From assembly GCA_964617825.1 (NCBI GenBank), contig CAZTWL010000009.1, forward strand, positions 11,011 through 75,010: a stretch of DNA of 64,000 nt, in the 5' to 3' direction. This document shows positions 1 through 64,000 of the stretch, in pieces. Source of the stretch: an uncultured Verrucomicrobiota bacterium. Its GTDB lineage: Bacteria > Verrucomicrobiota > Kiritimatiellia > JAAZAB01. The stretch's first letter is position 1, and each line of letters opens with the position of its first letter. The notes under the pieces are model-generated. The model saw only the letters and a program-made list of their open reading frames with translations. It did no database searches and was not told where the DNA came from. A program made the translations under genes and the position numbers.

Positions 1-273
1 CAGGCGCTGGTCGAGAAATATCCCCAACATCTTGCCGAAGTACGCGGGCTTGGCCTGATGATCGGGCTCGTGCTGACGGCGCCCGCCAAGCCAATGGAAG
101 ACAAGTTATTGGAAATGGGGCTGATCGCGCTCGCCACGGGCAAACAGATAATCCGTTTTCTTCCGCCGTTGACCGTCAAACCGGCCGAGGTGGATGAAGC
201 CCTGGATATGATTGCCGATACCTGCGAGGAAATGTTCGGCGCCCCCGCAGTCGAAGAAGCCAAGGCGGAATAA
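1..273 (+). CDS. class III aminotransferase (acetylornithine / succinyl-diaminopimelate type), C-terminal fragment; 5' end lies outside the window
   Basis: The frame is open from nt 1. The C-terminal sequence ...LGLMIGLVL...FLPPLTV... is typical of ArgD/DapC-like PLP aminotransferases. It sits immediately upstream of lysA. Confidence 0.6.
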   Translation, partial: QALVEKYPQHLAEVRGLGLMIGLVLTAPAKPMEDKLLEMGLIALATGKQIIRFLPPLTVKPAEVDEALDMIADTCEEMFGAPAVEEAKAE

Positions 274-384
274 CATAATTTCGGGTCGGCAATTTTCAAT
301 TGCCGTTTTTCCCGGTTCAATCCGGGACCAAAGCCACGGCCCGTTGCTTAAACGCCAAACGAAAATTTAAATCGCAAACCGAGT

Positions 385-1641
385 ATGTCCGCCAGGATCA
401 ATCCCAACGTCGTTTATCTCCCGACGCGCGCGATTCAGCGTGCGGCGCACAGCTTTCCCACGCCCTTTTTCATTTACGAGGAAAGCCGCATCCGCGCCAA
501 CTGCCGGGAATTCAGGGACACATTCCGGCGCTACTTCCCCGATTTTGCGCCGCTCAATGCCGTCAAGGCCAATACCAATCCGGAAGTTCTGCGCATCATT
601 TTTTCGGAAGGCTTCGGCGCGGACGCTTCCAGCGAGGCGGAAGCCTGGATTACGCGACGGCTGGGCGGCACGGGCATGTACACCGGCAACTACACCACGG
701 AGGAAGAATTCCGTTTTGTGCTGCGCCAGGGAGTCTTTAAACTCAACCTGGACGACATCAGCATGTTACCGACGCTGCGCAAAATCGGCGTGCCGGAGTT
801 CCTTTCCTTTCGCATCAATCCCGGCATCAGCCAGGGCGGAATGAAAAGCCTTTATTTCGCCGGGCCGGACGCCAAGTATGGCGTCCACCTGCGCGACGTC
901 GTATCGGCCTACAGCCAGGCCAAGGCGATGGGCGTGCGGCGCTTCGGCATGCACGTTATGACTGGCAGCAACGTGCTTAACGAACGCTATTTCGAGGAGG
1001 TCGCCGCCAAGCTGCTTGAAATCGCCGGCACGGTGAAAGCCGCTGTCGGCATTGACTTCGAATGCATCAACGTCGGCGGCGGCTTCGGTGTGCCCTATCG
1101 GCCGGAGGTGAAGCGGCTCGATCTCGACAAGGTGGCGCGCGGCATCCGGCGCGCCTTCGACCGTCAATGCCGGCGCTACAACCTGCGCGAGCCGGTTTTA
1201 ATGGCCGAACCCGGGCGCTGGATCATGGCCGATGCCGGCTGGCTGATCGGGCGCGTCCATGTCATCAAGCACAGCTATAAAACATTTGTCGGCATCGATG
1301 CCGGCATGAACGACCTGCCTCGTCCGGCAATCTACGACGCCTACCATCATGCCACCGTCGTCGGCAAGTCGCTGCACGGGCGGAAGGAAAAGGTCAACGT
1401 GGTTGGGCGTCTCTGCGAGAACAACGACCAGTTTGCCAAGGACCGCAGCCTGCCGGTCATCGCTGTCGGGGATCTGATTGCCATCCACAACGCCGGCGCG
1501 CATGCCTACGCCATGGGACACAATTACAACAACCGCCTGCGCAGCGCGGAGATCCTGATCGCACCCTCAGGCGCGCTGAAAAAAATACGCCGCGCAGAAA
1601 CCATTCGCGATCTGTTCCGGACAACGGACCTCAAACCGTAG
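385..1641 (+). CDS. lysA: PLP-dependent Orn/DAP/Arg decarboxylase (fold III), most likely diaminopimelate decarboxylase
   Basis: 418 aa. It has an AVKAN PLP-lysine motif and a GGGFGVPY glycine-rich motif. The usual CESGD motif is replaced by CENND. The length is typical of LysA. Confidence 0.75.
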   Translation: MSARINPNVVYLPTRAIQRAAHSFPTPFFIYEESRIRANCREFRDTFRRYFPDFAPLNAVKANTNPEVLRIIFSEGFGADASSEAEAWITRRLGGTGMYTGNYTTEEEFRFVLRQGVFKLNLDDISMLPTLRKIGVPEFLSFRINPGISQGGMKSLYFAGPDAKYGVHLRDVVSAYSQAKAMGVRRFGMHVMTGSNVLNERYFEEVAAKLLEIAGTVKAAVGIDFECINVGGGFGVPYRPEVKRLDLDKVARGIRRAFDRQCRRYNLREPVLMAEPGRWIMADAGWLIGRVHVIKHSYKTFVGIDAGMNDLPRPAIYDAYHHATVVGKSLHGRKEKVNVVGRLCENNDQFAKDRSLPVIAVGDLIAIHNAGAHAYAMGHNYNNRLRSAEILIAPSGALKKIRRAETIRDLFRTTDLKP

Positions 1642-1735
1642 GTCACAAGTCAAGTGTTCGGTGTTCAGGGTTTAGGAATTGGCCAAACAGGTTCTTCGCC
1701 AAAAGCCCGCAGTAATATCCGTCACACCGCATGCT

Positions 1736-2428
1736 TCACGCTTTCAAGACCCCGGCCAAACGGAAGAAATTGAGCAGGATCGTCCGGCCGGCCATATAGG
1801 GCTTTGCCCAGCATTCGGCGTGGAATTGCATGCCATACAGCGGCTGCTCCCCATGCCGGATCATTTCATAGGCGCATTCGGAGCTCGTTGCCAGGTGGCT
1901 GAATCCGCGCGGCAGTTTTTTGATCTCGCAGCGGTGGTTTTCGCGAACGCGGATATGGCGGGTCAACCCCGCAAAAATCGGATCCGCGCGCAGAATTTTC
2001 ACTTCCGCAAAGGCATTCGCATAATAATAGCCCGGATGGCCCGCAAGGGCGCCCGTATCCGGCTCGCCGGGGCGGCATTTGCGCATCGGCTCATCCGGCA
2101 ACCGGCGGATCTTGCGCAAATCCCGGTTAAAGCAATGACCGATCAGCTGGTGCCCCTGGCAGATGCCCAGAATCGGTATTTCCGCCGTGTGCAGCAGGTC
2201 GTTAAGACCGTACAAATCCGATAACCGCACCGTTGGCCAGGGATCGGGGGAACCGGTGATAACAACGGCCTGGGGCTTGACGGCCCGCACCGTGGCCGGA
2301 CCGACTTCGGCATAGTGCATGATCAGCGCCGGCTGGCCGGACAGCTGCTCCACCCGGCATTTAATTCCGTGACCTCCGTCCTGCTGTTCATAAAGTTTCC
2401 TGTTCCGCATATTGACCACGAGAATCAT
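1736..2428 (-). CDS. class I glutamine amidotransferase-like hydrolase (GATase1, gamma-glutamyl hydrolase / PuuD-like)
   Basis: It carries an ILGICQGHQL nucleophile-elbow motif and a downstream His (FHAE). The start was chosen at ATG 2428, which has a GGAGGA Shine-Dalgarno 6 nt upstream. Confidence 0.6.
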   Translation of the reverse strand: MILVVNMRNRKLYEQQDGGHGIKCRVEQLSGQPALIMHYAEVGPATVRAVKPQAVVITGSPDPWPTVRLSDLYGLNDLLHTAEIPILGICQGHQLIGHCFNRDLRKIRRLPDEPMRKCRPGEPDTGALAGHPGYYYANAFAEVKILRADPIFAGLTRHIRVRENHRCEIKKLPRGFSHLATSSECAYEMIRHGEQPLYGMQFHAECWAKPYMAGRTILLNFFRLAGVLKA

Positions 2429-2542
2429 TCGCATTCCTCCATAATACATTGGCCTTGTGGACGGCAATTTGTTACACATGCGATGTCGCCTGTAAAGCAT
2501 TCTTATCGCCTTCGTTTGCTTGTTCGAAAGGAGACCCGCGGC

Positions 2543-5365
2543 ATGCCGACACTGATATTCACAAATAATACGCTTAAACTCGGGATCGGCGAGGACGCGA
2601 CCTTGCAGCTTTTTGCCGATTGCCGGAATAATCGGAATTATGCCGCGACCTCGCCACGCGCCGCATTTGCCGCCATCCGACAGGGTGACCGAACCATTCC
2701 GGCCAGCTCGGCCCGCCTGACAGACGAAGGATTGGCGTTGGCTTTCGCGCCCGCCGCAGCGCAGGTTGTGCTCCGTGTGCGCAGCGCGGGCCTCTATTTC
2801 GTGATCGAGGTGGCCGAGGTCCGGGGCGACGCGGTCGAAGAACTGGTTTTTATGGAGGCACCCCTGACGTTAAAGGGATCATTGGACGAACCTTTCGCCG
2901 CCTGCGCACTGGCCCTGAACCTGGCAACCAATGTGCCCGGGCTGCCCGGCCTGAGCCACGCATTGCATGCAACCTGCAGCCGGCGATTCGGGCTTGTCGG
3001 GGCCAGGGTTGCCCTGATCGGCTGTGCAACCCCGGAGCTGCGCGCCGTCATCCAGGCGGTGATGCGCGCGGAAAAAGACCTGCCGAAGTCCATGCTGGGC
3101 GGACCATGGGCCGAGGACGCTCCCATCAACCGGGGATCGTACCTCTTCAATTTCGGCGGAGTAACCGAAGCGACCGTGGGCGATTGGATCGGCCTGATGC
3201 GCACCCTGGGCTTCACCCAGCTCGATTTCCACGGCGGAAAATCCTTCCATTTTGGCGACTTGGAACCGGACCCGGAAATGTACCCGCGCGGCCTGGATAG
3301 TCTCAAGGCGGTCAATGACCGCCTGCACGAAGCCGGCATGATCTCCGGACTGCACACGTATGCATTTTTCATGGACAAACGCAGCAAATGGGTCACGCCC
3401 AAGCCGCACCCCGAATTGGGTAAAGACGCGACCTTCACGCTGGCCGCGCCGCTGACGGCGGATGCCGCCGCCGTGCCGGTGCTGGAATCGACCGCGGCGA
3501 TGTCCACCGTAACCGGTTTCGGCACGCGCAACAGTGTTACCCTCCAGATCGACGACGAATTGATAACCTATGCCGCCATCAAGAAGGACCCGCCCTGGGC
3601 CTTCACCCAGTGCACGCGCGGCGCGTGCGGGACGCAGGCAAGGCCACACGCCGCCGGAACCAAGGCGCATCACATCAAGGAATGCTTCGGCCTGTTCACT
3701 CCCGAGGGCGACTCGGCGCTGCTGACCGAAGTCGCGGCGCGCACGGCGGAAGTGTTCAACTACTGCGGCTTCGACATGATCTATCTCGACGCTCTGGATG
3801 GCGAAGACATCCTGGGAGGCGCCAAACTGGGCTGGCATTACGGCTCAAAATTCGTGTTCGAACTCAACAAGCGCCTGCGTAAGCCCGCCTTGATGGAGAT
3901 GAGCACTTTTCATCATCACCTTTGGTACGTTCGCTCGCGCATGGGCGCATGGGACCATCCTACGCGCGCGCACAAGCAATTCATCGACAACCACGTCGCA
4001 GCCAACCGGGATAACCAACGCATCTTTCTGCCCAGCGTGCTGGGCTGGTGGGCCCTGCTCTTCTGGTCGGGACCGAACACGGAACCCACCTACGCGGACG
4101 ACATCGAATACCTGTGCGCCAAGTCGCTCGCCACGGACAGCACCCTGGCCTTGATGGGGGTCGACCCCGACAGCTATGCGCACAAACCCGGCGCAAAACG
4201 CCTGGGGGATATCTTCAAGCGCTACGAACGGTTGCGGCACTCTCATGCGGTGCCCGAGACGATCAAGACCAGGTTGCGCGAACCGGGTTGCGACTTCACG
4301 CTGGTCGAATCCGGCGATGGTCATTGGGCGTTCCGCCCGGTCAACTATGCCAAGCACAAGATCGCGGACCTTGATGGCGGCGACCGGCGCTGGACGGTCG
4401 TCAACCAGTATGTTTCGCAGCCGCTGCGCTTGCGCATCGAGGCTTTATTGTCGGCGCAACCGTACGACAGCATCAACTCCGTCCTGACCGGATTCGATAC
4501 CAGGGAAATCCGCAGCGCACGGGGCGTCACCGCGCAATGCGCACATCCATCCGACAAACCGGCCCTGCTTTCGTTCCGCGCCCGCAACGAGAGCGCGGCC
4601 GTGGAAAAGGCCTGGTGCTGTCTGCGCCGGCTATTCGATCCGCCGCTTAACATGCTGGAGGAAAGCGCACGCGTCGCGGTGCAGGGCCAGGCGCAATTGG
4701 AGGGCATGCGCCAGACAGTTGGCATGGGACTGTGGGTGTCGGGCGACGGCAATGGCCAGACCATAAATATCCGGCTGCGCAGCCCAAAGTCCGTATCGAA
4801 CGCCATCGCCGACCATTACGTAACCGTGGACTTCAAAGGCTGGCGCTACTTCGAGTTGATCGAGCCCGAAGCGGAACGAGTCCGCAACTACTTCTGGCCG
4901 AAAGAGTCCGAAGATCCAGCCTGGGTCGTTAGCGATGAAGAGTTTGCGTTTCGAGGCGGCTATGGATACCCGGTCTACCGGGAGTCGGCGGATTTTTCGC
5001 GGATCGCGTCCGTCCGTCTCTGGTATCATCATCTTCCCGCCGGCCGGGAAGTCAACTGCCTGTTCAAGCCGGTCAAGATACTGCCGCTGGTCAGCATCGC
5101 ATTGCGCCACCCGACGGTGCGCATCGGCAACGACGAGATCGTTTTCCCAGTGGAACTCGAAAGCGGACAATACCTGGAATTCGACGGGAGCGCCCCAGCC
5201 ATCGTCTACGGACGGGACGGCGCCCCCCTCGCCCGGGTGGCGCCGCAAGGCACGGTTCCCACGCTTCGGGCAGGACAAAACGTCATTGGCTTCGCATGCC
5301 AACCATCGCTACCGGTAACGCCGCGCGCCAGGGTAACCGTCATCAGCATGGGCGCCAATTTATAG
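2543..5365 (+). CDS. large (940 aa) uncharacterised protein, putative glycoside-hydrolase-like; paralog of the gene at 58811..60994
   Basis: Start ATG 2543 is preceded by AAAGGAGA. Several conserved blocks (VTPKPHPELGKD..FTLAAPL, FNYCGFDMIYLDALDGE) are shared with the protein at 58811..60994. Confidence 0.6.
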   Translation: MPTLIFTNNTLKLGIGEDATLQLFADCRNNRNYAATSPRAAFAAIRQGDRTIPASSARLTDEGLALAFAPAAAQVVLRVRSAGLYFVIEVAEVRGDAVEELVFMEAPLTLKGSLDEPFAACALALNLATNVPGLPGLSHALHATCSRRFGLVGARVALIGCATPELRAVIQAVMRAEKDLPKSMLGGPWAEDAPINRGSYLFNFGGVTEATVGDWIGLMRTLGFTQLDFHGGKSFHFGDLEPDPEMYPRGLDSLKAVNDRLHEAGMISGLHTYAFFMDKRSKWVTPKPHPELGKDATFTLAAPLTADAAAVPVLESTAAMSTVTGFGTRNSVTLQIDDELITYAAIKKDPPWAFTQCTRGACGTQARPHAAGTKAHHIKECFGLFTPEGDSALLTEVAARTAEVFNYCGFDMIYLDALDGEDILGGAKLGWHYGSKFVFELNKRLRKPALMEMSTFHHHLWYVRSRMGAWDHPTRAHKQFIDNHVAANRDNQRIFLPSVLGWWALLFWSGPNTEPTYADDIEYLCAKSLATDSTLALMGVDPDSYAHKPGAKRLGDIFKRYERLRHSHAVPETIKTRLREPGCDFTLVESGDGHWAFRPVNYAKHKIADLDGGDRRWTVVNQYVSQPLRLRIEALLSAQPYDSINSVLTGFDTREIRSARGVTAQCAHPSDKPALLSFRARNESAAVEKAWCCLRRLFDPPLNMLEESARVAVQGQAQLEGMRQTVGMGLWVSGDGNGQTINIRLRSPKSVSNAIADHYVTVDFKGWRYFELIEPEAERVRNYFWPKESEDPAWVVSDEEFAFRGGYGYPVYRESADFSRIASVRLWYHHLPAGREVNCLFKPVKILPLVSIALRHPTVRIGNDEIVFPVELESGQYLEFDGSAPAIVYGRDGAPLARVAPQGTVPTLRAGQNVIGFACQPSLPVTPRARVTVISMGANL

Positions 5366-5448
5366 GAAACATCTCAGCCCATAAGCCGGGCAACAGGCAG
5401 GAGGGGAGTTTGCGAATACATTGCCCCGGCTTTAAGGACAAACTCATT

Positions 5449-5931
5449 ATGAAATACCGCAACGTTTCGTGGCCTGAAATCGACAAGTGCGTGAAAACCG
5501 TAGGCCAAGCAATTCGCGCCGCGCGGTTTCAACCGGACTGCATTGTCGCCATTCTCAAGGGCGGCATGGTCCCCGCGCGCCTGTTTTCCGACTTCTTCGG
5601 CTCCATTGAAATCTATCCTATTCGCGCCAGGGCCTATGCGGGCACCCGCAAGCTGAACCGCATCCGGATCGAATCCTTCCGCTATCCCATTGGCCGCAAG
5701 CAGGTTCTCCTGGTGGACGACATCCACGATTCGGGCCAGACGCTCCAAAAAGTAGCCCTCCACCTTCAACGCCGCCATCCGCAGACACTGCGCACCGCCA
5801 CCCTGTTTTACAAGCAAAAGGCAATGCACGCGCCCGACTTTCATGCCCATACGGTCGCACCCGACGTGTGGGTTGTCTTCCCCTGGGAAAAAAACGAAAT
5901 GCGGCGCGCCCCTTGTCCGGCAGTCAACTAG
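5449..5931 (+). CDS. type I purine phosphoribosyltransferase (xanthine-guanine / hypoxanthine PRTase-like)
   Basis: PRPP-binding motif VLLVDDIHDSGQTL. About 160 aa. ATG 5449 is preceded by AAGGA. Confidence 0.7.
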   Translation: MKYRNVSWPEIDKCVKTVGQAIRAARFQPDCIVAILKGGMVPARLFSDFFGSIEIYPIRARAYAGTRKLNRIRIESFRYPIGRKQVLLVDDIHDSGQTLQKVALHLQRRHPQTLRTATLFYKQKAMHAPDFHAHTVAPDVWVVFPWEKNEMRRAPCPAVN

Positions 5932-6048
5932 CATCTTGATGCCGGCAAAGGCACGCCCACTGGTTCAGCCGACCTTTCCCGGCACCGGCGGCCACAAGAT
6001 TTTCGGAAATCTGACGTGCGAACGCCTCTTGTCGGTTTTCAAGGCTGA

Positions 6049-8073
6049 CTATTTTTTTCGGGCCTTATGTTGAGTGCGCTTGCCCGACGCGCGGCCAGCC
6101 CCGGGTTTCAGCGCGTTTTTTAGCTCAAATAGCTGGTCGCGCAATATGGCCGCGCGCTCGAATTCCAAAGCTTCGGCGGCTTCCAGCATTTCTTTCTCAA
6201 TATCCTGGATGGCCTCGTGCAGATCGAATTCCTCGTCCGCTGCCTGCACAACCCGACGCTCGATGGCTTCGCCTTCCTTGCGGAACACCAGGCCGCTCTG
6301 AATTCCTTTTTCGATGCCTCGCGGCGTGATCTGGTGCTCTTGATTGTAGGCCGCCTGCAAACGGCGGCGATCCTCCATTACCGCCAGGGCGCCGCGCATT
6401 GAATCGGTCACCTGATCCGCATACATGATCACGCAACCGTCCACATGACGCGCCGCGCGGCCGGCCGTTTGAATCAGCGCCGTTTCCGAACGCAAGAAGC
6501 CTTCCTTATCCGCATCCAGGATGGCCACCAGCGATACTTCCGGCAAGTCCAGTCCTTCGCGCAACAGATTAATGCCCACCAGGCAGTCCACCTCGCCCTG
6601 GCGCAGGCCGCGGAGCACCTCCACCCGTTCGATGGCGTCGATATCCGAATGCAGATAGGTTACCCGCAGACCGGCCTCGGTCAGATAATCGCTCAAGTCC
6701 TCGGCCGTTTTCTTGGTCAGGGTTGTCACCAGCACCCGCTCATGGCGTTCGGCCCGCTTACGCACTTCCTCGATCAAGTCGTCAATCTGGCCCTGCAAAG
6801 GGCGCACGCTGACAACCGGGTCCAAGAGCCCCGTGGGCCGGATAATTTGCGGCACCGGCGCAGGCGACACCTCGCGCTCATAAGGGCCGGGCGTGGCCGA
6901 CATGCAAATGATTTGGCCGGTTCGGGCAAGAAACTCGTCGAACGCCAGCGGCCGGTTATCGCGCGCCGAAGGCAGGCGGAATCCATGCTCGATGAGCACG
7001 TTCTTGCGCGCCTGGTCGCCGTTATACATCCCGCGCAGTTGCGGCAGGGTGACGTGGGACTCATCCAGGATGGTGAGAAACTCGCCGGTAAAATAATCGA
7101 GCAGCGTAGCCGGCGGCTCGCCGGCTTTCCGGCCGCTCAAGTGCCGGGAATAGTTTTCGATTCCCGAGCAGTAGCCCATTTCGCGCAGCATTTCCAGGTC
7201 ATACATCGTGCGCTGTTGCAGGCGCTGGGCCTCCAGCAGCTTCTGGTTGGCTTCGAACCAGGCCACGCGCTCCTCCACTTCCGCGCGAATGCGCGGCAGG
7301 GCGGCTTCGATGCGGCTGGCCGCCATCACGAAATGCTTGGCCGGCGAAATCGTCAGGGCTGGCATGCCCCCCTGCACGGCGCCGGTCAGCGAATCGATGC
7401 GTTCCAGATTTTCCACCTCGTCCCCGAAGAACTGCACGCGCACGCCGGCGGTGGAATAGGACGGGAACACGTCCAGCGTGTCGCCGCGCACGCGGAAAGT
7501 ACCGGGCTGCGGCTCGTAGTCGTTGCGGGTGTACTGGATATCCACAAGCTGGCGCATGAGGGCGTCACGGTCCAGGCGTTCGCCGCGCTTGACGGTTATC
7601 AGCATTTCCCGGTAATCCTCGGGCGAACCCAGGCCGTAAATGCACGAGACGGAAGCCACGATGATCACATCGCTCCGGTTCATCAGCGAATTGGTGGCCG
7701 AGAGCCGCATGCGCTCGATATCCTCATTGATGGCCGAATCCTTCTCGATATAGGTGTCGGTCTGCGGGATGTAGGCCTCCGGCTGGTAGTAATCGTAATA
7801 ACTGACGAAATACTCCACGGCGTTTTCAGGAAAATAAGTCTTCAGTTCCTGAAAGAGCTGGGCCGCCAGAGTCTTGTTATGCGAAACGATCAGAGCCGGC
7901 TTGCCCCAGCGGGCAATCACGTTGGCAATCGTAAATGTCTTGCCCGAACCCGTCACCCCTTCCAGGGTCTGAAAACGCTGGCCGGCTTCCAGGCCGCGCA
8001 CCAGGGCATCGAGAGCCTGCGGCTGATCGCCCGTCGGCGCATACGGCGCCTTTATGGAGAAGATCGAGGACAT
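6049..8073 (-). CDS. uvrB: excinuclease ABC subunit B
   Basis: 674 aa. Walker A motif [10 protein letters not shown]. The UvrB beta-hairpin region [10 protein letters not shown] is present. Two helicase domains and a C-terminal UvrC-interaction coiled coil are present. Confidence 0.95.
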
Positions 8074-8078
8074 ATCGT

Positions 8079-8279
8079 TCAGCTTGATCGCAACTGGGTT
8101 GGATTTTTACCAGTATTCTGCCGGACAAATTTTGCCATGTAATTGGCCGTGTCGAATCCGCATTGAGCCGCGATATCCGCCGCGCCCCATGCCATTTTCT
8201 TTGATGACACGGAAAACATCATTGGTCGCAATATAATCATGGGCAGAAGATTACACAATGAAGAAAAATGCAGCGGCAA
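8079..8279 (-). pseudogene. remnant of an AraC/XylS-family HTH domain (only the second helix-turn-helix retained)
   Basis: The translation ...IAAQCGFDTANYMAKFVRQNTGKNPTQLR matches the AraC signature (GF.s.sYf.r.Fk..tG.tP..yR). There is no sensor domain and no ATG start. Confidence 0.3.
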
Positions 8280-8357
8280 CGGGGCAAAGGGATATGCTTA
8301 TAAGCGGCCGAACATACGGATGTCATCGTATCCATTTCACCAAAACAGGGCGTATGA

Positions 8358-8618
8358 CTTCAAAATGGCTTTCGACCCTCCAAGGAGTTCCACGTCTGGG
8401 CGTTGGAACGGCAAGAGGGCCAATTGGACTGGTACTTAGGCGGACAGAAGCTCCACACCTACATCGGCGAGACACCGCAGGAAAAGATATTTGTTCTGCT
8501 CGGCCTTTATCAAAGCGCATTGCCCGAATGGATCGGACCGACCGATCCCGACCTGCCCTATCCGCGCGATTTCGAGATCGACGATATTCGCGTGTACGAG
8601 CTTCAGCCTCCGGCATAA
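8358..8618 (+). pseudogene. C-terminal remnant of a GH16-type beta-glucanase (laminarinase-like)
   Basis: The frame is open only from 8358. The translation ...SKEFHVWALERQEGQLDWYLGGQKLHTY...FEIDDIRVYE resembles the GH16 C-terminal strands (DDFHTY..EWTPD.I.WYVDG ... VDYVRVYQ). The catalytic N-terminal part is absent. Confidence 0.4.
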
Positions 8619-8654
8619 ACGCGATATCCGCAGCAAACCAGTTAATGGTTGCGC

Positions 8655-9701
8655 TCATTTTATTTCCAGCATCCTGGCCAGGGCCTTGCGAGCGTTCGCA
8701 CGCAGGGCTCCCGGCACGCGCACGATCTGATCCTGCGGCCACTGTTCCAAGAGCGCCAGAAGCTTGGCTTCGGTCGTCAGAATCATATTCCGGCAAACCG
8801 ATTGGCGAAGCGGCACGACCGTCAGGCGTCCTTGATACTGGCGCGCCAGGCGGTCCACCAGGTGAAACTCCGTGCCAATGACCACGGTCGAACCCGCCGG
8901 CGCCTCCGCGACATACTTGATGATCTGGGCCGTGGAACCATGCGCATCCGCCAGGCGGGTGGCGGCCGCAGGCGTTTCCGGATGCACGATGATTTTTGCG
9001 CCTGGATATTTTTGGCGGGACGCCGTGATATCGTCCGCCGTAAAGGTATGCACGTGGCAATAGCCCTTCCAGACCAGAACCCGCGCGCGGGCAATGCGAT
9101 CCGCACCCAACCCGCCCAATTCTTTGCCGGGATCATAAACCGCAACGGCCTCGTCCGGCAGGCCCAGGTCGTGCGCCGTGTTCGTCCCAAGATGTTCATC
9201 GGGAATGAAGAGAATGCGCTTGCCCTGGCCCAGCGCCCACTTAAACACCTTGACCGCATTGCTCGAAGTGCAGGTGCTGCCGCCATGTTCGCCGCAAAAA
9301 GCCTTGATAGCGGCAGAACTGTTGACATAGACAATCGGGACCCATCCGGCCGACGCGGAATTTCCCGGTTCGACTGCCAGAGCATTAATCTCCGACCAGG
9401 CCCTCAGCAACTCGCGCAGAGGCGCCATTGCGGCCATCGGGCAGCCGGCATGAATATCGGGCATATAAACCGTCTGGTTCGGGCCACTCAGGATATCCGC
9501 CGATTCCGCCATGAAATGCACGCCGCAGAAAACTATACGCTCAGCGTCCTTTTCGGCAGCCGCGCGCCGCGCCAATTCCAGCGAATCGCCGGTAACATCA
9601 ACGTGCCGGAGGACTTCATCCTGCTGGTAATAGTGCCCCAAGATGAAGAGTTTTTTACCCCACTGCGTTCGAAATACTTCTATGGATTCGCTTATGGTCA
9701 T
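8655..9701 (-). CDS. nadA: quinolinate synthase A
   Basis: 348 aa. It has the typical NadA triplicated-domain layout, conserved cysteines for the 4Fe-4S cluster and an HYYQ motif. Confidence 0.9.
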   Translation of the reverse strand: MTISESIEVFRTQWGKKLFILGHYYQQDEVLRHVDVTGDSLELARRAAAEKDAERIVFCGVHFMAESADILSGPNQTVYMPDIHAGCPMAAMAPLRELLRAWSEINALAVEPGNSASAGWVPIVYVNSSAAIKAFCGEHGGSTCTSSNAVKVFKWALGQGKRILFIPDEHLGTNTAHDLGLPDEAVAVYDPGKELGGLGADRIARARVLVWKGYCHVHTFTADDITASRQKYPGAKIIVHPETPAAATRLADAHGSTAQIIKYVAEAPAGSTVVIGTEFHLVDRLARQYQGRLTVVPLRQSVCRNMILTTEAKLLALLEQWPQDQIVRVPGALRANARKALARMLEIK

Positions 9702-9716
9702 GCTTGTCGTTCCTTG

Positions 9717-12401
9717 TTACATATCCTCGCAAAGCCGCCAGTATACTATCGGCGTCAGGTATCTCCCGCCGAAATTCTCCAGGTGCTGGGTAGCGCCGCC
9801 ATGATAATGGATATACCACTCCGCAAGCGTGCGATCATACACCGCCAGGTCGGAAATGCCATCGCCGTCGAAATCGCCGGAAACAGGGATGCAGTCCGCG
9901 CCGCCCCAGGAGTAGCCATTCATCAACCACGCCCCCGCGAGCGAATAGATGTTCCAGGCCGCATTCACGCGATTATAGAGCGCGAGATCCGATGCGCCAT
10001 CGCCATCGTAATCGCCCGGCACGGGCACCATGTTCGGGCCGCCGAAATTACCGCGATCGATCCGGCCATTCTTGGCATACAGGATCAACCAATCGCCCGT
10101 GGTCTCCGAGTACAGGGCCAAGTCCGAACTACCGTCGCCATCGTAATCGCCCGGCACGGGGAAAAAGCCCGGGGCGCCGAAATTATCTCCGCACAACAGC
10201 CAGGTGCAGTCACGCGTCGATAGAATGTACCAGGCCGCAGTATCCGGATCATAGAGCGCACAATCCGTAAATCCATCGCCATTGTAATCGCCGGGCACCG
10301 GAATAAACGATCCTCCCCCGAAGCCGGTCATACCGGCAACCGTATTTGCTTCCAGATAAAAAACATGCCAGGTGGCGGCTTGCGGATCATAAACCAGGGC
10401 ATCCGACTTGCCGCCGCCGTTATAATCGCCCGGCACCGGCCGGCAGGCGCCGGACCCGAAATTCGCGCCATTGGCCAGCCAGTCCTGCGACAGGGATGAC
10501 CAGATATACCAGTTGCCATTGAGGATGTCATATAACGCAAAATCGCCGCAATTATCTCCGTCGTAATCGTTGTTCAATCCCAGCACGCGCAGATTCGAGG
10601 CCGCCGTCGGCATCGCGCTCCCCACCCCCACCGCCGACCAGGCCGCCATCACGCTTGTCGTCCAGGCAAGATTAAGATCCTGAGCAGCGGAAAGCCAGGC
10701 AGTCCGTGCGGCCCGGTAATCGGTATTCGGCCCGCAATAGACGGTCAATGCCCGATAAGCCAGTTGGCGCACATTCTCGATGCCGATGCCCGTGACGCTG
10801 TAATCGATGCCATCGTTGTTGCCGCTGCCGCCCTCCACGAGCAAGTAGGCCATGTGATTCTGCACGCCGCAATTATAATGCACACCGCCATTATCGTCGC
10901 CGCCATAAAACCAATTCATCCCGTGATATTTGCTCGGATCGGCAAACCGCCCGGGATTACGCATGTCGCGCAAAGCCACCGTATTCGGATAAGTGCAATC
11001 TTCGCCGATCAACCAGTCGGCCTTGCCTGGCGTGCGCCCGGGATAACTGGCGCGCCCGTCATCCTGGCTGGCAAATTCCACAAACGTGCCGAATATATCG
11101 GAGAAGGACTCATCCAATGCCCCTGATTCGCCTTGGTAGATCAGCCCCGCCGTATGCTCCGTGACGGCATGCGTAAACTCGTGGCCGCATACGTCCAGCG
11201 TGGCCAGTTCGGCAAATAACGCGCCCGAATAAAAGAAAAATGCCTGGTCAGCCGTCGACCAGTAAGCATTGTCCGTGCCGCCCCACATATGCACATTGGC
11301 GCGGGCCTGCGCGCCCTGGGCATCGTAACCGCTGCGCCCATGCACGTTGAGGTAATAGTTGCCGATCAAGTTGAAATTATAGGCCGCCGAAATTTCCGTT
11401 GGATCCGAAGCGACCCAGGAATTAGAACCGCGAAAGGCCACCGATCCGCTGTCGGGATAGGAAGACGTATTGTCGCTGTTATAAATCAACCAAGCGGCAT
11501 TGGAAAGCCAGTAAAGGCCGCTGGCGAACAAACCCGGCAACATCACGCGCGCACCGCCTTCCCCATACAGCATATTCCCGTTGATGGCAACATCACTCAT
11601 GGACTTTGAGGCCGACACCGTGCGGATGTCATTATATCGATTCAAGACAACCCCGGATTGCGCGTCAACCCAGTAGCGCCAGCAACCGGCGCCTGCTCCG
11701 GCATCGGTATAAGTCAGGGTCATTTCGTAGGCCAACGCCGGCACAACGCCCCGCGCATAAATCACTATTTCCGGGGTTCCCCAGAGATGACCGACCGGCA
11801 GTCCCATGGCTGCCAAGTCGTTCCCGGCCGCAGTCAGCGCCGCCAAAGGGCCAATGTGCGGCGTCGAATCCACCGACAGGTTCGGGATATAACGTCCGTT
11901 GACCTGGTAGGGCTGTCCGCGGCGATTGAAATGCACAATCAATTCGCCGCCGACCACGCGCCGACCGCCTGCCATCTGGCGCAAGCGCGCATGATGAAAA
12001 CCCTGATCATCGGCATCCACGCGATAGGATTCAAATTCTTGCGCGGCATTATTGATCCGGTAGGCCGCCGCGACCCGCTCCATGACGGCGACAGCCGCCC
12101 CGCGATAGTCACCCCGAAGGCCGGTAACCGGCCCCGTCATGCCCGCAAGCCCGGCGCCGCGCAGCGAGGCTGGCGCTCCGGTTTGTTCATCCCACTGGAC
12201 CGCAACAGCGGGCAGCGCTTTCAGCGCCGCCACTTGAGCGGCCTTTGCCGCGCGAACCGCTTCCGGGGTGGCCTGCGCAGCTGACGCAGCCGCAACGGCG
12301 TTCCTTGGGCGCAGTGCATCATCCGCACGCAAAGCCCATCCGGGCAAAACTCCGGCCAGCGCACCGAGTGCCAGGCCAACGATTATCGGAAAGGATTTCA
12401 T
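9717..12401 (-). CDS. secreted M4 (thermolysin-like) zinc metallopeptidase precursor with five C-terminal FG-GAP repeats
   Basis: A signal peptide starts at ATG 12401. The N-terminal region resembles an FTP/PepSY-like propeptide. The active-site motifs are HEFTH ... GALDESFSD (M4 HExxH plus ExxxD). The C-terminus carries five VPGDYDGDGxSDLALY calcium-loop FG-GAP repeats. Confidence 0.85.
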   Translation of the reverse strand: MKSFPIIVGLALGALAGVLPGWALRADDALRPRNAVAAASAAQATPEAVRAAKAAQVAALKALPAVAVQWDEQTGAPASLRGAGLAGMTGPVTGLRGDYRGAAVAVMERVAAAYRINNAAQEFESYRVDADDQGFHHARLRQMAGGRRVVGGELIVHFNRRGQPYQVNGRYIPNLSVDSTPHIGPLAALTAAGNDLAAMGLPVGHLWGTPEIVIYARGVVPALAYEMTLTYTDAGAGAGCWRYWVDAQSGVVLNRYNDIRTVSASKSMSDVAINGNMLYGEGGARVMLPGLFASGLYWLSNAAWLIYNSDNTSSYPDSGSVAFRGSNSWVASDPTEISAAYNFNLIGNYYLNVHGRSGYDAQGAQARANVHMWGGTDNAYWSTADQAFFFYSGALFAELATLDVCGHEFTHAVTEHTAGLIYQGESGALDESFSDIFGTFVEFASQDDGRASYPGRTPGKADWLIGEDCTYPNTVALRDMRNPGRFADPSKYHGMNWFYGGDDNGGVHYNCGVQNHMAYLLVEGGSGNNDGIDYSVTGIGIENVRQLAYRALTVYCGPNTDYRAARTAWLSAAQDLNLAWTTSVMAAWSAVGVGSAMPTAASNLRVLGLNNDYDGDNCGDFALYDILNGNWYIWSSLSQDWLANGANFGSGACRPVPGDYNGGGKSDALVYDPQAATWHVFYLEANTVAGMTGFGGGSFIPVPGDYNGDGFTDCALYDPDTAAWYILSTRDCTWLLCGDNFGAPGFFPVPGDYDGDGSSDLALYSETTGDWLILYAKNGRIDRGNFGGPNMVPVPGDYDGDGASDLALYNRVNAAWNIYSLAGAWLMNGYSWGGADCIPVSGDFDGDGISDLAVYDRTLAEWYIHYHGGATQHLENFGGRYLTPIVYWRLCEDM

Positions 12402-12502
12402 TGGTCTGATTGTCGCAAACCGCATTCCGTTGCACAAGGCTTTTTGAGGTTTACCGCATAGGGGAAGGTGCTCCGGACGCCTATTTTCCCCATTGTTTCC
12501 CC

Positions 12503-12535
12503 TTGACTTTCCATGACGATCTGTTAAGTTATAAT
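12503..12535 (+). promoter_or_regulatory. candidate sigma70-like promoter (TTGACT -35, TAAGTT/TATAAT -10 region) for the metalloprotease gene at 12561
   Basis: TTGACT at 12503-12508 and TATAAT at 12530-12535 are separated by a non-canonical 21 nt. An alternative extended -10 TGTTAAGTT at 12522-12530 gives 13 nt spacing. A GGGGGTGG ribosome-binding site precedes ATG 12561. Confidence 0.3.
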
Positions 12536-12560
12536 AAGTTAAAGTACACTAACACAGGGG

Positions 12561-14327
12561 GTGGCCATGAAAGTAAGCAGTGGGATAGCGGCAGGATGTG
12601 CAGTCTGGACATTTATCCTTGCACAAAGCGCAATCGGGCAGACAGCCCAAGGTCCACTCCGCCCCGAAGGCATGGCGCTTGCGGATGCCAATGCGCCGCA
12701 ACCGGTCAAAGTGGTGGTCGGGCGCAGTGATGTGCCTCCCTTTCAGGTCGCGCCGCCGGCCAATTTCGCCAAGCAGCCCAAAACCGCGACGTTCACGATC
12801 AATTACCTGAATGCAGGCGAAGTGAACTATTACGGCGACGTCTGCATCGGCTGGCCGGAGGATGCCAAGGCGGCCTTTACCTATGCCGCCAATATCTGGG
12901 GCACCTTGCTGAATTCCTCCGTACCGATCAAGATCAGCGCCTGCTGGGCCAATATGGGCACCGGCGGACTTTTAGGGCATGGCGGCGCACGCAGCTATTA
13001 CAAGGATTTTGCCGGCGCCTTCCAAGCGGGCACTTACTTTCCGGTGGCCATCGCCAATGCCATCTATGGCAGCGATCTGAATGGCAACACGGAAGAAATT
13101 GTGATTGCTTATAATGCCCAATTCACTGAATGGTATTTCGGCACGGGAACTTGTCCCGCGGATAAGTGGGACTTTGTGCAGGTCATTATGCACGAGATGT
13201 GCCATGGACTCGGCTTCATCGGGTCCATGTCCGTTTCCGGCAGCACGGGCTACTGGGGCCTATCCGGATATCCCACGATTTACGATCGTTTCACCGAAAA
13301 CGGGTCCGGCACAAAATTGCTGACCTACACCAGCGGCTCAGTCGCGCTCTACAACCAGCTGGTTAGCGGCAACATCTATTTTAATGGCGCCAACGCCAAC
13401 GCGGGCAACGGCGGCGCCAAGGTCAAGCTGTATGCGCCAAGCACCTGGGCCGGAGGTTCGAGTTATGCGCATCTTGACGAAATCTTCAACGGCACAGCCA
13501 ATGCCATGATGACTTATTCGGTTAATAGCGGCGAAACCATTCATAATCCCGGCCCGGTTACCATGGGCATTTTGAAAGACAACGGCTGGTCGGAGGATCC
13601 CAATCCACCGCACCCGACGATCGAGGGCTCGCCCCTGCTGACGGATTATGACGGCGACCGCTATGCCGACCCGACAATCTATCGCACCGACGGTATATTT
13701 CGCTTACTGCTGTCCTATCTGGGTTATTACACTTACAGTACGGTCTATAACTCTGCGTGCATTGCCCAGCCGGGAGATTTCGACGGCGACGGCGCTGCGG
13801 ATCCCGCGGTGGTGGACACCTCCAGCGGCTACTGGCGCTTCTACAGTTCCGCCAACGGCTACGCGCGATCTTATATCCCCGTCATCTGGTATGCCTCGAG
13901 CGCCACGCCGGTTTGCGGCGATTTCGACGGCGACCGGTACGCCGATCCAATGGCTTATGTCCCCGCAAGCGGCGAGTGGTATATCCTCTCGTCCGGCTAT
14001 GACTACGAGATGTATTACTATATGATTTGGGGCGCATCCGGATACTCCCCCGTCTGCGGCGACTTCGACGGCGACCGCTATGCCGACCCCATGCTCTACA
14101 ACGATGCCACCGGTTACTGGTATATCCTGAGGTCGCGCTATCACTACAGTCAGGCAAGCATGTGGTTCGGTTTGTCCGGCTATACGCCGCTCACCGGCGA
14201 CATCGATGGCGACCGCTATACGGACTTGGCCGTCTACAACAAAACATCGGGACAATGGTACATCCTGCTCTCCAGCAGCGGCGATCAAAACTACATCGGC
14301 GGCGTCTGGGACGGCAGTTCGCTCTAA
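12561..14327 (+). CDS. secreted putative zinc metalloprotease (HEMCHGLGF zincin motif) with four C-terminal FG-GAP repeats
   Basis: Signal peptide. An HExxHxxGF motif is at HEMCHGLGFIGS, with no third His. The C-terminus has CGDFDGDRYADP..Y...G.WYIL repeats. Confidence 0.8.
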   Translation: MAMKVSSGIAAGCAVWTFILAQSAIGQTAQGPLRPEGMALADANAPQPVKVVVGRSDVPPFQVAPPANFAKQPKTATFTINYLNAGEVNYYGDVCIGWPEDAKAAFTYAANIWGTLLNSSVPIKISACWANMGTGGLLGHGGARSYYKDFAGAFQAGTYFPVAIANAIYGSDLNGNTEEIVIAYNAQFTEWYFGTGTCPADKWDFVQVIMHEMCHGLGFIGSMSVSGSTGYWGLSGYPTIYDRFTENGSGTKLLTYTSGSVALYNQLVSGNIYFNGANANAGNGGAKVKLYAPSTWAGGSSYAHLDEIFNGTANAMMTYSVNSGETIHNPGPVTMGILKDNGWSEDPNPPHPTIEGSPLLTDYDGDRYADPTIYRTDGIFRLLLSYLGYYTYSTVYNSACIAQPGDFDGDGAADPAVVDTSSGYWRFYSSANGYARSYIPVIWYASSATPVCGDFDGDRYADPMAYVPASGEWYILSSGYDYEMYYYMIWGASGYSPVCGDFDGDRYADPMLYNDATGYWYILRSRYHYSQASMWFGLSGYTPLTGDIDGDRYTDLAVYNKTSGQWYILLSSSGDQNYIGGVWDGSSL

Positions 14328-14341
14328 ACCCATCATTTGGC

Positions 14342-14384
14342 GGCAAAAGGCCTTGCCGGTCGCAAATTTACAAGGCCTTTTGCC
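14342..14384 (+). terminator. perfect 14-bp stem-loop (GGCAAAAGGCCTTG / CAAGGCCTTTTGCC, 15-nt loop) between the tandem paralogs; no U-tract
   Basis: It lies 15 nt after the stop at 14327. It could be a terminator or an RNA-processing / regulatory structure. Confidence 0.35.
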
Positions 14385-14496
14385 CTGCCAGACAATTTTC
14401 AATTATTGTGGCTTGACTGCATCGCATGCTTTGGTACTTTTACGATCATTAGTGTGCGGCGTCTGAAACGCTCGGTATTAACAGAAGGAGAAACGC

Positions 14497-15927
14497 ATGA
14501 AAGTGAAAGGTTGCTCGGCGGTGGGATTGGTGGTTGGGGCATTGATCTTCGCGCAGGGCGCCATCGGCCAGACGGCTCAAGGGCCACTGCGTCCAGAAGG
14601 AATAACACTGGATGACGCAAGTACGCCGCCGCCGGTCAAGGTAATGATCGGACGGAACGATGTGCCGCAATTTAAAGTTGCTCCGCCGGCCAATTTCGCC
14701 AAGCAGCCTAAAACCGCGACGTTCACGATCAGTTACCTGAACGCAGGCGAAGTGAACTATTACGGCGACGTTTGCATCGGCTGGCCGGAGGATGCCAAGG
14801 CGGCCTTTACCTATGCCGCCAATATCTGGGGAACCTTGCTGAATTCGTCCGTGCCGATCAAGATCAGCGCCTGTTGGGCCAACATGGGCACCGACGGACT
14901 TTTGGGGCATGGCGGCGCGCGCACCTATTACAGGGATTTTGCCGGCGCCCCGCTGGGCGCCACGTTTTATCCCGTGGCGATCGCCAACGCCATCTATGGC
15001 AGCGACCTGAATGGCGGCACGGAAGAAATTGTGATCGCCTATAACGCCCAGTTCACCGACTGGTATTTCGGCACGGATACCTGCCCGGCGGACAAGATTG
15101 ACTTCGCCCAAGTAATCATGCATGAGATGTGCCATGGTCTCGGATTCATCGGCAGCATGTCAGTTTCCAGCAACTTGGGTTATTGGGGCATATCCGATGG
15201 CTCGGCAAATTATCCGGTTATTTACGATCGGTATACCGAGGGCGGGGACGGCACCAAATTGCTGGCCTACAGCAGCGGCACGGCCGCGTTGTATAACCAA
15301 TTGGTGAGCGGCAGCGTCTATTTCAACGGCCCCAACGCCAATGCCGGCAACGGCGGCGCCAAGGTTCCGCTGTATGCGCCGAGCACCTGGTCGGATGGAT
15401 CGAGCTACGCGCATCTGGCTCAAAGCTTCGTGGGCACCGTCAACGGCATGATGACGTATGCGGCCGATTATGGTTCGACAATCCATGATCCCGGTCCGGT
15501 CACCAAGGGCATCTTGGCCGACAATGGCTGGAACGCGGCAAACACTATCGGACCGGTCATCTATGCCAATGGCGTAACAAACGCGATCACGGTTGCCTAC
15601 CCCACTCCCGTGAACATCAACGTGGCCATGAATGCCGGCGGGTATGCGGGCACAAGCGTTGACTGGTGGGTGGTTGTCAACGCCCGCGGCGGCGGCTGGT
15701 ATTGCATGAACAGCGCCATGCAGTTGCTCGAATTCACCGACTGGACCGCGTGCCAGCCGATTCTCCAGTCCCCGCTGTTCACCATCGGGTCCACGCCCGT
15801 CATGAGCGGTCTTGTCATTGCTCCCGGTGTTTATGACTTCTGGTTCGCCATAACTTATCCGATGACCGGGAACATAACCACCAGCCAAGTGACGTTGTTC
15901 GACAAAGTTACGGTCACCGTTCAGTAA
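14497..15927 (+). CDS. secreted putative zinc metalloprotease paralog (HEMCHGLGF) whose C-terminal domain is shared with the SLT protein at 52013
   Basis: Signal peptide. The first ~340 aa are paralogous to the gene at 12561. The FG-GAP repeats are replaced by a ~118-aa domain (YPTPVNINVAMNAGGYAG..DWWVV...TVTVQ). Confidence 0.8.
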   Translation: MKVKGCSAVGLVVGALIFAQGAIGQTAQGPLRPEGITLDDASTPPPVKVMIGRNDVPQFKVAPPANFAKQPKTATFTISYLNAGEVNYYGDVCIGWPEDAKAAFTYAANIWGTLLNSSVPIKISACWANMGTDGLLGHGGARTYYRDFAGAPLGATFYPVAIANAIYGSDLNGGTEEIVIAYNAQFTDWYFGTDTCPADKIDFAQVIMHEMCHGLGFIGSMSVSSNLGYWGISDGSANYPVIYDRYTEGGDGTKLLAYSSGTAALYNQLVSGSVYFNGPNANAGNGGAKVPLYAPSTWSDGSSYAHLAQSFVGTVNGMMTYAADYGSTIHDPGPVTKGILADNGWNAANTIGPVIYANGVTNAITVAYPTPVNINVAMNAGGYAGTSVDWWVVVNARGGGWYCMNSAMQLLEFTDWTACQPILQSPLFTIGSTPVMSGLVIAPGVYDFWFAITYPMTGNITTSQVTLFDKVTVTVQ

Positions 15928-15996
15928 GTTTAAAACCGGGCGTTTGCCGATCCTGGAAATAGCGAGGGGCAGACGGCGCCAATAAGCAGCTCATTC

Positions 15997-16704
15997 TTAA
16001 GCGGGGCAATTACCCTTGGGGGGTTGCCCCGCTCTTTTTTCCAGCCAATCTATAATCCGCGCCGCCACCTTGAGCTTGGTCATAAGCGGCAAAACCCGCA
16101 CACAACCGTCCGCATCCAGCAACGTCACCCGGTTGGTATCCACTTCAAAACCGGCATCGCGGCGACTGACGTCATTGGCCACAATCAGGTCCAGGTTCTT
16201 CTCCGTCAATTTGCGGCGCGCTTCCCCGACCAGCCGCTGCGTCTCCGCGGCAAATCCAACAAATACACGCCGCCCCTTTTTGGATCGCAAAGTCTTGAGA
16301 ATGTCCGGCGTCGGTTCCAGATGCAACACCCCGGACGCCGTTGCCTTCTTGATTTTTTGAGGAGCGACGCGGCGCGGACGCCAGTCGGCCACGGCGGCGG
16401 CCATGATGAGCGCATCGCATCGGCTCAGATGGCGCCGAACGGCCGACAGCATCTCGGCCGCCGTCGTCACCGCCACAAGGACGACCTTTGGCGGGGGGCG
16501 CAGCGCCACCGGCCCGGAAATCAAGGTGACGGCATGGCCCCGCCGCGCAGCCACGCGCGCCAAGGCATATCCCATCTTGCCGCTGGACCGGTTGCTTATA
16601 AAACGCACCGGATCGATCGCTTCACGCGTGGGACCGGCTGTAATTAAAATGCGCATGACGGAAAAGAATGGTTGATAGGCAACGATTTTTATGCCAGGCA
16701 ACAC
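15997..16704 (-). CDS. coaB: phosphopantothenate--cysteine ligase (CoaB domain, encoded as a separate gene)
   Basis: RILITAGPTREAIDPVRFISNRSSGKMG is the CoaB signature. It starts at GTG 16704, or at ATG 16656. It overlaps the coaC 3' end by 16 nt in a different frame. Confidence 0.8.
   Translation of the reverse strand: MLPGIKIVAYQPFFSVMRILITAGPTREAIDPVRFISNRSSGKMGYALARVAARRGHAVTLISGPVALRPPPKVVLVAVTTAAEMLSAVRRHLSRCDALIMAAAVADWRPRRVAPQKIKKATASGVLHLEPTPDILKTLRSKKGRRVFVGFAAETQRLVGEARRKLTEKNLDLIVANDVSRRDAGFEVDTNRVTLLDADGCVRVLPLMTKLKVAARIIDWLEKRAGQPPKGNCPA
16001..16040 (+). terminator. intrinsic terminator (GCGGGGCAA...TTGCCCCGC stem followed by TCTTTTTT) downstream of the gene at 14497..15927
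   Basis: A GC-rich 9-bp stem is followed by a T-run on the + strand. It overlaps the last codons of coaB on the minus strand. Confidence 0.55.
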
Positions 16705-17234
16705 TGTGCCACGGCAGCGACAATCTTATCCAATGCGGCCAGGCGTCCACGCCCCGCATAGCCGCAGGCCAAATCGCCCTGCTCCACATCCAAGATCACG
16801 GCGCCGCGCTCCTTCAGAACGCGCGCATTTTCCCTGGTCGCCGGATGCGCCCACATTTTGTCGTTCATCGCCGGCGCCACCACCAGCGGGGCCTGGCAGG
16901 CCAAAGCGGTCGCGCTCAAGGCATCGTCCGCCAAACCGTGCGCCAGCTTGGCCATGACATTGGCCGTGCAGGGCGCCAGCACAAGCACATCGGCCCAATC
17001 GGCCAGCGCAATATGCGTCGGCCGCCACGCCTCGGTCTCCTGAAACATGTCGACCACCACGGGGCGGCGGGTCAAAGCGCGAAAAGTCAATTCGCCGACA
17101 AACCGGGTGGCGGCCTGGGTCATAATGACCGACACCTCCCAGTTCTTTTTGATCATCAGACGGGTCAATTCGGCCGCCTTGTAGGCGGCAATCGAACCGG
17201 TCACGCCCAAAAGAATATGTTTGCTTTCGGCCAT
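16689..17234 (-). CDS. coaC: phosphopantothenoylcysteine decarboxylase flavoprotein (CoaC domain, separate gene)
   Basis: ILLGVTGSIAAYKA is the FMN-binding motif, and a PAMN motif is present. 181 aa, with its own stop codon. Confidence 0.85.
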   Translation of the reverse strand: MAESKHILLGVTGSIAAYKAAELTRLMIKKNWEVSVIMTQAATRFVGELTFRALTRRPVVVDMFQETEAWRPTHIALADWADVLVLAPCTANVMAKLAHGLADDALSATALACQAPLVVAPAMNDKMWAHPATRENARVLKERGAVILDVEQGDLACGYAGRGRLAALDKIVAAVAQCCLA

Positions 17235-17296
17235 CTTACACCTCCATTCAAGACGTGAAGGCCATCAAGTTAAGGTCCGCCAGCTGGCGGACAGTT

Positions 17297-17917
17297 TTAT
17301 TCGCCTGGCGGCATGATCCGGCAATGTTCGGCCGTGACAATCGCTTGCAGGCACGCCACCGCATCCTCCAGCTTGTCATTGACAATCCGGTATTGATAGC
17401 GCGAAACATCCTCCATTTCGCGCGCAGCATTATTAAGGCGCCGTTCAATGTCTTCCAATCCATCCTGCCCCCGGGCCAGCAGGCGCCGGCGAAGCGTGGC
17501 GCCATCCGGCGGCACGATAAAAACATCCACGAACGCACGCCGCAAATCGCCGCCGGATGGACCCGTCATCAGCTGCCGGATACGTTCGGCGCCCTGGATA
17601 TCGATAACCAGCAGCACGTCATGGCCGGACCGCAAAGCGCGCTCCACCGGTTCGCGCGGTGTGCCATAGCTGGCGCCATGCACCTGGGCATACTCCAGAA
17701 ATGCACCGGCATCGATCTGTTTCCGGAAATCCTCGGGTTTTAGGAAAATATAATCGCGCCCGTCCGCTTCGCCTGACCGCGGCGCGCGCGTCGTGCAGGA
17801 AACGGAACGGACCATGGCGGGAAATGTCTCCAGCAAGCGCATGGCCAACGTCGTCTTACCCGCACCCGATGGAGCGGAAACCACAAGCAATAACGGACGT
17901 TGGAAAGGCATTTTCAT
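17297..17917 (-). CDS. gmk: guanylate kinase
   Basis: P-loop SAPSGAGKTT. Length 206 aa. The gene order yicC-gmk is conserved. Confidence 0.9.
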   Translation of the reverse strand: MKMPFQRPLLLVVSAPSGAGKTTLAMRLLETFPAMVRSVSCTTRAPRSGEADGRDYIFLKPEDFRKQIDAGAFLEYAQVHGASYGTPREPVERALRSGHDVLLVIDIQGAERIRQLMTGPSGGDLRRAFVDVFIVPPDGATLRRRLLARGQDGLEDIERRLNNAAREMEDVSRYQYRIVNDKLEDAVACLQAIVTAEHCRIMPPGE

Positions 17918-18798
17918 TCCACATTTTGAATCTGTTCGCGGACGCGCTCCAACTCGGTCTTGGCTTTCACCACCTGGCCGGCAATACCCGCATCGTTGGC
18001 TTTGGACCCGATCGTATTGATTTCCCGGAACATTTCCTGAATCAGGAAATCGAGCGTCCGGCCCACCGGCACAGCCGAAGCCAAATGCCCGCGCGCCTGC
18101 TTGAGATGGCTGCGCAGGCGGGTCGTTTCCTCGGCAATATCCGCGCGGTCCGCAAAGAGCGCAACTTCCCGAATCAGGCGGTCATCCGCCTGGCTTAAAG
18201 AGACTCCCGCCTTCTGCAAACGCGTCTGCAAAGCATGGCGGTAGTTTTCGGCCACTTTCGGCGCACGACTGACGATCCCATCCACAATATCGGCAATGCT
18301 CTGCAAACGCGACAGAATATCCCGCTCCAATTCACGGCCTTCGGCAGCGCGCATCGCCATGAACAATCTCAGCGCATTTTCAAGGCACTTCATGGCTTGT
18401 GGGCCCAGTTTATCCGGCTTCACCGGCACATCGGCGCTGGTCACCAGCCCCGGCATCCTCAGGAGGGCGCTGATGGTCAAATCATCCTTCAGCCCCAGCT
18501 TCCGTCCCGCCTGGCGCAAGCGCCCCACGAATGCAGCCGCCAAATCGCAATCCACGCACACCGCCTCCCGCCGGCGTTCGGCGGAGACATCCAATTGGAT
18601 CCGGCAGGTCACATATCCGCGGGCAATCCGCTCGTGCAGGCGGGCGCGCACATCGTTCTCGATCGACGCCAGCGCCGGCGGAAGATCGAGGCGCGCTTCA
18701 AACTGGCGATGGTTGACTGCGCGCAGTTCGACGGCAATCTTGATGCCGCCGGAGGATATTTCCGCCCTGCCTTGACCGGTCATGCTTCGTATGCTCAT
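17914..18798 (-). CDS. yicC: YicC-family stress-induced protein (DUF1732)
   Basis: MTGQGRAE at the N-terminus and EMFREINTIGSKAND at the C-terminus are YicC hallmarks. The 4-nt overlap with gmk indicates an operon. Confidence 0.85.
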   Translation of the reverse strand: MSIRSMTGQGRAEISSGGIKIAVELRAVNHRQFEARLDLPPALASIENDVRARLHERIARGYVTCRIQLDVSAERRREAVCVDCDLAAAFVGRLRQAGRKLGLKDDLTISALLRMPGLVTSADVPVKPDKLGPQAMKCLENALRLFMAMRAAEGRELERDILSRLQSIADIVDGIVSRAPKVAENYRHALQTRLQKAGVSLSQADDRLIREVALFADRADIAEETTRLRSHLKQARGHLASAVPVGRTLDFLIQEMFREINTIGSKANDAGIAGQVVKAKTELERVREQIQNVE

Positions 18799-18889
18799 AG
18801 CCGTTCCTGGTTCATCGTCCTTTATTCTTCGTTAAAGAACAACCGCCCCTTTGCATCGCTTATCGGTCATTTGCCGCCGGCGCCCGCCG

Positions 18890-20018
18890 TCAGGTATGGT
18901 TTGCGGGCTTGCTGCGCCTGAATTTCAAATAGGCTTCGATGAATTTATCCAGATCGCCTTCCAGCACGCCCATGACATTGCCGACTTCCACATCCGTGCG
19001 ATGATCCTTGGCCATGGTATAAGGCTGAAGCACATAGGACCGGATCTGGCGGCCCCAGGCGATTTCGCCCTTCTCGCCGTAGAACTTTTCCATTTCCTGC
19101 CGTTTTTCGTCCTGCATCATTTCATACACCCGCGCGCGCAGGAGTTTCATGGCCTTATTGCGATTGGCGTGCTGCGATCGCTCCGATTGACAGGAAACCA
19201 CGATGCCCGTCGCCAGATGCGTCAGGCGAATGGCCGAATCGGTCTTATTGACATGTTGCCCGCCGGCGCCGCCGGCGCGATAGGTATCCACCCGCAGATC
19301 GGCCTCCGTAATTTCAACCTCAACGTCATCATCCAATTCCGCTACGACATCCAGCGAGGCAAACGAGGTATGCCGCCGTTTATTGGAATCGAAAGGACTG
19401 ATGCGCACCAGGCGGTGGACGCCGCGCTCGGCCGAAAGATAGCCATAGGCATATTCGCCCTCGACCAGCAGCGTCGCGCTCTTCACGCCCGCCTCCTCGC
19501 CGGCGAGCATGTCCAATACCGTCACCTGGAATCCGTGCTTTTCACAATAGCGCCGGTACATGCGCATAAGCATGCCAGCCCAGTCGCAAGCCTCCGTGCC
19601 GCCCGCGCCGGCGTGCAGGTTGATGTAGGCATTATGCCGGTCAAGTTTGCCGTTAAAAAGCGCTTCGATTTCAAGCTTGCGGAAGGCCGCCTCGAATTGC
19701 TCGATTTCAGCGGTAATCTCAACCAGCGCTTGGGCGCGATGCGCGGGATCGGCTTCGGTCTCAGCCAGTTCCACCAGGATACGGACATCGTCCACCCGGC
19801 TGGAAACAGCCTTGAAAGGATTCAGCACGGCACGCAGGGCATTGGCCTGGTCAATCACCGCTTTGGCGGCATTCTGGTCGTTCCAAAAGTCGGGCGCCGC
19901 CATTTTCACTTCGAGTGCGGCCAGCGCGGTTTCACGGTTGGCGACGTCAAAGATAACCCCGCATCTCAGCGAGGCGGGCAACCATGGGCGCAATTTTATC
20001 TTTAAGATCCTCGAGCAT
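18890..20018 (-). CDS. prfB: peptide chain release factor 2, produced by a programmed +1 frameshift
   Basis: ATG 20018 opens a short frame, MLEDLKDKIAPMVARLAEMRGYL, that stops at 19949..19947 inside CTT TGA C. A +1 shift continues into the long frame, which carries the SPF tripeptide and GGQ motifs. Confidence 0.85.
19946..19952 (-). other. RF2 autoregulatory +1 frameshift site CUU UGA C with an upstream SD-like CGGGGU
   Basis: Minus-strand sequence ...ATGCGGGGTTATCTTTGACG... It matches the E. coli prfB site AGGGGGUAUCUUUGAC. Confidence 0.8.
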
Positions 20019-20194
20019 AGTGCTTCCTTTCGGCATTGAATGGCGCCAGAATGCCTAAAAAAGGCATTGAACGCAAGCGGGAATCCGGCAACGGCGGCAA
20101 ACTTTGACCGGTGTTCTAACCATTGAATAACAGGGAATACACTCAGCCAACGCATCCTTGCCCCGCGTTGCGCGTGACCAGGCCATCGTTCGGC

Positions 20195-20944
20195 TTAAGG
20201 CGACGACCGGCTTGGCACCGGCTCGATCGAAAAATCATAAAATTTATTCAAGCCCTCGCACCCGGTAATTCCGACATAGCAGGACTCCGGCAAGGCGTCG
20301 TCACGATAGCCAAGGATATGGCCATCCACGCTGACTTGAAGGTCTTTGCCTTTTTTGGTTACTTCCAGCCTGTAGGGCACACCGGGCTTCAATGGAAATC
20401 GCCCGTAAGCTGCCAGGTTCCAGACCGGCTTTCCGCGGGCATCCAAGGCATGCCGCCAAACATTGACGCCCTCGTCAAAGATGACAACTTCAAAGTGCTC
20501 GCGATATTCGTGACGACCATCCGCGCAGCGCCCCAGCGTTGGGGCCAAAACGATCAGGGGCGCCATGCGATGCTCAAACTCCATGGTGGCGCGAACCGTA
20601 AATGAGGCGCCAACCACCCGGTCATAGACCATGCTGGAGTAGGTTTCGGGTGCAAGTTTTCCCAGCAGCTGCTCAGCGGGCACATTGGAGGGAATCTGAT
20701 TTTGAATATAATCCGCTTTCTGATCCCAGCCACCGCCATGGTCCCAGCGCGGACTTTTAACCATAATCCACTCGCTGGTTTTCCAGGCCCCCGCCGCAAA
20801 CCGGCAGCTGACCGCTTCCGCCCGGTTGCTCACCGGAACCTGTCCGTATCCGCTCAATCCATCGCATGCCAGCAACGCCGTAACCGTCATCTGAAATACT
20901 CCCTTTGGCAAACACCGCAGCACCTTAATGGTTGTGGTTGGCAT
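20195..20944 (-). CDS. hypothetical protein, probably a beta-sandwich (concanavalin-like) domain; family unresolved
   Basis: 249 aa. It starts 8 nt downstream of the gene at 20952. No diagnostic motif was recognised. Confidence 0.45.
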   Translation of the reverse strand: MPTTTIKVLRCLPKGVFQMTVTALLACDGLSGYGQVPVSNRAEAVSCRFAAGAWKTSEWIMVKSPRWDHGGGWDQKADYIQNQIPSNVPAEQLLGKLAPETYSSMVYDRVVGASFTVRATMEFEHRMAPLIVLAPTLGRCADGRHEYREHFEVVIFDEGVNVWRHALDARGKPVWNLAAYGRFPLKPGVPYRLEVTKKGKDLQVSVDGHILGYRDDALPESCYVGITGCEGLNKFYDFSIEPVPSRSSP

Positions 20945-20951
20945 ATAAACG

Positions 20952-23396
20952 TCAATCCTTCAAACTAATGTTGAACGGAAGCAACGACCAATCCGAATCG
21001 ATCTCCAGATTGTATTCGATGGCATATTGACGCGCGTCACGGCCTGGGACGGGCGACAATTCCGCGCACAAGAAGTTATAGAACTCGTATTTCACCTGCC
21101 GCTTGGTCGCCAGGCACAACGGCACATGGCCAGTACGCTTACGGCGCACAAGCTTGTGGAGGGGAATCCAGGGCGTCCAGGTTCCCGGCACAATATAATC
21201 CTTTTTGGCCGGCGCGGCCTTGAGCAGCCCCTGCCGTCCGAGATACCCCAGAACAACTGGCTTGCCTCTGGCCGGGCGTTCCTGCAGCTGGATCGTGTTA
21301 TCGAAGAGATCCCACCAGATCGATTCCTCGTAATTGTTGGGAAAGTTTGGAATGATAGCCCGCATGTAGCAGGTATCCCAAACCGGCGGCTGGAAACGCC
21401 GCCGACGGATCGCTTCAATCCGCGCCGCATATTCTTTTTCATCCGCAGGGAAGGAGGCATAGGGACGTGCAAAAAATGCCAGCCGCTTTTGCCATTCCGC
21501 CGCCTGGTTGACAAACAGCCAGCCCGCCAGACCATAGCCTTCCATTTCGCGCGCCAACGGCGCCGTGGAAGGCACGGCAGCGAATGTATTGCGCTCGTAA
21601 TTGCTGTCGAGCGCATAGGCGCGGCGGCCGGGGCGGATTTGCAGCCGGTCCCAATCCACCGCCAGGCTGACCCGCCGTTTTGTCGCGGCATAATTTGCCG
21701 CGATCAACAGGACATTGTTATCCCGATCCGCCATCAGACAGGCGCCAGTTTTGTCGGAATCGGTTTTGAAAATCCGCTCGCTGCCCTGGGAGGAATGGAC
21801 GCGGATATCCCGCTTGCCGTCCAGCAGTTCCCACAACCGCCACAAGGGCCGTTGAAACGTGATGGTTGCAGGCATATTGGGATGCGCCAGCGAACTGGAC
21901 GGGAACTGCGTACCCAGGATCACAAACGGGCTCTGCGCGGTGCTCGCCAGGTAAGGCAGCGCGGCCTTGGTCCGATAAGACGGGAACGCCGCCGTCCACA
22001 GGTAGGAGGGCGCAACGGACAATCCGCTGAAATAGGCATGCAGCCTCTTGTCCCGAATCATCTGCCCCTTCTCCTGTTCGCCGGCCAAGTAACCATCGAC
22101 GGTAGTGTGCCCCACTGCAGAGAAGAACGAACCCGAATGACTTATGTGCACGCCGTCCGGCCCCAACTGCTCGCGCAGACGGCGCGACTGGTAATAATAA
22201 TCGCGGAACTGGATCCGGCCCCCGGGAGCCATTTCATCGGCCGTCTGGATGCAATACGGCGTTCCGAAATCCATATACAAGCCATCCCAATTCTTACGCA
22301 ACAGCGGCAGAATCGAACCGGCCAGGTCTTCCTTTACGCCGTCTTCATTGCCGCGGACATAGAAAGCCGCCCGCATCCCATGCCGGTGAATCGAGGCCAA
22401 CACTTTATTGAATACCGAACGGTCGTAAATAAATTCGCTGTTCTTGGCGTCCAGCCGCCAGTTTTCATGCAGCATGAAAAGGTTGGCGCCCTCGGCGGTC
22501 GCCTGGCGAATTATTTTTTCAGTGGGATACCTGTCAAAATTGTCCAGATAGTGAAAGATCCTGAAGGGCGTATGCCGGCGTTCCACCGGAAAACGGCGCA
22601 AGGCCCAGCCCCAGATGTTGCCCCAATAGTAGGCGCGTCCCGGTTTGGCCCGGGGACTTTTCTGGAAATTCCAGCACAGATTGGCGCGTGTGCCCTTCCA
22701 GGAAACCACCGTCTCGGTATTGTGAAAATCGGCGGTCAGGGAATTGAACGATTCCACGAAATATTCCAAATGCCGGTCGCGCCGCTCCTCCCGCCCGAAA
22801 TCGAAGCTCACGAACGGCAAAATTCGCCCGGCAAAACGCCGTTCGCCGCGGGCCGCCAGATTGCGCTCGTAACCTCCCAGCGACTGGATTAAATCGGCAG
22901 TATTGGTTTTGGGACAATCCCAGTAGGCCCAGTCGGCCGATTGCTGCCCGTCCAGCGCCAGGGAGGGTTCGAGGACAAAGTCGCGGATCACGCCCGGATG
23001 CAGGTTCTCCGTAAAGAAAAACGTTTTCACAAACACGACGCCGTCCGCATAGATCTCGTAATGCAGTGCCAAGCGATATCCCTCCAGGATTTTTCCGGCA
23101 TCATCGCACCAGGAGATGTTGTCGAAGACCACGCGCACGGAATCGCGCGCACGAATCAGGGCGGGCTTGAAATCCTTCAAGGGGGCCGGGTGGATCCGGC
23201 GCTTGCCGCCCAAGGTCGCTCCGAGCCAGGGCGCCTGCCGGTCGCACAACGGATGGGCCTCCCCCTGGAACCCGATCCGGCTGGGAAATCCCGCCGCAGC
23301 GCGCGTAAGGCGATAGGCAAACAGTTCATTGGAGATATCCAGGACGCCCGCAGCCTTGTCGAGATTAACGTTGATCATAGCCATAATCCTTTCCAA
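20952..23396 (-). CDS. large uncharacterised putative glycoside-hydrolase-like TIM-barrel protein; paralogous core with the gene at 31354..32715
   Basis: Shared blocks include ANLFMLHENWRLD / VQLIQLHEEWNDA and NWDGLYMDFGTPY / GFDGIYNDWGYDG. Confidence 0.6.
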   Translation of the reverse strand: MERIMAMINVNLDKAAGVLDISNELFAYRLTRAAAGFPSRIGFQGEAHPLCDRQAPWLGATLGGKRRIHPAPLKDFKPALIRARDSVRVVFDNISWCDDAGKILEGYRLALHYEIYADGVVFVKTFFFTENLHPGVIRDFVLEPSLALDGQQSADWAYWDCPKTNTADLIQSLGGYERNLAARGERRFAGRILPFVSFDFGREERRDRHLEYFVESFNSLTADFHNTETVVSWKGTRANLCWNFQKSPRAKPGRAYYWGNIWGWALRRFPVERRHTPFRIFHYLDNFDRYPTEKIIRQATAEGANLFMLHENWRLDAKNSEFIYDRSVFNKVLASIHRHGMRAAFYVRGNEDGVKEDLAGSILPLLRKNWDGLYMDFGTPYCIQTADEMAPGGRIQFRDYYYQSRRLREQLGPDGVHISHSGSFFSAVGHTTVDGYLAGEQEKGQMIRDKRLHAYFSGLSVAPSYLWTAAFPSYRTKAALPYLASTAQSPFVILGTQFPSSSLAHPNMPATITFQRPLWRLWELLDGKRDIRVHSSQGSERIFKTDSDKTGACLMADRDNNVLLIAANYAATKRRVSLAVDWDRLQIRPGRRAYALDSNYERNTFAAVPSTAPLAREMEGYGLAGWLFVNQAAEWQKRLAFFARPYASFPADEKEYAARIEAIRRRRFQPPVWDTCYMRAIIPNFPNNYEESIWWDLFDNTIQLQERPARGKPVVLGYLGRQGLLKAAPAKKDYIVPGTWTPWIPLHKLVRRKRTGHVPLCLATKRQVKYEFYNFLCAELSPVPGRDARQYAIEYNLEIDSDWSLLPFNISLKD

Positions 23397-23659
23397 TCCG
23401 GTTCACTCACGATCAGGGAAGGCAATTCGACCGCCTCGATTTACGCCGATCAGCCCTGCAAATGGCCCTGACGATAACGCTGACCAACGGCCGTTGCAAG
23501 CTGGAATTGGCCCTGCCAAGTTTCGCCACACGCTCTGCGCATGACGCCATGAAGGGCTTTGTGACCCCAGCGTTTATATTGAGCATTTGGCGCCGATTTA
23601 CTACGACTGGCTGAATCATTAAACGGGATCATGTTCCCGTTTGCAAAAGGCTACGATTT

Positions 23660-24064
23660 ATGATTCCCGCTTCCATCCTGGACATTTCCCATTCCGCTAT
23701 CTTTTTCAAGCTCAAGGATTTTTCCGGAGGCCATTTTAAACAGGCAGGACTTAATGCGGCGGGCTTCATCAAACTGAAAACGGCCAGAGGCATGCTTTCC
23801 GGCTTGGAACGGCGGCATCGGATCCAGCCCGGAAAGCACAAGATTATCGAATCCTCCTCCGGGAATCTCGGGATTGCGTTCAGCCTCGTCTGCAAGGTCC
23901 AGGGCTATGGCTTATCCTGCATCATGGATCCGAACGCCGCGCCACTTAGCGTCAAGTTCATCGATCTCCATGGCGGACGCGCTATCCAGGCCACCGCGAA
24001 AGACGAGCATGACGGTTATTTGAATGCGCGCATCCGTAAAAATTCAGGAACTACTGGATCGTGA
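23660..24064 (+). pseudogene. truncated SbnA / cysteine-synthase-family (fold II PLP) fragment
   Basis: IIESSSGNLGIAFSLVCKVQGYGLSCIMDPNAAPLSVKFI...DEHDGYLNARI aligns to the central part of SbnA-type enzymes. The PLP-lysine region appears deleted, and only 134 aa remain of an expected ~320. Confidence 0.4.
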
Positions 24065-24207
24065 CAAGGACTGCGTCTAGACCAACAAACACGCAAATCC
24101 TGACAACGCCACCGCCCACGAGTCGGCCACTGCCCCGGAAATTTTAAAGCCTTGCCCGGAAGATACGTCAGCTTCCAGCGGTATTGGAGCGCAGGCTTGA
24201 TGTCGAA

Positions 24208-25047
24208 TTAAAGCCACTTTTTAAGAGCAGAGAAATCACGCGCGGCGGTGGCCAGCGGCTCGCCCATCGCGCCACATTCGATGGAAAGCCAGCGCCGATA
24301 GCCGCTCGCGAGGATCTTTTGCAGCAGCGCCTGATTTGGAATCACCCCTTCCGCGATCGGGCAGCCTATATATCCGGCGATGACTCCGCTGTCTCCCGGC
24401 TGGCGATCGGCCTCGCGGCGCCAGGATTTGAAATGCACATGGTTGATCAGCGAAAGGAATTTAGGGAGATTAACCGCCGTATCCTCACCGGAAAATATGA
24501 AGTTGCCGGTATCGTAAGTAAACTTGACGACGCCTTTGCCGGCCTTGTTCAAGACCTCCAGGCAATCGACAGCCCGACACTGGATAGCAGGATCCATGCC
24601 GAAATCTTCGATCATCAGGGTTACCCCGGCCTGGCGGGCATATTCAAGCTGTGAAGCGATGCCATCCGCAATCATTCGGCGCGCTTCGGCGGCCGTAATC
24701 CCGGGTTTGCTGCTCGATCCAACCACCATGCCCTGATCGCAGCCGTATTCGCGCGCCAGATCGATTCCGGCACGGATCAGGTCCATTGATTTTTTGCGCT
24801 CGCCGGCATCCTTGCTCACCAGGTCGCAGATGATATCCAGGCAGGCCAGCTTCATACCGGCCGCCTTGATCGCCTGGCGATAGCGCCCCTCGGACTGGTG
24901 GTCTCTCGCCAGGTCGGCCTGAAAGATCTCCACCCCGTCATAACCGATTTTCCTTAACCCTTCGATAAGTTTGTCGATAGCGATCCGTCCGCTGTTCAAA
25001 TCGGAATTGAAAACAAACGTCATAATACTGATCGGGTTCTTTTTCAT
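24208..25047 (-). CDS. sugar phosphate isomerase/epimerase (xylose-isomerase-like TIM barrel)
   Basis: 279 aa. It carries the typical AP-endonuclease-2 / xylose-isomerase-like TIM motifs (GYDGVEI...; E and H metal ligands). Confidence 0.75.
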   Translation of the reverse strand: MKKNPISIMTFVFNSDLNSGRIAIDKLIEGLRKIGYDGVEIFQADLARDHQSEGRYRQAIKAAGMKLACLDIICDLVSKDAGERKKSMDLIRAGIDLAREYGCDQGMVVGSSSKPGITAAEARRMIADGIASQLEYARQAGVTLMIEDFGMDPAIQCRAVDCLEVLNKAGKGVVKFTYDTGNFIFSGEDTAVNLPKFLSLINHVHFKSWRREADRQPGDSGVIAGYIGCPIAEGVIPNQALLQKILASGYRRWLSIECGAMGEPLATAARDFSALKKWL

Positions 25048-25312
25048 CTTATCCTTTTATAAAAAACATTGAATCCGTCCCAAACATTGCTGCACGCCAA
25101 CGGGCGCCGCATTGACCGCTTCGCTCCAGGGCATTGCACGGGCAAAGTAATATCACGTTCCATGGGCATATGCAACCACCCACCTGGCTGCGTCCTGCTA
25201 ACGCCAGAAATCGATCTTATCGCCCCTGCCATTGACGATGCTTCGCCGGTTCATGGACAGCAAATCGACTTGCCATCCAGCATGCTTTAAAGATATCATT
25301 CTAACAATGTTT

Positions 25313-25327
25313 AGCGCATGGTGCGCT
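25313..25327 (+). promoter_or_regulatory. perfect 6-3-6 palindrome AGCGCA-TGG-TGCGCT, 15 nt upstream of the rubrerythrin ribosome-binding site; candidate operator
   Basis: The inverted repeat was seen directly. It is extended by flanking TT/AA, and an AAGGAGG Shine-Dalgarno follows at 25339. Confidence 0.3.
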
Positions 25328-25349
25328 GAATAAAACACAAGGAGGTCGT

Positions 25350-25979
25350 ATGACCAAGCAAGGATTGGCAACTGTTTCGGGAGTCGTTGCCGCATTCTGC
25401 CTCGGATGCGTGGGCGCACTGAATGCAGCGGAAGCTTCAGGCACGACCACACTGGAGAACCTGCAGACCGCCTATAACGGCGAATCGAACGCAAAAGCCC
25501 GTTACGAGGCCTTTGCCAACAAGGCCGATGAAGAAGGCTATAAATCCGTGGCTGCCCTATTCCGGGCCACAGCCAATGCGGAAAACCTTCACGCCGCCAA
25601 GCACGCCGCAGCCATCCAAAAGCTGGGCGCCACCCCCAAGGCAACGATTGAAAAAGCGGACGTAAAATCCACCAAAGAAAACGTGGAAGCCGCCGCCAAG
25701 GGCGAGGCTGCCGAGAGCTCCGTGATGTATCCGGCATTCATCAAGCAGGCGGAAGCCGACAAAAATGATGGCGCAGTCATGTCATTCAAAGGCGCCAAAG
25801 CTTCGGAAGAATCGCACGTCGCCTTGTTCAACAAGGCGCTCAGCGAACTGGACTCCTGGAAGGCCGCCGGCAAGGTGTTCTTCGTCTGCCAGGTTTGCGG
25901 CTATACTACAATGAACACCGCGCCTCAGAAGTGCCCAATCTGCGCCGCGCCCCGCTCGAAGTTCGAAGAAATTAAATAA
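25350..25979 (+). CDS. rubrerythrin with an N-terminal signal peptide / lipobox-like segment (envelope-localised)
   Basis: It has ferritin-like di-iron E..H motifs and a C-terminal rubredoxin-like CQVCGY...CPIC. The N-terminal hydrophobic stretch ends in LGC. Confidence 0.85.
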   Translation: MTKQGLATVSGVVAAFCLGCVGALNAAEASGTTTLENLQTAYNGESNAKARYEAFANKADEEGYKSVAALFRATANAENLHAAKHAAAIQKLGATPKATIEKADVKSTKENVEAAAKGEAAESSVMYPAFIKQAEADKNDGAVMSFKGAKASEESHVALFNKALSELDSWKAAGKVFFVCQVCGYTTMNTAPQKCPICAAPRSKFEEIK

Positions 25980-26201
25980 ATCGCATCGAGCAAAAAAGCA
26001 GGCGCACAAGGCCTCGGTATTGAAAACGTTCCGTCCCGACTCTCGGTGGTCGGGGCGGGGCGGCATCAGCGCCGGATCCACGTCCTCAAGGTCGTGGCTG
26101 CAAAACATTAAATCTCCTTTCCATGCACTCAACGTTCTTCGGACGAAAGTTATAAACGCGCATTATGCTGAACGTCGCGAAGGTTCTTATTCCCGACCGG
26201 A

Positions 26202-27602
26202 ATGACCAACCAGGAGCTTTCTCGCGTCGCCCGGAATGATGTAAAAACTTTTTCGGCCTCTATGAAAACGGCACGCTGGTTTATTTTGCTCGCAAGCCAG
26301 GTTCTGATTATCCTCGGGTTCTGGTATTGGAATCATGCGCATCATCCGCTGGGCAATCGCCTGGTGGGTGATGCCGCGGGCCAATTGATGGCCTGGGGCC
26401 GCTTGGCGGGCCTGTTGGCGGCTTTTGGCATTCTGCTGCAGTTGATCCTGATCGGCCGGGTCAAGTGGGTCGAACGGACCTTCGGCCTTGATCGCCTCTC
26501 GCGGCTGCATCATAGCGTAGGGTTCGCGCTAATTATCTGCCTATCAGCCCATCCGATCCTGATTACCATGGGGCATGCCTCACAGGCGGAATCAAGGATC
26601 TGGGACCAAATCCGCGATTTCTGCCTTAACTGGGAAGGGGTGCTGGCTGCGGCCATTGCTCTGGCCATTATGATCGTGGCTCTCGGCTTTTCCGTGGCTG
26701 TCGTCTTGCGCCGCGTGCGCTATGAGGTTTGGTACGCAACGCACCTGACTTTTTATATTGCCATTGCCCTGGCCTTCGGTCACCAGATAAAGGTTGGCAG
26801 CGATTTTACCGACAATCGCTGGTTCGCCGCCTATTGGTGCGCGCTCTATGCCTTCACCTTTGGTAATTTACTCCTCTACCGATTCATCCTTCCATTGTGG
26901 AATTATTTCAGACATCGGTTCGTTGTCGTACGCATGCAAGACGAATCCGACGATGTGACCTCCGTGTATATCGAAGGACGCAACCTGGCGGCATTCCCGA
27001 TCGAGGCCGGCCAATTTATGATTGTGCGTTTCTGGACGCCGGGATTCCGCTGGGAAGAGCACCCCTTCTCGATGTCCTGCCGCCCTGACGGGAAACAAAT
27101 CCGGCTGACCATCAAGCGCCTTGGCGACTTTACTCGCCGGATCCCCGAATTAAAACCGGGGACGCCGGTGATTATCGACGGGCCCCACGGTATTTTCACT
27201 GCCCGCCGTTGCACCCTGCCCAAGGTCCTGCTGATTGCCGGAGGCATAGGCATCACGCCAATTCGCGCCCTGGCGGAGGAATTGATTGCCACGGACCACG
27301 ACATCCTCCTGATTTATGCCAATCGTAACCGGGCCGCCATGGTGTTTGGACCTGAATTGGCGGGCCTGGTCAGGTCCGCCGAAGGTCGCCTGCGGATCAT
27401 TCCGGTCATGAGCGCCGATAAGGAATGGTCAGGCGAACAGGGACACCTCGATCATAATCGGCTCGTGCGGCTGGTACCTGATGCTCACGAACGCGAGGTT
27501 TACCTTTGCGGTCCGCCGCCGATGATGAGTGCCCTGAAGGCGACGCTGCTCGAACTTGGCGTACGGCGCAGCCACCTACACTACGAACGCTTTGCCCTTT
27601 GA
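26202..27602 (+). CDS. ferric-reductase-domain transmembrane oxidoreductase (bacterial NOX/FRE-like: 6-TM haem domain plus FAD- and NAD(P)H-binding domains)
   Basis: Bis-His spacing is present in the TM helices. HPFS is the FAD motif. GGIGITP and CGPPPM are the NAD(P)H motifs. The start may alternatively be ATG 26262. Confidence 0.8.
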   Translation: MTNQELSRVARNDVKTFSASMKTARWFILLASQVLIILGFWYWNHAHHPLGNRLVGDAAGQLMAWGRLAGLLAAFGILLQLILIGRVKWVERTFGLDRLSRLHHSVGFALIICLSAHPILITMGHASQAESRIWDQIRDFCLNWEGVLAAAIALAIMIVALGFSVAVVLRRVRYEVWYATHLTFYIAIALAFGHQIKVGSDFTDNRWFAAYWCALYAFTFGNLLLYRFILPLWNYFRHRFVVVRMQDESDDVTSVYIEGRNLAAFPIEAGQFMIVRFWTPGFRWEEHPFSMSCRPDGKQIRLTIKRLGDFTRRIPELKPGTPVIIDGPHGIFTARRCTLPKVLLIAGGIGITPIRALAEELIATDHDILLIYANRNRAAMVFGPELAGLVRSAEGRLRIIPVMSADKEWSGEQGHLDHNRLVRLVPDAHEREVYLCGPPPMMSALKATLLELGVRRSHLHYERFAL

Positions 27603-27760
27603 GCCCGCAAAACGGCACAAGGCCATCCCGAACCCGGGCCATGCTGAGTGCCAAAAGCACAAAACAAGTTTTGTAAAGTCTTTGTCACGCACCCCTGACA
27701 TTCCCGTCCTATGGCATTCTACTCGACACATGCCCTGAAAATGATAGCATAAACGCCGTT

Positions 27761-28942
27761 ATGAGCACTTTTACTAACACAGATATATCCGCAGCGGCCC
27801 GGCAAAAACTGGCGCAGGCCCGGCGGATCGTGGTTAAAATCGGCAGTCGCATCCTGGTCCAGCGCTCCGGGCGTCCGGAAATGCGCCGGATTCGTTCCCT
27901 CGTCCGCGAATTAGCCCGCCTGCAACAGGAAGGCCGCGAAGTTGTCTTTGTAACTTCCGGAGCTATCGGCGCCGGAATGGAAGCGCTCGGCATGAAGCAG
28001 CGCCCGACAATTTTGCCCGATTTGCAGATGGCGGCGGCCGTCGGCCAAAGCCGTTTGATGACGCGCTACGACAAGCTCTTTTCCAGGGAACGCTGCAAGA
28101 TCGGTCAGGTATTGCTGACCCATGACGATCTCAACCACCGTTCCCGGCACCTGAACGCGCGCAACACGATGCTGACCATGTTGCGCGCCGGCGTCATTCC
28201 GGTGGTCAACGAAAACGACGTCGTGGCCGTGGATGAAATCAAGTTCGGCGACAACGATCTGCTGGCCTCGCTGGTGGTCCACCTGATCGATGCCGATCTG
28301 CTGATTATCCTGACCACCACCGACGGCCTGCGCGAGCCGGCGACATCCGGACATTCGCGGCGCGTGGCTTTCCTGGCAACCATTACGCCCGAGGTGCGGG
28401 CACTGGCCTCGGGCAAAGGCAGCGCTCTGTCCACGGGCGGCATGGCCAGCAAGCTGGATTCGGCCCACGCCGTGGCCAAAACCGGCGCGGCCGTCGTGAT
28501 CGCCGACGGACGCCAGAGCGGTATCATTGGGAAAATTCTGGCCGGGGCCGACACTGGAACCCTGATCCAGCCCGCGGCCGACCAGGATGCCGCCCTGCTC
28601 ACCGGACGCAAACGCTGGATCGCTTTTTTCCACAAACCCCAGGGAACGCTGTTTATCGATGACGGCGCGCGGCGGGCCATCGAACGGGACGGCAAAAGCC
28701 TTCTGCCAATAGGCATCAAGAAGGTGGCTGGCGAGTTCGGAAGCGGCGCCGCCGTGGACATCAGGATTGCGGATCAAACTCTGGTTGCACGCGGATTGGT
28801 TTCCTATTCCAGCCATGACATCCGCTTAATCCAGGGACACCGGACGGATGCCATCGCCGGAATACTGGGCACGGCGGATTACGAGGAAGTCATTCACCGG
28901 GACAACATGGCCATCATGAACGCCCCAGGCGCAAAACGCTGA
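27761..28942 (+). CDS. proB: glutamate 5-kinase with a PUA domain
   Basis: VVFVTSGAIGAG and VVNENDVVAVDE motifs. A C-terminal PUA domain is present. Confidence 0.9.
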   Translation: MSTFTNTDISAAARQKLAQARRIVVKIGSRILVQRSGRPEMRRIRSLVRELARLQQEGREVVFVTSGAIGAGMEALGMKQRPTILPDLQMAAAVGQSRLMTRYDKLFSRERCKIGQVLLTHDDLNHRSRHLNARNTMLTMLRAGVIPVVNENDVVAVDEIKFGDNDLLASLVVHLIDADLLIILTTTDGLREPATSGHSRRVAFLATITPEVRALASGKGSALSTGGMASKLDSAHAVAKTGAAVVIADGRQSGIIGKILAGADTGTLIQPAADQDAALLTGRKRWIAFFHKPQGTLFIDDGARRAIERDGKSLLPIGIKKVAGEFGSGAAVDIRIADQTLVARGLVSYSSHDIRLIQGHRTDAIAGILGTADYEEVIHRDNMAIMNAPGAKR

Positions 28943-28960
28943 CCGCAGGAGCAGGAGGAC

Positions 28961-30217
28961 ATGACCTTACACGATGAAATCGCGGCGATGGGACAGCGGG
29001 CCTTGGCCGCATCGCGCGCATTGGCGCTCCTGAGTAGCCGCCGCAAAAACGGCATCCTGCAGGCAATGGCCGACCAGCTCATCGCCGACAAACCGAGCAT
29101 TCAACAGGCGAATGCGGCGGACATGGAAGCCGGGCGGCAGGCAGGACTTTCAGCCGCCATGTTGGACCGTTTGCAGTTGACCGGAGCGCGGATCGATGCC
29201 ATGGCGCAGGGTTTGCGGGATGTGGCCGCCCTGCCCGATCCGGTCGGCCGCCCAATCCGCCGCTGGACACGGCCCAACGGGCTGCAGATTGTCAAACGCC
29301 GGGTCCCGATCGGCGTGATCGGCATAATTTACGAGTCGCGTCCCAACGTGACGGCCGATGCCGCAGCGCTTTGCTTCAAAACATCCAACGCCGTTATTTT
29401 GCGCGGCGGCAAGGAAGCCGTGCGTTCCAACGGCGCGATTGTGCGCTCCATGACAACCGGCGGACGGCTCCAAAGCTTGCCGGAGAATGCGATCCAGTTG
29501 ATTCAGACGACCGACCACACCGCCATCCGCGAGCTGGTGCAATTGGAAGGATTGGTGGACCTGATCATTCCCCGCGGCGGCGAAACCCTGATCCGGGCGG
29601 TCATGGAAAACGCCCGCGTGCCGGTCATCAAGCATTACAAGGGAGTTTGCCACGTATTTGTGGACCAGAGCGCCGATCCCGACATGGCATTGGACATCAT
29701 CGAAAACGCCAAATGCCAGCGTCCTGGAGTTTGCAATGCCATCGAAAAAGTATTGCTGCACGAAGCCATCGCCACCGAATTCCTGCCGCGCCTGATCCAG
29801 AGGCTCCAGGCGCACAACGTGGAACTGCGCGGCGATGAAGCAGCGCGGCGGATCGTTCCCGCCATGAAACCGGCAACGGAATCGGATTGGACCGCGGAAT
29901 ACCTGGACTTGATCCTGGCCGTCCGCATTGTGCCCTCGGTCAAGGCGGCGGCGGAGCACATTAACCGTTACGGATCGCATCATTCCGACGCTATCGTGGC
30001 CGCCTCAGCTGCGGCCCAGAAGGCTTTCGCCGAGGCTGTCGACTCCGCCACTGTATATGTAAACGCCTCAACTCGTTTTACCGACGGAGGGGAATTCGGC
30101 ATGGGCGCTGAAATCGGCATCAGCACCGACAAGTTGCATGCGCGCGGCCCAATGGGGCTGGAAGAACTCACCACGTATAAATACGTGATCCGCGGAACGG
30201 GCCAAATCCGCAAGTAA
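28961..30217 (+). CDS. proA: gamma-glutamyl phosphate reductase
   Basis: 418 aa. The aldehyde-dehydrogenase-fold catalytic Cys is present in a CNAIEKVL-like context. It lies immediately downstream of proB. Confidence 0.9.
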   Translation: MTLHDEIAAMGQRALAASRALALLSSRRKNGILQAMADQLIADKPSIQQANAADMEAGRQAGLSAAMLDRLQLTGARIDAMAQGLRDVAALPDPVGRPIRRWTRPNGLQIVKRRVPIGVIGIIYESRPNVTADAAALCFKTSNAVILRGGKEAVRSNGAIVRSMTTGGRLQSLPENAIQLIQTTDHTAIRELVQLEGLVDLIIPRGGETLIRAVMENARVPVIKHYKGVCHVFVDQSADPDMALDIIENAKCQRPGVCNAIEKVLLHEAIATEFLPRLIQRLQAHNVELRGDEAARRIVPAMKPATESDWTAEYLDLILAVRIVPSVKAAAEHINRYGSHHSDAIVAASAAAQKAFAEAVDSATVYVNASTRFTDGGEFGMGAEIGISTDKLHARGPMGLEELTTYKYVIRGTGQIRK

Positions 30218-30312
30218 TCGAACCCCTGGCGATCGGCTCGCTGCCCTTGCGCAAGCTATTCCCGGCATTGCCCGGCTATCTGCGCTTCACTTGACTGCAG
30301 GGATTCGCTCGA

Positions 30313-31113
30313 TTATTTCAGCGAAGGGGTCTTGACCTTGGGCTTGGCCGCGGGGGCGGATACCTCCGCGGGGGCGGAAATAACCACCGTGGTTGAATCA
30401 TCTGCCGGAGAGGATATGGCCGGGGCGGTAACCTTCTCAGGGGCAGACACCTTTTTCGGGACAGCTTCCGCCTCAGGGTCAGACACCTTCGCCGGAGTTT
30501 CGATAATCACGGCGGGAGGTTCATCGCCTTTGTTCTGCTTGAACTCCTTGGTTGCCACCGGCAATTTTGAGCGCGGAATATCGTAGGGATTGAATTCCCG
30601 GATAGGCGTGTTGACATCCGTCAGTGTCAGATCATAGCGCTTGGCCAGCCACTTCCACTCGCGTTCGGTAAAATTGAACAACGGATCGAGGCCGTTAATC
30701 AGATCGGCAACGGCCAAGGTTTTGAACCTCGTCACATCGGCGCCCCAAGCCGCTTCATCTTCCAGCATTGCCGGCAACATGTTTTCGCCGCCGATCAGGA
30801 CAACTTTGCGCGGCCATTCCGATACGAAACGCCGCTCGCGAAAATCGTCAGGGCTGACATATTGCCATGCGTCTTTCGTCCAGAGAAACAAAAGCGGATC
30901 CGCCGCACGGGCATTACCACGGCAGGAGAGCACGACCACCGGACGCATCCCCGCCAGATCCAGGGCAAATTGCACCATACGCTGGCGTGCCGGCACGATC
31001 ACAAGCGTGGTTTCCTGATTGCGGATGGCCCTGGCCAGCGCCGGAGATCCGGCCACTTCCAAGCCGACGAGCAAACCTAAACATGCCAGCACCCGATATA
31101 CATGACGGACCAT
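30313..31113 (-). CDS. secreted hypothetical protein with a Pro/Ala/Glu-rich low-complexity C-terminal tail
   Basis: The start was chosen at ATG 31113, which has a perfect GAGGAGG Shine-Dalgarno 6 nt upstream. A signal peptide follows. No known domain was recognised. Confidence 0.55.
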   Translation of the reverse strand: MVRHVYRVLACLGLLVGLEVAGSPALARAIRNQETTLVIVPARQRMVQFALDLAGMRPVVVLSCRGNARAADPLLFLWTKDAWQYVSPDDFRERRFVSEWPRKVVLIGGENMLPAMLEDEAAWGADVTRFKTLAVADLINGLDPLFNFTEREWKWLAKRYDLTLTDVNTPIREFNPYDIPRSKLPVATKEFKQNKGDEPPAVIIETPAKVSDPEAEAVPKKVSAPEKVTAPAISSPADDSTTVVISAPAEVSAPAAKPKVKTPSLK

Positions 31114-31353
31114 GGGACACCTCCTCATTGAAACTATTTATAAATTACAGCAGACAAAACCACGTGCTGATCTCAGAATTAAATTTATTCTAATCAAGCC
31201 CCGTCGGGAAAGCAATAAAGATTTCCGCATACCGGCAACAGCCACCATAAGATAAAATGCAAGGCGGTGGCGCCGCGCGAGTTACCATTTCCCACCCAGC
31301 TTGGCCGCATCATCGTGGTTTCCGCGCGGTTACGCCCCGATCCGCACTCGGTT

Positions 31354-32715
31354 TCAGGCAATGCGTTCCAGTAAGCGGATATCCCCGGCGGGAATGCCGA
31401 TGACATTCACAGTTTCACCAGTTTCCCGATTGCGCCAAGCATGAGCAAGCGGCGCCGTGATCGGCGCATCGCCAAGATTGGAAATGACCAGATACTGCCG
31501 CTCATTGGTAAACATGGAGACCAGGGTGTCCTTGGGCAAAGGCTGCCGAAACAGCCCCGTATCCTCCAGGCAGATGTGAACGATGCTGCCCTCAACCACC
31601 ATCGGGCGATAAAGCGCCAGGAACATGCTCCAGCGGTCGAGATAGGCGGGATCGTCAGGAATGCTCGACCAGTGACTGTAAACATAGGGGCCGTTGGGAT
31701 GGGCGCGAGTATAATCGCGGATCTTCAGCAAGTGGGCATAGGAGGAACTTTTTTTATTGAATTTCACTCCCGGCGCATCGGCGCCTTCACCCTTCCAGGG
31801 ACGTCCGTGAGGCAGCAGCGGAAATTGCATGAACGGAATTGACAGGGCAAAAAACATTCGCGGCATCGATTCGTTAAAAAAGGTCTTGTCGGGGCAAGGC
31901 ACAATATACAGCGGCGCATCCCGGTAAATCATCAGGGTTTTCGGATCGCGCACGGCTTCGCCGATCCAAAGATAATCGTAGACCCGCTGGCGGTACGCTC
32001 CGAACGTGCTGTCGTCATGCAGTTTGCAGATGCCGCCGCGGGCATGAATACCCTCGTAGAGCAGGCAGAGCAGGTCCTCGATCTCCGGGTCATAGGGCAA
32101 ATTCGTCCGATCGAAAACCTCGCCACGATCCCGGGCAGTCTGCATGGCCAGATTCAGGCCGTCGTAGCCCCAGTCATTGTAAATACCGTCGAAACCGTAA
32201 GTATCCATGACCTCGAAGGTTTTGCGCAAAATGAATTCCCGCCATGCGGCGCTGCCCGCTGATCCCTTGCGATAATACTTGTACGACCCGCTCCAGGAGG
32301 CATCCGTCAGGGAAAATTCCGGCCGGTAGGCAGGGTCGCCCGGCTGCAAATAGCCGGAGGATACATAGGGGATGACCTTGATGCCGCAACCATGGCACAG
32401 ATCCACAAATTTATGCAGGCCCTCGGGATCTGGCGTGCTGTATTTGTCCGCCCCGTGGAGGCGCATGGCATCGTTCCATTCCTCGTGCAATTGGATGAGC
32501 TGCACACCGCGCTGGGCGAGGCTTGCAATCAGCCGATGATCGTATTCCGTCGGCATGGCCGAAACACGCGCAGGCTCATCGCCCAGGTTATAGGTTACCT
32601 GCCCCGGCAAATAATTGCGCACCCGTTCGGTGCGGTAACAGCCGGCGGCATATTTTTGGGCAAAGCGGATGTTCTCCAATCTTGTCTGCTGCGCTGCGAG
32701 TGAATATTTTTCCAT
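31354..32715 (-). CDS. putative glycoside-hydrolase-like TIM-barrel protein (uncharacterised family); paralog of the core of the gene at 20952..23396
   Basis: ATG 32715 with an AAGGAG upstream. The conserved HEEWND and DGIYNDWGYDG blocks are present. Confidence 0.65.
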   Translation of the reverse strand: MEKYSLAAQQTRLENIRFAQKYAAGCYRTERVRNYLPGQVTYNLGDEPARVSAMPTEYDHRLIASLAQRGVQLIQLHEEWNDAMRLHGADKYSTPDPEGLHKFVDLCHGCGIKVIPYVSSGYLQPGDPAYRPEFSLTDASWSGSYKYYRKGSAGSAAWREFILRKTFEVMDTYGFDGIYNDWGYDGLNLAMQTARDRGEVFDRTNLPYDPEIEDLLCLLYEGIHARGGICKLHDDSTFGAYRQRVYDYLWIGEAVRDPKTLMIYRDAPLYIVPCPDKTFFNESMPRMFFALSIPFMQFPLLPHGRPWKGEGADAPGVKFNKKSSSYAHLLKIRDYTRAHPNGPYVYSHWSSIPDDPAYLDRWSMFLALYRPMVVEGSIVHICLEDTGLFRQPLPKDTLVSMFTNERQYLVISNLGDAPITAPLAHAWRNRETGETVNVIGIPAGDIRLLERIA

Positions 32716-32851
32716 TTTCCGGCACACTCCTTGGTAACAAACGTTCAAGGTCGCGCGAAGACCGGCACCGGCCGGCCCCATCCGATCGACATTATAATTA
32801 TCTCGGGAAACCCGCCCGCGGACGATTTCTTTTTTGCCTCCCGGCCAAGAC

Positions 32852-33781
32852 TTAGCACCGGATCATGCGCAGGAACTGGCGGGTGCGCGCTTCGATATCG
32901 GCACGCCGAATCGCCTGCAATTTTTCCAGGCTGAAAGACTCCACGGCAAAGGACGCCACCATGGTGCCATAGATCATGGCGCGCCGGACTGTTGCCGGCG
33001 TAATCCTCCCCGTGCGCGCCAACACTCCCATCAGCCCGCCGGCAAAGGCATCGCCGGCGCCGGTCGGATCGTTAACCTCGTCCACCGGGTAAGCCGGCAC
33101 CAGGGTCAGACCATGTTTGGAAAACAACAAGCTGCCGTGCTCGCCTTTTTTAACGACAACATACCGCGGGCCCATCTCCAGCACGCGCCGCGCCGCCTGG
33201 ATCAAATGCTCCTCACCCGTCAATTCGCGCGCCTCGGAATCGTTAAGCAGGAGCATATCCACCCGGCGAATAACCTTCAAAAGCGCGGGACGCGCGGACT
33301 TAATCCACAAATCCATGGTGTCGGCGGCCACGAAACGAAGCGCATGCATTTGCGTCAGCACCCGGAACTGAAGTTCCGGGGCAATGTTGGCCAGAAAGAG
33401 AAACGGGCTTTCGCGGTAGGCCGGCGGCAGGTCGGGCGCGAAATCGGCAAAGACATTCAGATCCGTGGAAAGCGTGCGCCGGTTGTTCATGTTGCGTTCA
33501 TAAACGCCCGACCAGCGAAACGTCTTGCCATCGGCCGACTGCAATCCCTGTTGGTCGATATCCAAGGCCCGGAAGGCTGACCGGTGGCGCTCAGGGAAAT
33601 CTTTGCCCACAACGCCCACCATGCCCGAGCGTGTAAAAAAAGACGCGGCGGCACACGCGTAGCTGACCGATCCCCCCAATATTTCGCGGCGCATCGCGGT
33701 CGGCGTTTTGATTGTATCCAACCCGATGGAACCTACCACGACCAGATTAACCGCATCGTTTCCTCGGCGTATTTTCGGCAT
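32852..33781 (-). CDS. PfkB-family carbohydrate kinase
   Basis: DPTGAGDAF anion-hole motif. An N-terminal GG motif is present. ATG 33781. Confidence 0.8.
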   Translation of the reverse strand: MPKIRRGNDAVNLVVVGSIGLDTIKTPTAMRREILGGSVSYACAAASFFTRSGMVGVVGKDFPERHRSAFRALDIDQQGLQSADGKTFRWSGVYERNMNNRRTLSTDLNVFADFAPDLPPAYRESPFLFLANIAPELQFRVLTQMHALRFVAADTMDLWIKSARPALLKVIRRVDMLLLNDSEARELTGEEHLIQAARRVLEMGPRYVVVKKGEHGSLLFSKHGLTLVPAYPVDEVNDPTGAGDAFAGGLMGVLARTGRITPATVRRAMIYGTMVASFAVESFSLEKLQAIRRADIEARTRQFLRMIRC

Positions 33782-34013
33782 AAGGCCAGTCTCCCCATAT
33801 GATCGATCGTCTTTGCCCGTCCACAACAGGCATGTCCGGGCGTTCGTCCACGCCAGCATTGTGGGAGTCGGGAACCGGAAGTCAAATATTTTGTTCGTGC
33901 ACAAAAACGACACTGTGGTATTATTAAACAAATTTTGTCGGCATTCTATATCGTTGGCTTGATTGGCGGCAGCGAACGTATGGGCGCCCCGGACGGGTGC
34001 GGAAAGTTTTAAT

Positions 34014-36239
34014 ATGACCGAAGCTAATAAGACAGCCATCGAGGCTGAACGGGTCCCGGAAATTGGCTGCGCCAGTTGCCACAAACTATTGGATGTATCG
34101 CACCTGCCTTTTTTTTCAGAGGTCAAGTGTCCCGACTGCGGCATGGTCCAGATTGTTCCGGCGCGGTTCGGCGGCTTCCTGTTGATCGGCCGGCTCGGGT
34201 CCGGCGGCATGGGCGTGATTTACCACGCCATGGATAAGGATCTGGGGCGCCATGTGGCCTTGAAGGTCATGAAACGCGAATTGAGCGCCAACCATGAATT
34301 CGTGCAATCCTTCAAACACGAAGCCCAGGCCGCCGCCGCCTTGAATCACCCTAACGTCGTTCAGATCTATTCTTTCGGCCAGGTGGAGAACCAATTCTAC
34401 ATCGCCATGGAACTGGTTAGCGGCGGACGCCTGGACGAGATGATTGGCGACGGCGTGGCGCTGGAGGAAACTCGGGCACTGGAAATCCATTTACAGGTGG
34501 TTGCCGGCCTGCGCGCCGCAAGCGATGTGGGCCTGGTGCATGGCGACATCAAGCCGGCCAACATCCTGTTCGGCCAGAACGGGGAAGCCAAGGTCCTGGA
34601 TTTCGGTCTGGCCAGCTATATCGGCCAGCAACAACAGGGTGGCGCCGTATGGGGCACGCCCTACTACATTGCCCCCGAAAAAGCCCGCGGCAAACGCGTC
34701 GATTTCCGGTCGGATATTTACAGCCTGGGCGCCACCCTCTTCCACGTTCTGGCCGGCCAGCCCCCATTTGACGGCGAAACCTCCACCGACGTGGTCATGG
34801 CGCGGCTCAATCAGCCGGCGCCCAACCTGCTGGAGATTAAACCCGATCTGCATCCCGAAACGGCCGGCATGGTGGCACGCATGCTGGAAGCGGATCCGAC
34901 CATGCGGCATCCTTCATATCCCGCCCTGCAGATCGACATGGAAACGGCCCTGGCGGCTTCTCGAAAACCTCTGAAAAAAAGCGCCACGTCCAAGACCTTG
35001 CTGGAATCCGCGATCCTGCACAAACCCAAGTTCAGCCGGAAATTTCTGATTCGCGGCGGCATCGGACTGGCAGCGGCCATCGCCATTGCCGCAATCGCGG
35101 TCGGCAACTATGCCTACAACCGGAAACAAGCAAGCATCGCGGCGGCGGCCGCCGAACTTAAACAGATCGAAGAATTCCGGGAAAAGGGCGATGCTGCCAT
35201 CGAACACATCAATGCAAAGGCCTCCGTAATTATCAAGAAGGGCGAGCCGGTGCCATCGCTGGCGGAGCGCATCAACAAGATTGCCGCGGCAAATTCGAAC
35301 TTGAACACGGCGGCGGCGCGCGCGGCGCTGGAAATCGACAAGGCATTTGAAATTCTCAATGACACGGACGACACCCTGGCCATGGCCGATGTTGCTAGCC
35401 AGCAATTGCATGCGGCAACGAACCTGGTCGCCGTCCAGGAATCGTCCAGCCTGCTGGAAGCTTACGACAACGCCCTGATCGAATGGCTCGATGGCGTTGA
35501 AACCGCCAAGGCCAGCGCCGAAAAGATCTTGACCGAAGCCAGCTCGATCCTTGCCAAGGCATCCGAGGCCGCCAGGCAAGCGCGCGAAGCCGCGGCCAGG
35601 GAAGCCGCCCGCGAAAAAGCCGCCAAGGCCGCGGAACTGCAGGCCAAGAAACAGGCCCAGGAAGCCGAGCGCCTGCGCCCCAAACTGATTCAACTGGAAC
35701 TGGACATGGTCGACAGGGCGCGCGGCGCCAATGTCCCGCTGATCGCACAACGTAAATTCGAGAATGCCGCGCAGAACATCGCCAAGATCAAACGCAATAT
35801 GACCCAGCCGGAAACGCAAGCTTATTTGAAAAACGTGCAGGATGCTTATGAGTCCATGGCCAAGCTGAAAGCGTTCGTGATCGCCTCCATTAAAAAGACG
35901 CCCTACCGCAACGGCTGGACCTCCAGCAACATACCGCGCGACATCATGAAAGCCGATGAGATCCATGGCGTGACGATCACCCTCGGCAAGGCCGGCTCCA
36001 TGAATATCCCCTGGGAACAAGTGACCACGGGACAACTGGTAAAAATCGCCAACTACTACATAGGCACATCCGGGATGACCGACGAGGCGCGCGGCGAAAT
36101 GGTGCTGGCGATGGCCTTGTTCTGCTACGAAAGCGCAGTTTTTAAAACGGCCGACACTTATGCCGCTTCTGCCTGTCAGCTCAATCCGGCGCTTAAAACC
36201 GATGCCCAGCGCATGATGCCGGGATTCGCAACCGAATGA
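34014..36239 (+). CDS. membrane Ser/Thr protein kinase (non-RD type) with an N-terminal zinc ribbon and a long extracytoplasmic Ala-rich coiled-coil domain
   Basis: Zinc ribbon CASCH..CPDC. Kinase motifs GRLGSGGMG, VALKVM, HGDIKPANILF (HGD rather than HRD), DFGLA and YIAPE. One TM helix is followed by ~380 aa of coiled coil. Confidence 0.85.
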   Translation: MTEANKTAIEAERVPEIGCASCHKLLDVSHLPFFSEVKCPDCGMVQIVPARFGGFLLIGRLGSGGMGVIYHAMDKDLGRHVALKVMKRELSANHEFVQSFKHEAQAAAALNHPNVVQIYSFGQVENQFYIAMELVSGGRLDEMIGDGVALEETRALEIHLQVVAGLRAASDVGLVHGDIKPANILFGQNGEAKVLDFGLASYIGQQQQGGAVWGTPYYIAPEKARGKRVDFRSDIYSLGATLFHVLAGQPPFDGETSTDVVMARLNQPAPNLLEIKPDLHPETAGMVARMLEADPTMRHPSYPALQIDMETALAASRKPLKKSATSKTLLESAILHKPKFSRKFLIRGGIGLAAAIAIAAIAVGNYAYNRKQASIAAAAAELKQIEEFREKGDAAIEHINAKASVIIKKGEPVPSLAERINKIAAANSNLNTAAARAALEIDKAFEILNDTDDTLAMADVASQQLHAATNLVAVQESSSLLEAYDNALIEWLDGVETAKASAEKILTEASSILAKASEAARQAREAAAREAAREKAAKAAELQAKKQAQEAERLRPKLIQLELDMVDRARGANVPLIAQRKFENAAQNIAKIKRNMTQPETQAYLKNVQDAYESMAKLKAFVIASIKKTPYRNGWTSSNIPRDIMKADEIHGVTITLGKAGSMNIPWEQVTTGQLVKIANYYIGTSGMTDEARGEMVLAMALFCYESAVFKTADTYAASACQLNPALKTDAQRMMPGFATE

Positions 36240-36455
36240 GGCGTTCAAGTCTGGCAAGTTTGCGCCCGACCCAAGTTGTCCGGCGCGGATTGTCTTGCAA
36301 GTCTTTCATTATGCCGTAGCGGTTAGGCCATCGCAGATTTACGCCTTTGCAGGCGCGGCTAAAAAACATAATTTCGGAAACATCAAGAAACCGAGGCTTT
36401 TTCGCAAAATCCGGGCACGACCGAAGACAACAAACCAAAACACTGGAGACCGAAA

Positions 36456-36866
36456 TTGAACCAGCTCGAAGAAGGCGCAGAACTCAAATTGGATTTTACA
36501 AAATTAGCACGGGCAACGGCAACTAGCCCGGGAATCATCCCTGTTGCCATCCAGCATGCCGATACCGGCGAGGTAATTTTAGTGGCCTATACCAACGAGC
36601 AGGCATTTAAGCTGGCAATGCAGACGCGCAGTCTCATCCTCTGGAGCACCTCGCGCAACGCACTCTGGGAAAAAGGCAAGACATCTGGGGAAACATTCGA
36701 TCTCGTGGAAGCGCGCGTAAACTGCGAACAGAACTCGCTGCTTTACCGCGTCCGCCCGCGGCGCAATGGCATCTGTCACACTCGCAACCGCAGCAACCAA
36801 CCGCGCAACTGTTTTTATCGACGAATTTGCCCGGACACGCTGTCGTTGGAAAACCTGGACCCTTGA
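36456..36866 (+). CDS. hisI: phosphoribosyl-AMP cyclohydrolase
   Basis: GIIPVAIQHADTGEVILVAYTNEQA...WSTSRNALWEKGKTSGE...ICHT..CFYR. The start is TTG, preceded by a GGAGA ribosome-binding site. Confidence 0.75.
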   Translation: MNQLEEGAELKLDFTKLARATATSPGIIPVAIQHADTGEVILVAYTNEQAFKLAMQTRSLILWSTSRNALWEKGKTSGETFDLVEARVNCEQNSLLYRVRPRRNGICHTRNRSNQPRNCFYRRICPDTLSLENLDP

Positions 36867-36916
36867 ATCGCGGCCTCTAGCAGCTATCCCGATGCAAAAT
36901 ATATTGTTTTTTTTGA

Positions 36917-36945
36917 TTGACTCATACAGCCTTTTTCAAGATATT
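36917..36945 (+). promoter_or_regulatory. candidate sigma70-like promoter for the HU gene (TTGACT - 17 nt - GATATT)
   Basis: Canonical -35 hexamer and 17-nt spacing in an AT-rich intergenic region. It lies ~120 nt upstream of ATG 37066. Confidence 0.35.
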
Positions 36946-37065
36946 AGTTCAGTGTCAAACCTGTGAACTCCATTCATGGGGACAATGCAGGGCAAGTATG
37001 TCAGGCCTGGGTGCAAAGCGTCCAGGGAAACGTGCGGTAAACCACAATAGTAGGAGGACAGTGTA

Positions 37066-37347
37066 ATGGCCAAGTCAAAAACGAAGAGCGAGATCATTGC
37101 TGGCATCGCCGAAGCTACGGAAATCACCAAGAAGCAGGCCGGACTGGCCCTGGAAGAGCTGGTAAAGATGGCTTACAAGGGCGCCAAGGATGCATTCACG
37201 ATTCCTGGCTTGGGCAAGCTCGTTCTTGTGCAGCGCAAAGCGCGTGTTGGCCGCAATCCGGCGACCGGCGCTACCATTAATATTCCTGCAAAGAAAGTGG
37301 TCAAGTTCCGTGTGGCCAAGGCCGCCAAGGAAGCTATCCTGAAATAA
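37066..37347 (+). CDS. hup: HU/IHF-family nucleoid-associated DNA-binding protein
   Basis: 93 aa. GLGKLVLVQRKARVGRNPATG beta-arm. RBS GTAGGAGGA. Confidence 0.9.
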   Translation: MAKSKTKSEIIAGIAEATEITKKQAGLALEELVKMAYKGAKDAFTIPGLGKLVLVQRKARVGRNPATGATINIPAKKVVKFRVAKAAKEAILK

Positions 37348-37367
37348 CTTGTTTGGCATCAAGAAAA

Positions 37368-37401
37368 AAGACCGGGGTTTTATCACCCCGGTCTTTTTTT
37401 T
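37368..37401 (+). terminator. strong Rho-independent terminator (AAGACCGGGG-loop-CCCCGGTCTT followed by T8)
   Basis: A perfect 10-bp stem with a T-run, 20 nt after the HU stop codon. Confidence 0.85.
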
Positions 37402-37433
37402 CCCATTGCAACCGATTGATCTGCTTTCCTGCC

Positions 37434-38246
37434 ATGAAACAACATTTTTGGAAAATGCATGGCGCCGGCAACGACTTCATCCTCCTGGATGACCGGGAAG
37501 GGCATTTCCCCTGCGCAGATGCGGCGCTTGTCCGGCGCCTGTGCGACCGGCATGCCGGCATTGGCAGCGAAGGATTGTTGCTGGTGCAACCTTCCTCACG
37601 CGGCGATTTCCGCATGCGTTTTTTTAACCCGGACGGGTCTGAGGTTGGCATGTGCGGGAACGGCTCCCGCTGCATTGCACGTCTGGCCCATGACCTTGGC
37701 GCCGCCCCCGCCAACATGCACATTGAAACCGCCTCCGGCATGCTGGCCGCGGAAGTCCTTGATGATCTCGTGCGTCTGCACCTACCCGACCCGCATGACT
37801 GCCGCTGTAACCTGTCCCTTGACTGGGAAGGCCAAACCATCCGTTATCATGTCATCAATACGGGTGTGCCGCATGCCGTGGTTGAGACGCCACCTCAGGT
37901 CCTGGAAAAACTGGATGTCTGCCGTCTCGGCGCTGCAATACGCCATCACGCCGCCTTCGCTCCCCGGGGGACCAATGCCGACTTCATGGCCATTACCGGG
38001 CCGCAGGCTTTGCGCGTGCGCACCTACGAACGGGGGGTGGAAGCCGAAACGCCGGCCTGCGGCACGGGAATCACGGCCTGCGCCCTGATCGCCGGGCGCC
38101 TCGGACTGGTTACGCCGCCAGTGCACGTGACCTGTCAACACGGCGACACCTTGGAAGTCAGTTACCGGCAGACCGACAACGGATTTACAGCCGTTACGCT
38201 GCTGGGCCCCGCCTCCTATGCGTTTGAAGGCACGGTTGAAATCTGA
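37434..38246 (+). CDS. dapF: diaminopimelate epimerase
   Basis: FWKMHGAGNDFILLDD at the N-terminus. Catalytic cysteines are present in GNGSRC and ACGTG contexts. Confidence 0.9.
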   Translation: MKQHFWKMHGAGNDFILLDDREGHFPCADAALVRRLCDRHAGIGSEGLLLVQPSSRGDFRMRFFNPDGSEVGMCGNGSRCIARLAHDLGAAPANMHIETASGMLAAEVLDDLVRLHLPDPHDCRCNLSLDWEGQTIRYHVINTGVPHAVVETPPQVLEKLDVCRLGAAIRHHAAFAPRGTNADFMAITGPQALRVRTYERGVEAETPACGTGITACALIAGRLGLVTPPVHVTCQHGDTLEVSYRQTDNGFTAVTLLGPASYAFEGTVEI

Positions 38247-38330
38247 TTAAGACCGGCTGTTACCTGAAGACCTGCTTGGCAACGGCCGCTCACCGATGGG
38301 GAAAAACCAGAGCAAGGCAAAAAGGACTTT

Positions 38331-39566
38331 TTACCGGCCGTCCGGTTTACTCCTGCATGCGGCTTCATACACGGCCCGAACGGATACGCCGGCGCTCTCG
38401 GCCACGCGTCGGCAATCGTCATATTCCGGCGATGTGGTGATATCGGCGCCCTGCCAACGGCCGATTTTTACACGAACGCTGCCAAAAACCGTTTCCACGG
38501 TTTCATGGCGACGCTCCAATATGGTGCGCTGGACGGGATATTCCCGGATGCCGAAAGTCGTGCTTTCGCGGAAGATCAAATCCCGAATGGCCGAACGCTG
38601 GTCCGGCCGACACAAAACCGTCAGTAGAATACCGGGCCGCTGTTTCTTCATTTGCACGGGCGTCATGAACGCATCCAGGGCGCCGGCGGCCAACAAGCGC
38701 TGCATCAGGTTGCCCATCAATTCCGGCGGCAGGTCATCCAGGTTGCATTCTAACACCAGGCAGATGTCCGTTGCAGGACCGGCATCCGCCGCTCGAAGGG
38801 GATCCACGGCAACCGATTCCATCAGGATGGCGCGCAGGACATTAGGTCGACCGCTCAGGGTCCGGTGTCCGAATCCCTGCCCGACCTTCAGAATGCGGCT
38901 GCCCTCGGGGAAATGGTCGAGTGTTTTCCAGGTTGTCAGCAGCGCCGCACCCGTGGGAGTGACTAATTCGAATGTCTCGTCGACCGACGTCACAGGGAAA
39001 CCTTTAAGCAATTCCACAGTTGCCGGGGCCGGCAAAGGCAACAGCCCGTGCGCGCAGGCAACCGTTCCATGGCCCAACGGCAGCGGACCAAACGACACGC
39101 CGGTAACTCCAAGCGACTCCAAGCCCAGGCAGGCGCCGACAATGTCAATAATGGAATCCACGGCGCCCACCTCGTGGAAATGCACCTGTTCGGGAGCAAT
39201 CCCATGCACCCGCGCTTCCGCTTCCGCCAAGCGCCGGAATACTCGAAGACTGGCCGCCTGCACGGAAGCCGGGAAGCTGCTGCCCTCGATCAAGGCCCGG
39301 ATTTCGTTTAATCCGCGATGGGGGGTATGCGCATGTTCGACGTGGCCATGCGCATGGATTGGCGCCTGCACATCGACCCGCGTGCCGTGCAAGCCGTGTT
39401 CGCTGGCAGATGCCGCTTCAATCGTAAATTGCCCGATTGACAAACCGGCCAGTTGGCGCTGCACATCCGCGCGATTGACCCCGAGGTCAAAAATGGCCGC
39501 CAGGATCATGTCGCCGCTGGCCCCGCCCACACTGTCGAAATGCAGATGCTTCATAATTCGCATCAT
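38331..39566 (-). CDS. larC: nickel-pincer nucleotide cofactor nickel-insertion protein LarC (DUF111)
   Basis: MKHLHFDSVGGASGDM N-terminal signature, with a C-terminal CTP-hydrolysing domain. The true start may be ATG 39554. Confidence 0.8.
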   Translation of the reverse strand: MMRIMKHLHFDSVGGASGDMILAAIFDLGVNRADVQRQLAGLSIGQFTIEAASASEHGLHGTRVDVQAPIHAHGHVEHAHTPHRGLNEIRALIEGSSFPASVQAASLRVFRRLAEAEARVHGIAPEQVHFHEVGAVDSIIDIVGACLGLESLGVTGVSFGPLPLGHGTVACAHGLLPLPAPATVELLKGFPVTSVDETFELVTPTGAALLTTWKTLDHFPEGSRILKVGQGFGHRTLSGRPNVLRAILMESVAVDPLRAADAGPATDICLVLECNLDDLPPELMGNLMQRLLAAGALDAFMTPVQMKKQRPGILLTVLCRPDQRSAIRDLIFRESTTFGIREYPVQRTILERRHETVETVFGSVRVKIGRWQGADITTSPEYDDCRRVAESAGVSVRAVYEAACRSKPDGR

Positions 39567-39698
39567 TCAATAAACTGTTGAAAAAACTCGTTGGTGTCCT
39601 GCCAAGGCGATAGATCTCGGGAGTGAATCGAAAGATCTCGCGACTACGATCGGGAAGTCATGTTCGGACGACCATTGACCAACGCCCATTTTTGTCCC

Positions 39699-40466
39699 TT
39701 ATCCCTTGTCCCTTGCCGGCTCTCCCACCCGATTGATCAACGCGGCGGCAACACCCGCGCCGAAACCGTTGTCGATATTAACCACTGTAATTCCAGGCGC
39801 GCAGGAATTGAGCATCGCCAGCAGGGCGGCCAAACCTTTAAAATTAACGCCGTAGCCAATGCTCGTGGGAACGGCCACAATCGGGCGGTCAACCAACCCG
39901 CCGACAACCGACGGCAATGCGCCTTCCATGCCGGCGACGACCACCAGGGCGCGGGCGCGCTTCAATGTTTCCACATGGCCAAGAACCCGATGCAGGCCCG
40001 CCACGCCGACATCATAAATGCGGGCCACATGCGCGCCCATGATTTCCGCGGTCAGGGCCGCTTCCTCAGCAACGGGAATATCGGATGTACCGGCACAGAC
40101 CACAGCCACCTGTCCAACGGGCGGCACTGGTTCGACAACCTGCAAGGTTATCGCCCTGGGCAGTTCGTGATAAACCGCCCGGACATGCGCTTGGCGCACA
40201 ACGGCATACTGTTCGGGCGTGGCACGTGTGGCGAGCACATTCTGCCCGCCGGCAATCAGCGCGGACATGATTTTGACAATTTGATCGGCAGTCTTGCCCG
40301 GACAGAAAATGACTTCCGCCAAGCCGCGCCGGCGCAGGCGATCGAGGTCTACGCGCGCAAAGCCCAGATTCGTTTCCGCGCGCGCAGCCAGGATGCTTTC
40401 CGCCTCCGCCGCGGACACCTCTCCGCGCGCCACACGCTGAAGCAATTCACTCAGGTTTACATCCAT
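39699..40466 (-). CDS. larB: pyridinium-3,5-biscarboxylic acid mononucleotide synthase LarB (PurE-like)
   Basis: PurE-fold motif VAVVCAGTSDIPVAEEA, with the N-terminal extension typical of LarB. Confidence 0.8.
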   Translation of the reverse strand: MDVNLSELLQRVARGEVSAAEAESILAARAETNLGFARVDLDRLRRRGLAEVIFCPGKTADQIVKIMSALIAGGQNVLATRATPEQYAVVRQAHVRAVYHELPRAITLQVVEPVPPVGQVAVVCAGTSDIPVAEEAALTAEIMGAHVARIYDVGVAGLHRVLGHVETLKRARALVVVAGMEGALPSVVGGLVDRPIVAVPTSIGYGVNFKGLAALLAMLNSCAPGITVVNIDNGFGAGVAAALINRVGEPARDKG

Positions 40467-40616
40467 ACTGCCTCCCGCCGGCAGTCCGGTCCGCTAAACG
40501 CAAATTTAATCATGACCCGCGTTCGTTTGTATGGTAGATTCAACCGCCTTGATCAAAGCGCCATGGAGCGGCGCGTTTCGATAGCGATTGTTCCGTAGGG
40601 CACGGCAGAAGTCAAT

Positions 40617-41438
40617 ATGCAAAACGAACCGACATTCACAATTCACGGCGCCCGCGGCTCAATGGCCGTATCCGGTGGGGCGTTCGACAAGTATGGCGGC
40701 GAAACTACTTGCTTCAGCCTGGTCGCCAGACAGGGGATATTGATTATCGACGCCGGCACAGGAATAATCGCGCTGGGCGACCGTCTGATGCGCCAGGAAT
40801 GGCTCCCGCCGATAACCATCATGTTCACCCATTTTCATCTGGACCACTTGATCGGACTCCCCTTGTTCAAGCCTCTTTACCGGGCGGGCGCTTCGATCAC
40901 GCTCATGGCCGACCCGCATCGGGAAGAAAACTGGCAAAATAGTTTAAAAACACTCCTTGGTCCTCCGTTTTGGCCGCTCAAACTGGAGCGCTCCGGAGCC
41001 GCCATCCGCTTCCAGCCGCTGCCCAAGCACGGCAACTGTATGCGAACCAACGGCATCGAGATTGCCTGGCATTCGCTGCGGCATCCCCAACAATGCCTGG
41101 CTTATCGTCTGCGCACCCCGAACCGCTCCATTGTAATTGCCACCGACCACGAGCAGGATGCGGTTGCGGTCGACGAGGGTTTTACCGATTTTTGCCGCGG
41201 GGCTGCGGCGCTGGTTGCCGACGCACAATATACCCCGGCCGAATATCCCGCCCATCGTGGCTGGGGGCATGGCACCTGGTACGCTTGCGCCCTCCAGGCC
41301 GCTGCAGCCGGCGTGGGCAAACTGATCCTGACCCATCATGACTTACGCCGGACAGACCGCCAGATCGACTGCATCGTGCGCCGGGCGCGGCGGATATTTC
41401 CCGCCACGCATGCGGCGCGCGCCGGCATGCGCCTTTGA
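40617..41438 (+). CDS. MBL-fold metallo-hydrolase
   Basis: THFHLDHLIGLP (HxHxDH) motif plus downstream His/Asp ligands. Confidence 0.7.
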   Translation: MQNEPTFTIHGARGSMAVSGGAFDKYGGETTCFSLVARQGILIIDAGTGIIALGDRLMRQEWLPPITIMFTHFHLDHLIGLPLFKPLYRAGASITLMADPHREENWQNSLKTLLGPPFWPLKLERSGAAIRFQPLPKHGNCMRTNGIEIAWHSLRHPQQCLAYRLRTPNRSIVIATDHEQDAVAVDEGFTDFCRGAAALVADAQYTPAEYPAHRGWGHGTWYACALQAAAAGVGKLILTHHDLRRTDRQIDCIVRRARRIFPATHAARAGMRL

Positions 41439-41477
41439 ACGCGGGGCTCGGTTGCCTCTCATTCGCGGCAAGGGTCC

Positions 41478-42830
41478 CTACCCGGCCACCGTGATTTTTC
41501 CCAACGCGTACCAGCCATCCGTCGCCATGCCGTCAATGGCCAGCTTGACCTTAGGTGTACGCGTCTGCGGATCGAGCAACGCGATGCTGAAATCGTACTC
41601 GCCGACAGGCATATCGGCCGGGATAAAGATGCTGCTGTCGTAGATCACATCGCCCGGCAGCCAGGAGCGGATATCGGCATCCGTCATGAAGGCCTCGGTG
41701 CGTTTCGCCCCTTTCAAACGCAAGGCCACGGGAAACGGCTTATAGCACGGGGCCACACCTTTGTTTTCCCACCAGGTGCTGAAATCAAGCTTGCCCTGCG
41801 CCTGCACAACAGGCGGAAAAACGAATTTACGCAGCACAAAACGATAGCCCATCTTCTTAAGCCAGCGGTTCACCTGCGGCCACCACTCGTCCGGCACAGC
41901 CGATGACTTGCCGTTGAACGACGATATATGCCATTTCAACGACTGGTCGATGATGTAATCGATGTCCCAGCCCTTGTCCTTCCAGAACTGCATGACCCAA
42001 CAGACTTCCAGGCTGACGGGCGCCTTCTGCCACGCGTCCCGCATTCCGAAGTTAACGATGCCGGCGGGATAATAATCGAACATGTGATTCCAATCGGCCC
42101 GGAAGCCGCCCAGGTCGCCAAGGCAATCCACTCGCCAGCCAACCGGCTTTTTCGAAAGGCCGTAGCCATTTGTCTTGGCATCCGTCAGCAGCATCAGCAG
42201 CGGAGTCTTGTTAAAGGAGTCCAGGTAGGCATCCACAAGCGCAGCGCGCGCCGTTCCGCTGAGGTTCGCGGAACCTGCGCCCTCGCCCCAAAACCCGACG
42301 ATGGAAAGGTCCACGCTCTCCAAGTCAGGATGGCCGTCATAACGCTTGCCAAGCGCCCGAATCATGTTGCCGAAATGCAAGGCATAGCGCGGGTCCTCCG
42401 GATCTGTCCGCCAACTGCTGACCGGCAATTTAGCGGACTCTTTGCCTACCAGCTTGCGATACCAGCCGGGAACATCCTTTTCGGGTTCATCGCTATACGG
42501 CGCAATCCGGATCATAAGCGTTTGTCCACGGCTATGGGCAACCTTCAGAGCGTTGTCAAACAATGCCCAGACATACTCCCCCTGCTTCGGCTCAACATAA
42601 CGCCAGCTGACCCGGAAATAGGCAATCGAGGTATCGGGATGATTCTTGTTTTTAAGGCTGCCCTTAAAATTCTGGTACGCGATGGGCAGTCCTTTCGTCC
42701 AAGTCAACCCGACATGCGAGATGTCGCCGTTAAAACGCTGGAAGGTCATGAATCCCATGCCTGGATTGACCAGGACATCGTCAATCTCTTTGGGCCGCAC
42801 GATGACTGTCGCCGGTAATCTGCGCCGCAT
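41478..42830 (-). CDS. putative glycoside hydrolase, (beta/alpha)8 clan GH-A-like (GH42/GH5-like N-terminal architecture)
   Basis: The pattern W.YVEPKQGEYVW..FDNALKVAHSRGQTLMIRI is typical of TIM-barrel glycosidases. 450 aa. Confidence 0.6.
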   Translation of the reverse strand: MRRRLPATVIVRPKEIDDVLVNPGMGFMTFQRFNGDISHVGLTWTKGLPIAYQNFKGSLKNKNHPDTSIAYFRVSWRYVEPKQGEYVWALFDNALKVAHSRGQTLMIRIAPYSDEPEKDVPGWYRKLVGKESAKLPVSSWRTDPEDPRYALHFGNMIRALGKRYDGHPDLESVDLSIVGFWGEGAGSANLSGTARAALVDAYLDSFNKTPLLMLLTDAKTNGYGLSKKPVGWRVDCLGDLGGFRADWNHMFDYYPAGIVNFGMRDAWQKAPVSLEVCWVMQFWKDKGWDIDYIIDQSLKWHISSFNGKSSAVPDEWWPQVNRWLKKMGYRFVLRKFVFPPVVQAQGKLDFSTWWENKGVAPCYKPFPVALRLKGAKRTEAFMTDADIRSWLPGDVIYDSSIFIPADMPVGEYDFSIALLDPQTRTPKVKLAIDGMATDGWYALGKITVAG

Positions 42831-42906
42831 TTTTTTCTCCTTTGTTCGATTTGTATGGCTCGATCTATTGGAAGAAAAATATCAATATCGGTGAAATCAA
42901 TGATCG

Positions 42907-44997
42907 CTATTTGGCGGAACCGGTATATTGCAGGATTAACATGGAGTACTGGTCCAGCCTTTCAAGCCGGAAAGCAATGGAGTTCTTCGCGGTCCGGCAC
43001 GGGACGGGGGATTCTTCCGGCGCAAGCAAAAGCCGCTTGGCACGAATGCCGGTCGGCAGGTTCACTCGCACCTTAATGTCGAAAAGCGGCGCCGGCGGCA
43101 GGTCGGCCGGCAGATTGAGCACGCTGATTATCAACCGCCTTTTATCAGGCTGATCGAAGACCGTGATCTCGGTTGTTGCCGGGGCATTGGTTTCGATTAT
43201 TTTCTTTTTGCCGAGCAGGGAAAGAAAGATCCCGGCCAGAATTTCTCGATGCGCGTCGAAGCCCATGTCTTCAAGTTTCCCGGCGACATAGATCGCTTCG
43301 CCTTTCCCGAATTTGTGCCGGATGGCGGCGGGCGACTTTTCCCAGATCATCGGCGGATTGCTGATCGCCGAGCCGAATCGGACAACCTCTTCCCTGCCCG
43401 AGCAAGGCAATGCCAATGTTCCGAGCACCTCCGCGTCGGGCTCCGCGTCCAAAATAATCTGCGGCCCGTCCAGCATCACCGGATGCGCCCGGGTAAAGAA
43501 ATCATTGAACATTGATTTCTCCGTCGGGCTGATATAGGTCAGAGGGAGCGTCTTGCCTCGGTAATGGATACCGAACATCTCCGCCAACTTGAAATCGCCG
43601 CGGAAACCTTTTTCCGGATCGTAGAGCGAAGTGTGATAGGAAGCGAAAACCTTTCCGCCGTTGCGCACATATTCCGCGAGGGCTTCGCATTCTTCATCCG
43701 CAAGGCGCGAGGCGTCGCTCACGATCAGCAGCGGATACTTGCCCAGGTCCTTGGTTCTGTTCGTGGCAAAAGTGAAAAGCAGATGCTTCCCGGAAAGCGT
43801 TTTGACTATATTGCGGCGCGGCATCCAGTGTTTGGAATCCGCCTCGCTGCGCTTTTCCACCGGCCGCGGACTGTCGATGTCAACCTGCGAATCCGTATTG
43901 AAATAAATCGCCGCATCCGCGAGGGGCACGGAAGATCCGTCAATATATTTCTCGTACTTGCGGTAGGCGGCGTTGATGGAATGCGCATGTTCATAAAACC
44001 GGCGGTCGAGCGTGCCGAAGGGATCGATGGCGTCGATCAGCGTGAAAGACGCCTGGTTCGCCAACGCGGCGTAAGCACGCATTAGCAGGTTGATGTAGCT
44101 GCGCTCCGTGGTGTGATGAAGCAGTGTTTCACACCGCGGAGTCATGAACTCCATCGGGCGGTTTTTGGAAAAGGCGCCGAACATCTTGCACACCGCAGAC
44201 TGCTCAATGCTGTCTCCGGTAAAATCACCCGCCAAAAAGTCGCTGCTTGATAAAAAATCGAGGTTCATGGCGCCGCCCCATCCGACAACAATGCTTGCAG
44301 ACTGCAGCGTCACGGTCCTATCCGGGGTGCGTTTTTTGACTGTTGCGACGATCTTGCGCCCAAATTCCGTCAACCAGCGTTCACGGCAGGATTCATATGC
44401 CAGCCAGCATGGATCGTTCCAGTCGATAAAACGCGGGATTTCGTTGTAGACCGATTCCTTGCGGAACCTTGCCGTGCATTCCGGGCAGTAACAGACCTTG
44501 GAAAACCATCCGATCATATCGATCCACAGCCCAACGCCGTCATAGCGCGAATTCAATTCATCAAGTTCCTGCAGAAACATCTTGCCGAACCCGCGGTTAA
44601 AGCAGCAAAGCCCGAAACGGGTATTTTGATGTTCGCGGTTGCCCGCGCCGTCTTCCAGAATCATGCGCCATTCAGGATGGGCGTCATAGCCGGCGCGACA
44701 CCAGACATTCAGGTAAAGCTGCACGGCAATGCCGGCTTTTTTGCAGGCTTTGATCGTAGCGCCCAGGATATCGCGGCCTTTCAGTTGCTTGTGCGGGAAC
44801 CCGACTTTCGTGGGCCAATAGCACAGCCCCAGGCAGGAACCGGCGTATATTTCCGCCACCGTGATATTGGCCAGCTTCATCATCTCCGCATATCTGGCCG
44901 GGGAAAAATCACGCAGGAGGCGGCCATCCCAGTCGGGAATATGCATATCCACAAGAATCCTGCGGAGATTTTTTTCGAACCACTTTTGGGATGCCAT
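42907..44997 (-). CDS. putative glycoside-hydrolase-like TIM-barrel protein (GH42/GHL6-like) with a C-terminal beta-sandwich region
   Basis: RRILVDMHIPDWD motif. ATG 44997 with an AAGGA upstream. 696 aa. Confidence 0.6.
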   Translation of the reverse strand: MASQKWFEKNLRRILVDMHIPDWDGRLLRDFSPARYAEMMKLANITVAEIYAGSCLGLCYWPTKVGFPHKQLKGRDILGATIKACKKAGIAVQLYLNVWCRAGYDAHPEWRMILEDGAGNREHQNTRFGLCCFNRGFGKMFLQELDELNSRYDGVGLWIDMIGWFSKVCYCPECTARFRKESVYNEIPRFIDWNDPCWLAYESCRERWLTEFGRKIVATVKKRTPDRTVTLQSASIVVGWGGAMNLDFLSSSDFLAGDFTGDSIEQSAVCKMFGAFSKNRPMEFMTPRCETLLHHTTERSYINLLMRAYAALANQASFTLIDAIDPFGTLDRRFYEHAHSINAAYRKYEKYIDGSSVPLADAAIYFNTDSQVDIDSPRPVEKRSEADSKHWMPRRNIVKTLSGKHLLFTFATNRTKDLGKYPLLIVSDASRLADEECEALAEYVRNGGKVFASYHTSLYDPEKGFRGDFKLAEMFGIHYRGKTLPLTYISPTEKSMFNDFFTRAHPVMLDGPQIILDAEPDAEVLGTLALPCSGREEVVRFGSAISNPPMIWEKSPAAIRHKFGKGEAIYVAGKLEDMGFDAHREILAGIFLSLLGKKKIIETNAPATTEITVFDQPDKRRLIISVLNLPADLPPAPLFDIKVRVNLPTGIRAKRLLLAPEESPVPCRTAKNSIAFRLERLDQYSMLILQYTGSAK

Positions 44998-45164
44998 TTT
45001 TTTATCGTCCTTTGGCAAGGATCCCGAAAAACTCAAATCGACGACCGCGCGCTTTTTCCCGCAATACGCGGCCGCCGCCCCTGGAAGGCGCCAGGTTTTG
45101 AATAGCCAAAGTTTTGCCTGCTCTATCGGCGGAATTTGATTGTTGAGGGACAGCCGCCGGCCGG

Positions 45165-45872
45165 TTAGCCGGCATCCTTATTTTCCGGCGGAACTGCCGT
45201 CTGGATGGAAGACTCCACCCGCCGCACTTCCGCCAGGATGGTCTCCGCCGGGCTGCGCTGGGCAATCATGGCTTTAAAATTGCTCTGGCGCAGGACAAAG
45301 GAAAGGCGCGCGAGCATATGCAAATGGATGCGTGGCGCCGAACTGACCAGCGTAAAAAGCGCGAAAACCGGCTGACCATCCAAAGCCCCGAAATCCACTG
45401 GCTTCGCCAGCAGGCACAAAGTCACCTGCGGCTGGGTAACGCGCAGGACGATTGGATTGCGCGGATGCGGAATGGCAATGCCGTCGCCAACCGCGGTCGA
45501 GGCCAAGGCCTCGCGGGCCAGGAGCATCCGATACAACAATTCGCGATCCACATCCTCCGGCAAGTGCAAAAGGTCGACAATCGCGCGCAGGACGGTGGGT
45601 TTATCGACGCCGCCGACATCGTGGAAAATGCCGCCCAACGCAAGTGCCTCCGAAAAAGACGGCAGGTGTTCATGCTCTTCGTTTTCATCGTAAAACAGGG
45701 ACGGCGGAACTTTCAGCTTATGACCCGTCGCCCACTCCAGCAGTTCCGCGCGATTGAAGCGAAATTGGTTGCCAATCCGGCTGGCCGGCAAATTGTCATG
45801 CTTTACCCACCGCAACACCGTTTTTTCAGAAACGTTCAAACGCTCCGCCACATCACGTACAGACCATTGCAT
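45165..45872 (-). CDS. one-component regulator: excisionase/MerR-type HTH fused to a PTS EIIA(Ntr/Fru, type 2) domain
   Basis: The HTH is WSVRDVAERLNVSEKTVLRWVKHDNLPASRIG. The EIIA-2 domain carries the phosphorylatable His in GDGIAIPH. ATG 45872 has a CAGGAG upstream. Confidence 0.75.
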   Translation of the reverse strand: MQWSVRDVAERLNVSEKTVLRWVKHDNLPASRIGNQFRFNRAELLEWATGHKLKVPPSLFYDENEEHEHLPSFSEALALGGIFHDVGGVDKPTVLRAIVDLLHLPEDVDRELLYRMLLAREALASTAVGDGIAIPHPRNPIVLRVTQPQVTLCLLAKPVDFGALDGQPVFALFTLVSSAPRIHLHMLARLSFVLRQSNFKAMIAQRSPAETILAEVRRVESSIQTAVPPENKDAG

Positions 45873-46234
45873 AATATGCTTGCTCCTGACTATTGATCGC
45901 TTGCGCATTGCAAGCCGGTCGCCATTCCGAATCGGGCTGATTATCCCGTTTGAATTGGCATGACCAATATGAACTAAAAACCTGTAAAATCAACACTAAT
46001 CCAAGCCGGGCACAAGCGCGCTCCAAACCCAACCCGGTTTGATGCAAATTGGGCCCCGTCGTGGAAAGACGGATCCCATTCGCCGTATATCAGCGGCGGG
46101 TTTTCAAAAAATATTAGCGCAAATTCACGGCTAAATTTCCGAATGGATTGAAAATCGCCGCATTTATCTCCAGATCGATGTTTATCCGCCGCAAAGCTCG
46201 TTTTTGCATTGTCAGTCGCAGGTTCTGGCCGGGA

Positions 46235-46828
46235 TCATTCCAAAGGGACATCAAGAACGCGGTAATTAGTCCACGTGGAATCGTCAAAATGCCACCACTC
46301 GGTTGCAAACGGCTCAAAACCGCATTCGATCATTGTGGCACGCAAGAGCGCGCGGTTGGAAATGGCCGCCGGCGGCAGATTGGTAAAAGCATACTGAGCC
46401 CGCGCGCTGAAATCGTCGTAGGTTGATGGCATTTCCAACTCCTGGCCCGATTCGAGCGTAACCAAGGTGACGTCAACCGCCGAACCACGATTATGGCGCG
46501 AGCCCTTGGCCGGGTCGGCGACATACCTTTCATCCGGCATAATGGACCAGAATATTTTCTGGACGCTTAATGGCCGATAGGCATCATATACCATCAGTCC
46601 CAGCCCCCGGGCTTCAAGCAATTCCTGCGCCCGGGCAAGCTTGACCGCGGAAGGTTTACGCAAGAAAGCCTTGGCACATGGATAAACCTGACGGCCGGTA
46701 AAATTATTGGTAGTGGCATAGCGGATATCCAGTTTAATCCGGGAATTGACCGAAGTAATGGCGACAAGATCGTCGGGAAGGTTGCCGCCGGAAGCAATTG
46801 CCGCAATCAGGCCGACAACCAAGATCAT
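46235..46828 (-). CDS. D-alanyl-D-alanine dipeptidase (VanX/DdpX, peptidase M15D) with a signal peptide
   Basis: SRHNRGSAVDVTL zinc-ligand motif and EWWHFD motif. About 197 aa, with an N-terminal hydrophobic leader. Confidence 0.75.
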   Translation of the reverse strand: MILVVGLIAAIASGGNLPDDLVAITSVNSRIKLDIRYATTNNFTGRQVYPCAKAFLRKPSAVKLARAQELLEARGLGLMVYDAYRPLSVQKIFWSIMPDERYVADPAKGSRHNRGSAVDVTLVTLESGQELEMPSTYDDFSARAQYAFTNLPPAAISNRALLRATMIECGFEPFATEWWHFDDSTWTNYRVLDVPLE

Positions 46829-47205
46829 GCTGAAACGCTTTACTTGCAGCCGCCGGGCCGTTTTATTCCTGGGAAAAGCCGTCTGACCGGCCCCCCCGCT
46901 TGTCGGCCATCCTCTGCCACCATAAACCATAGGTATCCGTCCCTTGCGCTGCAATTTCCGCCGATTGAGGAATAAGAATGAGGATATTATATATTCATTT
47001 CATATTTGTCCATATCGCCACCAAACACCTCAACCCCGAGAAGGTCATCAGGAGCAACTTATCCCGCGCAACAACATGCTTACGGATATTTGCTTGCATT
47101 TTGGGATGTTCCATTTAAGAATGCAAGCAGCGCGATTTGGCGCTGAACTTCTATTCCGCTACGCGCATATTGGACTCTGGTTGTCTGCCTGGGATTCCCT
47201 AATTC

Positions 47206-47868
47206 ATGAGTAAAAACGAAACAACGCCTGCCCCTGAAATCAAGAACCTGTTTCTTAAGGCCATGGCACTCCTGCTGGTCCTCATCGCGGCCGCATCACT
47301 TTTTGCCAATTGGACGATTCAGCGAACCGATCTAGAGATGCGCGCGGCCCTGCTTCAGCAGACGCGGGCAGTGGCGCAGGCAATCAACATCGCACACATT
47401 ATGAAGCTCTCCGGCACGGAAGCCGACTTGAACAGCGAAGATTACATCCGGATTAAGGAACAGATTTCCGCCGTACGGCTGGCCAACCCGCAATGCCGGT
47501 TCATCTATCTCATGGGCCGCCAGGTTGACGGCTCGGTTTTCTTTTTTGTCGACAGCGAACGGCCGATCTCCAAGGACTATTCCCCGCCCGGGCAGGTCTA
47601 TAAGGAGGTTTCTGAAGATTATCGCCGTGTGTTCGATACCAAGACCGAGGTGGTCGTCGGGCCGAACACCGACCGCTGGGGCACATGGATATCCGGGCTG
47701 GTCCCGATTTCTTACACGCAAAGCGACCCTGTGCTTGCCGTGATGGGCATCGATATCGACGCCAACGCCTGGAAACGGAACCTGGCCGCCAAGTCGGTCC
47801 TGCCGGTGGGACTCGTCATCGTGATGCTCCTCGGCGTTTTCGCAGCCTGGTTTATCTCCTCCCACTGA
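47206..47868 (+). CDS. stand-alone periplasmic sensor-domain protein (Cache-like) flanked by two TM helices, with no output domain
   Basis: TM1 (res ~15-37), a ~150-aa extracytoplasmic domain, and TM2 at the extreme C-terminus followed directly by a stop codon. Confidence 0.55.
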   Translation: MSKNETTPAPEIKNLFLKAMALLLVLIAAASLFANWTIQRTDLEMRAALLQQTRAVAQAINIAHIMKLSGTEADLNSEDYIRIKEQISAVRLANPQCRFIYLMGRQVDGSVFFFVDSERPISKDYSPPGQVYKEVSEDYRRVFDTKTEVVVGPNTDRWGTWISGLVPISYTQSDPVLAVMGIDIDANAWKRNLAAKSVLPVGLVIVMLLGVFAAWFISSH

Positions 47869-47934
47869 CACCGCAGCGCCGCCAACTACGGAAGATAGCA
47901 ACCGTGCCGCGGTTTGATCCGCAGCGAGACCTTT

Positions 47935-49047
47935 TTATTTTCCGATCAGGGGCGCCGCTTGCTTTTTCCTGCTCGCTCCGATGGCGCTGGCGGCGATTAT
48001 GGCATTCAGTACTTTTTCCGGGGTAATCTGGCCGGCTTCATGATGGATACCTTCCGCAGGCATGCAGGATTTTTGGGCAACTTTCATCAATTTTTCGTGG
48101 CTGAGCTCATGCAGGCCGATATCGGCCAAAGTGGTCGGCAAGCCGATTTTTTCGCAAAACGTGAAAACCGTGTCCGATTCTTCCGCCGCCGCCCCGGTAA
48201 GCTGAAGCCCGGCTAAAACGCCAAAAGCCACTTTTTCTCCATGGTAGAAAGCATGGGTTTCCTCCAAGGCGGTAAAGCCATTGTGAATGGAATGGGCGGC
48301 GGCCAGCCCGGAACTTTCAAATCCGATTCCACTCAAAAGAATATTAGCTTCGACAATTCTTTCCAAGGCCGGCGTGACGACATGCTGCTCACAGGCGATT
48401 TTTGCAGCGATTCCGTCATTTAAAAGCGTTGTATAGCAAAGCTCGGCCAGGTGCAGCCCCGCCATGGTACTGAGCCCTCCGCACTCATTTTTCGATTGCG
48501 TCCGCTCGCAGGATCGAGCCTCAAACATGGTTGCCAGCGCATCGCCCATCCCGGACACCAGAAAACGCGTCGGCGCCGCTGCAATGATTCCCACATCGAC
48601 AAGCACCGCCGCCGGATTAGCTTTTTGATAGGAGACCGATTCGAAAACGCCTTCGGCGGAATACAGTACCGCGCAGCCGCTGCAGGGCGCATCCGTCGAG
48701 GCAATCGTGGGGATAACAATCACGGGGATACCGGCCCGGTCGGCGGCGATTTTCGCCGTATCAATCGTCTTGCCGCCCCCCATTCCAACCAAAACATCCA
48801 CTTTCCCGGCTTTGATCACCGCCGCCAGGCGAGCCAGTTCCTTTTCGCAGCACTCACCTCGAAATTGCTCGACGAGAATCGAGCGCGCCTTCAAATCGAG
48901 CCCGCATTCGGGAATGATTTTCTTGTTCACCGAGGGCGAAGCCAGGATCAATCCCCGCTTGCCGAAAAGTTCGATCAACTCGGGCAACGCGCTTAACGCG
49001 CCGACACCTTGAATATATTTTCCCGGAAATACAGCTTTGTTAAACAT
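47935..49047 (-). CDS. gldA: glycerol dehydrogenase (iron-containing alcohol dehydrogenase family)
   Basis: GGGKTIDTAK NAD motif. Metal ligands are D and HxxxH. ATG 49047 with an AAGGA upstream. Confidence 0.85.
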   Translation of the reverse strand: MFNKAVFPGKYIQGVGALSALPELIELFGKRGLILASPSVNKKIIPECGLDLKARSILVEQFRGECCEKELARLAAVIKAGKVDVLVGMGGGKTIDTAKIAADRAGIPVIVIPTIASTDAPCSGCAVLYSAEGVFESVSYQKANPAAVLVDVGIIAAAPTRFLVSGMGDALATMFEARSCERTQSKNECGGLSTMAGLHLAELCYTTLLNDGIAAKIACEQHVVTPALERIVEANILLSGIGFESSGLAAAHSIHNGFTALEETHAFYHGEKVAFGVLAGLQLTGAAAEESDTVFTFCEKIGLPTTLADIGLHELSHEKLMKVAQKSCMPAEGIHHEAGQITPEKVLNAIIAASAIGASRKKQAAPLIGK

Positions 49048-49274
49048 ATTCCAATCCTTCAAACTTTGGTTTCAAGACGAGTTATCCCCACACACCACAG
49101 GAATCAACCGCCACTGGATGCGAATCAACGCTAATAAAGCAGAATCATGCTTTGTTTAAAAGCATACTATTTTGACGATATTAGCGTCAAATTGCGTTCA
49201 TGCGCGCTTAAAATTTCTCGCGGATGGTTTTTCCCGTCCTGTCGCCGACAGCAGCCCATTTCGCCCAGATTGCC

Positions 49275-50222
49275 TCAGGGCCCTTGGCTGAAGCGTGCCA
49301 CGGGCATGTGGCAGTAGGGAAGCTTACCCGAACGCCGGTAATAGTCCCTGTGGTCCGGCTCCGCGGGCCAGAAGGTTGCCAAGGGCGTCAGGCGGGTGAC
49401 CACCGGCCAGCCTTTTTTTTGCAGTTCGCCGATCAATTTGGCGGCAACTTCATTTTGTTCCGCATTAACGTAAAAAATCTCCGAGCGGTACTGGTCGCCA
49501 GTGTCCGGACCTTGCCTGTTCAGCTGGGTGGGGTCATGGATTTCAAAAAAAAGACGCGCCAGCTTTTCAAAAGAAGTCTGGAGCGGATCATAGAAAACTT
49601 CCACGGCCTCGGCATGACCGGTTGTGTGCGTACAGACCTGCGCATACGTGGGATTGGGCTGCTTGCCACCGGTATAACCGACAATGGTCTGGACCACTCC
49701 GGTCGCCTGCTGCAGGAAATATTCCACGCCCCAGAAGCAGCCGCCGGCAAACACGGCCCGCTCAAAATGCTTGCTAGTCTCGGCCTGCGGCACAAAAGCC
49801 ATGGAGACCGAATTGACACAATGCCTGGTATTGCGCGGCGTTTTGCGTTCGCCGGTGAACACGTGCCCCAGGTGGGCGCCGCAGTGGGCGCAAAGAATCT
49901 CGGTGCGGCTTCCATCGGGATCCGCCTGGCGTCTAACGGCGCCCGGGATCTCGGCATCGAAACTGGGCCAGCCGCAGTGCGCCTCGAATTTGTCCGCGGA
50001 CCTGTATAATGCCGCCCCACAACGGCGGCAGACAAAGGTCCCCTCCTCATCGAATTTATTGAACCGCCCGCTGAAGGGAGGCTCCGTGCCCTTATTAACG
50101 ATAACCCGCTCCTCAGCCGGCGTGAGCGTTTGCCATCCTTTCATTGCGTCGCCCTCCTGGCCACAGACGGATTGCAGCAGAATCGTAAACAACAGCAACG
50201 CCTGCATCCGGAACCGCCGCAT
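49275..50222 (-). CDS. secreted bifunctional peptide methionine sulfoxide reductase MsrB-MsrA
   Basis: Signal peptide. MsrB motifs CxxC...HLGHVF come first, followed by the MsrA motif GGCFWG. Confidence 0.85.
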   Translation of the reverse strand: MRRFRMQALLLFTILLQSVCGQEGDAMKGWQTLTPAEERVIVNKGTEPPFSGRFNKFDEEGTFVCRRCGAALYRSADKFEAHCGWPSFDAEIPGAVRRQADPDGSRTEILCAHCGAHLGHVFTGERKTPRNTRHCVNSVSMAFVPQAETSKHFERAVFAGGCFWGVEYFLQQATGVVQTIVGYTGGKQPNPTYAQVCTHTTGHAEAVEVFYDPLQTSFEKLARLFFEIHDPTQLNRQGPDTGDQYRSEIFYVNAEQNEVAAKLIGELQKKGWPVVTRLTPLATFWPAEPDHRDYYRRSGKLPYCHMPVARFSQGP

Positions 50223-50354
50223 AATGCGTCCCCTCCTTCATCACGGGCTTTTTCCGGCGCCAAACGCCATACGGGAAGCATATCCGGCTCTGCCGACATC
50301 ACGCAGCCGCTGGCCTGCTTCTGTCGATCGTGACTTGAGCTCAGCCGTCTTTCT

Positions 50355-50909
50355 TTAGAACTTTACCGTTGGCGCGGACTTGGCGCCTTCAGCCGATTCA
50401 AAGTAAGTCCGGGTGCCAAACTTAAAGTAGTCAGCGACAAGGCTTTTGGGAAATGTGCGCACGGCCAGGTTGTAGTTCTTCACCGCCTCGTTATAACGCT
50501 GGCGTTCGGTTGATATCCGGTTCTCGGTTCCGGCCAATTCATCCTGCAAGGCTATAAAATTCTTGTCGGCCTTGAGCGCGGGATAGCTTTCCACCACCAC
50601 CATCAGGCGACTGAGTGCGCCTTCCAGCTGCGAACCAGCCTGGACCTTGTCGGACTGCGTTTTTGAGTCGGCCCACGCAGTACGATACTTGGCAATGTTT
50701 TCGAAAAGCTCCTTCTCGTGGGCGGCATAACCCTTGACCGTGTTGACGAGGTTTGGAATCAGGTCGAAGCGGCGCTGCAGAACCGTTTCCACCTGCGCCC
50801 AGGCCGTGTTGAGATTCTCGTCCGCGCGTACCAGTCCGTTGCGTACGCCGATGACGTAAAGAGCAAGCAGTACAATGACAACGGCAAGAATCAATATCGT
50901 TTTTTTCAT
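50355..50909 (-). CDS. lemA: LemA-family membrane protein
   Basis: An N-terminal TM helix followed by the conserved LemA helical domain. It is adjacent to a TPM-domain gene, as in the usual lemA-ygcG pair. Confidence 0.85.
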   Translation of the reverse strand: MKKTILILAVVIVLLALYVIGVRNGLVRADENLNTAWAQVETVLQRRFDLIPNLVNTVKGYAAHEKELFENIAKYRTAWADSKTQSDKVQAGSQLEGALSRLMVVVESYPALKADKNFIALQDELAGTENRISTERQRYNEAVKNYNLAVRTFPKSLVADYFKFGTRTYFESAEGAKSAPTVKF

Positions 50910-50956
50910 CAGGCAATTCCCTTTCAGTCAGAGTTCACACAGACTTAGCGCCAAAT

Positions 50957-51769
50957 CTACCAGCCGCGACTTGCTCCGCCGCCGCCGGACCGCCCGCCGC
51001 CAAATCCCCCGTTGCCGGCCGAGCCGCTCCCGCCCGGGGATGACAACCCGCCGGAGGCCCCCCCGCTGCTTCCGCGCCAGTGTCCCGCTTTCTTGCCCTT
51101 TTTGGCCAAAATGATGACAATGACAACCAGGCAAATGAAAATGCCAAGCGTGATAAAGCCCCCGATCAAATTCGACGGGGGCACGGAAGGACTACCCGCT
51201 GCCGCCAGGGCATTGGATATGGCCAACCCATCCGTTGCGATATTGGTCAAGGCCACCTTGTTTTCGATTGCGATCAAGGCCGCCAGCGCCGCGGCGGCGT
51301 TATACAGGCCGTCTCCGTAACGTCCTTCCTTGAAGGCCGGCACCATCTGTTCATCCATGATCCGGCCGGCCTTGGCATCGTTGATTGCGCCTTCGAGCCC
51401 ATAGCCGACCTCGATGCGTATTTTCCTGTCGTCGATCGAAGCCAGGACCATGACGCCGTTATCCCGCCCTTTTTCGCCCAGCGCCCATTTTGCAAACAGC
51501 TTTCCGGTAAAATCATCCACGTTACCGCCATCCATGGATTTGACCGTGACCACTGCAATGGCCGCCATGGTCTTCTGCCGGACCTCGGCGACAAGGTTGG
51601 AAATCCGCAGAAGGTCGGCCGGTGCGATCACCCTGGCATAGTCGTTCACCAACCCATTGGGATCCAGTTTGGCCAGCAGGTCATCGGTTGCCGTGCCGCA
51701 AGCCGCAAAGGGGAAAACGATTGCCGTGATGATGGCAAGCAGGCTGTTTTTGAAAAAGCCGATGTTCAT
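50957..51769 (-). CDS. TPM-domain (YgcG/TLP18.3-like) protein with a C-terminal TM helix and Gly-rich tail
   Basis: TPM phosphatase-fold motifs (VVTV, VLASIDDRKIRIEVGYGLEG). ATG 51769. Confidence 0.75.
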   Translation of the reverse strand: MNIGFFKNSLLAIITAIVFPFAACGTATDDLLAKLDPNGLVNDYARVIAPADLLRISNLVAEVRQKTMAAIAVVTVKSMDGGNVDDFTGKLFAKWALGEKGRDNGVMVLASIDDRKIRIEVGYGLEGAINDAKAGRIMDEQMVPAFKEGRYGDGLYNAAAALAALIAIENKVALTNIATDGLAISNALAAAGSPSVPPSNLIGGFITLGIFICLVVIVIILAKKGKKAGHWRGSSGGASGGLSSPGGSGSAGNGGFGGGRSGGGGASRGW

Positions 51770-52012
51770 GGTGGCAATCTGGCAAAAGGGGTTCCGGATG
51801 TCAAGAACGAAGGCGCGGGAATGGCGACTAAGTACGCGCAAGATTTTCTCGCACAACGCCGCATGAATCACGTAGCTTCTATCCGTTGCGGGCCAGTGCA
51901 TTTCTTTCTGATCGACCAAAGCGCTCGCTTTGAATATACTTTCTTAATCAAGAGCGAAGATTACCGGCTCTGATGCGCGGCTAGCGTCACGGCAAATCAT
52001 TATTAAGAATCG

Positions 52013-53269
52013 ATGATGAGCAGAAAAGCAATCAAAACATCGACACCCCACGCCGACCGGATCCTCCAAGGTCTGCGCCGCTCCTGCCTATGCCGACTGG
52101 CCGCATTCCTCATACCCATGGCTCTCTTTTGCACCTCCGGACAAAGCGCAATTGCGACAGCGGAAGCGGCCGATGAAATCGCCGGCGAGTTGTTGCCCTC
52201 TGACAATTACAAGCATGCGGAGTGTTGGCTTAAACACATGAGCGGCTATGCCGGCCCATTTACGGGCGCCAATCCGTCAACCTCGAAAATCTGCGACGCC
52301 ATCCGCGCTCTGTCCGCCCAGTACAAAGTACCGATCGAAATTATCGGCGCCGTTTGTTTCCAGGAAAGCAGTCTATACCAGTACGGCGCAGATGGGTTTA
52401 TTGTCCATAATCTGGGCGAATGCATATCGTTGTATTATGGCGCCTCTGGCGGTCCGCCGGGACTGGGACTCATGCAGCTGACCGGGACAACGGCCACCAG
52501 CACATTCGATGTGAATCGGCTTATTACGGACTGGCGTTATAACCTGGAAGCGGGGGTCTACGTGTTAAGACATGAATATGACACCTCTTTGGCTTACTAC
52601 CCGCCGGAGATGCAAACCATAACGATTGCAAATTGGAATGTGCTGGAGAATTGGCGTTACGCACTGGCGCGTTACAATAGCTACCAAGATCCGGAGAACC
52701 CCTACGTAGCCGCCGTGTGCAGGCATATCGCCTCCCCTCCCGCGCAACTATCGGGCCTTTTTACCGGAGCGACACTGACCGAGCCGCAAGACGTCATACC
52801 GGAGTTCATCTATGGGAATGGTTATGCCGTCAAGCCTGAGGGCGTCTGGCTATATGCTAATGGCATTGCGTATTACGGGACCGCGCATACCGGAACGATT
52901 GCCGCCAATCCGACAATCAAAGCCAATGGCGTGGAAGGCCAAATTGCCGTCAATTATCCCGCCCCGCTATCCATCACCGTGGCAATGAATGCCGGCGATT
53001 ATGCCGGCCTGAAGGGCGACTGGTGGGTCGTCGCTTGTGCCGGATATACATGGTATTACATGGATGGCGTGAACGGGTGGACGCAGGAGGGCGCTTGGCG
53101 TCCGGCATTCCAAGGCGGATTTTGCAATCTACCCACCACGGAAGTGCTGAACGTATCTAATTTGGGAAAAGGTTCGTATACCTTCTATTTTGCGGTTGAT
53201 TTTATTATGGATGGCATTTTGAACATGGATGCAATTTTATTTAATTCGGTGAATGTCATCGTGCAGTAA
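52013..53269 (+). CDS. secreted lytic-transglycosylase (SLT) domain protein with a C-terminal domain shared with the protease paralog at 14497
   Basis: SLT motifs FQESSLYQY and GLMQL. The last ~108 aa (YPAPLSITVAMNAGDYAG..DWWVV...VIVQ) match the C-terminus of the 14497..15927 protein. Confidence 0.7.
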   Translation: MMSRKAIKTSTPHADRILQGLRRSCLCRLAAFLIPMALFCTSGQSAIATAEAADEIAGELLPSDNYKHAECWLKHMSGYAGPFTGANPSTSKICDAIRALSAQYKVPIEIIGAVCFQESSLYQYGADGFIVHNLGECISLYYGASGGPPGLGLMQLTGTTATSTFDVNRLITDWRYNLEAGVYVLRHEYDTSLAYYPPEMQTITIANWNVLENWRYALARYNSYQDPENPYVAAVCRHIASPPAQLSGLFTGATLTEPQDVIPEFIYGNGYAVKPEGVWLYANGIAYYGTAHTGTIAANPTIKANGVEGQIAVNYPAPLSITVAMNAGDYAGLKGDWWVVACAGYTWYYMDGVNGWTQEGAWRPAFQGGFCNLPTTEVLNVSNLGKGSYTFYFAVDFIMDGILNMDAILFNSVNVIVQ

Positions 53270-53547
53270 GATCGCATGCATCACGCCGGGCCACCGCCAA
53301 AAGGCCAAGACACCATACGCTGGACCTGAGATGAAGTCTGACGGCAGACGGCGGATCGGATCGAGGTGTATATGGAGTGAAAGCCAGTAAAACTCTCTGG
53401 GCTACAGCGAGCGAGACCAAGGCTTAGTCCGTTACGGCCACACACAAGCCTTATTCTTTATTCGAAGGGCTAAGTCCCGTTCCCCACATGAAGAATTTGA
53501 ATGTTATTTCATGCCTTGAACTAATGCGCAAATTAACGGGAGACAAC

Positions 53548-55998
53548 ATGATGACTAGGCTGATGTCAGGGTTTGTGTTGGCAAGTATAATGGTTTTATG
53601 CATTCCGGCCAGAGGTTTTGATGTGGTCAAAGACGGCAGTCCGCAATGTTCCATCGTGCTGTCGCCCAGAGCCAGCCCAAGCGAGAGGCTTGCGGCCGAG
53701 GAGTTGGCGGCCTATGTGAAAAAGATGTCCGGGGCAACGTTGCCGGCGATGGCCGAAAACACGAAAAACGGCATTATCATCGGTACGCTGGGAAGTCTGA
53801 CGAATATTCCTGTAACAGCCAGGGAACGGCTGAAAGCCTGCAATTCCGACGAGGCCTTCTATATCCGGAGCGAGGGCGATAATCTCTTTATCATCGGCAA
53901 GCAACCGATCGGCGCTTTGTATGGCACGTATACCTTGCTGGAGGACTATATGGGCGTACGCTGGTTTTATCCGGGCGAATTGGGGGAATACTGCCCTGCG
54001 ATAAAAACGATGGCATTGCCGATAATCGATGATTTCCAAAAACCCGCCATGGCCACCCGGACAGGGCTCCCCAATGCACCCTACGATAGCGCAATCTGGT
54101 GTGCCCGGCAGAAAATTCAACTGATGAATGTCGTTCCCACCTCAAAATGGTTTGATGGAAAAGCCTGCGCGAAAGAGCGGTCTGAGTTTCTTAATCAAGC
54201 GCTCAACACGCATGCCATGCAGGGAGGACATCCGACTTTCATAATGGCCGTGCCCGACGCGTTGTTTAAGGAGCATCCCGAATATTTCGTGCTGAGAGAC
54301 GGCGAACGCAAGCTCGGCGGACACGCAGGGGGTTTCCAACGGTGCGTATCCAATCCTGACGTGTTCAAGCTGGTGGCCGAGTACATTCTGAAATGGTGCA
54401 ATGAAAACCCGGACAACGTATTTTTAATTTGTTCCGCCGACAATAAGGATGGATGGTGCCAGTGCGAGGAATGCAAAAAAATGGGGACGGTTGACGGAAC
54501 ATACAAGAACACCAACCTGTTTCACCGATTTTTTTCCAATGTCCTTGGCTATGTTCTGGAACGCAATCCCGATGCGCGGGTTGATGTCAGGTTCTATGTC
54601 GACCGGGGCATCGCCCCCGATGACAAGACCATCCAGTACAGGGGGAAAAATGTGCGCGGCGTTTATTGCACGTGTTGGCCACACACACGCTGCTATGCGC
54701 ATAATTTCACTGACCCGAACTGCGCGTTCAATAGAAAATGCCTGGAGGACTTGAAGGGTGTGCTGAAGATATGCCCTCGTATTTACACGTATGAATATAT
54801 CGAGACTTCCGATGTTCCCTACGCTCCCTTGGATAAAACCCTGGCGCAGGACATCAAGGACCTGGCAGCGATACAGGTCGAGGGGTTCATGAACTCTACG
54901 CATGCCCCGAACTCCAAGGCCGCCCACCGCCCCGCTGCGCCGTATGTTTGGCAAGCCCGATGGGCTTCAATTTATCTCACATCCAAACTGCATTGGAACA
55001 CCAAGCTGGATCCGGAAAAGATCATGGACGATGCCTACGATAAATATTACGGCAAGGCGGCGCCGGCTATGAAAAAGTACCAGGCGTTGCGCATGAAATT
55101 ATGGGAAAGCGCCCCCGGGCATGCCTTCTATGGCGGCCCAAAACGCACGGCCTATTGCCTGACGGTTCCAGGAGCGGAGGAGGAGCTGCGGTCGGATCTT
55201 GCCGCAGCCAAAAAGCTGGCTGGGGATGACATGCTGGTTCTTGCGCGTATCGATCTGGATGAGAAGTTCCTGAACATGTTCTGGAAGGCGCCCGCCGAGG
55301 AACTGAAGAAAAGGCATTCCGCGGAAATGCAGATTCTTCCCGAGCGCGTTCGCGGAGCCATCGTCATCGACGGCGATTTGTCGGAGGAAACCTGGCTGTC
55401 TGCCCGCCCGGTAACAGGGTTTCTTAAAGTGCATACCGACCAACCGCCCTCGGAGGACAGCAATTTCCGCGTGGCCTATGATGATGCCAACCTGTATATC
55501 GGCTTCGTGGCGATGAACAACAAGGCATGGAGCCCCGAGACCGCCAAGGCACAGAAGCGCGACGCCGGGGAACTGGGCCAGGATGACCACATCCAACTGC
55601 AGTTCGCCCCGCCCGACAACGGCGACCGTTTTTACCATATCATCCTCAACACCAAGGGCGTGCTCTATGACTCGACAATCGTTGGGCAGGACAGTGACCT
55701 GAGTTATGATTCTCAGGCCGAGGTCAAGGTCAAAAAGCTCGCTGACCGTTTCGTTTATGAGATCCGCCTGCCTTTGGCGCCGATGAAGGGAGATGTGTCG
55801 CCGGGAAAAGTCTGGGGAATGTATGCCTTTCGAAGAAGCAAGAACCTTCAGCCGCCCGAGGACAAGGAGGATAGTGCGCTGGACGGGATCACGCCTCACC
55901 GGGTGATGGAGTTCAGGCAGGCCGTTTTCGGCGAGAATGTTGTCAAAAACGGCAATTTTGCCGACCGCGACGAAAAAAAAAAGAAAACCGGGGAATAA
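53548..55998 (+). CDS. secreted DUF4838-like glycoside-hydrolase-family protein with a CBM9-like domain
   Basis: Signal peptide. The N-terminal layout is typical of DUF4838 hydrolases. A CBM9-like block ETWLSARPVTGF...YDDANLYIGF is present. ATG 53548. Confidence 0.7.
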   Translation: MMTRLMSGFVLASIMVLCIPARGFDVVKDGSPQCSIVLSPRASPSERLAAEELAAYVKKMSGATLPAMAENTKNGIIIGTLGSLTNIPVTARERLKACNSDEAFYIRSEGDNLFIIGKQPIGALYGTYTLLEDYMGVRWFYPGELGEYCPAIKTMALPIIDDFQKPAMATRTGLPNAPYDSAIWCARQKIQLMNVVPTSKWFDGKACAKERSEFLNQALNTHAMQGGHPTFIMAVPDALFKEHPEYFVLRDGERKLGGHAGGFQRCVSNPDVFKLVAEYILKWCNENPDNVFLICSADNKDGWCQCEECKKMGTVDGTYKNTNLFHRFFSNVLGYVLERNPDARVDVRFYVDRGIAPDDKTIQYRGKNVRGVYCTCWPHTRCYAHNFTDPNCAFNRKCLEDLKGVLKICPRIYTYEYIETSDVPYAPLDKTLAQDIKDLAAIQVEGFMNSTHAPNSKAAHRPAAPYVWQARWASIYLTSKLHWNTKLDPEKIMDDAYDKYYGKAAPAMKKYQALRMKLWESAPGHAFYGGPKRTAYCLTVPGAEEELRSDLAAAKKLAGDDMLVLARIDLDEKFLNMFWKAPAEELKKRHSAEMQILPERVRGAIVIDGDLSEETWLSARPVTGFLKVHTDQPPSEDSNFRVAYDDANLYIGFVAMNNKAWSPETAKAQKRDAGELGQDDHIQLQFAPPDNGDRFYHIILNTKGVLYDSTIVGQDSDLSYDSQAEVKVKKLADRFVYEIRLPLAPMKGDVSPGKVWGMYAFRRSKNLQPPEDKEDSALDGITPHRVMEFRQAVFGENVVKNGNFADRDEKKKKTGE

Positions 55999-56022
55999 CC
56001 AACGGCCCAGCCCTCCGGTATT
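55977..56022 (+). other. candidate -1 programmed frameshift cassette: in-phase slippery heptamer A_AAA_AAG (55977-55983) plus a downstream stem (ACCGGGG / CCCTCCGGT)
   Basis: The heptamer is identical to the E. coli dnaX site. It is phased with the 53548 reading frame, and the -1 frame stays open for 145 codons. The A-run 55973-55982 could alternatively reflect a homopolymer indel. Confidence 0.3.
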
Positions 56023-56048
56023 GGAACGTTAACGCGCAAGAATGTGAA

Positions 56049-56417
56049 GTGCTCGAAGAATGTTCTCAGCCTTCCCGGTTGAGGCTTAAGAACGGTTTGA
56101 TTTACACCTTTCTCAGCATTCCTGCAGAGAATCAAAGCCGGACATTAGTCGGCGAGATTCATGCCTCCGGTTCTGGTAAACTCTCGATCCGGATTAGCAG
56201 CTGCTTGAGGCCGCCCGACAGCAAGGAAAAGGCGTTTTCGCATTCAATTAAAAAAGAAATCGGCCCTTTTGTGCTGACCCCGGAACCATTGCGGCTAAAG
56301 TTCGCAGTCGATATCGACCCTTATGAACAGGGATACCTTTATGTTCGTGTAGACGGCGAGGCCTTCATCAACCACATCAGCGGAGTGCTCGTCGAAAAAC
56401 AAAAAAAACGGGTTTAA
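56049..56417 (+). CDS. open -1-frame continuation of the gene at 53548..55998 (beta-sandwich-like 122+ aa); it has no ribosome-binding site of its own
   Basis: The frame is continuous back through the A-run. Its only start is GTG, with no Shine-Dalgarno. The composition matches the upstream gene. Confidence 0.35.
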   Translation: MLEECSQPSRLRLKNGLIYTFLSIPAENQSRTLVGEIHASGSGKLSIRISSCLRPPDSKEKAFSHSIKKEIGPFVLTPEPLRLKFAVDIDPYEQGYLYVRVDGEAFINHISGVLVEKQKKRV

Positions 56418-56556
56418 AGAAAACAACAATTTGCCTGGACGTGAAGTCGCCTGTGCAAATCAAGATTTCTGATCGTTGCTTTCCCGTGTTGTGAAAATTG
56501 AGAAGACGTTGCGGTCCCCCACGCGAATAAATTGCTCTTTTTTCAAAAGAGCAAAC

Positions 56557-58329
56557 TTACCGGAATCGGGCTGTCAGCTCACCCAGTGCGCTTTGATACA
56601 CGTCCCGGGGGGAGATGTTTTGCGCATGGCAGATGGAAGCTGCAGTGCCCACGACCTCGCCCATCATTCCGCATGTGCGCATGACACGAACCGGCCCTAA
56701 TGCGTCGTGAGTCACGCTGATACATCGGCCACCCATGAAGAGATTGCCGATACGCCGCGAATACAGGCATCGGTAGGGCATGAAATAGGGCGGGTTGAAA
56801 CACTCCTTCCCGTCGCTACAGATAAAAGCGTCGCCTTCGGCGTAAGCCGGGTAGTATTTGCGGTTGGGTGTGTGCAGATCAAGCCCCCATACGATGCCGA
56901 CGATGCCGTCATCGTATGGGATCGACTGCAACAGATCCTGCTTTGTCAAAACGAGGTCACCCAGCAGACGGCGGGATTCCCGTTTGCCCGAAATATGCGC
57001 AGAATATGCGATCTTGTATTGTTGAAAATCGCGATCGATATTTTTCATGGCATCCCACGCGCCGTACATGGCGCGGAAATTCGTGTCGCGGGCGTATTCC
57101 GCCTTTTGAATGGGGTGATGCTCAAAGCCCGCGCCCCAGTACCAGCAGCCGATATTTCGTGCAGCCTTCTTTTCGCCGTCCGGATTCGTGCCGCCCGCCC
57201 GCAGCCGTTCGGGGAACTCGGGTTCGGTCAGATCGATTGCCCACGGACAGCGAGGGAAGGATGTGTTCGCGCCGGTATCCTCGATTGCCCAGAAGTTGGA
57301 TAGCTCCATATGTCCGGAAGTCGTCATTTCGTAGTCCGCTCCGCTTAAATATCCCAGTGTGCCGTCGCCCGTGCAGTCCGCGAACAGCGGCGCGGCAATT
57401 CGGAGGCTGCGGCAAGAGCGGATATCCATCAGTGTCACGCTGCGGATAATGCCGCCGTCGACTTCCGCGCCGGTCACGGCAAAGCCTGTATATAAGGTGA
57501 GATTCGTTTCGCTTTGGAGGATGCGTAATTTGGCGTTGTCTTTGTAATTTTCCGCGCGGTTGGCAATCCCAAAAATATCCCGTGCCTGCTGCTCAAACTC
57601 CTGAGTAACCAAGCCCAGCTTCGAAAACGGCGCCAAGCAGAGTTTGCCGCTGAGCCAAACACGCACCTCGGAACTGTTGTTGCCTCCGTAGACTGGACGA
57701 TCATGCACGAGCGCCGTTTTCAGACCGGCGCGGGATGCGGTGACGGCGCAGGCCATCCCGGTAATGCCGCCGCCCGCAACGATCAGGTCATAAGTGCCTG
57801 TGATAGTCTGGGTTTCATCCAGCCCGTTAGCGGTACGCAGTGCTGCTAACACCGAAGGATCGCTGTCCGGTATGAAATCCAAATTGCGCGTCAGTAAAAT
57901 GCCGCCACAGCGTCCTTCAAAGCCCGTCAGATCATGCAGCGCGATCTCCGCGTCGCCCGCCATAAGCGATAAAACACCGCCGTCCTGCCAGTGCCAATCC
58001 GCGCCGTTCTCTCCGAATACAGGCTCGCAAAAACGTCCGTTGATGCGCAGGCGAAACACGCCCGGGGCGTACGCGGGCTTCCAGGGTGCGACCCAGTTGC
58101 GCGTGTATACCCATATGCGGTATTGTGCGGGCTTCTGTATCCGGATTCGGGTAGCTGCGTCGGCCACCGGAGTGCCCAGTCCGTGGGCCAGAAGATAGGG
58201 TGTGCCGCATGTGTCAATGAATTGGGAGTCGTTGAGCCATCCGCCTGTATCCTCGAACGCGGTCGGTGCAAGGTATATCCCGGTAGTATCGTTCATGTCC
58301 GTCATTGTCCTCTCGTATTTATAAACCAA
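56557..58329 (-). CDS. FAD-dependent oxidoreductase (PF12831-like, typical of CAZyme loci)
   Basis: FAD-binding motif DLIVAGGGITGMACA near residue 165. 590 aa. Confidence 0.8.
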   Translation of the reverse strand: MVYKYERTMTDMNDTTGIYLAPTAFEDTGGWLNDSQFIDTCGTPYLLAHGLGTPVADAATRIRIQKPAQYRIWVYTRNWVAPWKPAYAPGVFRLRINGRFCEPVFGENGADWHWQDGGVLSLMAGDAEIALHDLTGFEGRCGGILLTRNLDFIPDSDPSVLAALRTANGLDETQTITGTYDLIVAGGGITGMACAVTASRAGLKTALVHDRPVYGGNNSSEVRVWLSGKLCLAPFSKLGLVTQEFEQQARDIFGIANRAENYKDNAKLRILQSETNLTLYTGFAVTGAEVDGGIIRSVTLMDIRSCRSLRIAAPLFADCTGDGTLGYLSGADYEMTTSGHMELSNFWAIEDTGANTSFPRCPWAIDLTEPEFPERLRAGGTNPDGEKKAARNIGCWYWGAGFEHHPIQKAEYARDTNFRAMYGAWDAMKNIDRDFQQYKIAYSAHISGKRESRRLLGDLVLTKQDLLQSIPYDDGIVGIVWGLDLHTPNRKYYPAYAEGDAFICSDGKECFNPPYFMPYRCLYSRRIGNLFMGGRCISVTHDALGPVRVMRTCGMMGEVVGTAASICHAQNISPRDVYQSALGELTARFR

Positions 58330-58810
58330 TATATGTTCGTTGAATGGTCGTTCCTAATTGGTAAGCAATCGCTTGCCATCCGATAGGATCTCGTGTCCGT
58401 TAGAATCTTCCAAACAAGCGTGTTCATGTCGGGAAGACTGCCACATGCGGGAGGAAGCGTAAAGTCAGGAGTTGCCATCAGTTGAAGAAGTTGAAGCGTA
58501 GGCGGGTACAATCAATACCTGCCTTAGAAGGCGGTGCATCCGTTCCCGACGGAATGATGTCCCGCAACACACTCGCGGACACTCACACTGGTGGCGCACA
58601 GTAGAACGCGATACGCGCAGGCTGACGCCCAACGTTACCTACCTGACAGCAGGCACAGGGAACGATAACGTTTCGTTGCGCACCTCTTCGGCAATGCAGC
58701 AAGGCGCATCCGGTAATGCCAAAGGCTCCTGCAAATCGATTCGTGATTATGCGCCGGCACCTTTACCCTATTAAGGATTATTTGCTATTTTCAGACCTGG
58801 CATCGGACAT

Positions 58811-60994
58811 TCAATCGATGATTTTGGCATTTCTGAATGCAGCCATCAGTTTATTCTTATTTATTTTGCTGGTTTTTAAATATCGACGGTTCCCGACGGG
58901 TAATATTGCGCCAGCTCCTTTTTGGCCATCAAGAACCTGACCTTTCTGTCCCAAACTCTCCAACAATATTAAATCCCTGGATTTAAAGGGAAGTTCAAGC
59001 TTTTTATTGGCGGATATGTGCCAGTACACCACATAAAGATCGTGATGCCTTTCGAAGGTAAAAGCGATCACTTCCTTGCTCCCATTGGCAACATTCGTGA
59101 TCCGATCATAGGGAACTAATTCGAATTTATTCTTTTCGTTCAGTAAAAGGGTATACTCCTGATCGGCATCGCGCAGCATTTGTTTCTGTTTATCAGTCAG
59201 CCATTTCTTGGCCCTGACTTCTTCCCAGCGCCTGAAGACCTCGAAATTATCGGCGGTTCTCGGGTGCTGCGCCAAGATTGCAGGATCAGCATGGATCGCA
59301 ACCGGACAATCCCATGCCGCGGCCTTGCTGGTTACAAACTCCAACTGGTCCGGTTGCGTTCCGATGGTTTTTTCGCCTGGGATCCAGTAACCTAACCAGC
59401 CGAAATTAAGGCGGGTGAAATTATCCCGCATCCTGGGCGCTTCCCTAAAGGGATGATTGATCGTTTCTGCCTTGAGCTTTTCGGGCGGGAAAACATCGAA
59501 CGCATTGCCGCCTGTCAGCATATGCCAACCGAAATGGGTTTTTGCCGCTCCCTCTGCGAAGATCGGTTCCGGTTTAAGTTTGCTGAACACACGGTACTGT
59601 GCGCCGGACACATGATACCAGAAAGGAGGATTAACGCCTTCCGATCCGTCAAAATAGAAAAACTCAAATCCCGCATCCCAGAGATCGGCAATTCCGTCGG
59701 CCACTTCATCCTGGAGGTCCGAATATTGATCGATATAAACGCTCGTTGCGCCAAATTCACTTACGTCCAGCAATCCGAACATGAAACCGGCAGGCTGGGC
59801 GCCTATTGTTGTTCCGTCGATGCCACGCTCGCAGCCGAAAAACGTATAGGGCGGCGTAGCGGTGTAACCGCGATACGAAATTAACTCCGTTCCTATTTTC
59901 AACACCATCCTGTTCCGGGCCATCGTCGAGTTTCCAGGATTTTGCTCGACATGAATTGTGGTGTCATTCTTTTCGAGAGGCTCAGCCAGGGTAAATATCC
60001 GCAAGAGATTCAGCCGGTGATCGGGTGTTGGGGTAACATACTTGCTATCCCTCCCAATGTGACTATGGAGAAAATGGCAACCGGGCGTAATGCCGGCGTT
60101 TTTAATTTTGGCCAGCATCGCTTTCAGATCGGCTTTGCCGTTCGGATATTCCCGACGGTAGCCATCGTAATTTCCGATGAGCCGGTAACCCCGGCTTTCG
60201 AGAAAAGCCGGATAATAAATGTTCATGAGCCTGAATCCGCCCATCTTGGCATATTTTATATGTTCATCGACATTGGTCGGATTAACAGCGGCTGTCCAGT
60301 AATATGACGCATTGTATAGCGCATGTCTGCGGCTGGCCACGCCATGGGGCAATTTATAATCTTTTTCAACGGCGGCGATCTTGTCCAGCAGTTTGTCCGT
60401 TGCACAAGTTATTAACGCCGCGGTAACTCCCGTAAGTTTGATCTTCTCATCCACGCCGGCCTGCAAGATCCGGTAGCCCTCGCCTTCTTCCGAATCGGCA
60501 TTTGCGCACGGTTCTGCCGCAAGTACATTAACGGCCACCTTGTCATTCCACATCACATTCAACCAGTCGCCCCAATGGCCAAGGTTGCGGACGGGCAATC
60601 GCAGGAACCACATTTCGGATATGGGAGGCTCAGTCATGGCAATGCCATAATCCTCGGTCAGCGTGAATGCCTCCAAAGTAAATGCGATATAATCCGCAGT
60701 AATCTTCAGGCCGACGGTGGCTTCCCACGGAATCAGTTCATAGCCGATAATCAACTTGTCCCCTTCCCGGCGGACCGCATTGGACTTGAACGTGGTCTTT
60801 TTATTGGGATATGCCAGTTTAACCTCGTTCTGGTAGGGACGCGGCTCGGTTATGGAACTGAGGGGAACATTCTTCCGCTGTATTAAACATTCGGTATTGG
60901 TTGGCTTAAACAGCAAACTTTTGACAATCCCACCGCTGGTAATGACCAGTTTGGTCTGTTTATTCTCAATGATTACATCTTTCATCCTGCTCAT
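58811..60994 (-). CDS. large uncharacterised putative glycoside-hydrolase-like protein; low-GC paralog of the gene at 2543..5365
   Basis: ATG 60994 with a GGAG 8 nt upstream. Blocks VTPTPDHRLN..FTLAEPL and WDAGFEFFYFDGSEG are shared with the 2543 gene. GC is visibly lower (~47-50%). Confidence 0.7.
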   Translation of the reverse strand: MSRMKDVIIENKQTKLVITSGGIVKSLLFKPTNTECLIQRKNVPLSSITEPRPYQNEVKLAYPNKKTTFKSNAVRREGDKLIIGYELIPWEATVGLKITADYIAFTLEAFTLTEDYGIAMTEPPISEMWFLRLPVRNLGHWGDWLNVMWNDKVAVNVLAAEPCANADSEEGEGYRILQAGVDEKIKLTGVTAALITCATDKLLDKIAAVEKDYKLPHGVASRRHALYNASYYWTAAVNPTNVDEHIKYAKMGGFRLMNIYYPAFLESRGYRLIGNYDGYRREYPNGKADLKAMLAKIKNAGITPGCHFLHSHIGRDSKYVTPTPDHRLNLLRIFTLAEPLEKNDTTIHVEQNPGNSTMARNRMVLKIGTELISYRGYTATPPYTFFGCERGIDGTTIGAQPAGFMFGLLDVSEFGATSVYIDQYSDLQDEVADGIADLWDAGFEFFYFDGSEGVNPPFWYHVSGAQYRVFSKLKPEPIFAEGAAKTHFGWHMLTGGNAFDVFPPEKLKAETINHPFREAPRMRDNFTRLNFGWLGYWIPGEKTIGTQPDQLEFVTSKAAAWDCPVAIHADPAILAQHPRTADNFEVFRRWEEVRAKKWLTDKQKQMLRDADQEYTLLLNEKNKFELVPYDRITNVANGSKEVIAFTFERHHDLYVVYWHISANKKLELPFKSRDLILLESLGQKGQVLDGQKGAGAILPVGNRRYLKTSKINKNKLMAAFRNAKIID

Positions 60995-61311
60995 GGTTAG
61001 CTCCGGAATAAAAAAGCATTTGCAAAACAACGGCGCTTTGTTCCCGCCGTCACCGGCGCGGCTAACAAGCGCTGACTTTTCCTGGCATCGAATGCCGGGA
61101 GAAGGCACCGGTCGAGCCGAAGGCGATTTGCAACAACGCCAGCATTTCCTAATCTTCAGCGCTCAGTGACGCACCTAAATCCCATCGACCGTCACCGCCT
61201 GCCTTACGCAATAACATTGTGACGGAATGTAACAAGGTGCGCCAGAAAACGCCAGCGCAAAACCGATGGCAAACGGCAATGAGGGTTGGTCGCCAAGGGA
61301 ATAGCGCACCC

Positions 61312-63657
61312 CTATCCTATCCGGCAAGTCGCCTCAGGAAAGTTTTTGGAAACTGCCTTGAGGGTTATGCCTTCCGGCCGATTCACCTTCAGGACAAAGG
61401 AGGCGATTCCGACTTCGAAACAACGCTCCGTATCGCCAATTATCACGGCATTTTCGCCGCAGGCGGCAAGCGCGACTTTTGTCGTGTTGTCGGTCACCGG
61501 CGTGCCGTTCCGGTCAACAAGGGCAACATCGACAAAAACAACATCGTTCCGGCAGAGCGGCACGCCTTCATCCCTGACGGTTATCGCCAGGCGGACAGGT
61601 GTTCCCGGCGTGTGGATCACATGTTCGGCAGCCTTTTTTCCGCCAATGTAACCGACAGCCTTGAGTTCGCCTTTCTCCTCCGGCAGGTTGGTAAAGGTAT
61701 AGGGAGGATGCGGCAGATATTCGCAATTGCCGCCATCGTGGGTATCGATTTTCATACCATCGAGCTCCCACGGACGCAGGACGGTCTCCCAATTCGGATT
61801 GCCGGTCGTGTGATAGGAGGTGAGCTTGCCGTTATCCGGCCCGCGGCGCTTAATGAGCCTGCCGTTCAGGAAAAGCTCGATCTCGTCGCAGTTCGAGAAG
61901 ATAACGACCTTGTTCAGGATCTCCTCGCGCCGGGAGGCGATATAAACCATCGGCTCTTTGCCGTTCTGGCTCTGGAAAAAATAATATTTATATTTTGGAA
62001 CGCGGAAAAGCGATCCGTCGCCGCATTCGCATTGATTGGCGCGGAAGCCATTGTTGTAATCAAACATGCACCAGGTGCAACCGCCGATATAGCCGGGCTC
62101 GGTCGACATCTTGTTGAGGGACCACTGATAATTCCAAGCCTGACGGAGCAGTTCGTACTCCCCATCCCGACGCGAACGGCGCGAAGTGCTCTTGCCGCCG
62201 CCGAATGCCCAGTCGCCATATTCGCGGACGATCACCGCCTTGGTCTTGCAATCGAGCTTGGTGCGATTGAAGAGCACGTCCCAGCCCTCGTAGAGTCCAT
62301 AAACGTCGCCGCAGGTAAAGCATTGGTCCCCGGGATATTCGCGGTGGGCAATCCTGTGCATTTCCTCCGGCAGCCACGCGGGCGGATAGGTCTCGTTCAG
62401 GGATACTTCCCAGAGAATGATGCTCGGGCGGTTGCGTTCGTTGCGGATGAGTTCGCGACAGTCGCGGTAGACGTTGTTGATGAAGGTGGAGTTATTGCTG
62501 AAATGCTGCCAGCCGGGCACAGGCGCCATGATGCAGAGGCCGAGTTCGTCGCAGGCATCGAGAAGAGCCGGATGCTGGGTGTAATGCGCCAGACGTATGA
62601 GGTTATACCCGGCCCTTTTCATGATCATTGCGTCGCGCCGCTGCATCGCAGCGGGCGCCGCGTTACCAAGGTGGGGATAGTCCTGGTGATGGTTGGTGCC
62701 TTGGATATAAAGTTTTTCGCCGTTGATTTCGATCCCGTTTTCACGGGTAATACGGACCCGACGGATGCCATAGCGGAAAGTCTGCGACTCAACCTCGTGC
62801 TCGCCGTCGAAAAGGGTCACTTTAACCCGGTACAGGCTGGGGTGATCCGGATGCCATAGCTTCGGTGCGGGTACGTTGATCTCGCAGGCATAGGTCTGGT
62901 CACAATTCGGACGGATGCTTGTTCTGTACTCAAGGGGCGTTATCGCTGCGGTCCCATCCGGGGCAAACAGTTCTATTCTGAGTTGTACCGGATAGATTTT
63001 ATCGGCTTTCTGCGGCAGATTCCAGATCTCTTCACCCAGCACCTGGCGCAGGATATGCACCTGGCAGCCGAGTGTTGCGCTCTGGGCGCCGATCGCAAGC
63101 GTCCGCATAAAGATGCCGCCCCCGGCTTCAACATTAACCTCGAGCGGATCGGTGATATGGAGCTTCTCCTTGATCGTGAGGCGCGCCGACCGGTAGATGC
63201 CGCTGTAATAGCAAAAGTCAACGGATTCAAGCGGATTTCCCGGAGGCATGTCGTCCGTCGGCCGATTATCCAGGCGCAAGGCGATGATATTGGTCTCGCC
63301 GATCTCAAGTTTCTGGGTTAACGGAACGATAAAACGCTGGTAGCCGCCCTGGTGCGTGAAAAAATAACGGCCGTTCAGATATATTTCCGTTTTCTGCATG
63401 GCGCCATCGAGTTCGAGCCATACGATCTTGTCGGCCCACTCTTTTTCGGCAAAAACCGGGAGGCGGTACCAGCAACAGCCCTGCCAATGGTTTTGGGCAT
63501 TGCAGGTCTCGGGCTCGATATGCGCGCAATGGGGAAGGTTAATGCGTTCCCAGGAAGTGTCGTCCAATGTCGGCGACGCGGCAATTTCGGGGCGCAAGTC
63601 TTCGAATTTGAAATGCCAGCCGGCATCAAGAGTGTCTAGATCGATCTGCTTGAACAT
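61312..63657 (-). CDS. glycoside hydrolase family 2 (beta-galactosidase / beta-mannosidase-like)
   Basis: GH2 sugar-binding, Ig-like and TIM-barrel order. Motifs NLIRLAHYTQHP and ILWEVSLNE (acid/base region) are present. 781 aa. Confidence 0.85.
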   Translation of the reverse strand: MFKQIDLDTLDAGWHFKFEDLRPEIAASPTLDDTSWERINLPHCAHIEPETCNAQNHWQGCCWYRLPVFAEKEWADKIVWLELDGAMQKTEIYLNGRYFFTHQGGYQRFIVPLTQKLEIGETNIIALRLDNRPTDDMPPGNPLESVDFCYYSGIYRSARLTIKEKLHITDPLEVNVEAGGGIFMRTLAIGAQSATLGCQVHILRQVLGEEIWNLPQKADKIYPVQLRIELFAPDGTAAITPLEYRTSIRPNCDQTYACEINVPAPKLWHPDHPSLYRVKVTLFDGEHEVESQTFRYGIRRVRITRENGIEINGEKLYIQGTNHHQDYPHLGNAAPAAMQRRDAMIMKRAGYNLIRLAHYTQHPALLDACDELGLCIMAPVPGWQHFSNNSTFINNVYRDCRELIRNERNRPSIILWEVSLNETYPPAWLPEEMHRIAHREYPGDQCFTCGDVYGLYEGWDVLFNRTKLDCKTKAVIVREYGDWAFGGGKSTSRRSRRDGEYELLRQAWNYQWSLNKMSTEPGYIGGCTWCMFDYNNGFRANQCECGDGSLFRVPKYKYYFFQSQNGKEPMVYIASRREEILNKVVIFSNCDEIELFLNGRLIKRRGPDNGKLTSYHTTGNPNWETVLRPWELDGMKIDTHDGGNCEYLPHPPYTFTNLPEEKGELKAVGYIGGKKAAEHVIHTPGTPVRLAITVRDEGVPLCRNDVVFVDVALVDRNGTPVTDNTTKVALAACGENAVIIGDTERCFEVGIASFVLKVNRPEGITLKAVSKNFPEATCRIG

Positions 63658-63845
63658 TGGTTGTTTCTCCGATATTCCAAGTACGTTCCGCCAGGCTCAT
63701 CCGTCGATATGGCGGATGAATGTATCCGCGTTTGGCCGGAATAGCCAGTTGAAACAGGCGCGCAGGGTAAGCACAAGGCGTCGCCGGCTGGAATTCCGCC
63801 AGCCGGCGACGCCTGCTTTGCCGAAAACATCTCGATCGACGCGCT

Positions 63846-64000
63846 TATTTTGCGGGAAGGTCCGGGGCAATAGTTTTCAAAACCTTGACGGTTTCATCGA
63901 CGAGTTCCTGGCCGCCCTGAGGCGAGACAACATTGCAATACATGCTGGCGCTGTAGCCCCTCCCCCATGCCCCGCGCTCGGTGGCCAGATAGGATCCGCC
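63846..64000 (-). CDS. C-terminal end of an unidentified protein (5' part lies outside the window)
   Basis: The open frame on the minus strand runs to the window edge and ends ...ELVDETVKVLKTIAPDLPAK*. Confidence 0.3.

Follow-up and report, generated by a model that had tools for sequence, protein, structure and literature searches.

A portable C-terminal Ig-like module of exported proteins in Kiritimatiellia-type Verrucomicrobiota, with a possible role in surface targeting or tethering

Two proteins encoded in the 64-kb window (i.e., the whole stretch of DNA analyzed here), a predicted secreted metalloprotease and a predicted exported SLT-like (lytic transglycosylase-like) protein, finish in the same module, an autonomous Ig-like beta-sandwich of ~125 aa that is a portable C-terminal unit in Kiritimatiellia-type Verrucomicrobiota (Table 1). 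Judging from the sequences of its carriers, we tentatively read this unit as a portable surface-targeting or tethering module of exported proteins, a reading that we favor with somewhat less than even confidence.

The two C-termini are homologous, as an earlier note on this DNA had proposed. When the two complete proteins are compared by BLASTP, a single significant alignment appears, confined to their C-termini (aa 316–476 of the protease vs. aa 283–418 of the SLT-like protein; E = 2e-18, 36% identity), and each isolated module, searched by tblastn against the whole 64-kb window, retrieves only the other copy (E = 6e-20 and 2e-17; 39–40% identity over 118–124 aa in the two directions), with the next-best match at E ≥ 1.9. 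Given these E-values, the match is far beyond chance and exactly two copies are present in the 64-kb window. The shared segment comprises the last ~125–131 aa of both proteins, leaves 0 residues between module and stop in either one (family HMM), and closes in the V.V.VQ ending that the note had described (VTVTVQ in copy 1, VNVIVQ in copy 2). The starts had to be moved, however: with those originally given (15568 and 52943), the module lacks its opening beta-strand and a conserved motif, GPxI(K)ANG, whereas the HMM envelopes begin ~10 aa upstream, at aa 346–351 of the protease (nt 15532–15547) and aa 295–296 of the SLT-like protein (nt ~52898). In the family alignment, copy 1 is of a long-loop subtype and copy 2 of a short-loop subtype. 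Conserved positions of the module include N13, D44, W45/W46, Y101/F105, and an M-D-G loop.

Table 1. Coordinates of the two module copies, their carrier genes and the neighboring proteases in the 64-kb window.
Feature	Position (nt)	Strand	Basis or detail
M4 thermolysin-like protease with C-terminal FG-GAP module	9717..12437	-	Peptidase_M4, M4_C, FTP and FG-GAP matches
Sister metalloprotease paralogue, 588 aa	12561..14327	+	Same catalytic part; FG-GAP in the module's place
FG-GAP repeat module of sister paralogue	about 13599-14324	+	PF01839 E=3.6e-9; PF13517
Secreted metalloprotease gene, 476 aa, C-terminal module	14497..15927	+	ORF; NF038122 match below cutoff; HEMCH
Probable Sec signal peptide, MKVKGCSAVGLVVGALIFAQGAIG	14497..14568	+	Read from sequence: basic N-terminus, hydrophobic core, small residues
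Catalytic passenger region of metalloprotease	14581..15531	+	78% aa identity to paralogue
Motifs of metalloprotease gene	HEMCH 15121-15135; HGLGF 15133-15147	+	
C-terminal Ig-like module, copy 1	15532..15924	+	aa 346-476 of metalloprotease; BLASTP, tblastn, family HMM E=9.5e-48
Copy 1 motifs	GPVIYANG 15550-15573; VDWWVV 15658-15675; FWFAITYPMTG 15838-15870; terminal VTVTVQ 15907-15924	+	
Exported SLT-like (lytic transglycosylase-like) protein gene, 418 aa, C-terminal module	52013..53269	+	ORF
SLT motifs, in order	QESS 52361-52372 (aa 117); GLMQ 52466-52477 (aa 152); RYNSY 52670-52684 (aa 220)	+	
C-terminal Ig-like module, copy 2	52898..53266	+	aa 296-418 of SLT-like protein; BLASTP, tblastn, family HMM E=4.4e-50
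Copy 2 motifs	NPTIKANG 52907-52930; GDWWVV 53015-53032; FYFAVDFIMDG 53183-53215; terminal VNVIVQ 53249-53266	+	

The name of protease is supported for the first carrier, whose sequence is identical to P0264 (NCBI record, 118.8-kb contig): it bears the zinc motif HExxH with an adjoining LGF (HEMCHGLGF, aa 209–217) and matches NF038122 (metallo_LGF) at E = 9.5e-14, although its 52.1 bits fall below the curated cutoff of 80. The catalytic region has 169 homologues at E ≤ 1e-10, but a search of PDB sequences with this passenger returned nothing. Since the homologues tested all score 47–67 bits against NF038122, again below the cutoff, we take this protease group to be a sister group related to that family rather than part of its membership. 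For the second carrier, the identification as an SLT protein draws on sequence motifs together with a profile match below threshold. The ES, GLMQ, and YN motifs are visible in order—E-S, GLMQ, and (A)YN being the motifs that define family 1 lytic transglycosylases—while the match to PF01464 is weak (E = 0.0036, 17.3 bits, below the cutoff of 21.3). No match for this protein was found in PDB, NCBIfam, or PHROGs, the single-sequence AlphaFold model of its SLT-like passenger reaches a pLDDT of 32, and there was no homologue of that passenger among the roughly 380 retrieved proteins or the related loci.

Next to the metalloprotease gene lies that of a sister paralogue, and the two proteins are 78% identical across their N-terminal 346 aa. 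Their DNA homology (80% over 995 nt, gene nt 41–1035) stops at 15531, one base before the module, and in the module's position the paralogue bears FG-GAP repeats (PF01839 and PF13517), as the earlier reader had seen. These repeats are in turn 35% identical (E = 4e-27) to the FG-GAP module of the M4 protease. The M4 neighbor provides context here, showing that secreted proteases of this window exchange their C-terminal modules.

The same exchange is seen among homologues of the protease catalytic domain, 24 of 120 of which bear the module. Another 47 of the 120 end in a short [YF][LI]P[LIV][VIL]x[KR] motif, and the remaining ones have FG-GAP, DUF11, PKD, PPC, or other, mostly unclassified, endings. 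Two homologues (P0365 and P0375) carry TIGR04183 T9SS sorting domains above cutoff at the protease C-terminus, and the end of a third (P0378) is similar by eye to the T9SS sorting sequence of these two; the T9SS CTDs of homologous proteases score 44 bits. The protease C-terminus is thus a swap position, where known or apparent sorting signals replace the module in homologues. The short terminal motifs of the protease homologues are lineage-specific. We also note, as an observation that runs against surface targeting, that ordinary PKD, DUF11, and PPC sandwiches fill this slot in other lineages too.

Beyond the window, an exhaustive HMMER search recovered 1,983 representative proteins (50%-identity cluster level) at E ≤ 1e-3, with 1,034 at E ≤ 1e-10 and 91 at E ≤ 1e-30; a word-indexed protein search with a single module yielded one relative only. 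Profile searches of the isolated module returned no known globular family, i.e., no sequence family in Pfam, NCBIfam, PHROGs, or PDB. When 38 family sequences were compared with Pfam at E ≤ 1, the matches were scattered and at chance level (e.g., Choline_bind_1 in 4 of the 38, best E = 0.0024), with no real match to the PPC, PKD, DUF11, CARDB, or Big accessory-sandwich models, and comparison with PDB sequences gave chance-level Ig VH and VesB matches. The AlphaFold model of copy 1 (pLDDT 87) is an all-beta, two-sheet Ig-like sandwich of 10 strands, the structural neighbors of which are generic, namely the immunoglobulin V-set and RbmA-type FnIII (10–19% identity among the top-listed matches). 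This likeness is one of fold only, in that the module lacks the conserved disulfide and no functional kinship is implied. A phage Ig-like decoration domain was also considered and is ruled out, because PHROGs gave no matches and a scan of viral contigs found no relatives of the module. Our literature search turned up neither a published account of this domain nor a sorting system reported for Kiritimatiellia.

Two properties that had been suggested from the window, terminal placement and portability, are evident across the family. In two sets of proteins, the C-terminus lies no more than three residues past the module in 137 of 151 and in 101 of 105 members (238 of 256 in total), and across 45 loci the module of nearly every genomic ORF runs directly up to the stop, with 0 residues between them. 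It closes on Q, E, P, or R, and internal copies in tandem proteins have L in place of the final Q. Non-terminal members make up ~7%; there are N-terminal copies (signal peptide and module, then PBP, Lcl_C, or M23), tandem copies, and small proteins that consist of a signal peptide and the module alone. The 90 carriers scanned join the module to no fewer than 81 Pfam families, among them fn3, BspA-type LRR (LRR_5), Calx-beta, beta-helix, Kelch, FG-GAP_2, M28, C1, CHAP, and lectin-like passengers, with fn3 domains standing upstream of it at the junctions read. A hydrophobic, signal-like N-terminus occurs in 90 of 106 full-length carriers as well as in both window proteins, and the carriers therefore look, from their sequences, to be Sec-exported.

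We suggest that the signal peptide would carry such a protein over the inner membrane, whereupon the folded C-terminal module would direct or tether its passenger to a partner shared among carriers and situated at the outer membrane or further out. The passenger may be an adhesin-like protein (LRR, fn3, or Calx-beta), a cell-wall hydrolase, or a protease, and candidates for the partner are surface receptors, surface polymers, and components of an export route. The outcome would be the display or retention of many different proteins at the cell surface. Such a passenger range typifies surface-sorting systems and not CBMs attached to CAZymes. As tandem, N-terminal, and stand-alone copies exist, a folded docking or tethering module seems somewhat likelier than a pure cleaved translocation tag; the ~7% of non-terminal members are unusual for a strict secretion tag and would fit a general ligand-binding module just as well. 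Binding to peptidoglycan as the specific role, one of the options raised in the earlier note, finds no support.

The main competitor of surface targeting is indeed a general ligand-binding accessory domain (CBM-like or adhesin-like), which would bring the passenger to an external substrate such as a polysaccharide, the envelope of another cell, or matrix material, with the C-terminal position a by-product of domain addition. We hold this explanation to be doubtful, though well within reach. It would fit the Ig-like fold and the abundance of conserved aromatics in the family (DWW, WYY, FWF), the tandem, N-terminal, and stand-alone copies, and the several passengers that are cell-wall hydrolases (SLT-like, CHAP, M23) and would gain from substrate targeting. 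It would likewise fit what occupies the module's slot elsewhere, i.e., PKD, DUF11, or PPC sandwiches in homologues from other phyla and, in the paralogue, an FG-GAP propeller, which is a ligand-binding fold (as in integrin-type propellers). However, 93% of the members examined end within three residues of the module and do so with a preferred terminal residue, and such strict placement seems beyond what is expected of CBM, PKD, or fn3 accessory domains. Glycoside hydrolases, moreover, are rare among the passengers (only GH85_C, in 2 of 90 carriers), many non-enzymatic repeat passengers (LRR, Calx-beta, Kelch) would need no substrate-binding module, and the 38 family sequences match no CBM or lectin family.

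A narrower possibility is that the module acts as a PPC-like pre-peptidase C-terminal domain, i.e., one that serves as intramolecular chaperone, inhibitor, or aid to secretion, assists the folding of the enzyme or its passage through the outer membrane, and is cleaved in maturation. The beta-sandwich fold and the location at the C-terminus of a secreted protease in the window agree with this, as does the presence of PF04151 (PPC) in the same slot of two protease homologues (P0315 and P0335). Yet most carriers are not peptidases (fn3, LRR_5, Calx-beta, beta-helix, Kelch), PF04151 gives no match to the module, and stand-alone and tandem forms exist, and so we consider a PPC-like role very improbable. 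More generally, the module shares with PPC (PF04151), PKD (PF00801/PF18911), DUF11 (PF01345), and CARDB (PF07705) its fold class and its slot in the protease homologues, and its 'G.Y.F.F.VD...G' hairpin resembles the PKD-type signature; its placement at the terminus is nonetheless much stricter, and its range of passengers much wider than that of PPC.

The TIGR04183 domains found in the same place on protease homologues of other bacteria raise the question of whether the module is itself a highly divergent true T9SS CTD, which would imply a T9SS-like system in these Verrucomicrobiota. The parallels with T9SS CTDs (TIGR04183; PF18962, Por_Secre_tail) are several: both are beta-sandwiches at the extreme C-terminus of Sec-exported, signal-peptide proteins, both serve diverse cargo (proteases, LRR, fn3, adhesin-like repeats), both occur many times per genome within restricted lineages, and both occupy the same position in homologues of the metalloprotease. 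There is also a local likeness of 16 columns (LN..GL..G.Y.F) to the penultimate T9SS CTD strand. The module nevertheless shows no detectable sequence or profile homology to these domains, in that neither of the two window copies and 0 of 38 family module sequences match PF18962 or TIGR04183 even at E ≤ 1 and hhalign of the family alignment against a small, 3-sequence CTD alignment gives a probability of 7% over those 16 columns. It has ~125 aa and 10 strands, whereas T9SS CTDs have ~70–90 aa and 7 strands, and it occurs occasionally in tandem, N-terminal or internal, and stand-alone copies. No T9SS machinery gene (SprA, PorV, PorU, and others) was seen within the 64-kb window. As far as we are aware, T9SS occurs only in the Bacteroidota/FCB group and none is known in Kiritimatiellia-type PVC bacteria, and a literature search for a link between Kiritimatiellia and T9SS found nothing relevant. 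A true T9SS CTD therefore strikes us as extremely improbable. Two other classical signals were rejected: PEP-CTERM/exosortase, as the V.V.VQ beta-strand end comes without a hydrophobic (transmembrane) helix or basic tail, and LPXTG/sortase, as its signal is absent from both window proteins and the listed family members. The earlier note had recognized none of these three signals in the module, and we concur.

The module recurs within single genomes, another point on which the note had asked for evidence, with at least 13 module ORFs in JACPGM01 (a MAG), at least 8 in CAYYWX01, and at least 6 in JAHIMN01 (lower bounds, from two search patterns), and in two loci (L019 and L029) 3–4 module genes follow one another in an array. 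It is also restricted in lineage: in a related-loci search made with a 7-sequence alignment, 42 of 43 genome loci came from MAGs labeled Kiritimatiellia, Verrucomicrobiota, or Lentisphaerae, and distant versions are present in MAGs labeled Planctomycetota and Deltaproteobacteria. As a point against the surface-targeting reading, we found no recognizable partner, receptor, processing enzyme, or secretion component within the 64-kb window. The flanks of the 45 related loci held no recurring neighbor except genes ending in FG-GAP repeats, and the surroundings of P0200 and P0280 on long contigs held no candidate machinery. The largest cluster of neighboring ORFs across the 45 loci, considered as a conserved neighbor, proved to consist of antisense shadow ORFs of module-coding or passenger regions.

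Among known systems, the module also invites comparison with dockerins, SLH domains, and choline-binding or other cell-wall-binding repeats, which are likewise portable and usually terminal, tether unrelated secreted proteins to one partner, and can be repeated in tandem or sometimes sit at the opposite terminus, but which differ from its Ig-like sandwich in fold. By analogy, the module may do in its own lineage what T9SS CTDs, dockerins, or SLH-type anchors do in theirs, while being no detectable member of any of these families. A stronger version of our surface-targeting reading would make the module the recognition signal of an as yet undescribed pathway that, in Kiritimatiellia and related PVC bacteria, translocates proteins across the outer membrane or attaches them to the surface by means of its own translocon or attachment enzyme; we deem this unlikely. 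That such a pathway would be an independently evolved functional analogue of the T9SS CTD system we hold to be just as unlikely. More speculatively still, the Ig-like module and the FG-GAP propeller that alternate on neighboring enzymes might be binding partners, docking in an integrin-like manner into surface complexes.

Sediments, groundwater, digesters, and guts harbor abundant Kiritimatiellia and related Verrucomicrobiota, which degrade polysaccharides. We know of no account of how proteins are delivered to the cell surface in Kiritimatiellia-type bacteria, and our literature search found none for Kiritimatiellia. Here, a family of ~2,000 representatives, for which neither Pfam nor NCBIfam has a model, marks the C-terminal end of many apparently exported proteases, cell-wall hydrolases, and adhesin-like proteins of these bacteria. 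Definition of this domain would improve the annotation of thousands of "hypothetical" proteins and would provide both a computable marker of the surface or secreted proteome and a handle for phylogenetic profiling in search of its cognate machinery or receptor. A dedicated pathway, should there be one, would constitute a new sorting system outside Bacteroidota; if the module is instead a binding module, it would represent a new scaffold for ligand recognition.

The two carrier proteins of the window, the 476-aa metalloprotease and the 418-aa SLT-like protein, end in homologous sequence, as the earlier note had proposed. BLASTP gave a single significant alignment between them, limited to the C-termini (E = 2e-18, 36% identity), and the isolated C-terminal segments, searched by tblastn against the whole window, matched only each other (E = 6e-20 and 2e-17, 39–40% identity), with all other matches at E ≥ 1.9 and hence no further copy in the window. 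On the strength of both searches the homology is genuine, neither chance nor compositional. The module lies where that note had placed it, but family HMM envelopes begin earlier than its proposed starts (15568 and 52943), which had left out the first strand and the conserved GPxI(K)ANG motif. The copies are of different subtypes in the alignment, distinguished by a long versus a short loop ahead of the conserved P76, and therefore do not reflect a recent intragenomic duplication.

Features of the window and of related loci (L-numbers) discussed in the text
Feature	Coordinates	Strand	Remarks
Metalloprotease gene	14497..15927	+	ORF, 476 aa
Module start, metalloprotease	15532-15547		aa 346-351
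SLT-like protein gene	52013..53269	+	ORF, 418 aa
Module start, SLT-like protein	~52898		aa ~296
Paralogue of the metalloprotease	12561..14327		
FG-GAP-like repeats, paralogue C-terminus	13599..14324	+	GDxDGD...D...WYI
FG-GAP-like repeats, M4 protease C-terminus	9717..10589	-	GDxDGD...D...WYI
CoaB-like ORF	15997..16704	-	
CoaC-like ORF	16689..17234	-	
Release-factor-2-like ORF	18890..20155	-	421 aa
Large ORF	2315..5365	+	
Large ORF	20952..23396	-	
Large ORF	58811..61108	-	
Large ORF	31354..32781	-	
Large ORF	38296..39573	+	
Consecutive same-strand genes (three to four), each module-ended	L019 1..6067; L029 1..5618		MAG JACPGM01
Fragment within carrier-gene array	L029 1127..1366		80 aa
Signal peptide plus module protein	L040 2893..3384		163 aa

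The N-terminus of the metalloprotease resembles a signal peptide; the protein contains an HEMCHGLGF zinc motif and scores 52 bits (E = 9.5e-14) against NCBIfam NF038122 (“metallo_LGF” metalloprotease), under that model’s cutoff of 80. Its upstream paralogue does carry FG-GAP repeats in place of the module, following a first 346 aa that are 78% identical; DNA identity (80%) ends at 15531, one base ahead of the module, and thus marks a clean module swap. The second carrier is probably lytic transglycosylase-like, judging from ES, GLMQ and YN motifs in the correct order and a weak, below-threshold profile match to PF01464 (SLT; E = 0.0036); no matches to it were found in PDB, NCBIfam or PHROGs. 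The FG-GAP-like repeats are a second portable C-terminal module; the M4 thermolysin-like protease encoded directly upstream of the metalloprotease genes ends in homologous repeats (35% identity, E = 4e-27). In seven loci from other genomes, FG-GAP-ended genes (lipase, FBA/DUF1573 or GH130-like passengers) adjoin carrier genes, so that secreted enzymes in these organisms bear interchangeable C-terminal modules of at least two kinds. A further apparent conserved neighbour from ORF clustering was rejected as antisense shadow ORFs.

The window is ordinary chromosome, in which no sorting machinery could be recognised; it carries uvrB, nadA, proB and proA-like genes together with a Ser/Thr kinase and several genes resembling glycoside hydrolases. 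By eye, the translations of two ORFs resemble the halves of coaBC; the ORFs lie in different frames and share 16 nt, so that coaBC is either split naturally here or interrupted by a frameshift. The release-factor-2-like ORF has a long N-terminal extension as listed; programmed +1 frameshifting is common in prfB. Five large ORFs (425–1016 aa) show the codon-position GC bias typical of genuine genes and have no Pfam match at E ≤ 1e-4.

An exhaustive HMMER search with a three-sequence profile against 1.84 billion representatives retrieved 1,983 proteins at E ≤ 1e-3 (1,034 at E ≤ 1e-10; 91 at E ≤ 1e-30). The module belongs to none of the curated families searched: the window copies and 38 diverse members gave only scattered chance-level matches in Pfam-A 2025 and NCBIfam 2026, none in PHROGs, and a viral-contig scan found no relatives. 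This large, well-defined family is missing from Pfam and NCBIfam, and we found no description of it in the literature. AlphaFold2, given a three-sequence alignment, modeled a confident all-beta structure of ten strands (pLDDT 87, pTM 0.81), and a PDB profile search returned only marginal antibody VH matches (E = 0.011); as modeled, the module has an Ig-like sandwich fold, and no specific relative of it is known. N13, D44, G99 and F105 (numbered on the window protease module) are invariant in the alignment, and P8, I10, A12, W45, W46, W56, W65, P76, L82, Y101, M111, G113, V126 and V128 nearly so.

Terminal placement is very strict. Among the best 150 matches plus the retrieved protein P0001, the module ends within three residues of the C-terminus in 137 of 151, the final residue being mostly Q (82), E (25), P (13) or R (11). 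Of 105 full-length matches in a further set of more distant members, 101 carry it terminally, and stop-to-stop ORFs from 45 genomic loci have a stop codon directly after nearly every copy. This strictness, the rarity of CAZymes among the passengers and the large number of carriers that are not enzymes count against the main rival, a general ligand-binding accessory domain (CBM-like or adhesin-like), which we consider rather unlikely; exceptions to terminal placement, about 7%, speak for it. Seven proteins of the first set hold 2–4 tandem copies, the last mostly terminal and the internal ones finishing V.V.(M/V)L, not V.V.VQ. In a few proteins the module lies between a signal peptide and a PBP, Lcl_C or M23 domain, and some small proteins are signal peptide and module alone.

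The carriers are diverse and apparently exported. Ninety full-length carriers matched 81 different Pfam families, among them fn3 (14), Ig_J_second (14), BspA-type LRR_5 (11) and Calx-beta (9), alongside beta-helix, Kelch, FG-GAP_2, peptidases M28 and C1, CHAP, lectin-like domains and GH85_C. A hydrophobic signal-like N-terminus is present in 90/106 full-length members; linkers ahead of the module are short and A/G/S/V/T/P-rich, with no conserved cleavage motif seen except the module’s own GPxIxANG start. A host scan limited to one genome per species and two peptide patterns yielded 43 loci, 42 of them in MAGs labelled Kiritimatiellia, Verrucomicrobiota or “Lentisphaerae”; more distant members bear names from Planctomycetota and Deltaproteobacteria MAGs, and the window protease’s nearest homologues (60–81% identity) were recovered from MAGs like those of the carriers, placing the window in the same clade. 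Single MAGs encode at least 13 (JACPGM01), 8 (CAYYWX01) and 6 (JAHIMN01) ORFs with the module. A fragment within one JACPGM01 array could represent either a pseudogene or the remnant of a frameshift. The remaining locus, which encodes a protein made up of signal peptide and module alone, belongs to a MAG labelled Minisyncoccia (CPR); a binning error or horizontal transfer may account for its contig.

The strongest indirect argument for a targeting role comes from 120 homologues of the protease catalytic part. The module occurs on 24, FG-GAP repeats on some, and TIGR04183 T9SS type A sorting domains, above cutoff, on P0365 and P0375, the latter named a T9SS substrate by JGI; by eye, the ending of P0378 resembles these. 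In 47 homologues the last ~10 residues contain [YF][LI]P[LIV][VIL]x[KR], which no NCBIfam model names; the few with source names are labelled Anaerolineae or Kouleothrix, and the motif could represent a so far undescribed C-terminal signal of Chloroflexota. Other, smaller groups finish in DPTTIPPK (5), VEVFYxP (4) or KKTTFK (3). Because one passenger bears varied lineage-specific endings, at least one an established sorting signal, a targeting role can be argued for the Kiritimatiellia module. Several homologues place DUF11, PKD, PPC, CARDB or Big_9 sandwiches ahead of such endings; PKD, DUF11 or PPC domains at the equivalent place in other phyla favor the ligand-binding alternative, and a PPC-like pro-domain is a minor, improbable one.

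That the module is a divergent true T9SS CTD is more improbable still. As the earlier note held, it is not recognisable as one: no T9SS model matched, and profile–profile comparison with T9SS CTDs from the protease homologues gave 7% probability over 16 aligned columns (LN..GL..G.Y.F). Unlike the ~80-aa T9SS CTD, the module spans ~125 aa and occurs in tandem and internally, and its PVC hosts also count against membership. A functional analogy is possible.

The module defines a new domain family, though one of a well-known type: Ig-like and C-terminal on secreted proteins. Tentatively, we infer that it is portable and serves to target Sec-exported proteins to the surface or to tether them there. 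It would then be analogous to T9SS CTD, dockerin and SLH modules while a member of none; its tandem, N-terminal and stand-alone forms tip the balance slightly towards a folded docking module over a translocation tag that is cleaved off.

Follow-up and report, generated by a model that had tools for sequence, protein, structure and literature searches.

Two isoforms of a predicted secreted glycoside hydrolase are probably produced by programmed recoding at a run of ten adenines (A10), mainly through transcriptional slippage and possibly with -1 ribosomal slippage in addition. The gene lies in a 64,000-nucleotide stretch of DNA (the window) from an uncultured Verrucomicrobiota bacterium. An earlier note on this DNA had reported the A10 run with the heptamer A_AAA_AAG in phase, a 0-frame stop shortly downstream and a long open -1 frame, and had suggested that frameshifting or transcriptional slippage yields two C-terminal variants. 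The run, the heptamer, the stop and the extent of the -1 frame were found as described (Table 1), and two variants are now strongly supported by 12 distinct orthologous sequences. The 0-frame codons across the tract are GAC GAA AAA AAA AAG AAA ACC GGG GAA TAA. The short isoform has 816 aa and the C-terminus KTGE; the predicted long isoform has 956 aa. Their expected masses are about 90 and about 105 kDa. Translation of the -1-frame extension gave ENRGITNGPALRYWNV...EKQKKRV followed by the stop, and the junction peptide that had been predicted, DEKKK-ENRGITNG, was correct. An alternative upstream ATG at 53488 would give an 836-aa 0-frame product, for which an exact-protein look-up returned no record. 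The N-termini of two orthologs (L005 and L006) align to MMTRLMSGFVL...

Table 1. Features of the candidate recoding locus, in window coordinates.
Feature	Position	Strand	Remarks
0-frame ORF (short isoform)	53548..55998	+	816 aa from ATG at 53548
Complete C-terminal domain (VFGENVVKNGNF...)	55924..56414	+	one unit across the frameshift site
A10 slippery run, proposed slippage site	55973..55982	+	starts at codon position 2 (GAA AAA AAA AAG)
A_AAA_AAG heptamer in 0-frame phase	55977..55983	+	could additionally support -1 ribosomal slippage
-1-frame extension, 144 codons and stop (56415-56417)	55983..56417	+	most of the C-terminal jelly-roll; long isoform only
Candidate stem-loop from the first reading	55987..56019	+	judged non-functional as a stimulator
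0-frame stop TAA closing the short isoform	55996..55998	+	ends 16 nt 3' of the tract; placement conserved
10-bp hairpin between convergent genes	56532..56554	.	sole terminator-like element downstream

The gene product is predicted to be a DUF4838-type glycoside hydrolase, secreted by virtue of a signal-peptide-like N-terminus. The 0-frame ORF runs from this N-terminus through a GH67N/GH20b-like domain (GH67N, 37.9 bits against a cut-off of 24.3, E = 2.3e-9) and a DUF4838 catalytic domain of the GH163/GH185 type (family background in PMC10570127) to a CBM9-like domain. Of the DUF4838/CBM9 assignment made earlier, the first half stood (PF16126, 119.3 bits against a cut-off of 26.6, E = 2.5e-34, placing the protein in DUF4838); the CBM9_1 match (PF06452) reached 21.0 bits, under the gathering score of 23.4 (E = 3.3e-4), and homologs were likewise flagged with weak PF06452. 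A PDB sequence search with the enzyme found no relative. The last domain is a CBM4/CBM22-like beta-jelly-roll, similar in fold to solved CBMs. Its first strand, with an invariant N-G-x-F, is encoded in frame 0 upstream of the tract, and its invariant W, G, G, G and H are encoded in frame -1 downstream. Neither the domain nor the extension, alone or fused, had a Pfam match in the 12 members at E ≤ 0.05. By sequence this putative sugar-binding-like domain is outside the curated CBM families. The short product keeps the whole catalytic module and lacks the last domain.

All 12 non-identical sequences (the window, L001-L006, L021 and L023-L026) carry a run of exactly ten A's in one and the same codon phase; counting the replicate assemblies L016, L020 and L022, A10 was seen in 15/15 assemblies. 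Amino acid identity among the 12 homologs was 45-70%, with synonymous sites saturated. Frames were split in 11 of them. The downstream domain lies in the -1 frame in ten, and in each of these the last base of the 0-frame stop (TAA, TGA or TAG) lies exactly 16 nt 3' of the tract. Each of the other two is represented by one contig, from a metagenome or a MAG. In L003 the domain is in the +1 frame and the -1 frame stops after two codons. In L004, where coverage is about 4.5x and an assembly indel is possible, a 1-nt insertion behind the retained A10 puts the domain in frame. In-phase A_AAA_AAG was present in 11/12, L003 having A_AAA_AAC; the heptamer together with a -1 extension was present in the window and nine others and absent in L003 (+1) and L004 (in frame). 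The earlier note had named orthologs that end at the equivalent of 55998 with unrelated sequence downstream as the case against recoding; orthologs do end there, and their downstream sequence is homologous.

The search for fused homologs that had been proposed was also productive. More distant relatives carry the same GH67N-like, DUF4838, CBM9-like and C-terminal jelly-roll domains in one ORF, typically of about 800-980 aa and without an A run, so that the trans-frame product is homologous to single-ORF proteins elsewhere (single-ORF homologs with the same C-terminal domain: L015, L009, L007-L014, L017/18 and P0029-P0060). P0032 is the closest in-frame relative; a look-up returned no record for it. 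The K-run is not a protein requirement, in-frame relatives (L015, L009, P0032 and the Victivallales sequences) having none at the linker. L015 is nested within the A10 clade as a single ORF. The Victivallales, the sister group, have the C-terminal domain also as a secreted stand-alone copy, which lies in tandem, evolves in concert and includes a signal peptide and a first strand carrying NGxF. For functional slippage, Baranov et al. (2005; PMC1088944) ask for the same ORF organisation and run in two or more homologs that are not identical, a number exceeded here, and the A10 is longer than the nine bases taken as the minimum for slippage at an A/T run at a junction of overlapping ORFs.

The A10 owes its significance to this comparison with relatives and not to statistics on one window. 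The genome had been described as above 60% GC and the run as unusual in it; the window measured about 57% GC (0.51-0.62 across 2-kb bins) and about 54% near the tract, and dinucleotide shuffles gave a mean of 1.4 A9 matches in the window, which makes a run of at least A9 unremarkable when the window is taken alone. In 172.6 kb (the window and related loci) this A10 was the only homopolymer of at least nine bases, at the same site in every clade member. The synonymous A's of the tract never vary although pS among the sequences is 0.5-0.98, and, with the encoded amino acids fixed and the codon usage of each gene applied, seven sequences would together show xAA AAA AAA with a probability of about 1.4e-9. 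The extension is under purifying selection (pN 0.16-0.46 vs pS 0.50-0.98), and in all complete sequences the shifted frame has no stop before the point where the domain normally ends. Codons that hold the 0-frame stop in the -1 frame are locally rare (TTA 1/40 and 1/93, ATA 7/51, GTA 3/17 and 10/60).

The following course of events is proposed. The ancestral enzyme would have ended in a CBM-like jelly-roll domain of about 150 aa. In one Lentisphaerota/Kiritimatiellia clade an A10 would then have come to lie in the loop that follows this domain's first strand, with the remainder in another frame. Standard decoding would yield the 816-aa enzyme ending in KTGE, without the last domain. RNA polymerase slipping on the T10 template would add one non-templated A (A10 to A11) to a set fraction of transcripts, and translation of these would yield the full-length 956-aa enzyme; in L003 the equivalent event would be one A fewer or two A's more. 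On unedited mRNA, -1 slippage of tRNA-Lys on A_AAA_AAG may contribute the same product. Selection would keep the arrangement, and the ratio of the two isoforms would thereby be fixed. We infer the slippage itself, its level (transcription or translation) and the isoform ratio from the sequences.

Between the 0-frame stop and 56417 no terminator-like element was found, and the extension is therefore on the same transcript as the 0-frame ORF. The complementary T10 was considered as part of a minus-strand terminator and rejected; the hairpin is not conserved and neighbouring genes vary among loci. The tRNA-Lys repertoire would bear on the tendency of AAG to shift; the window has no tRNA genes.

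The strongest competitor of transcriptional slippage is a dnaX-type mechanism at the level of translation alone, with -1 programmed ribosomal frameshifting at A_AAA_AAG on ordinary A10 mRNA; we consider it unlikely. The heptamer is a classic and highly shift-prone motif in E. coli (PMC1851650; PMC5009743); its phase is correct in all members except L003, all except L003 and L004 have the extension in frame -1, and the product would be the same as from A11 mRNA. The earlier label "dnaX-type" found no support. The stem proposed at 55987-55993/56011-56019 was present in the minimum-energy fold (-12.2 kcal/mol), but it folded no better than shuffled sequences (z = +0.57; 141/200 shuffles at least as stable) and was not conserved. 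RNAalifold on six orthologs found no conserved downstream structure (consensus -1.95 kcal/mol, with a 4-bp helix broken in 2/6). Among single-sequence folds of seven sequences only that of L004, the in-frame member, was unusually stable (z = -4.1). Ortholog alignments showed no conserved upstream Shine-Dalgarno (SD) sequence, the upstream 15 nt not being conserved, and a search for Rfam DnaX or IS frameshift elements at E ≤ 10 returned one spurious lncRNA match only. The four 5' A's outside the heptamer are invariant despite saturated synonymous sites. L003 would need a +1/-2 shift, and a -1 shift in L004 would truncate the protein.

Polymerase slippage is favoured because the same A10 occurs with all three frame relations (-1 in ten, +1 in one, in frame in one). 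A slipping polymerase produces a series of tract lengths; this is not so for a -1 ribosomal shift. Against transcriptional slippage alone, it does not require the in-phase A_AAA_AAG with its 3' G, kept in 11/12; shared descent together with dual coding could explain this conservation. Ribosome "sliding" on poly(A) was treated as minor, E. coli sliding being robust only from A11, with little at A9/A10 (PMC4363877).

The split could also be a tolerated, "rescued" frameshift instead of a selected two-isoform device. Reversion to a fused ORF is mutationally easy and appears to have occurred (L004; L015 within the clade). Despite this, ten lineages retain the split and the precisely placed 0-frame stop. 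A bolder reading, held tentatively, is that the A10 is a selected "isoform rheostat", in which polymerase slippage would set the ratio of binding-module-less to binding-module-bearing enzyme and which would have been kept clade-wide through changes of frame. As a part of this reading, and with the same reserve, the Victivallales may have come to a related outcome along another path, through their stand-alone secreted domain copy.

Phase variation at the DNA level, in which tract length would switch the C-terminal domain ON (A11 or A8) or OFF (A10) in subpopulations, had been raised by the earlier note and is improbable. A10 runs are mutable. The tract was nevertheless exactly A10 in the 12 distinct sequences and three replicates from different samples, lengths being read from consensus assemblies, in which minor alleles are invisible; the tract-length polymorphism of a contingency locus was thus not seen in these 15 assemblies. 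No fused A11-type protein of the A10 clade was found among 5.8 billion proteins or 1.84 billion representatives. The in-frame L004 changed a base outside the tract and kept A10, and a permanently OFF genotype would not hold the extension under purifying selection.

Separate translation of the downstream ORF as a small protein, through reinitiation or coupling at the overlapping stop, is very improbable. A GTG or TTG overlaps the 0-frame stop in four members (GTGA/TTGA), gene callers predict ORFs of 106-138 aa, and stand-alone copies of the domain exist in the Victivallales. In L001 and L003, however, the first 60 codons of the shifted frame contain no ATG, GTG or TTG, and the remaining members share no conserved start or SD. 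The separate product would also lack the signal peptide and the NGxF strand that genuine stand-alone copies have. The called downstream fragment of this locus is P0015.

An artefact, with a sequencing or assembly error at the homopolymer of a normal single ORF, is scarcely credible, and so is a recent pseudogene; the comparative data largely refute both. In their favour, some platforms are prone to errors in homopolymers, and pipelines call two separate genes here. Against them, independent assemblies (JGI, ENA, NCBI MAGs and Logan) show the same A10, and the Logan contig of SRR8925806 is identical to the window; the sequences could not all be fused by one corrected length (A9 or A12 for L003, A10 for L004, A11 for the others); and the split persists down to 45% amino acid identity, at a dN/dS well below 1.

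Slippage on an A run is rare among conserved, non-mobile bacterial genes. A 2005 survey of 108 genomes yielded essentially only IS elements and one candidate cellular gene (PMC1088944). The present locus adds a deeply conserved candidate from a little-studied phylum, in an extracellular glycan-degrading enzyme. To our knowledge, later examples such as tssM, mxiE and spa13 are restricted to narrow lineages. The same A10 in three frame relations is a natural experiment that separates transcriptional from ribosomal mechanisms. Annotation pipelines split or truncate these genes, leaving the extension as a "hypothetical protein" or uncalled, so that one domain is missing from CAZyme inventories of Lentisphaerota MAGs. 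For expression work on these DUF4838 (GH163/GH185-like) enzymes both the 816-aa and the 956-aa forms are relevant. If the "isoform rheostat" were true, it would be the first case of CAZyme modularity controlled by transcriptional recoding through a deeply conserved device, and the role of the C-terminal jelly-roll would be stoichiometry-sensitive, as in tethering, oligomerisation or substrate hand-over.

The locus was compared with known recoding systems. As in Sulfolobus solfataricus fucA1 (alpha-L-fucosidase), a glycoside hydrolase needs recoding between -1-overlapping ORFs to reach full length (PMC1616953); fucA1 is archaeal and translational, is split in the catalytic protein and is active only as the fusion, whereas the short product here keeps the catalytic module. 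In insect endosymbionts such as Blochmannia, polymerase infidelity at long A runs likewise restores interrupted genes (PMC3017870). The endosymbiont examples turn up sporadically, are lineage-specific and belong to AT-rich genomes in decay; the present tract is unique, clade-conserved and followed by a positioned stop at about 57% GC. In Shigella flexneri mxiE and spa13, too, two overlapping ORFs depend on slippage for their fusion into the longer, functional product, with a reported efficiency of about 25-30% for spa13 (PMC1088944; PMC5009743). Those are plasmid-borne virulence genes, with a run of U's in mxiE, whereas an A10 inside a folded domain of a CAZyme is the site here.

With E. coli dnaX the locus shares the identical heptamer in phase, and with Thermus thermophilus dnaX (A9 transcriptional slippage) an A run of at least nine (PMC1088944; PMC5009743). 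As in dnaX, the two products would have a common N-terminus and different C-termini. The proteins are unrelated, the recoded product is longer here and shorter in dnaX, and the internal SD and 3' stem-loop stimulators of E. coli dnaX are absent. Citrobacter rodentium tssM1 and Yersinia pseudotuberculosis tssM are, like this gene, chromosomal and non-mobile, with a premature stop a short way after a poly-A run. In tssM1 an A11 run leads to mRNAs whose tracts vary from 10 to 15 A's, frame restoration is about 20%, and both forms are required (PMC4256274). As there, the C-terminal domain lies in another frame, SD and structure signals are absent, and the longer of two variants would need slippage. 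The run differs (A11 with the stop 28 nt downstream in tssM1; A10 with the stop ending 16 nt after it here), as does the protein, a secretion-system component in one and a secreted glycosidase in the other, and slippage is a measured event there and a predicted one here. Conservation is much deeper in the present case, with 12 sequences to 45% identity and all three frame relations. By these analogies, Citrobacter tssM1 and Thermus dnaX are the closest counterparts of the locus.

The tract lies in the plus-strand gene for a secreted DUF4838 glycosidase, and the features of gene and surroundings are listed in the table. Domains of the upstream ORF were assigned as GH67N/GH20b-like and DUF4838 (119 bits), with a sub-threshold match to CBM9. 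Across the tract, the 0-frame codons are GAC GAA AAA AAA AAG AAA ACC GGG GAA TAA. The A10 run, the in-phase A_AAA_AAG heptamer, the 0-frame stop and the open -1 frame were all as described in the earlier note; its GC content of >60% was revised to ~57% in the window and ~54% locally. A9+ runs (one per 64 kb) were within shuffle expectation, so the observation in this single sequence is not significant alone. A second A-rich stretch (window 56390-56410, GAAAAACAAAAAAAAC: A5, C, A8) encodes EKQKK just before the stop of the extension; it was found only in the window and its replicate assembly L020, and orthologs have other endings. A small palindrome in the NGNFA codons (GGCAATTTTGCC, window 55950-55963) was flagged as terminator-like on the minus strand by a scan; as a hairpin it was not preserved by orthologs, and it is probably incidental. 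Genes for glycan degradation are abundant in the surroundings (Pfam matches, window), and the FAD_oxidored-family gene is convergent with the glycosidase gene. ORFs 52013-53269 (418 aa) and 58811-61108 (765 aa) gave no Pfam match.

Features of the window and, with the locus named, of Victivallales relatives
Feature	Position	Strand	Basis
Upstream ORF, likely start (MMTRLMSGFVL..., signal-peptide-like)	53548	+	
A10 tract	55973-55982	+	sequence
A_AAA_AAG heptamer, in 0-frame phase	55977-55983	+	sequence
0-frame stop TAA	55996-98	+	sequence
-1 frame, 144 open codons	from 55983, TAA at 56415-17	+	sequence
GHL6/GH42M-like gene	42907-45036	-	
FAD_oxidored-family gene	56557-58329	-	
GH2 gene	61312-63657	-	
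Stand-alone domain gene	L010 4086-4604		
Stand-alone domain gene	L007/L017/L018 4094-4612		
Stand-alone domain gene	L008 3829-4347		

With the conceptually fused C-terminus as query, three metagenomic homologs (51-73% identity) were recovered that all end at the same point directly after a K-run; their DNA carries an identical A10 in identical codon phase. To enlarge the set, GTDB genomes and JGI metagenomes were scanned, a profile search was run and contigs were looked up. Exactly A10 was found in twelve non-identical sequences (the window and related loci L001-L006, L021, L023, L024, L025 and L026), and three replicate assemblies, made from other samples or with other assemblers, concurred (L016 = L006, L020 = window, L022 = L021). 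All named sources were Lentisphaerota or Kiritimatiellia MAGs. Within the 172.6 kb examined (window and related loci), this site was the sole homopolymer of at least 9 bases. The domain was in the -1 frame in 10 of the 12 sequences, with the 0-frame stop ending exactly 16 nt past the tract. L003 has the domain in the +1 frame, a 0-frame stop ending 13 nt past the tract and a -1 frame that closes two codons in; in L004 the domain is in frame, owing to one additional base between the tract and a relic TGA. A neighbour-joining tree (no bootstrap) grouped all A10 sequences as a single clade in which L003 is basal and the tract-less, fused L015 is nested, so L015 was taken as a secondary reversion; L004 appears to be another. 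The split has been retained by ten lineages despite mutationally easy frame fusion. L004, the only in-frame A10 member, comes from a Kiritimatiellae MAG at ~4.5x coverage. Its ORF (region L004 3664-5115) continues past the jelly-roll for ~340 aa that resemble a calcineurin-type metallophosphoesterase (GDNTY...GNHD motifs); the run-on reflects a true fusion or else a second anomaly, of frame or of stop.

More distant relatives (L015, L009, the Victivallales loci L007-L014 and L017/18, and many 800-980-aa proteins from a 1.84-billion representative library) encode this architecture as one uninterrupted ORF that has no A run and ends in a domain of roughly 150 aa. Alignment gave invariant N, G and F upstream of the tract in frame 0 and invariant W, G, G, G and H downstream in the shifted frame; the tract therefore falls within the domain, at the loop that follows strand 1. 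Linkers of in-frame relatives are unrelated to the K-run (SDVAPATNAL, ILEPVKEDQ, ELVAKTSDNT, AELSKQKIGG), and the protein does not require it. In-frame K-runs were seen in protein sequence at the equivalent linker after NGNF in two distant single-ORF homologs, P0067 (~748-775, TAPKKKKARN) and P0035 (~807-830, EKYKKKING). Protein P0004 (Logan contig) matches the Victivallales C-terminal domain to ...RTNHRRVEDL and is then low-complexity, where L008/L010 read PKYDLTD...; the divergence looks like a frameshift within the same domain in another lineage, by assembly error or real indel.

Pairwise pS among clade members was 0.50-0.98 (synonymous sites saturated) and pN in the shifted ORF 0.16-0.46, with dN/dS of 0.10-0.43 where computable, from which we conclude that the extension is translated and under constraint. 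Despite this saturation, none of the three synonymous A/G choices within the tract varied, with a joint probability of ~1.4e-9 (seven sequences, each gene's own codon usage). The 0-frame stop, found at one position as TAA, TGA or TAG, is embedded in overlapping-frame codons that are locally rare (TTA, 1/40 Leu codons in L001 and 1/93 in L006; ATA, 14%; GTA, 17-18%), and is maintained.

Recoding of either kind is very likely, and transcriptional (RNA-polymerase) slippage is, on balance, the probable main route. Every sequence-level hallmark of utilised transcriptional slippage is present at the locus. This route is favoured because the whole A10 is conserved, beyond the 7-nt motif; because the +1 member L003 and in-frame member L004 retain the same tract; because the orthologs' folds and alignments and an Rfam search revealed neither a conserved 3' structure or 5' SD nor an Rfam frameshift element; and because it has direct precedents (tssM1, Thermus dnaX, Shigella mxiE). 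Purely ribosomal -1 frameshifting on A_AAA_AAG is unlikely. Two defining features of a dnaX-type cassette are absent; the heptamer, in phase in 11/12 A10 sequences, leaves room for an added ribosomal contribution. The stem proposed in the earlier note was present in the minimum-energy fold, but shuffled sequence folded equally well (z = +0.57). Ribosome sliding requires at least A11 in an E. coli system (PMC4363877). The junction peptide ...DEKKK-ENRGITNG... is identical under transcriptional and ribosomal routes. DNA-level phase variation of the homopolymer is disfavoured: tract length was not polymorphic across 15 (consensus) assemblies, and no fused A11-type protein was recovered by any of three protein searches of very large scale. 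The reading in which the extension initiates on its own was rejected, since the first 60 shifted codons of L001 and L003 contain no start codon, other members have no conserved start or SD, and the product would lack the signal peptide and strand 1. Sequencing error or a pseudogene was excluded in practice: assemblies are independent, no one tract length fuses every member, and selection on the shifted frame is purifying.

As to products and their biology, we infer two forms: standard decoding would give an 816-aa precursor ending KTGE, without the last domain, and slipped reading a 956-aa precursor that includes the complete jelly-roll. A parallel is seen in the Victivallales relatives, where a separate gene ~35 nt after the single-ORF enzyme gene encodes this domain as a secreted stand-alone copy (P0006/P0008, 173 aa) with its own signal peptide. 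The copy shares 90-95% identity with the corresponding domain of its genome's own enzyme, and stand-alone copies share only 77-82% between genomes; these values suggest gene conversion or concerted evolution. Because Victivallales carry this extra secreted copy, alike within a genome, dosage or context of the C-terminal domain may matter in the family.

The extension was called as a separate hypothetical protein in the MAG annotation, and no paper on the locus was found in searches confined to the literature on slippage, DUF4838 and fucosidase recoding. The locus is very likely a real, conserved recoding site of a known mechanism type; its deep conservation, one invariant tract with three frame relations and a folded domain split by the site are unusual. 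Closest in mechanism and logic are tssM1, mxiE/spa13 and Thermus dnaX. In C. rodentium tssM1, mRNAs from an A11 run carry 10-15 A's, frame restoration is ~20%, and both isoforms are needed (PMC4256274); transcriptional slippage is also exemplified by the Thermus dnaX A9 run and by Shigella mxiE (PMC1088944). E. coli dnaX has only the heptamer in common with the locus, and the one other recoded glycosidase, Sulfolobus fucA1, uses a translational mechanism and is archaeal (PMC1616953).

Follow-up and report, generated by a model that had tools for sequence, protein, structure and literature searches.

Genes at the locus

The window, by which we mean the whole stretch of 64,000 nt of DNA that was analysed, carries two genes of one protein family, here called gene A and gene B (Table 1). 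The ATG of gene A lies at 60994 and its stop at 58811, and this start agrees with that of the gene product recorded at NCBI. That the two genes are paralogs had been proposed in an earlier note on this DNA and is confirmed by BLASTP, which aligns them at 27% identity over 477 aa (E 1e-27). The same note called the family expanded, which the window does not show, A and B being its only members there. Neither gene matches any Pfam or NCBIfam model.

Table 1. Features of the window discussed in the text, with position, strand and character
Feature	Position	Strand	Character
Gene B	2543..5365	+	940-aa distant paralog of gene A; resident, host-like to high GC
Gene coding for a 418-aa ORF	52013..53269		GC3 0.606 (z -1.7)
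DUF4838 / GH67N-like / CBM9-like protein	53488..55998	+	Pfam; GC 0.535, GC3 0.654 (z -0.7), mildly low GC
FAD-dependent oxidoreductase (PF12831)	56557..58296	-	Pfam E 2e-60; GC3 0.666 (z -0.4), host-like
Non-coding spacer	58297..58810	-	514 nt, 3' of gene A and 5' of the FAD-oxidoreductase (start 58296); GC 0.51
Gene A	58811..60994	-	727-aa glycosidase-like protein without signal peptide; probable low-GC xenolog
5' region of gene A	60995..61311	-	317-nt spacer from the GH2 stop to the gene A start; GC 0.55
GH2 glycosidase, upstream of gene A	61312..63657	-	Pfam GH2 N, middle and TIM domains; GC3 0.685 (z +0.1), host-like

The GH2 gene also matches an NCBIfam beta-galactosidase GalA-like model under its curated cut-off. 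The closest relatives of the FAD-oxidoreductase found in metagenome contigs are 47-52% identical over their full length, and 59% identical over one fragment of 74 residues; none of the relatives found in these contigs adjoins an A-type gene or is syntenic with the window. The 418-aa ORFs at 385..1641 and 52013..53269 were considered as a possible duplication and are unrelated.

Base composition

Gene A is the clearest compositional outlier among the 39 genes scored. Over these genes, GC averages 0.576 (sd 0.027) and GC3 averages 0.683 (sd 0.044); the values of gene A, 0.491 and 0.560, are the lowest of the set, at z-scores of -3.2 and -2.8 respectively. Its GC1 (0.52) and GC2 (0.40) are low too, so that part of the GC deficit lies at the protein level. 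Gene A also has a lower GC and a larger tetranucleotide distance than any of 289 windows of the same length elsewhere in the stretch. Its dinucleotide relative abundance (delta*) is unremarkable, with 118 of these 289 windows at least as deviant.

Gene B has a GC of 0.619 and a GC3 of 0.760. The contrast in GC between the two copies that the earlier note described is real but was overstated, being 49% versus 62% instead of 48% versus 65%. Mean GC of the genes falls from 0.589 (1-42 kb) through 0.562 (42-52 kb) to 0.539 (52-64 kb), and the last figure becomes about 0.55 when gene A is left out. The lower GC that had been reported for the right end (53-64 kb) exists as a mild drift, but only gene A is markedly low: in 300-nt windows the low-GC stretch coincides with the gene itself, from about 58650 to 61050.

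Host identity and relatives of the two genes

Judged by the sequence of its UvrB, the host belongs to Kiritimatiellia. The closest homologs of the UvrB encoded in the window match it at 86-89% identity, and the named ones among these are labelled Kiritimatiellia/Kiritimatiellae or Verrucomicrobia. Of the 120 matches listed, which extend down to 67% identity, all the named ones carry PVC labels and none is from Bacteroidota. Besides uvrB, the housekeeping genes in the window include nadA, prfB, gmk, proB, proA and dapF.

Gene B is a distant paralog that is probably resident and vertically inherited. Its best homolog, at 80% identity, comes from a MAG labelled Verrucomicrobia, where NadA and UvrB are close by, as they are in the window. 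The next homologs, at about 53% identity, are spread across many phyla, and the other proteins of this type (hypothetical proteins of about 940 aa, about 50-53% identical to B) come from genomes with Verrucomicrobia, Planctomycetes, Armatimonadota, Chloroflexi, Latescibacterota and Lentisphaerae labels. Unlike gene A, gene B is host-like in both its composition and its neighbourhood.

The relatives of gene A are of another kind. Proteins on other contigs match it at 84-88% identity, those of Bacteroidales at 84-85%, and its identity to the Bacteroidales proteins is higher than that of UvrB to most relatives from the same phylum. Other homologs from Kiritimatiellia are only 41-52% identical. 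The nearest relative (88% identical in amino acids and 85% in nucleotides) is itself a low-GC island, in a host of 0.54 GC; the closest homolog (P0002) has different neighbours, an AraC regulator and an MFS transporter. The genes that flank gene A in the window were not found beside its orthologs in 72 genome loci or on the contig of the closest relative.

A neighbour-joining tree, the only type of tree built (200 bootstraps; the taxon labels come from MAGs, among which mis-binned contigs are possible), places gene A in a clade with a bootstrap support of 94.5. The basal branches of this clade are Bacteroidales and Prolixibacteraceae (87.5 and 91), and its sister group is Bacteroidota, the sister relationship having a support of 61. 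Inside this tight clade the sequences without signal peptide form a group with a modest support of 70. Separate PVC clades stand at about 52% and at 41-45% identity to gene A.

The composition of the orthologs differs with the host. In Bacteroidota, the GC of the gene equals that of its flanks (about 0.41), and GC3 of the Bacteroidales orthologs is 0.36-0.39. In PVC-type hosts, the A-type gene lies 8-10 points below its flanks: 0.491 versus 0.572 in the window, 0.550 versus 0.655 in L002, 0.563 versus 0.652 in L005, 0.424 versus 0.516 in L004 and 0.444 versus 0.538 in L074.

Signal peptide

The Bacteroidota forms have a lipoprotein signal peptide, which the sub-clade of gene A has lost. Such signals are found on forms of about 750 aa, and the forms of about 728 aa, including gene A, begin at MxxxxDVxIEN. 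Most of the Bacteroidota orthologs inspected have signals ending in ISC or SSC with the lipobox Cys. Gene A starts with MSRMKDVIIEN and has no lipoprotein signal, and the in-frame sequence upstream of this start is not signal-like. It thereby differs from a surface or periplasmic lipoprotein glycosidase encoded in a Bacteroidota PUL, which carries an N-terminal signal with the lipobox Cys. The Petrimonas ortholog of gene A adjoins a SusD-family gene. As it lacks a signal peptide, the protein encoded by gene A is predicted to act in the cytoplasm, probably on imported oligosaccharides.

Predicted fold and function

The AlphaFold (AF2) model of gene A (pLDDT 86.5, pTM 0.85) has three domains, a (beta/alpha)8 barrel with one beta-sandwich on its N-terminal and another on its C-terminal side; a barrel flanked by beta-sandwich domains is the arrangement found in GH36, GH31 and GH101. 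Foldseek matches this model to GH101 and GH36 with E-values of 1e-16 to 1e-14, and GH31 is also among the fold matches. These matches have about 10% identity and TM scores of 0.35-0.41. Searches with gene A of the PDB by sequence and by profile returned nothing significant, the best profile match having an E-value of 0.27, and A-type sequences have no Pfam match at E<=1 and no NCBIfam match.

The model thus suggests that gene A resembles GH36, GH31 and GH101 glycosidases at the level of the fold only. The earlier description of a putative glycosidase stands at this level but finds no counterpart in a Pfam, NCBIfam or PDB sequence match. Compared with clan GH-D (GH36 alpha-galactosidases, GH31 alpha-glucosidases/xylosidases) and the related GH101/GH129, gene A has no sequence match, and its modelled barrel is interrupted by a beta-rich insertion of about 110 residues (about 310-420). 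Given the low identity and TM scores, the missing sequence match and catalytic residues that are themselves predicted, gene A is not a demonstrable member of GH36, GH31, GH101 or GH129.

The residues D449, E481 and H307 do not vary in either the A or the B family, D449 and E481 having been checked in 55 sequences. In the model of gene A, D449 is at the end of a barrel strand (445-449) and E481 is on another strand (479-482). A retaining-glycosidase mechanism is likely on the basis of this model, with the invariant Asp449 and Glu481 as the candidate pair.

Spacers around gene A

In the 317-nt spacer on the 5' side of gene A, a GGAG Shine-Dalgarno-like motif precedes the ATG by 6 nt. The non-coding region that the earlier note placed in front of gene A, with a length of 480 nt, is indeed a long gap, but it measures 514 nt and, gene A being on the minus strand, lies 3' of the gene. 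The idea that it is a leader or riboregulator of gene A fails for this reason. It has no ORF longer than 74 aa, and a 69-aa ORF within it (58302..58511) has no Pfam match. Both spacers were compared by blastn and tblastx with the 84 loci fetched and with the window. The sole matches were to the identical Logan contig L073, and the 514-nt spacer has no similarity to the 83 loci from other contigs; therefore neither spacer holds a pseudogene remnant or a conserved element.

Could the 514-nt spacer encode a cis-regulatory RNA or sRNA? From its position such an RNA would control the FAD-oxidoreductase and not gene A. The spacer is 5' of the oxidoreductase and co-directional with it, only one gap lacking an ORF of at least 80 aa in the ORF-based gene list of the window is longer (8074..8654, 581 nt), and regulatory RNAs of PVC bacteria are poorly catalogued. 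Against this, the covariance-model scan that had been proposed (Rfam 15) gave no match in the whole window at the gathering threshold and none in 58200..58900 even at E<=10. The minimum free energy of the spacer RNA (-160.9) is no better than that of shuffled sequences (mean -159.3, z -0.25), 38 of 100 of which fold at least as well; scans for promoters, terminators and repeats found nothing above expectation, terminator- or antiterminator-like motifs included; and no homologous spacer turned up among the fetched loci. We consider a regulatory RNA here unlikely. The 514-nt spacer is probably ordinary intergenic DNA, in which transcription of gene A presumably ends and which presumably also contains the oxidoreductase promoter and 5'UTR; it may include insertion-junction material.

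Origin of gene A

We argue that gene A was acquired horizontally as a single gene, with a probability of about 0.8, and that it came most likely from a Bacteroidales lineage. Horizontal acquisition of the low-GC copy had been suggested in the earlier note together with two checks, GC and GC3 along the window and a phylogeny of the family, and both point the same way. Horizontal acquisition is strongly supported by the composition of gene A, its nesting in a Bacteroidota-rooted clade, the absence of synteny and the identity of the host given by UvrB. The direction of transfer, out of Bacteroidota, is read from the GC of the gene, which equals that of its flanks in Bacteroidota and lies below it in PVC-type hosts.

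The competing explanations differ in how much of the locus would be foreign. The earlier note had also raised the acquisition of an entire CAZyme block, in which the DUF4838/CBM9 protein, the FAD-oxidoreductase, gene A and GH2 would have arrived together as one foreign island. The rightward fall of the gene means agrees with it, as do the somewhat low GC of the DUF4838 gene, the somewhat low GC3 of the gene at 52013..53269 and the carbohydrate-related character of all these genes. Composition does not support it at gene A, where the drop in GC begins and ends with the gene and both direct flankers are host-like in GC3 (Table 1). The genes of the block are in mixed orientations, and its members accompany A orthologs at none of the 72 other loci, which makes joint acquisition improbable. 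At the other extreme, both copies could have descended vertically, the low GC of gene A reflecting amino-acid composition, low expression or local mutation bias. That GC1 and GC2 are also low, that delta* is unremarkable and that no mobility genes lie nearby would fit such descent. It is contradicted by the nesting of gene A in the Bacteroidota clade, by its far higher identity to Bacteroidales than to other Kiritimatiellia homologs, by the recurrence of the deficit between gene and flanks in four other PVC-type contigs and by the lack of synteny, and we regard it as very improbable.

It is also conceivable that the locus is a chimera made during assembly or binning, with a piece of Bacteroidales DNA inside a Kiritimatiellia contig, since the contig is derived from a metagenome and GC changes abruptly at the borders of gene A. 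Gene A is not a Bacteroidales allele, as its GC3 is far above that of the Bacteroidales orthologs and the signal peptide of the latter is missing. Moreover, the separately assembled Logan contig L073 contains the end of GH2, the spacer, gene A and the following spacer at 100% identity across both junctions. An artefact of this kind is hardly to be expected.

Transfer of gene A alone probably took the following course. The lineage would have arisen among Bacteroidota as a lipoprotein with a signal peptide, and a derivative without the signal would have spread among non-Bacteroidota anaerobes, namely Victivallales/Lentisphaeria, Omnitrophota, Gemmatimonadota-labelled MAGs and Kiritimatiellia. 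One copy would then have been inserted as a single gene between the resident GH2 and FAD-oxidoreductase genes. With a GC3 of 0.56, gene A stands above the Bacteroidales value (about 0.38) and below that of the host (about 0.68), which suggests that its GC3 has been only partly ameliorated.

Traces of a vehicle were looked for in several places. A tRNA scan found no tRNA in the window, and no significant repeats flank gene A. There was no transposase, integrase or other mobility gene among the neighbours scanned with Pfam in the window, L001, L004, L020 and L022 or among the genes called in L074, and three ORFs of L005 scanned with Pfam had no match. A plasmid search with gene A gave two distant matches only (23-24% identity).

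Transfer of genes for carbohydrate-active enzymes out of Bacteroidota into other phyla is a well-documented type of event, and gene A is an ordinary though clean case of it. As in the documented cases, a single gene would have moved between co-resident polysaccharide degraders, and it shows a GC deficit and a tree nested in the donor phylum. It differs from them in its recipients, which are Kiritimatiellia, other PVC-type, Omnitrophota and Gemmatimonadota-labelled lineages, in the loss of the signal peptide and in the absence of a visible mobile element as vehicle. Neither a genetic element nor a regulatory mechanism of a new kind comes to light here. The case is of value as a clean example of a carbohydrate-enzyme gene that moved between phyla, from a Bacteroidota lineage and with loss of a lipoprotein signal peptide, into Kiritimatiellia, which are poorly studied polysaccharide degraders.

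The A and B families

Literature searches found no characterised family for these proteins and no reported CAZyme transfer involving Kiritimatiellia. Together, the A and B families comprise about 1,240 clusters at 50% identity. We tentatively propose, at somewhat less than even odds, that they constitute an uncurated and uncharacterised glycoside hydrolase family with a GH36/GH31/GH101-like fold and the candidate Asp449/Glu481 pair, in which one lipoprotein lineage of Bacteroidota repeatedly crossed phyla, losing its signal peptide, into Kiritimatiellia, Lentisphaeria, Omnitrophota and Gemmatimonadota-labelled genomes. If true, this would point to a glycan substrate of ecological importance in anoxic sediments and digesters. 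For enzyme discovery, a sizeable family that has a confident glycosidase-like fold and is missing from Pfam, NCBIfam and the PDB makes a reasonable target.

The B family shares with gene A a homologous core with the same invariant residues, and gene B has in addition a C-terminal region of about 300 aa. Weak CBM_11 matches are common among B members, 23 of the 55 sequences aligned having one. At L021 and L022, both of them loci from Bacteroidota, a B-type and an A-type gene are adjacent to each other.

Gene A is a compositional outlier in host-like DNA

Gene A, the low-GC glycosidase-like gene, and gene B, its distant paralog, are the only members of their family in the window. That the two are homologous, as an earlier note had proposed from the sequence, is borne out by 27% identity over 477 aa (E 1e-27) between gene A and the gene B product (940 aa). 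Their contrast in GC is also real, but the ~48% and ~65% quoted for it were overstated, the measured values being 49% and 62%. When GC and GC3 were computed along the window, gene A was the lowest of the 39 genes scored as the composition reference (mean GC 0.576, sd 0.027; mean GC3 0.683, sd 0.044). None of 289 windows of 2,184 bp elsewhere is as low (lowest GC 0.520) or matches its tetranucleotide distance; in dinucleotide relative abundance it does not stand out from them.

In 300-nt steps, the low-GC island has the extent of gene A, and the directly flanking FAD-dependent oxidoreductase and GH2 genes are host-like in composition, which argues against acquisition of the entire CAZyme block. 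The drift to lower GC at the right end of the window exists but is small; neither the DUF4838 gene nor that at 52013..53269 is more than mildly low. The low-GC gap (0.45-0.50) where the DUF4838 and oxidoreductase genes converge represents another small patch of low GC or else non-coding DNA, and an ORF of 122 aa within it has no Pfam match.

Coordinates and composition of features in the window and at other loci
Feature	Position	Strand	GC	GC3	Remarks
Gene B	2543..5365	plus	0.619	0.760	
uvrB-nadA gap	8074..8654				581 nt; uvrB (minus) starts at 8073, nadA (minus) stops at 8655
Release factor gene	18890..20155	minus			PCRF and RF-1 domains
GHL6 + Glyco_hydro_42M gene	42907..45036	minus			14 kb from gene A
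HTH_17 + PTS_EIIA_2 fusion	45165..45908	minus			
Mildly low gene	52013..53269			0.606	
DUF4838 gene			0.535	0.654	
Convergent gap	55999..56556				
ORF in convergent gap	56049..56417	plus	0.488	0.553	
FAD-dependent oxidoreductase	58296->56557	minus	0.578	0.666	PF12831, E 2e-60
Spacer	58297..58810				Between gene A stop and oxidoreductase start
Gene A	58811..60994	minus	0.491 (z -3.2)	0.560 (z -2.8)	ATG at 60994, preceded by GGAG; stop at 58811
GH2 gene	63657->61312	minus	0.558	0.685	Then a 317-nt spacer, then gene A
A-type copy	L004:5920-8172				Kiritimatiellae
GHL6 + Glyco_hydro_42M genes	L020:3935-5887, L020:10530-12569				Petrimonas sulfuriphila
B-type genes	L021:8376-10046, L022:7747-10689				Bacteroidaceae, Mariniphaga

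Gene A as a probable single-gene transfer

Among the CAZyme-like genes of the window lie uvrB, nadA, prfB, gmk, proB, proA and dapF. The closest homologs of its UvrB share 86-89% identity with it; those with names are labelled Kiritimatiellia/Kiritimatiellae or Verrucomicrobia, and in the list of 120 matches, which runs down to 67% identity, every named one bears a PVC label. The 120 gene A homologs among the matches listed (69-88% identity) are labelled as Bacteroidota (Bacteroidales/Rikenellaceae/Prolixibacteraceae) and as Victivallales/Lentisphaeria, Kiritimatiellae, Verrucomicrobiota, Omnitrophota, Latescibacterota and Gemmatimonadetes. Gene A is 84-85% identical to Bacteroidales proteins, a higher identity than the host UvrB has with most of its own phylum; its closest homolog, P0002, shares 88% amino-acid and 85% nucleotide identity. 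In a neighbor-joining tree of the paralog family (200 bootstraps, gene B as outgroup), gene A falls inside a clade with bootstrap 94.5, whose successive basal branches are Bacteroidales and Prolixibacteraceae (87.5 and 91) and whose sister is Bacteroidota (Petrimonas, Proteiniphilum, Mariniphaga, Bacteroidaceae). Other Kiritimatiellia and Lentisphaeraceae homologs branch apart from these, in clades ~52% and 41-45% identical to gene A.

The polarity of transfer comes from comparing gene and flank GC across loci. At Bacteroidota loci the A-type gene and its flanks are both ~0.41, versus 0.491 and 0.572 for gene and flanks in the window, 0.550 and 0.655 (L002) and 0.563 and 0.652 (L005) in two Victivallales loci, 0.424 and 0.516 in the Kiritimatiellae locus L004, and 0.444 and 0.538 in L074, which has no host label. 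The window neighbors of gene A, sought in 72 genome loci and the P0002 contig, were common to none. Composition, tree, gene and flank GC and the lack of shared neighbors thus uphold the suggestion that the low-GC copy was horizontally acquired, and support transfer of gene A as a single gene. Inter-phylum CAZyme gene transfer is a known kind of event, here with an uncurated glycosidase-like family.

A chimeric assembly join is unlikely, since gene A is much higher in GC3 (0.56) than Bacteroidales alleles (0.36-0.39) and lacks their signal peptide, and both junctions are reproduced at 100% identity by a separately assembled Logan contig. The gene A product (727 aa) is identical to the sequence recorded at NCBI from a 118,817-bp contig.

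The best homolog of gene B, 80% identical, is from a MAG labelled Verrucomicrobia, where NadA and UvrB are close by as they are in the window, and the next homologs (~53% identity) are scattered over many phyla; a resident gene would be expected to show this pattern.

Signal peptide and location

Bacteroidota orthologs are ~750 aa, and most of those inspected start with a lipoprotein signal, e.g. MKRLLLLLMTLTSFFIISC. Gene A, P0002 and forms labelled Victivallales, Lentisphaerales, Omnitrophota and Gemmatimonadetes are ~728 aa and begin at a conserved MxxxxDVxIEN, the upstream in-frame sequence not being signal-like; these forms group together in the tree with modest support (bootstrap 70). As gene A encodes no signal peptide, its enzyme is predicted to be cytoplasmic in the window organism. 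Genes for an AraC regulator and an MFS sugar transporter adjoin that of P0002, consistent with an enzyme that acts on sugars after import.

The L004 copy (80% identical; contig JAQUPZ010000005.1, 414,876 bp, from a Kiritimatiellae MAG) is, as in the window, a sharp single-gene low-GC island (0.40-0.46; flanks 0.50-0.59). Since it keeps a Bacteroidales-style lipoprotein signal with lipobox (MKRSFTLLITLASILIISC), it suggests a separate, more recent transfer, the second into the same class.

The spacer beside gene A

GH2, gene A and the oxidoreductase are three minus-strand genes in the same direction. As gene A is on the minus strand and stops at 58811, the 480-nt "leader" thought to precede it lies downstream of it, and upstream of the oxidoreductase only. 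The gap is indeed long, at 514 nt the second-longest without an ORF of at least 80 aa in the ORF-based gene list of the window. It holds no ORF above 74 aa, and a 69-aa ORF within it has no Pfam match. The covariance-model scan with Rfam gave no match at E<=10, the folding energy (MFE -160.9 kcal/mol; shuffles -159.3 +/- 6.3; z -0.25) shows no excess stability, motifs resembling promoters and terminators are no more frequent than expected, and there are no notable repeats. By blastn and tblastx against the other fetched loci and the rest of the window, the sole match was the identical Logan contig. Nothing supports the regulatory RNA or riboregulator suggested for this stretch.

The longest such gap lies between uvrB and nadA, where Rfam, run over the whole window at the gathering threshold, found nothing. 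The PCRF domain begins at residue 77 of the longest ORF (421 aa) in the release factor gene, whose real start codon probably lies more downstream.

Predicted fold and function

Neither gene A nor gene B protein matched a Pfam or NCBIfam model, and an exhaustive phmmer search (E<=1e-3) gave 1,244 clusters at 50% identity. An AlphaFold2 model of gene A, built on a 55-sequence alignment (pLDDT 86.5, pTM 0.85), has an N-terminal beta-sandwich (residues ~1-198), an alpha/beta barrel (~199-610) with a beta-rich insertion (~310-420) and a C-terminal beta-sandwich. The designation of putative glycosidase therefore stands at the level of the fold, but not as membership of any named family.

In the alignment, which combines 55 A-type and B-type sequences, 46 columns are invariant, among them H307, E370, D449, E481, D500, E552 and E591 (gene A numbering). 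D449 ends strand 445-449 and E481 is on strand 479-482. Because both are invariant, lie on strands and have the 32-residue spacing of D764 and E796, the two residues mutated in the GH101 entries among the fold matches listed, they are plausible candidates for the nucleophile and acid/base residues. In the same alignment, whose B-family proteins were drawn from P0244-P0362, weak CBM_11 matches occur in 23 sequences, all of the B-family, and weak 'xylose isomerase-like TIM barrel' (AP_endonuc_2) matches in 22, none A-type. A few B-type proteins in the full homolog list have 1,235-1,462 aa and extra domains.

The neighbors of A-type genes at other loci give a hint of complex glycans: two GHL6/GH42M proteins and a SusD-family gene in L020 (Petrimonas), a sulfatase and a BNR protein adjoining the L004 copy, and RhaA, MFS, a GFO/IDH/MocA oxidoreductase, a 3-keto-disaccharide hydrolase, a B-type gene and an FGE-sulfatase in L022 (Mariniphaga). 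In L021 and L022 a B-type gene, 37-40% identical to gene B, lies directly downstream of the A-type gene, and both paralog lineages may share a substrate. The GHL6 and Glyco_hydro_42M architecture of the window recurs in L020, where two such genes flank tandem A-type genes beside the SusD-family gene; an upstream gene in L001 has a Glyco_hydro_42M match only. These proteins and A-type genes may form a recurrent functional association. The HTH_17 and PTS_EIIA_2 fusion protein, whose gene adjoins the GHL6 and DUF4832 glycosidase-like genes of the window, is probably a regulator.
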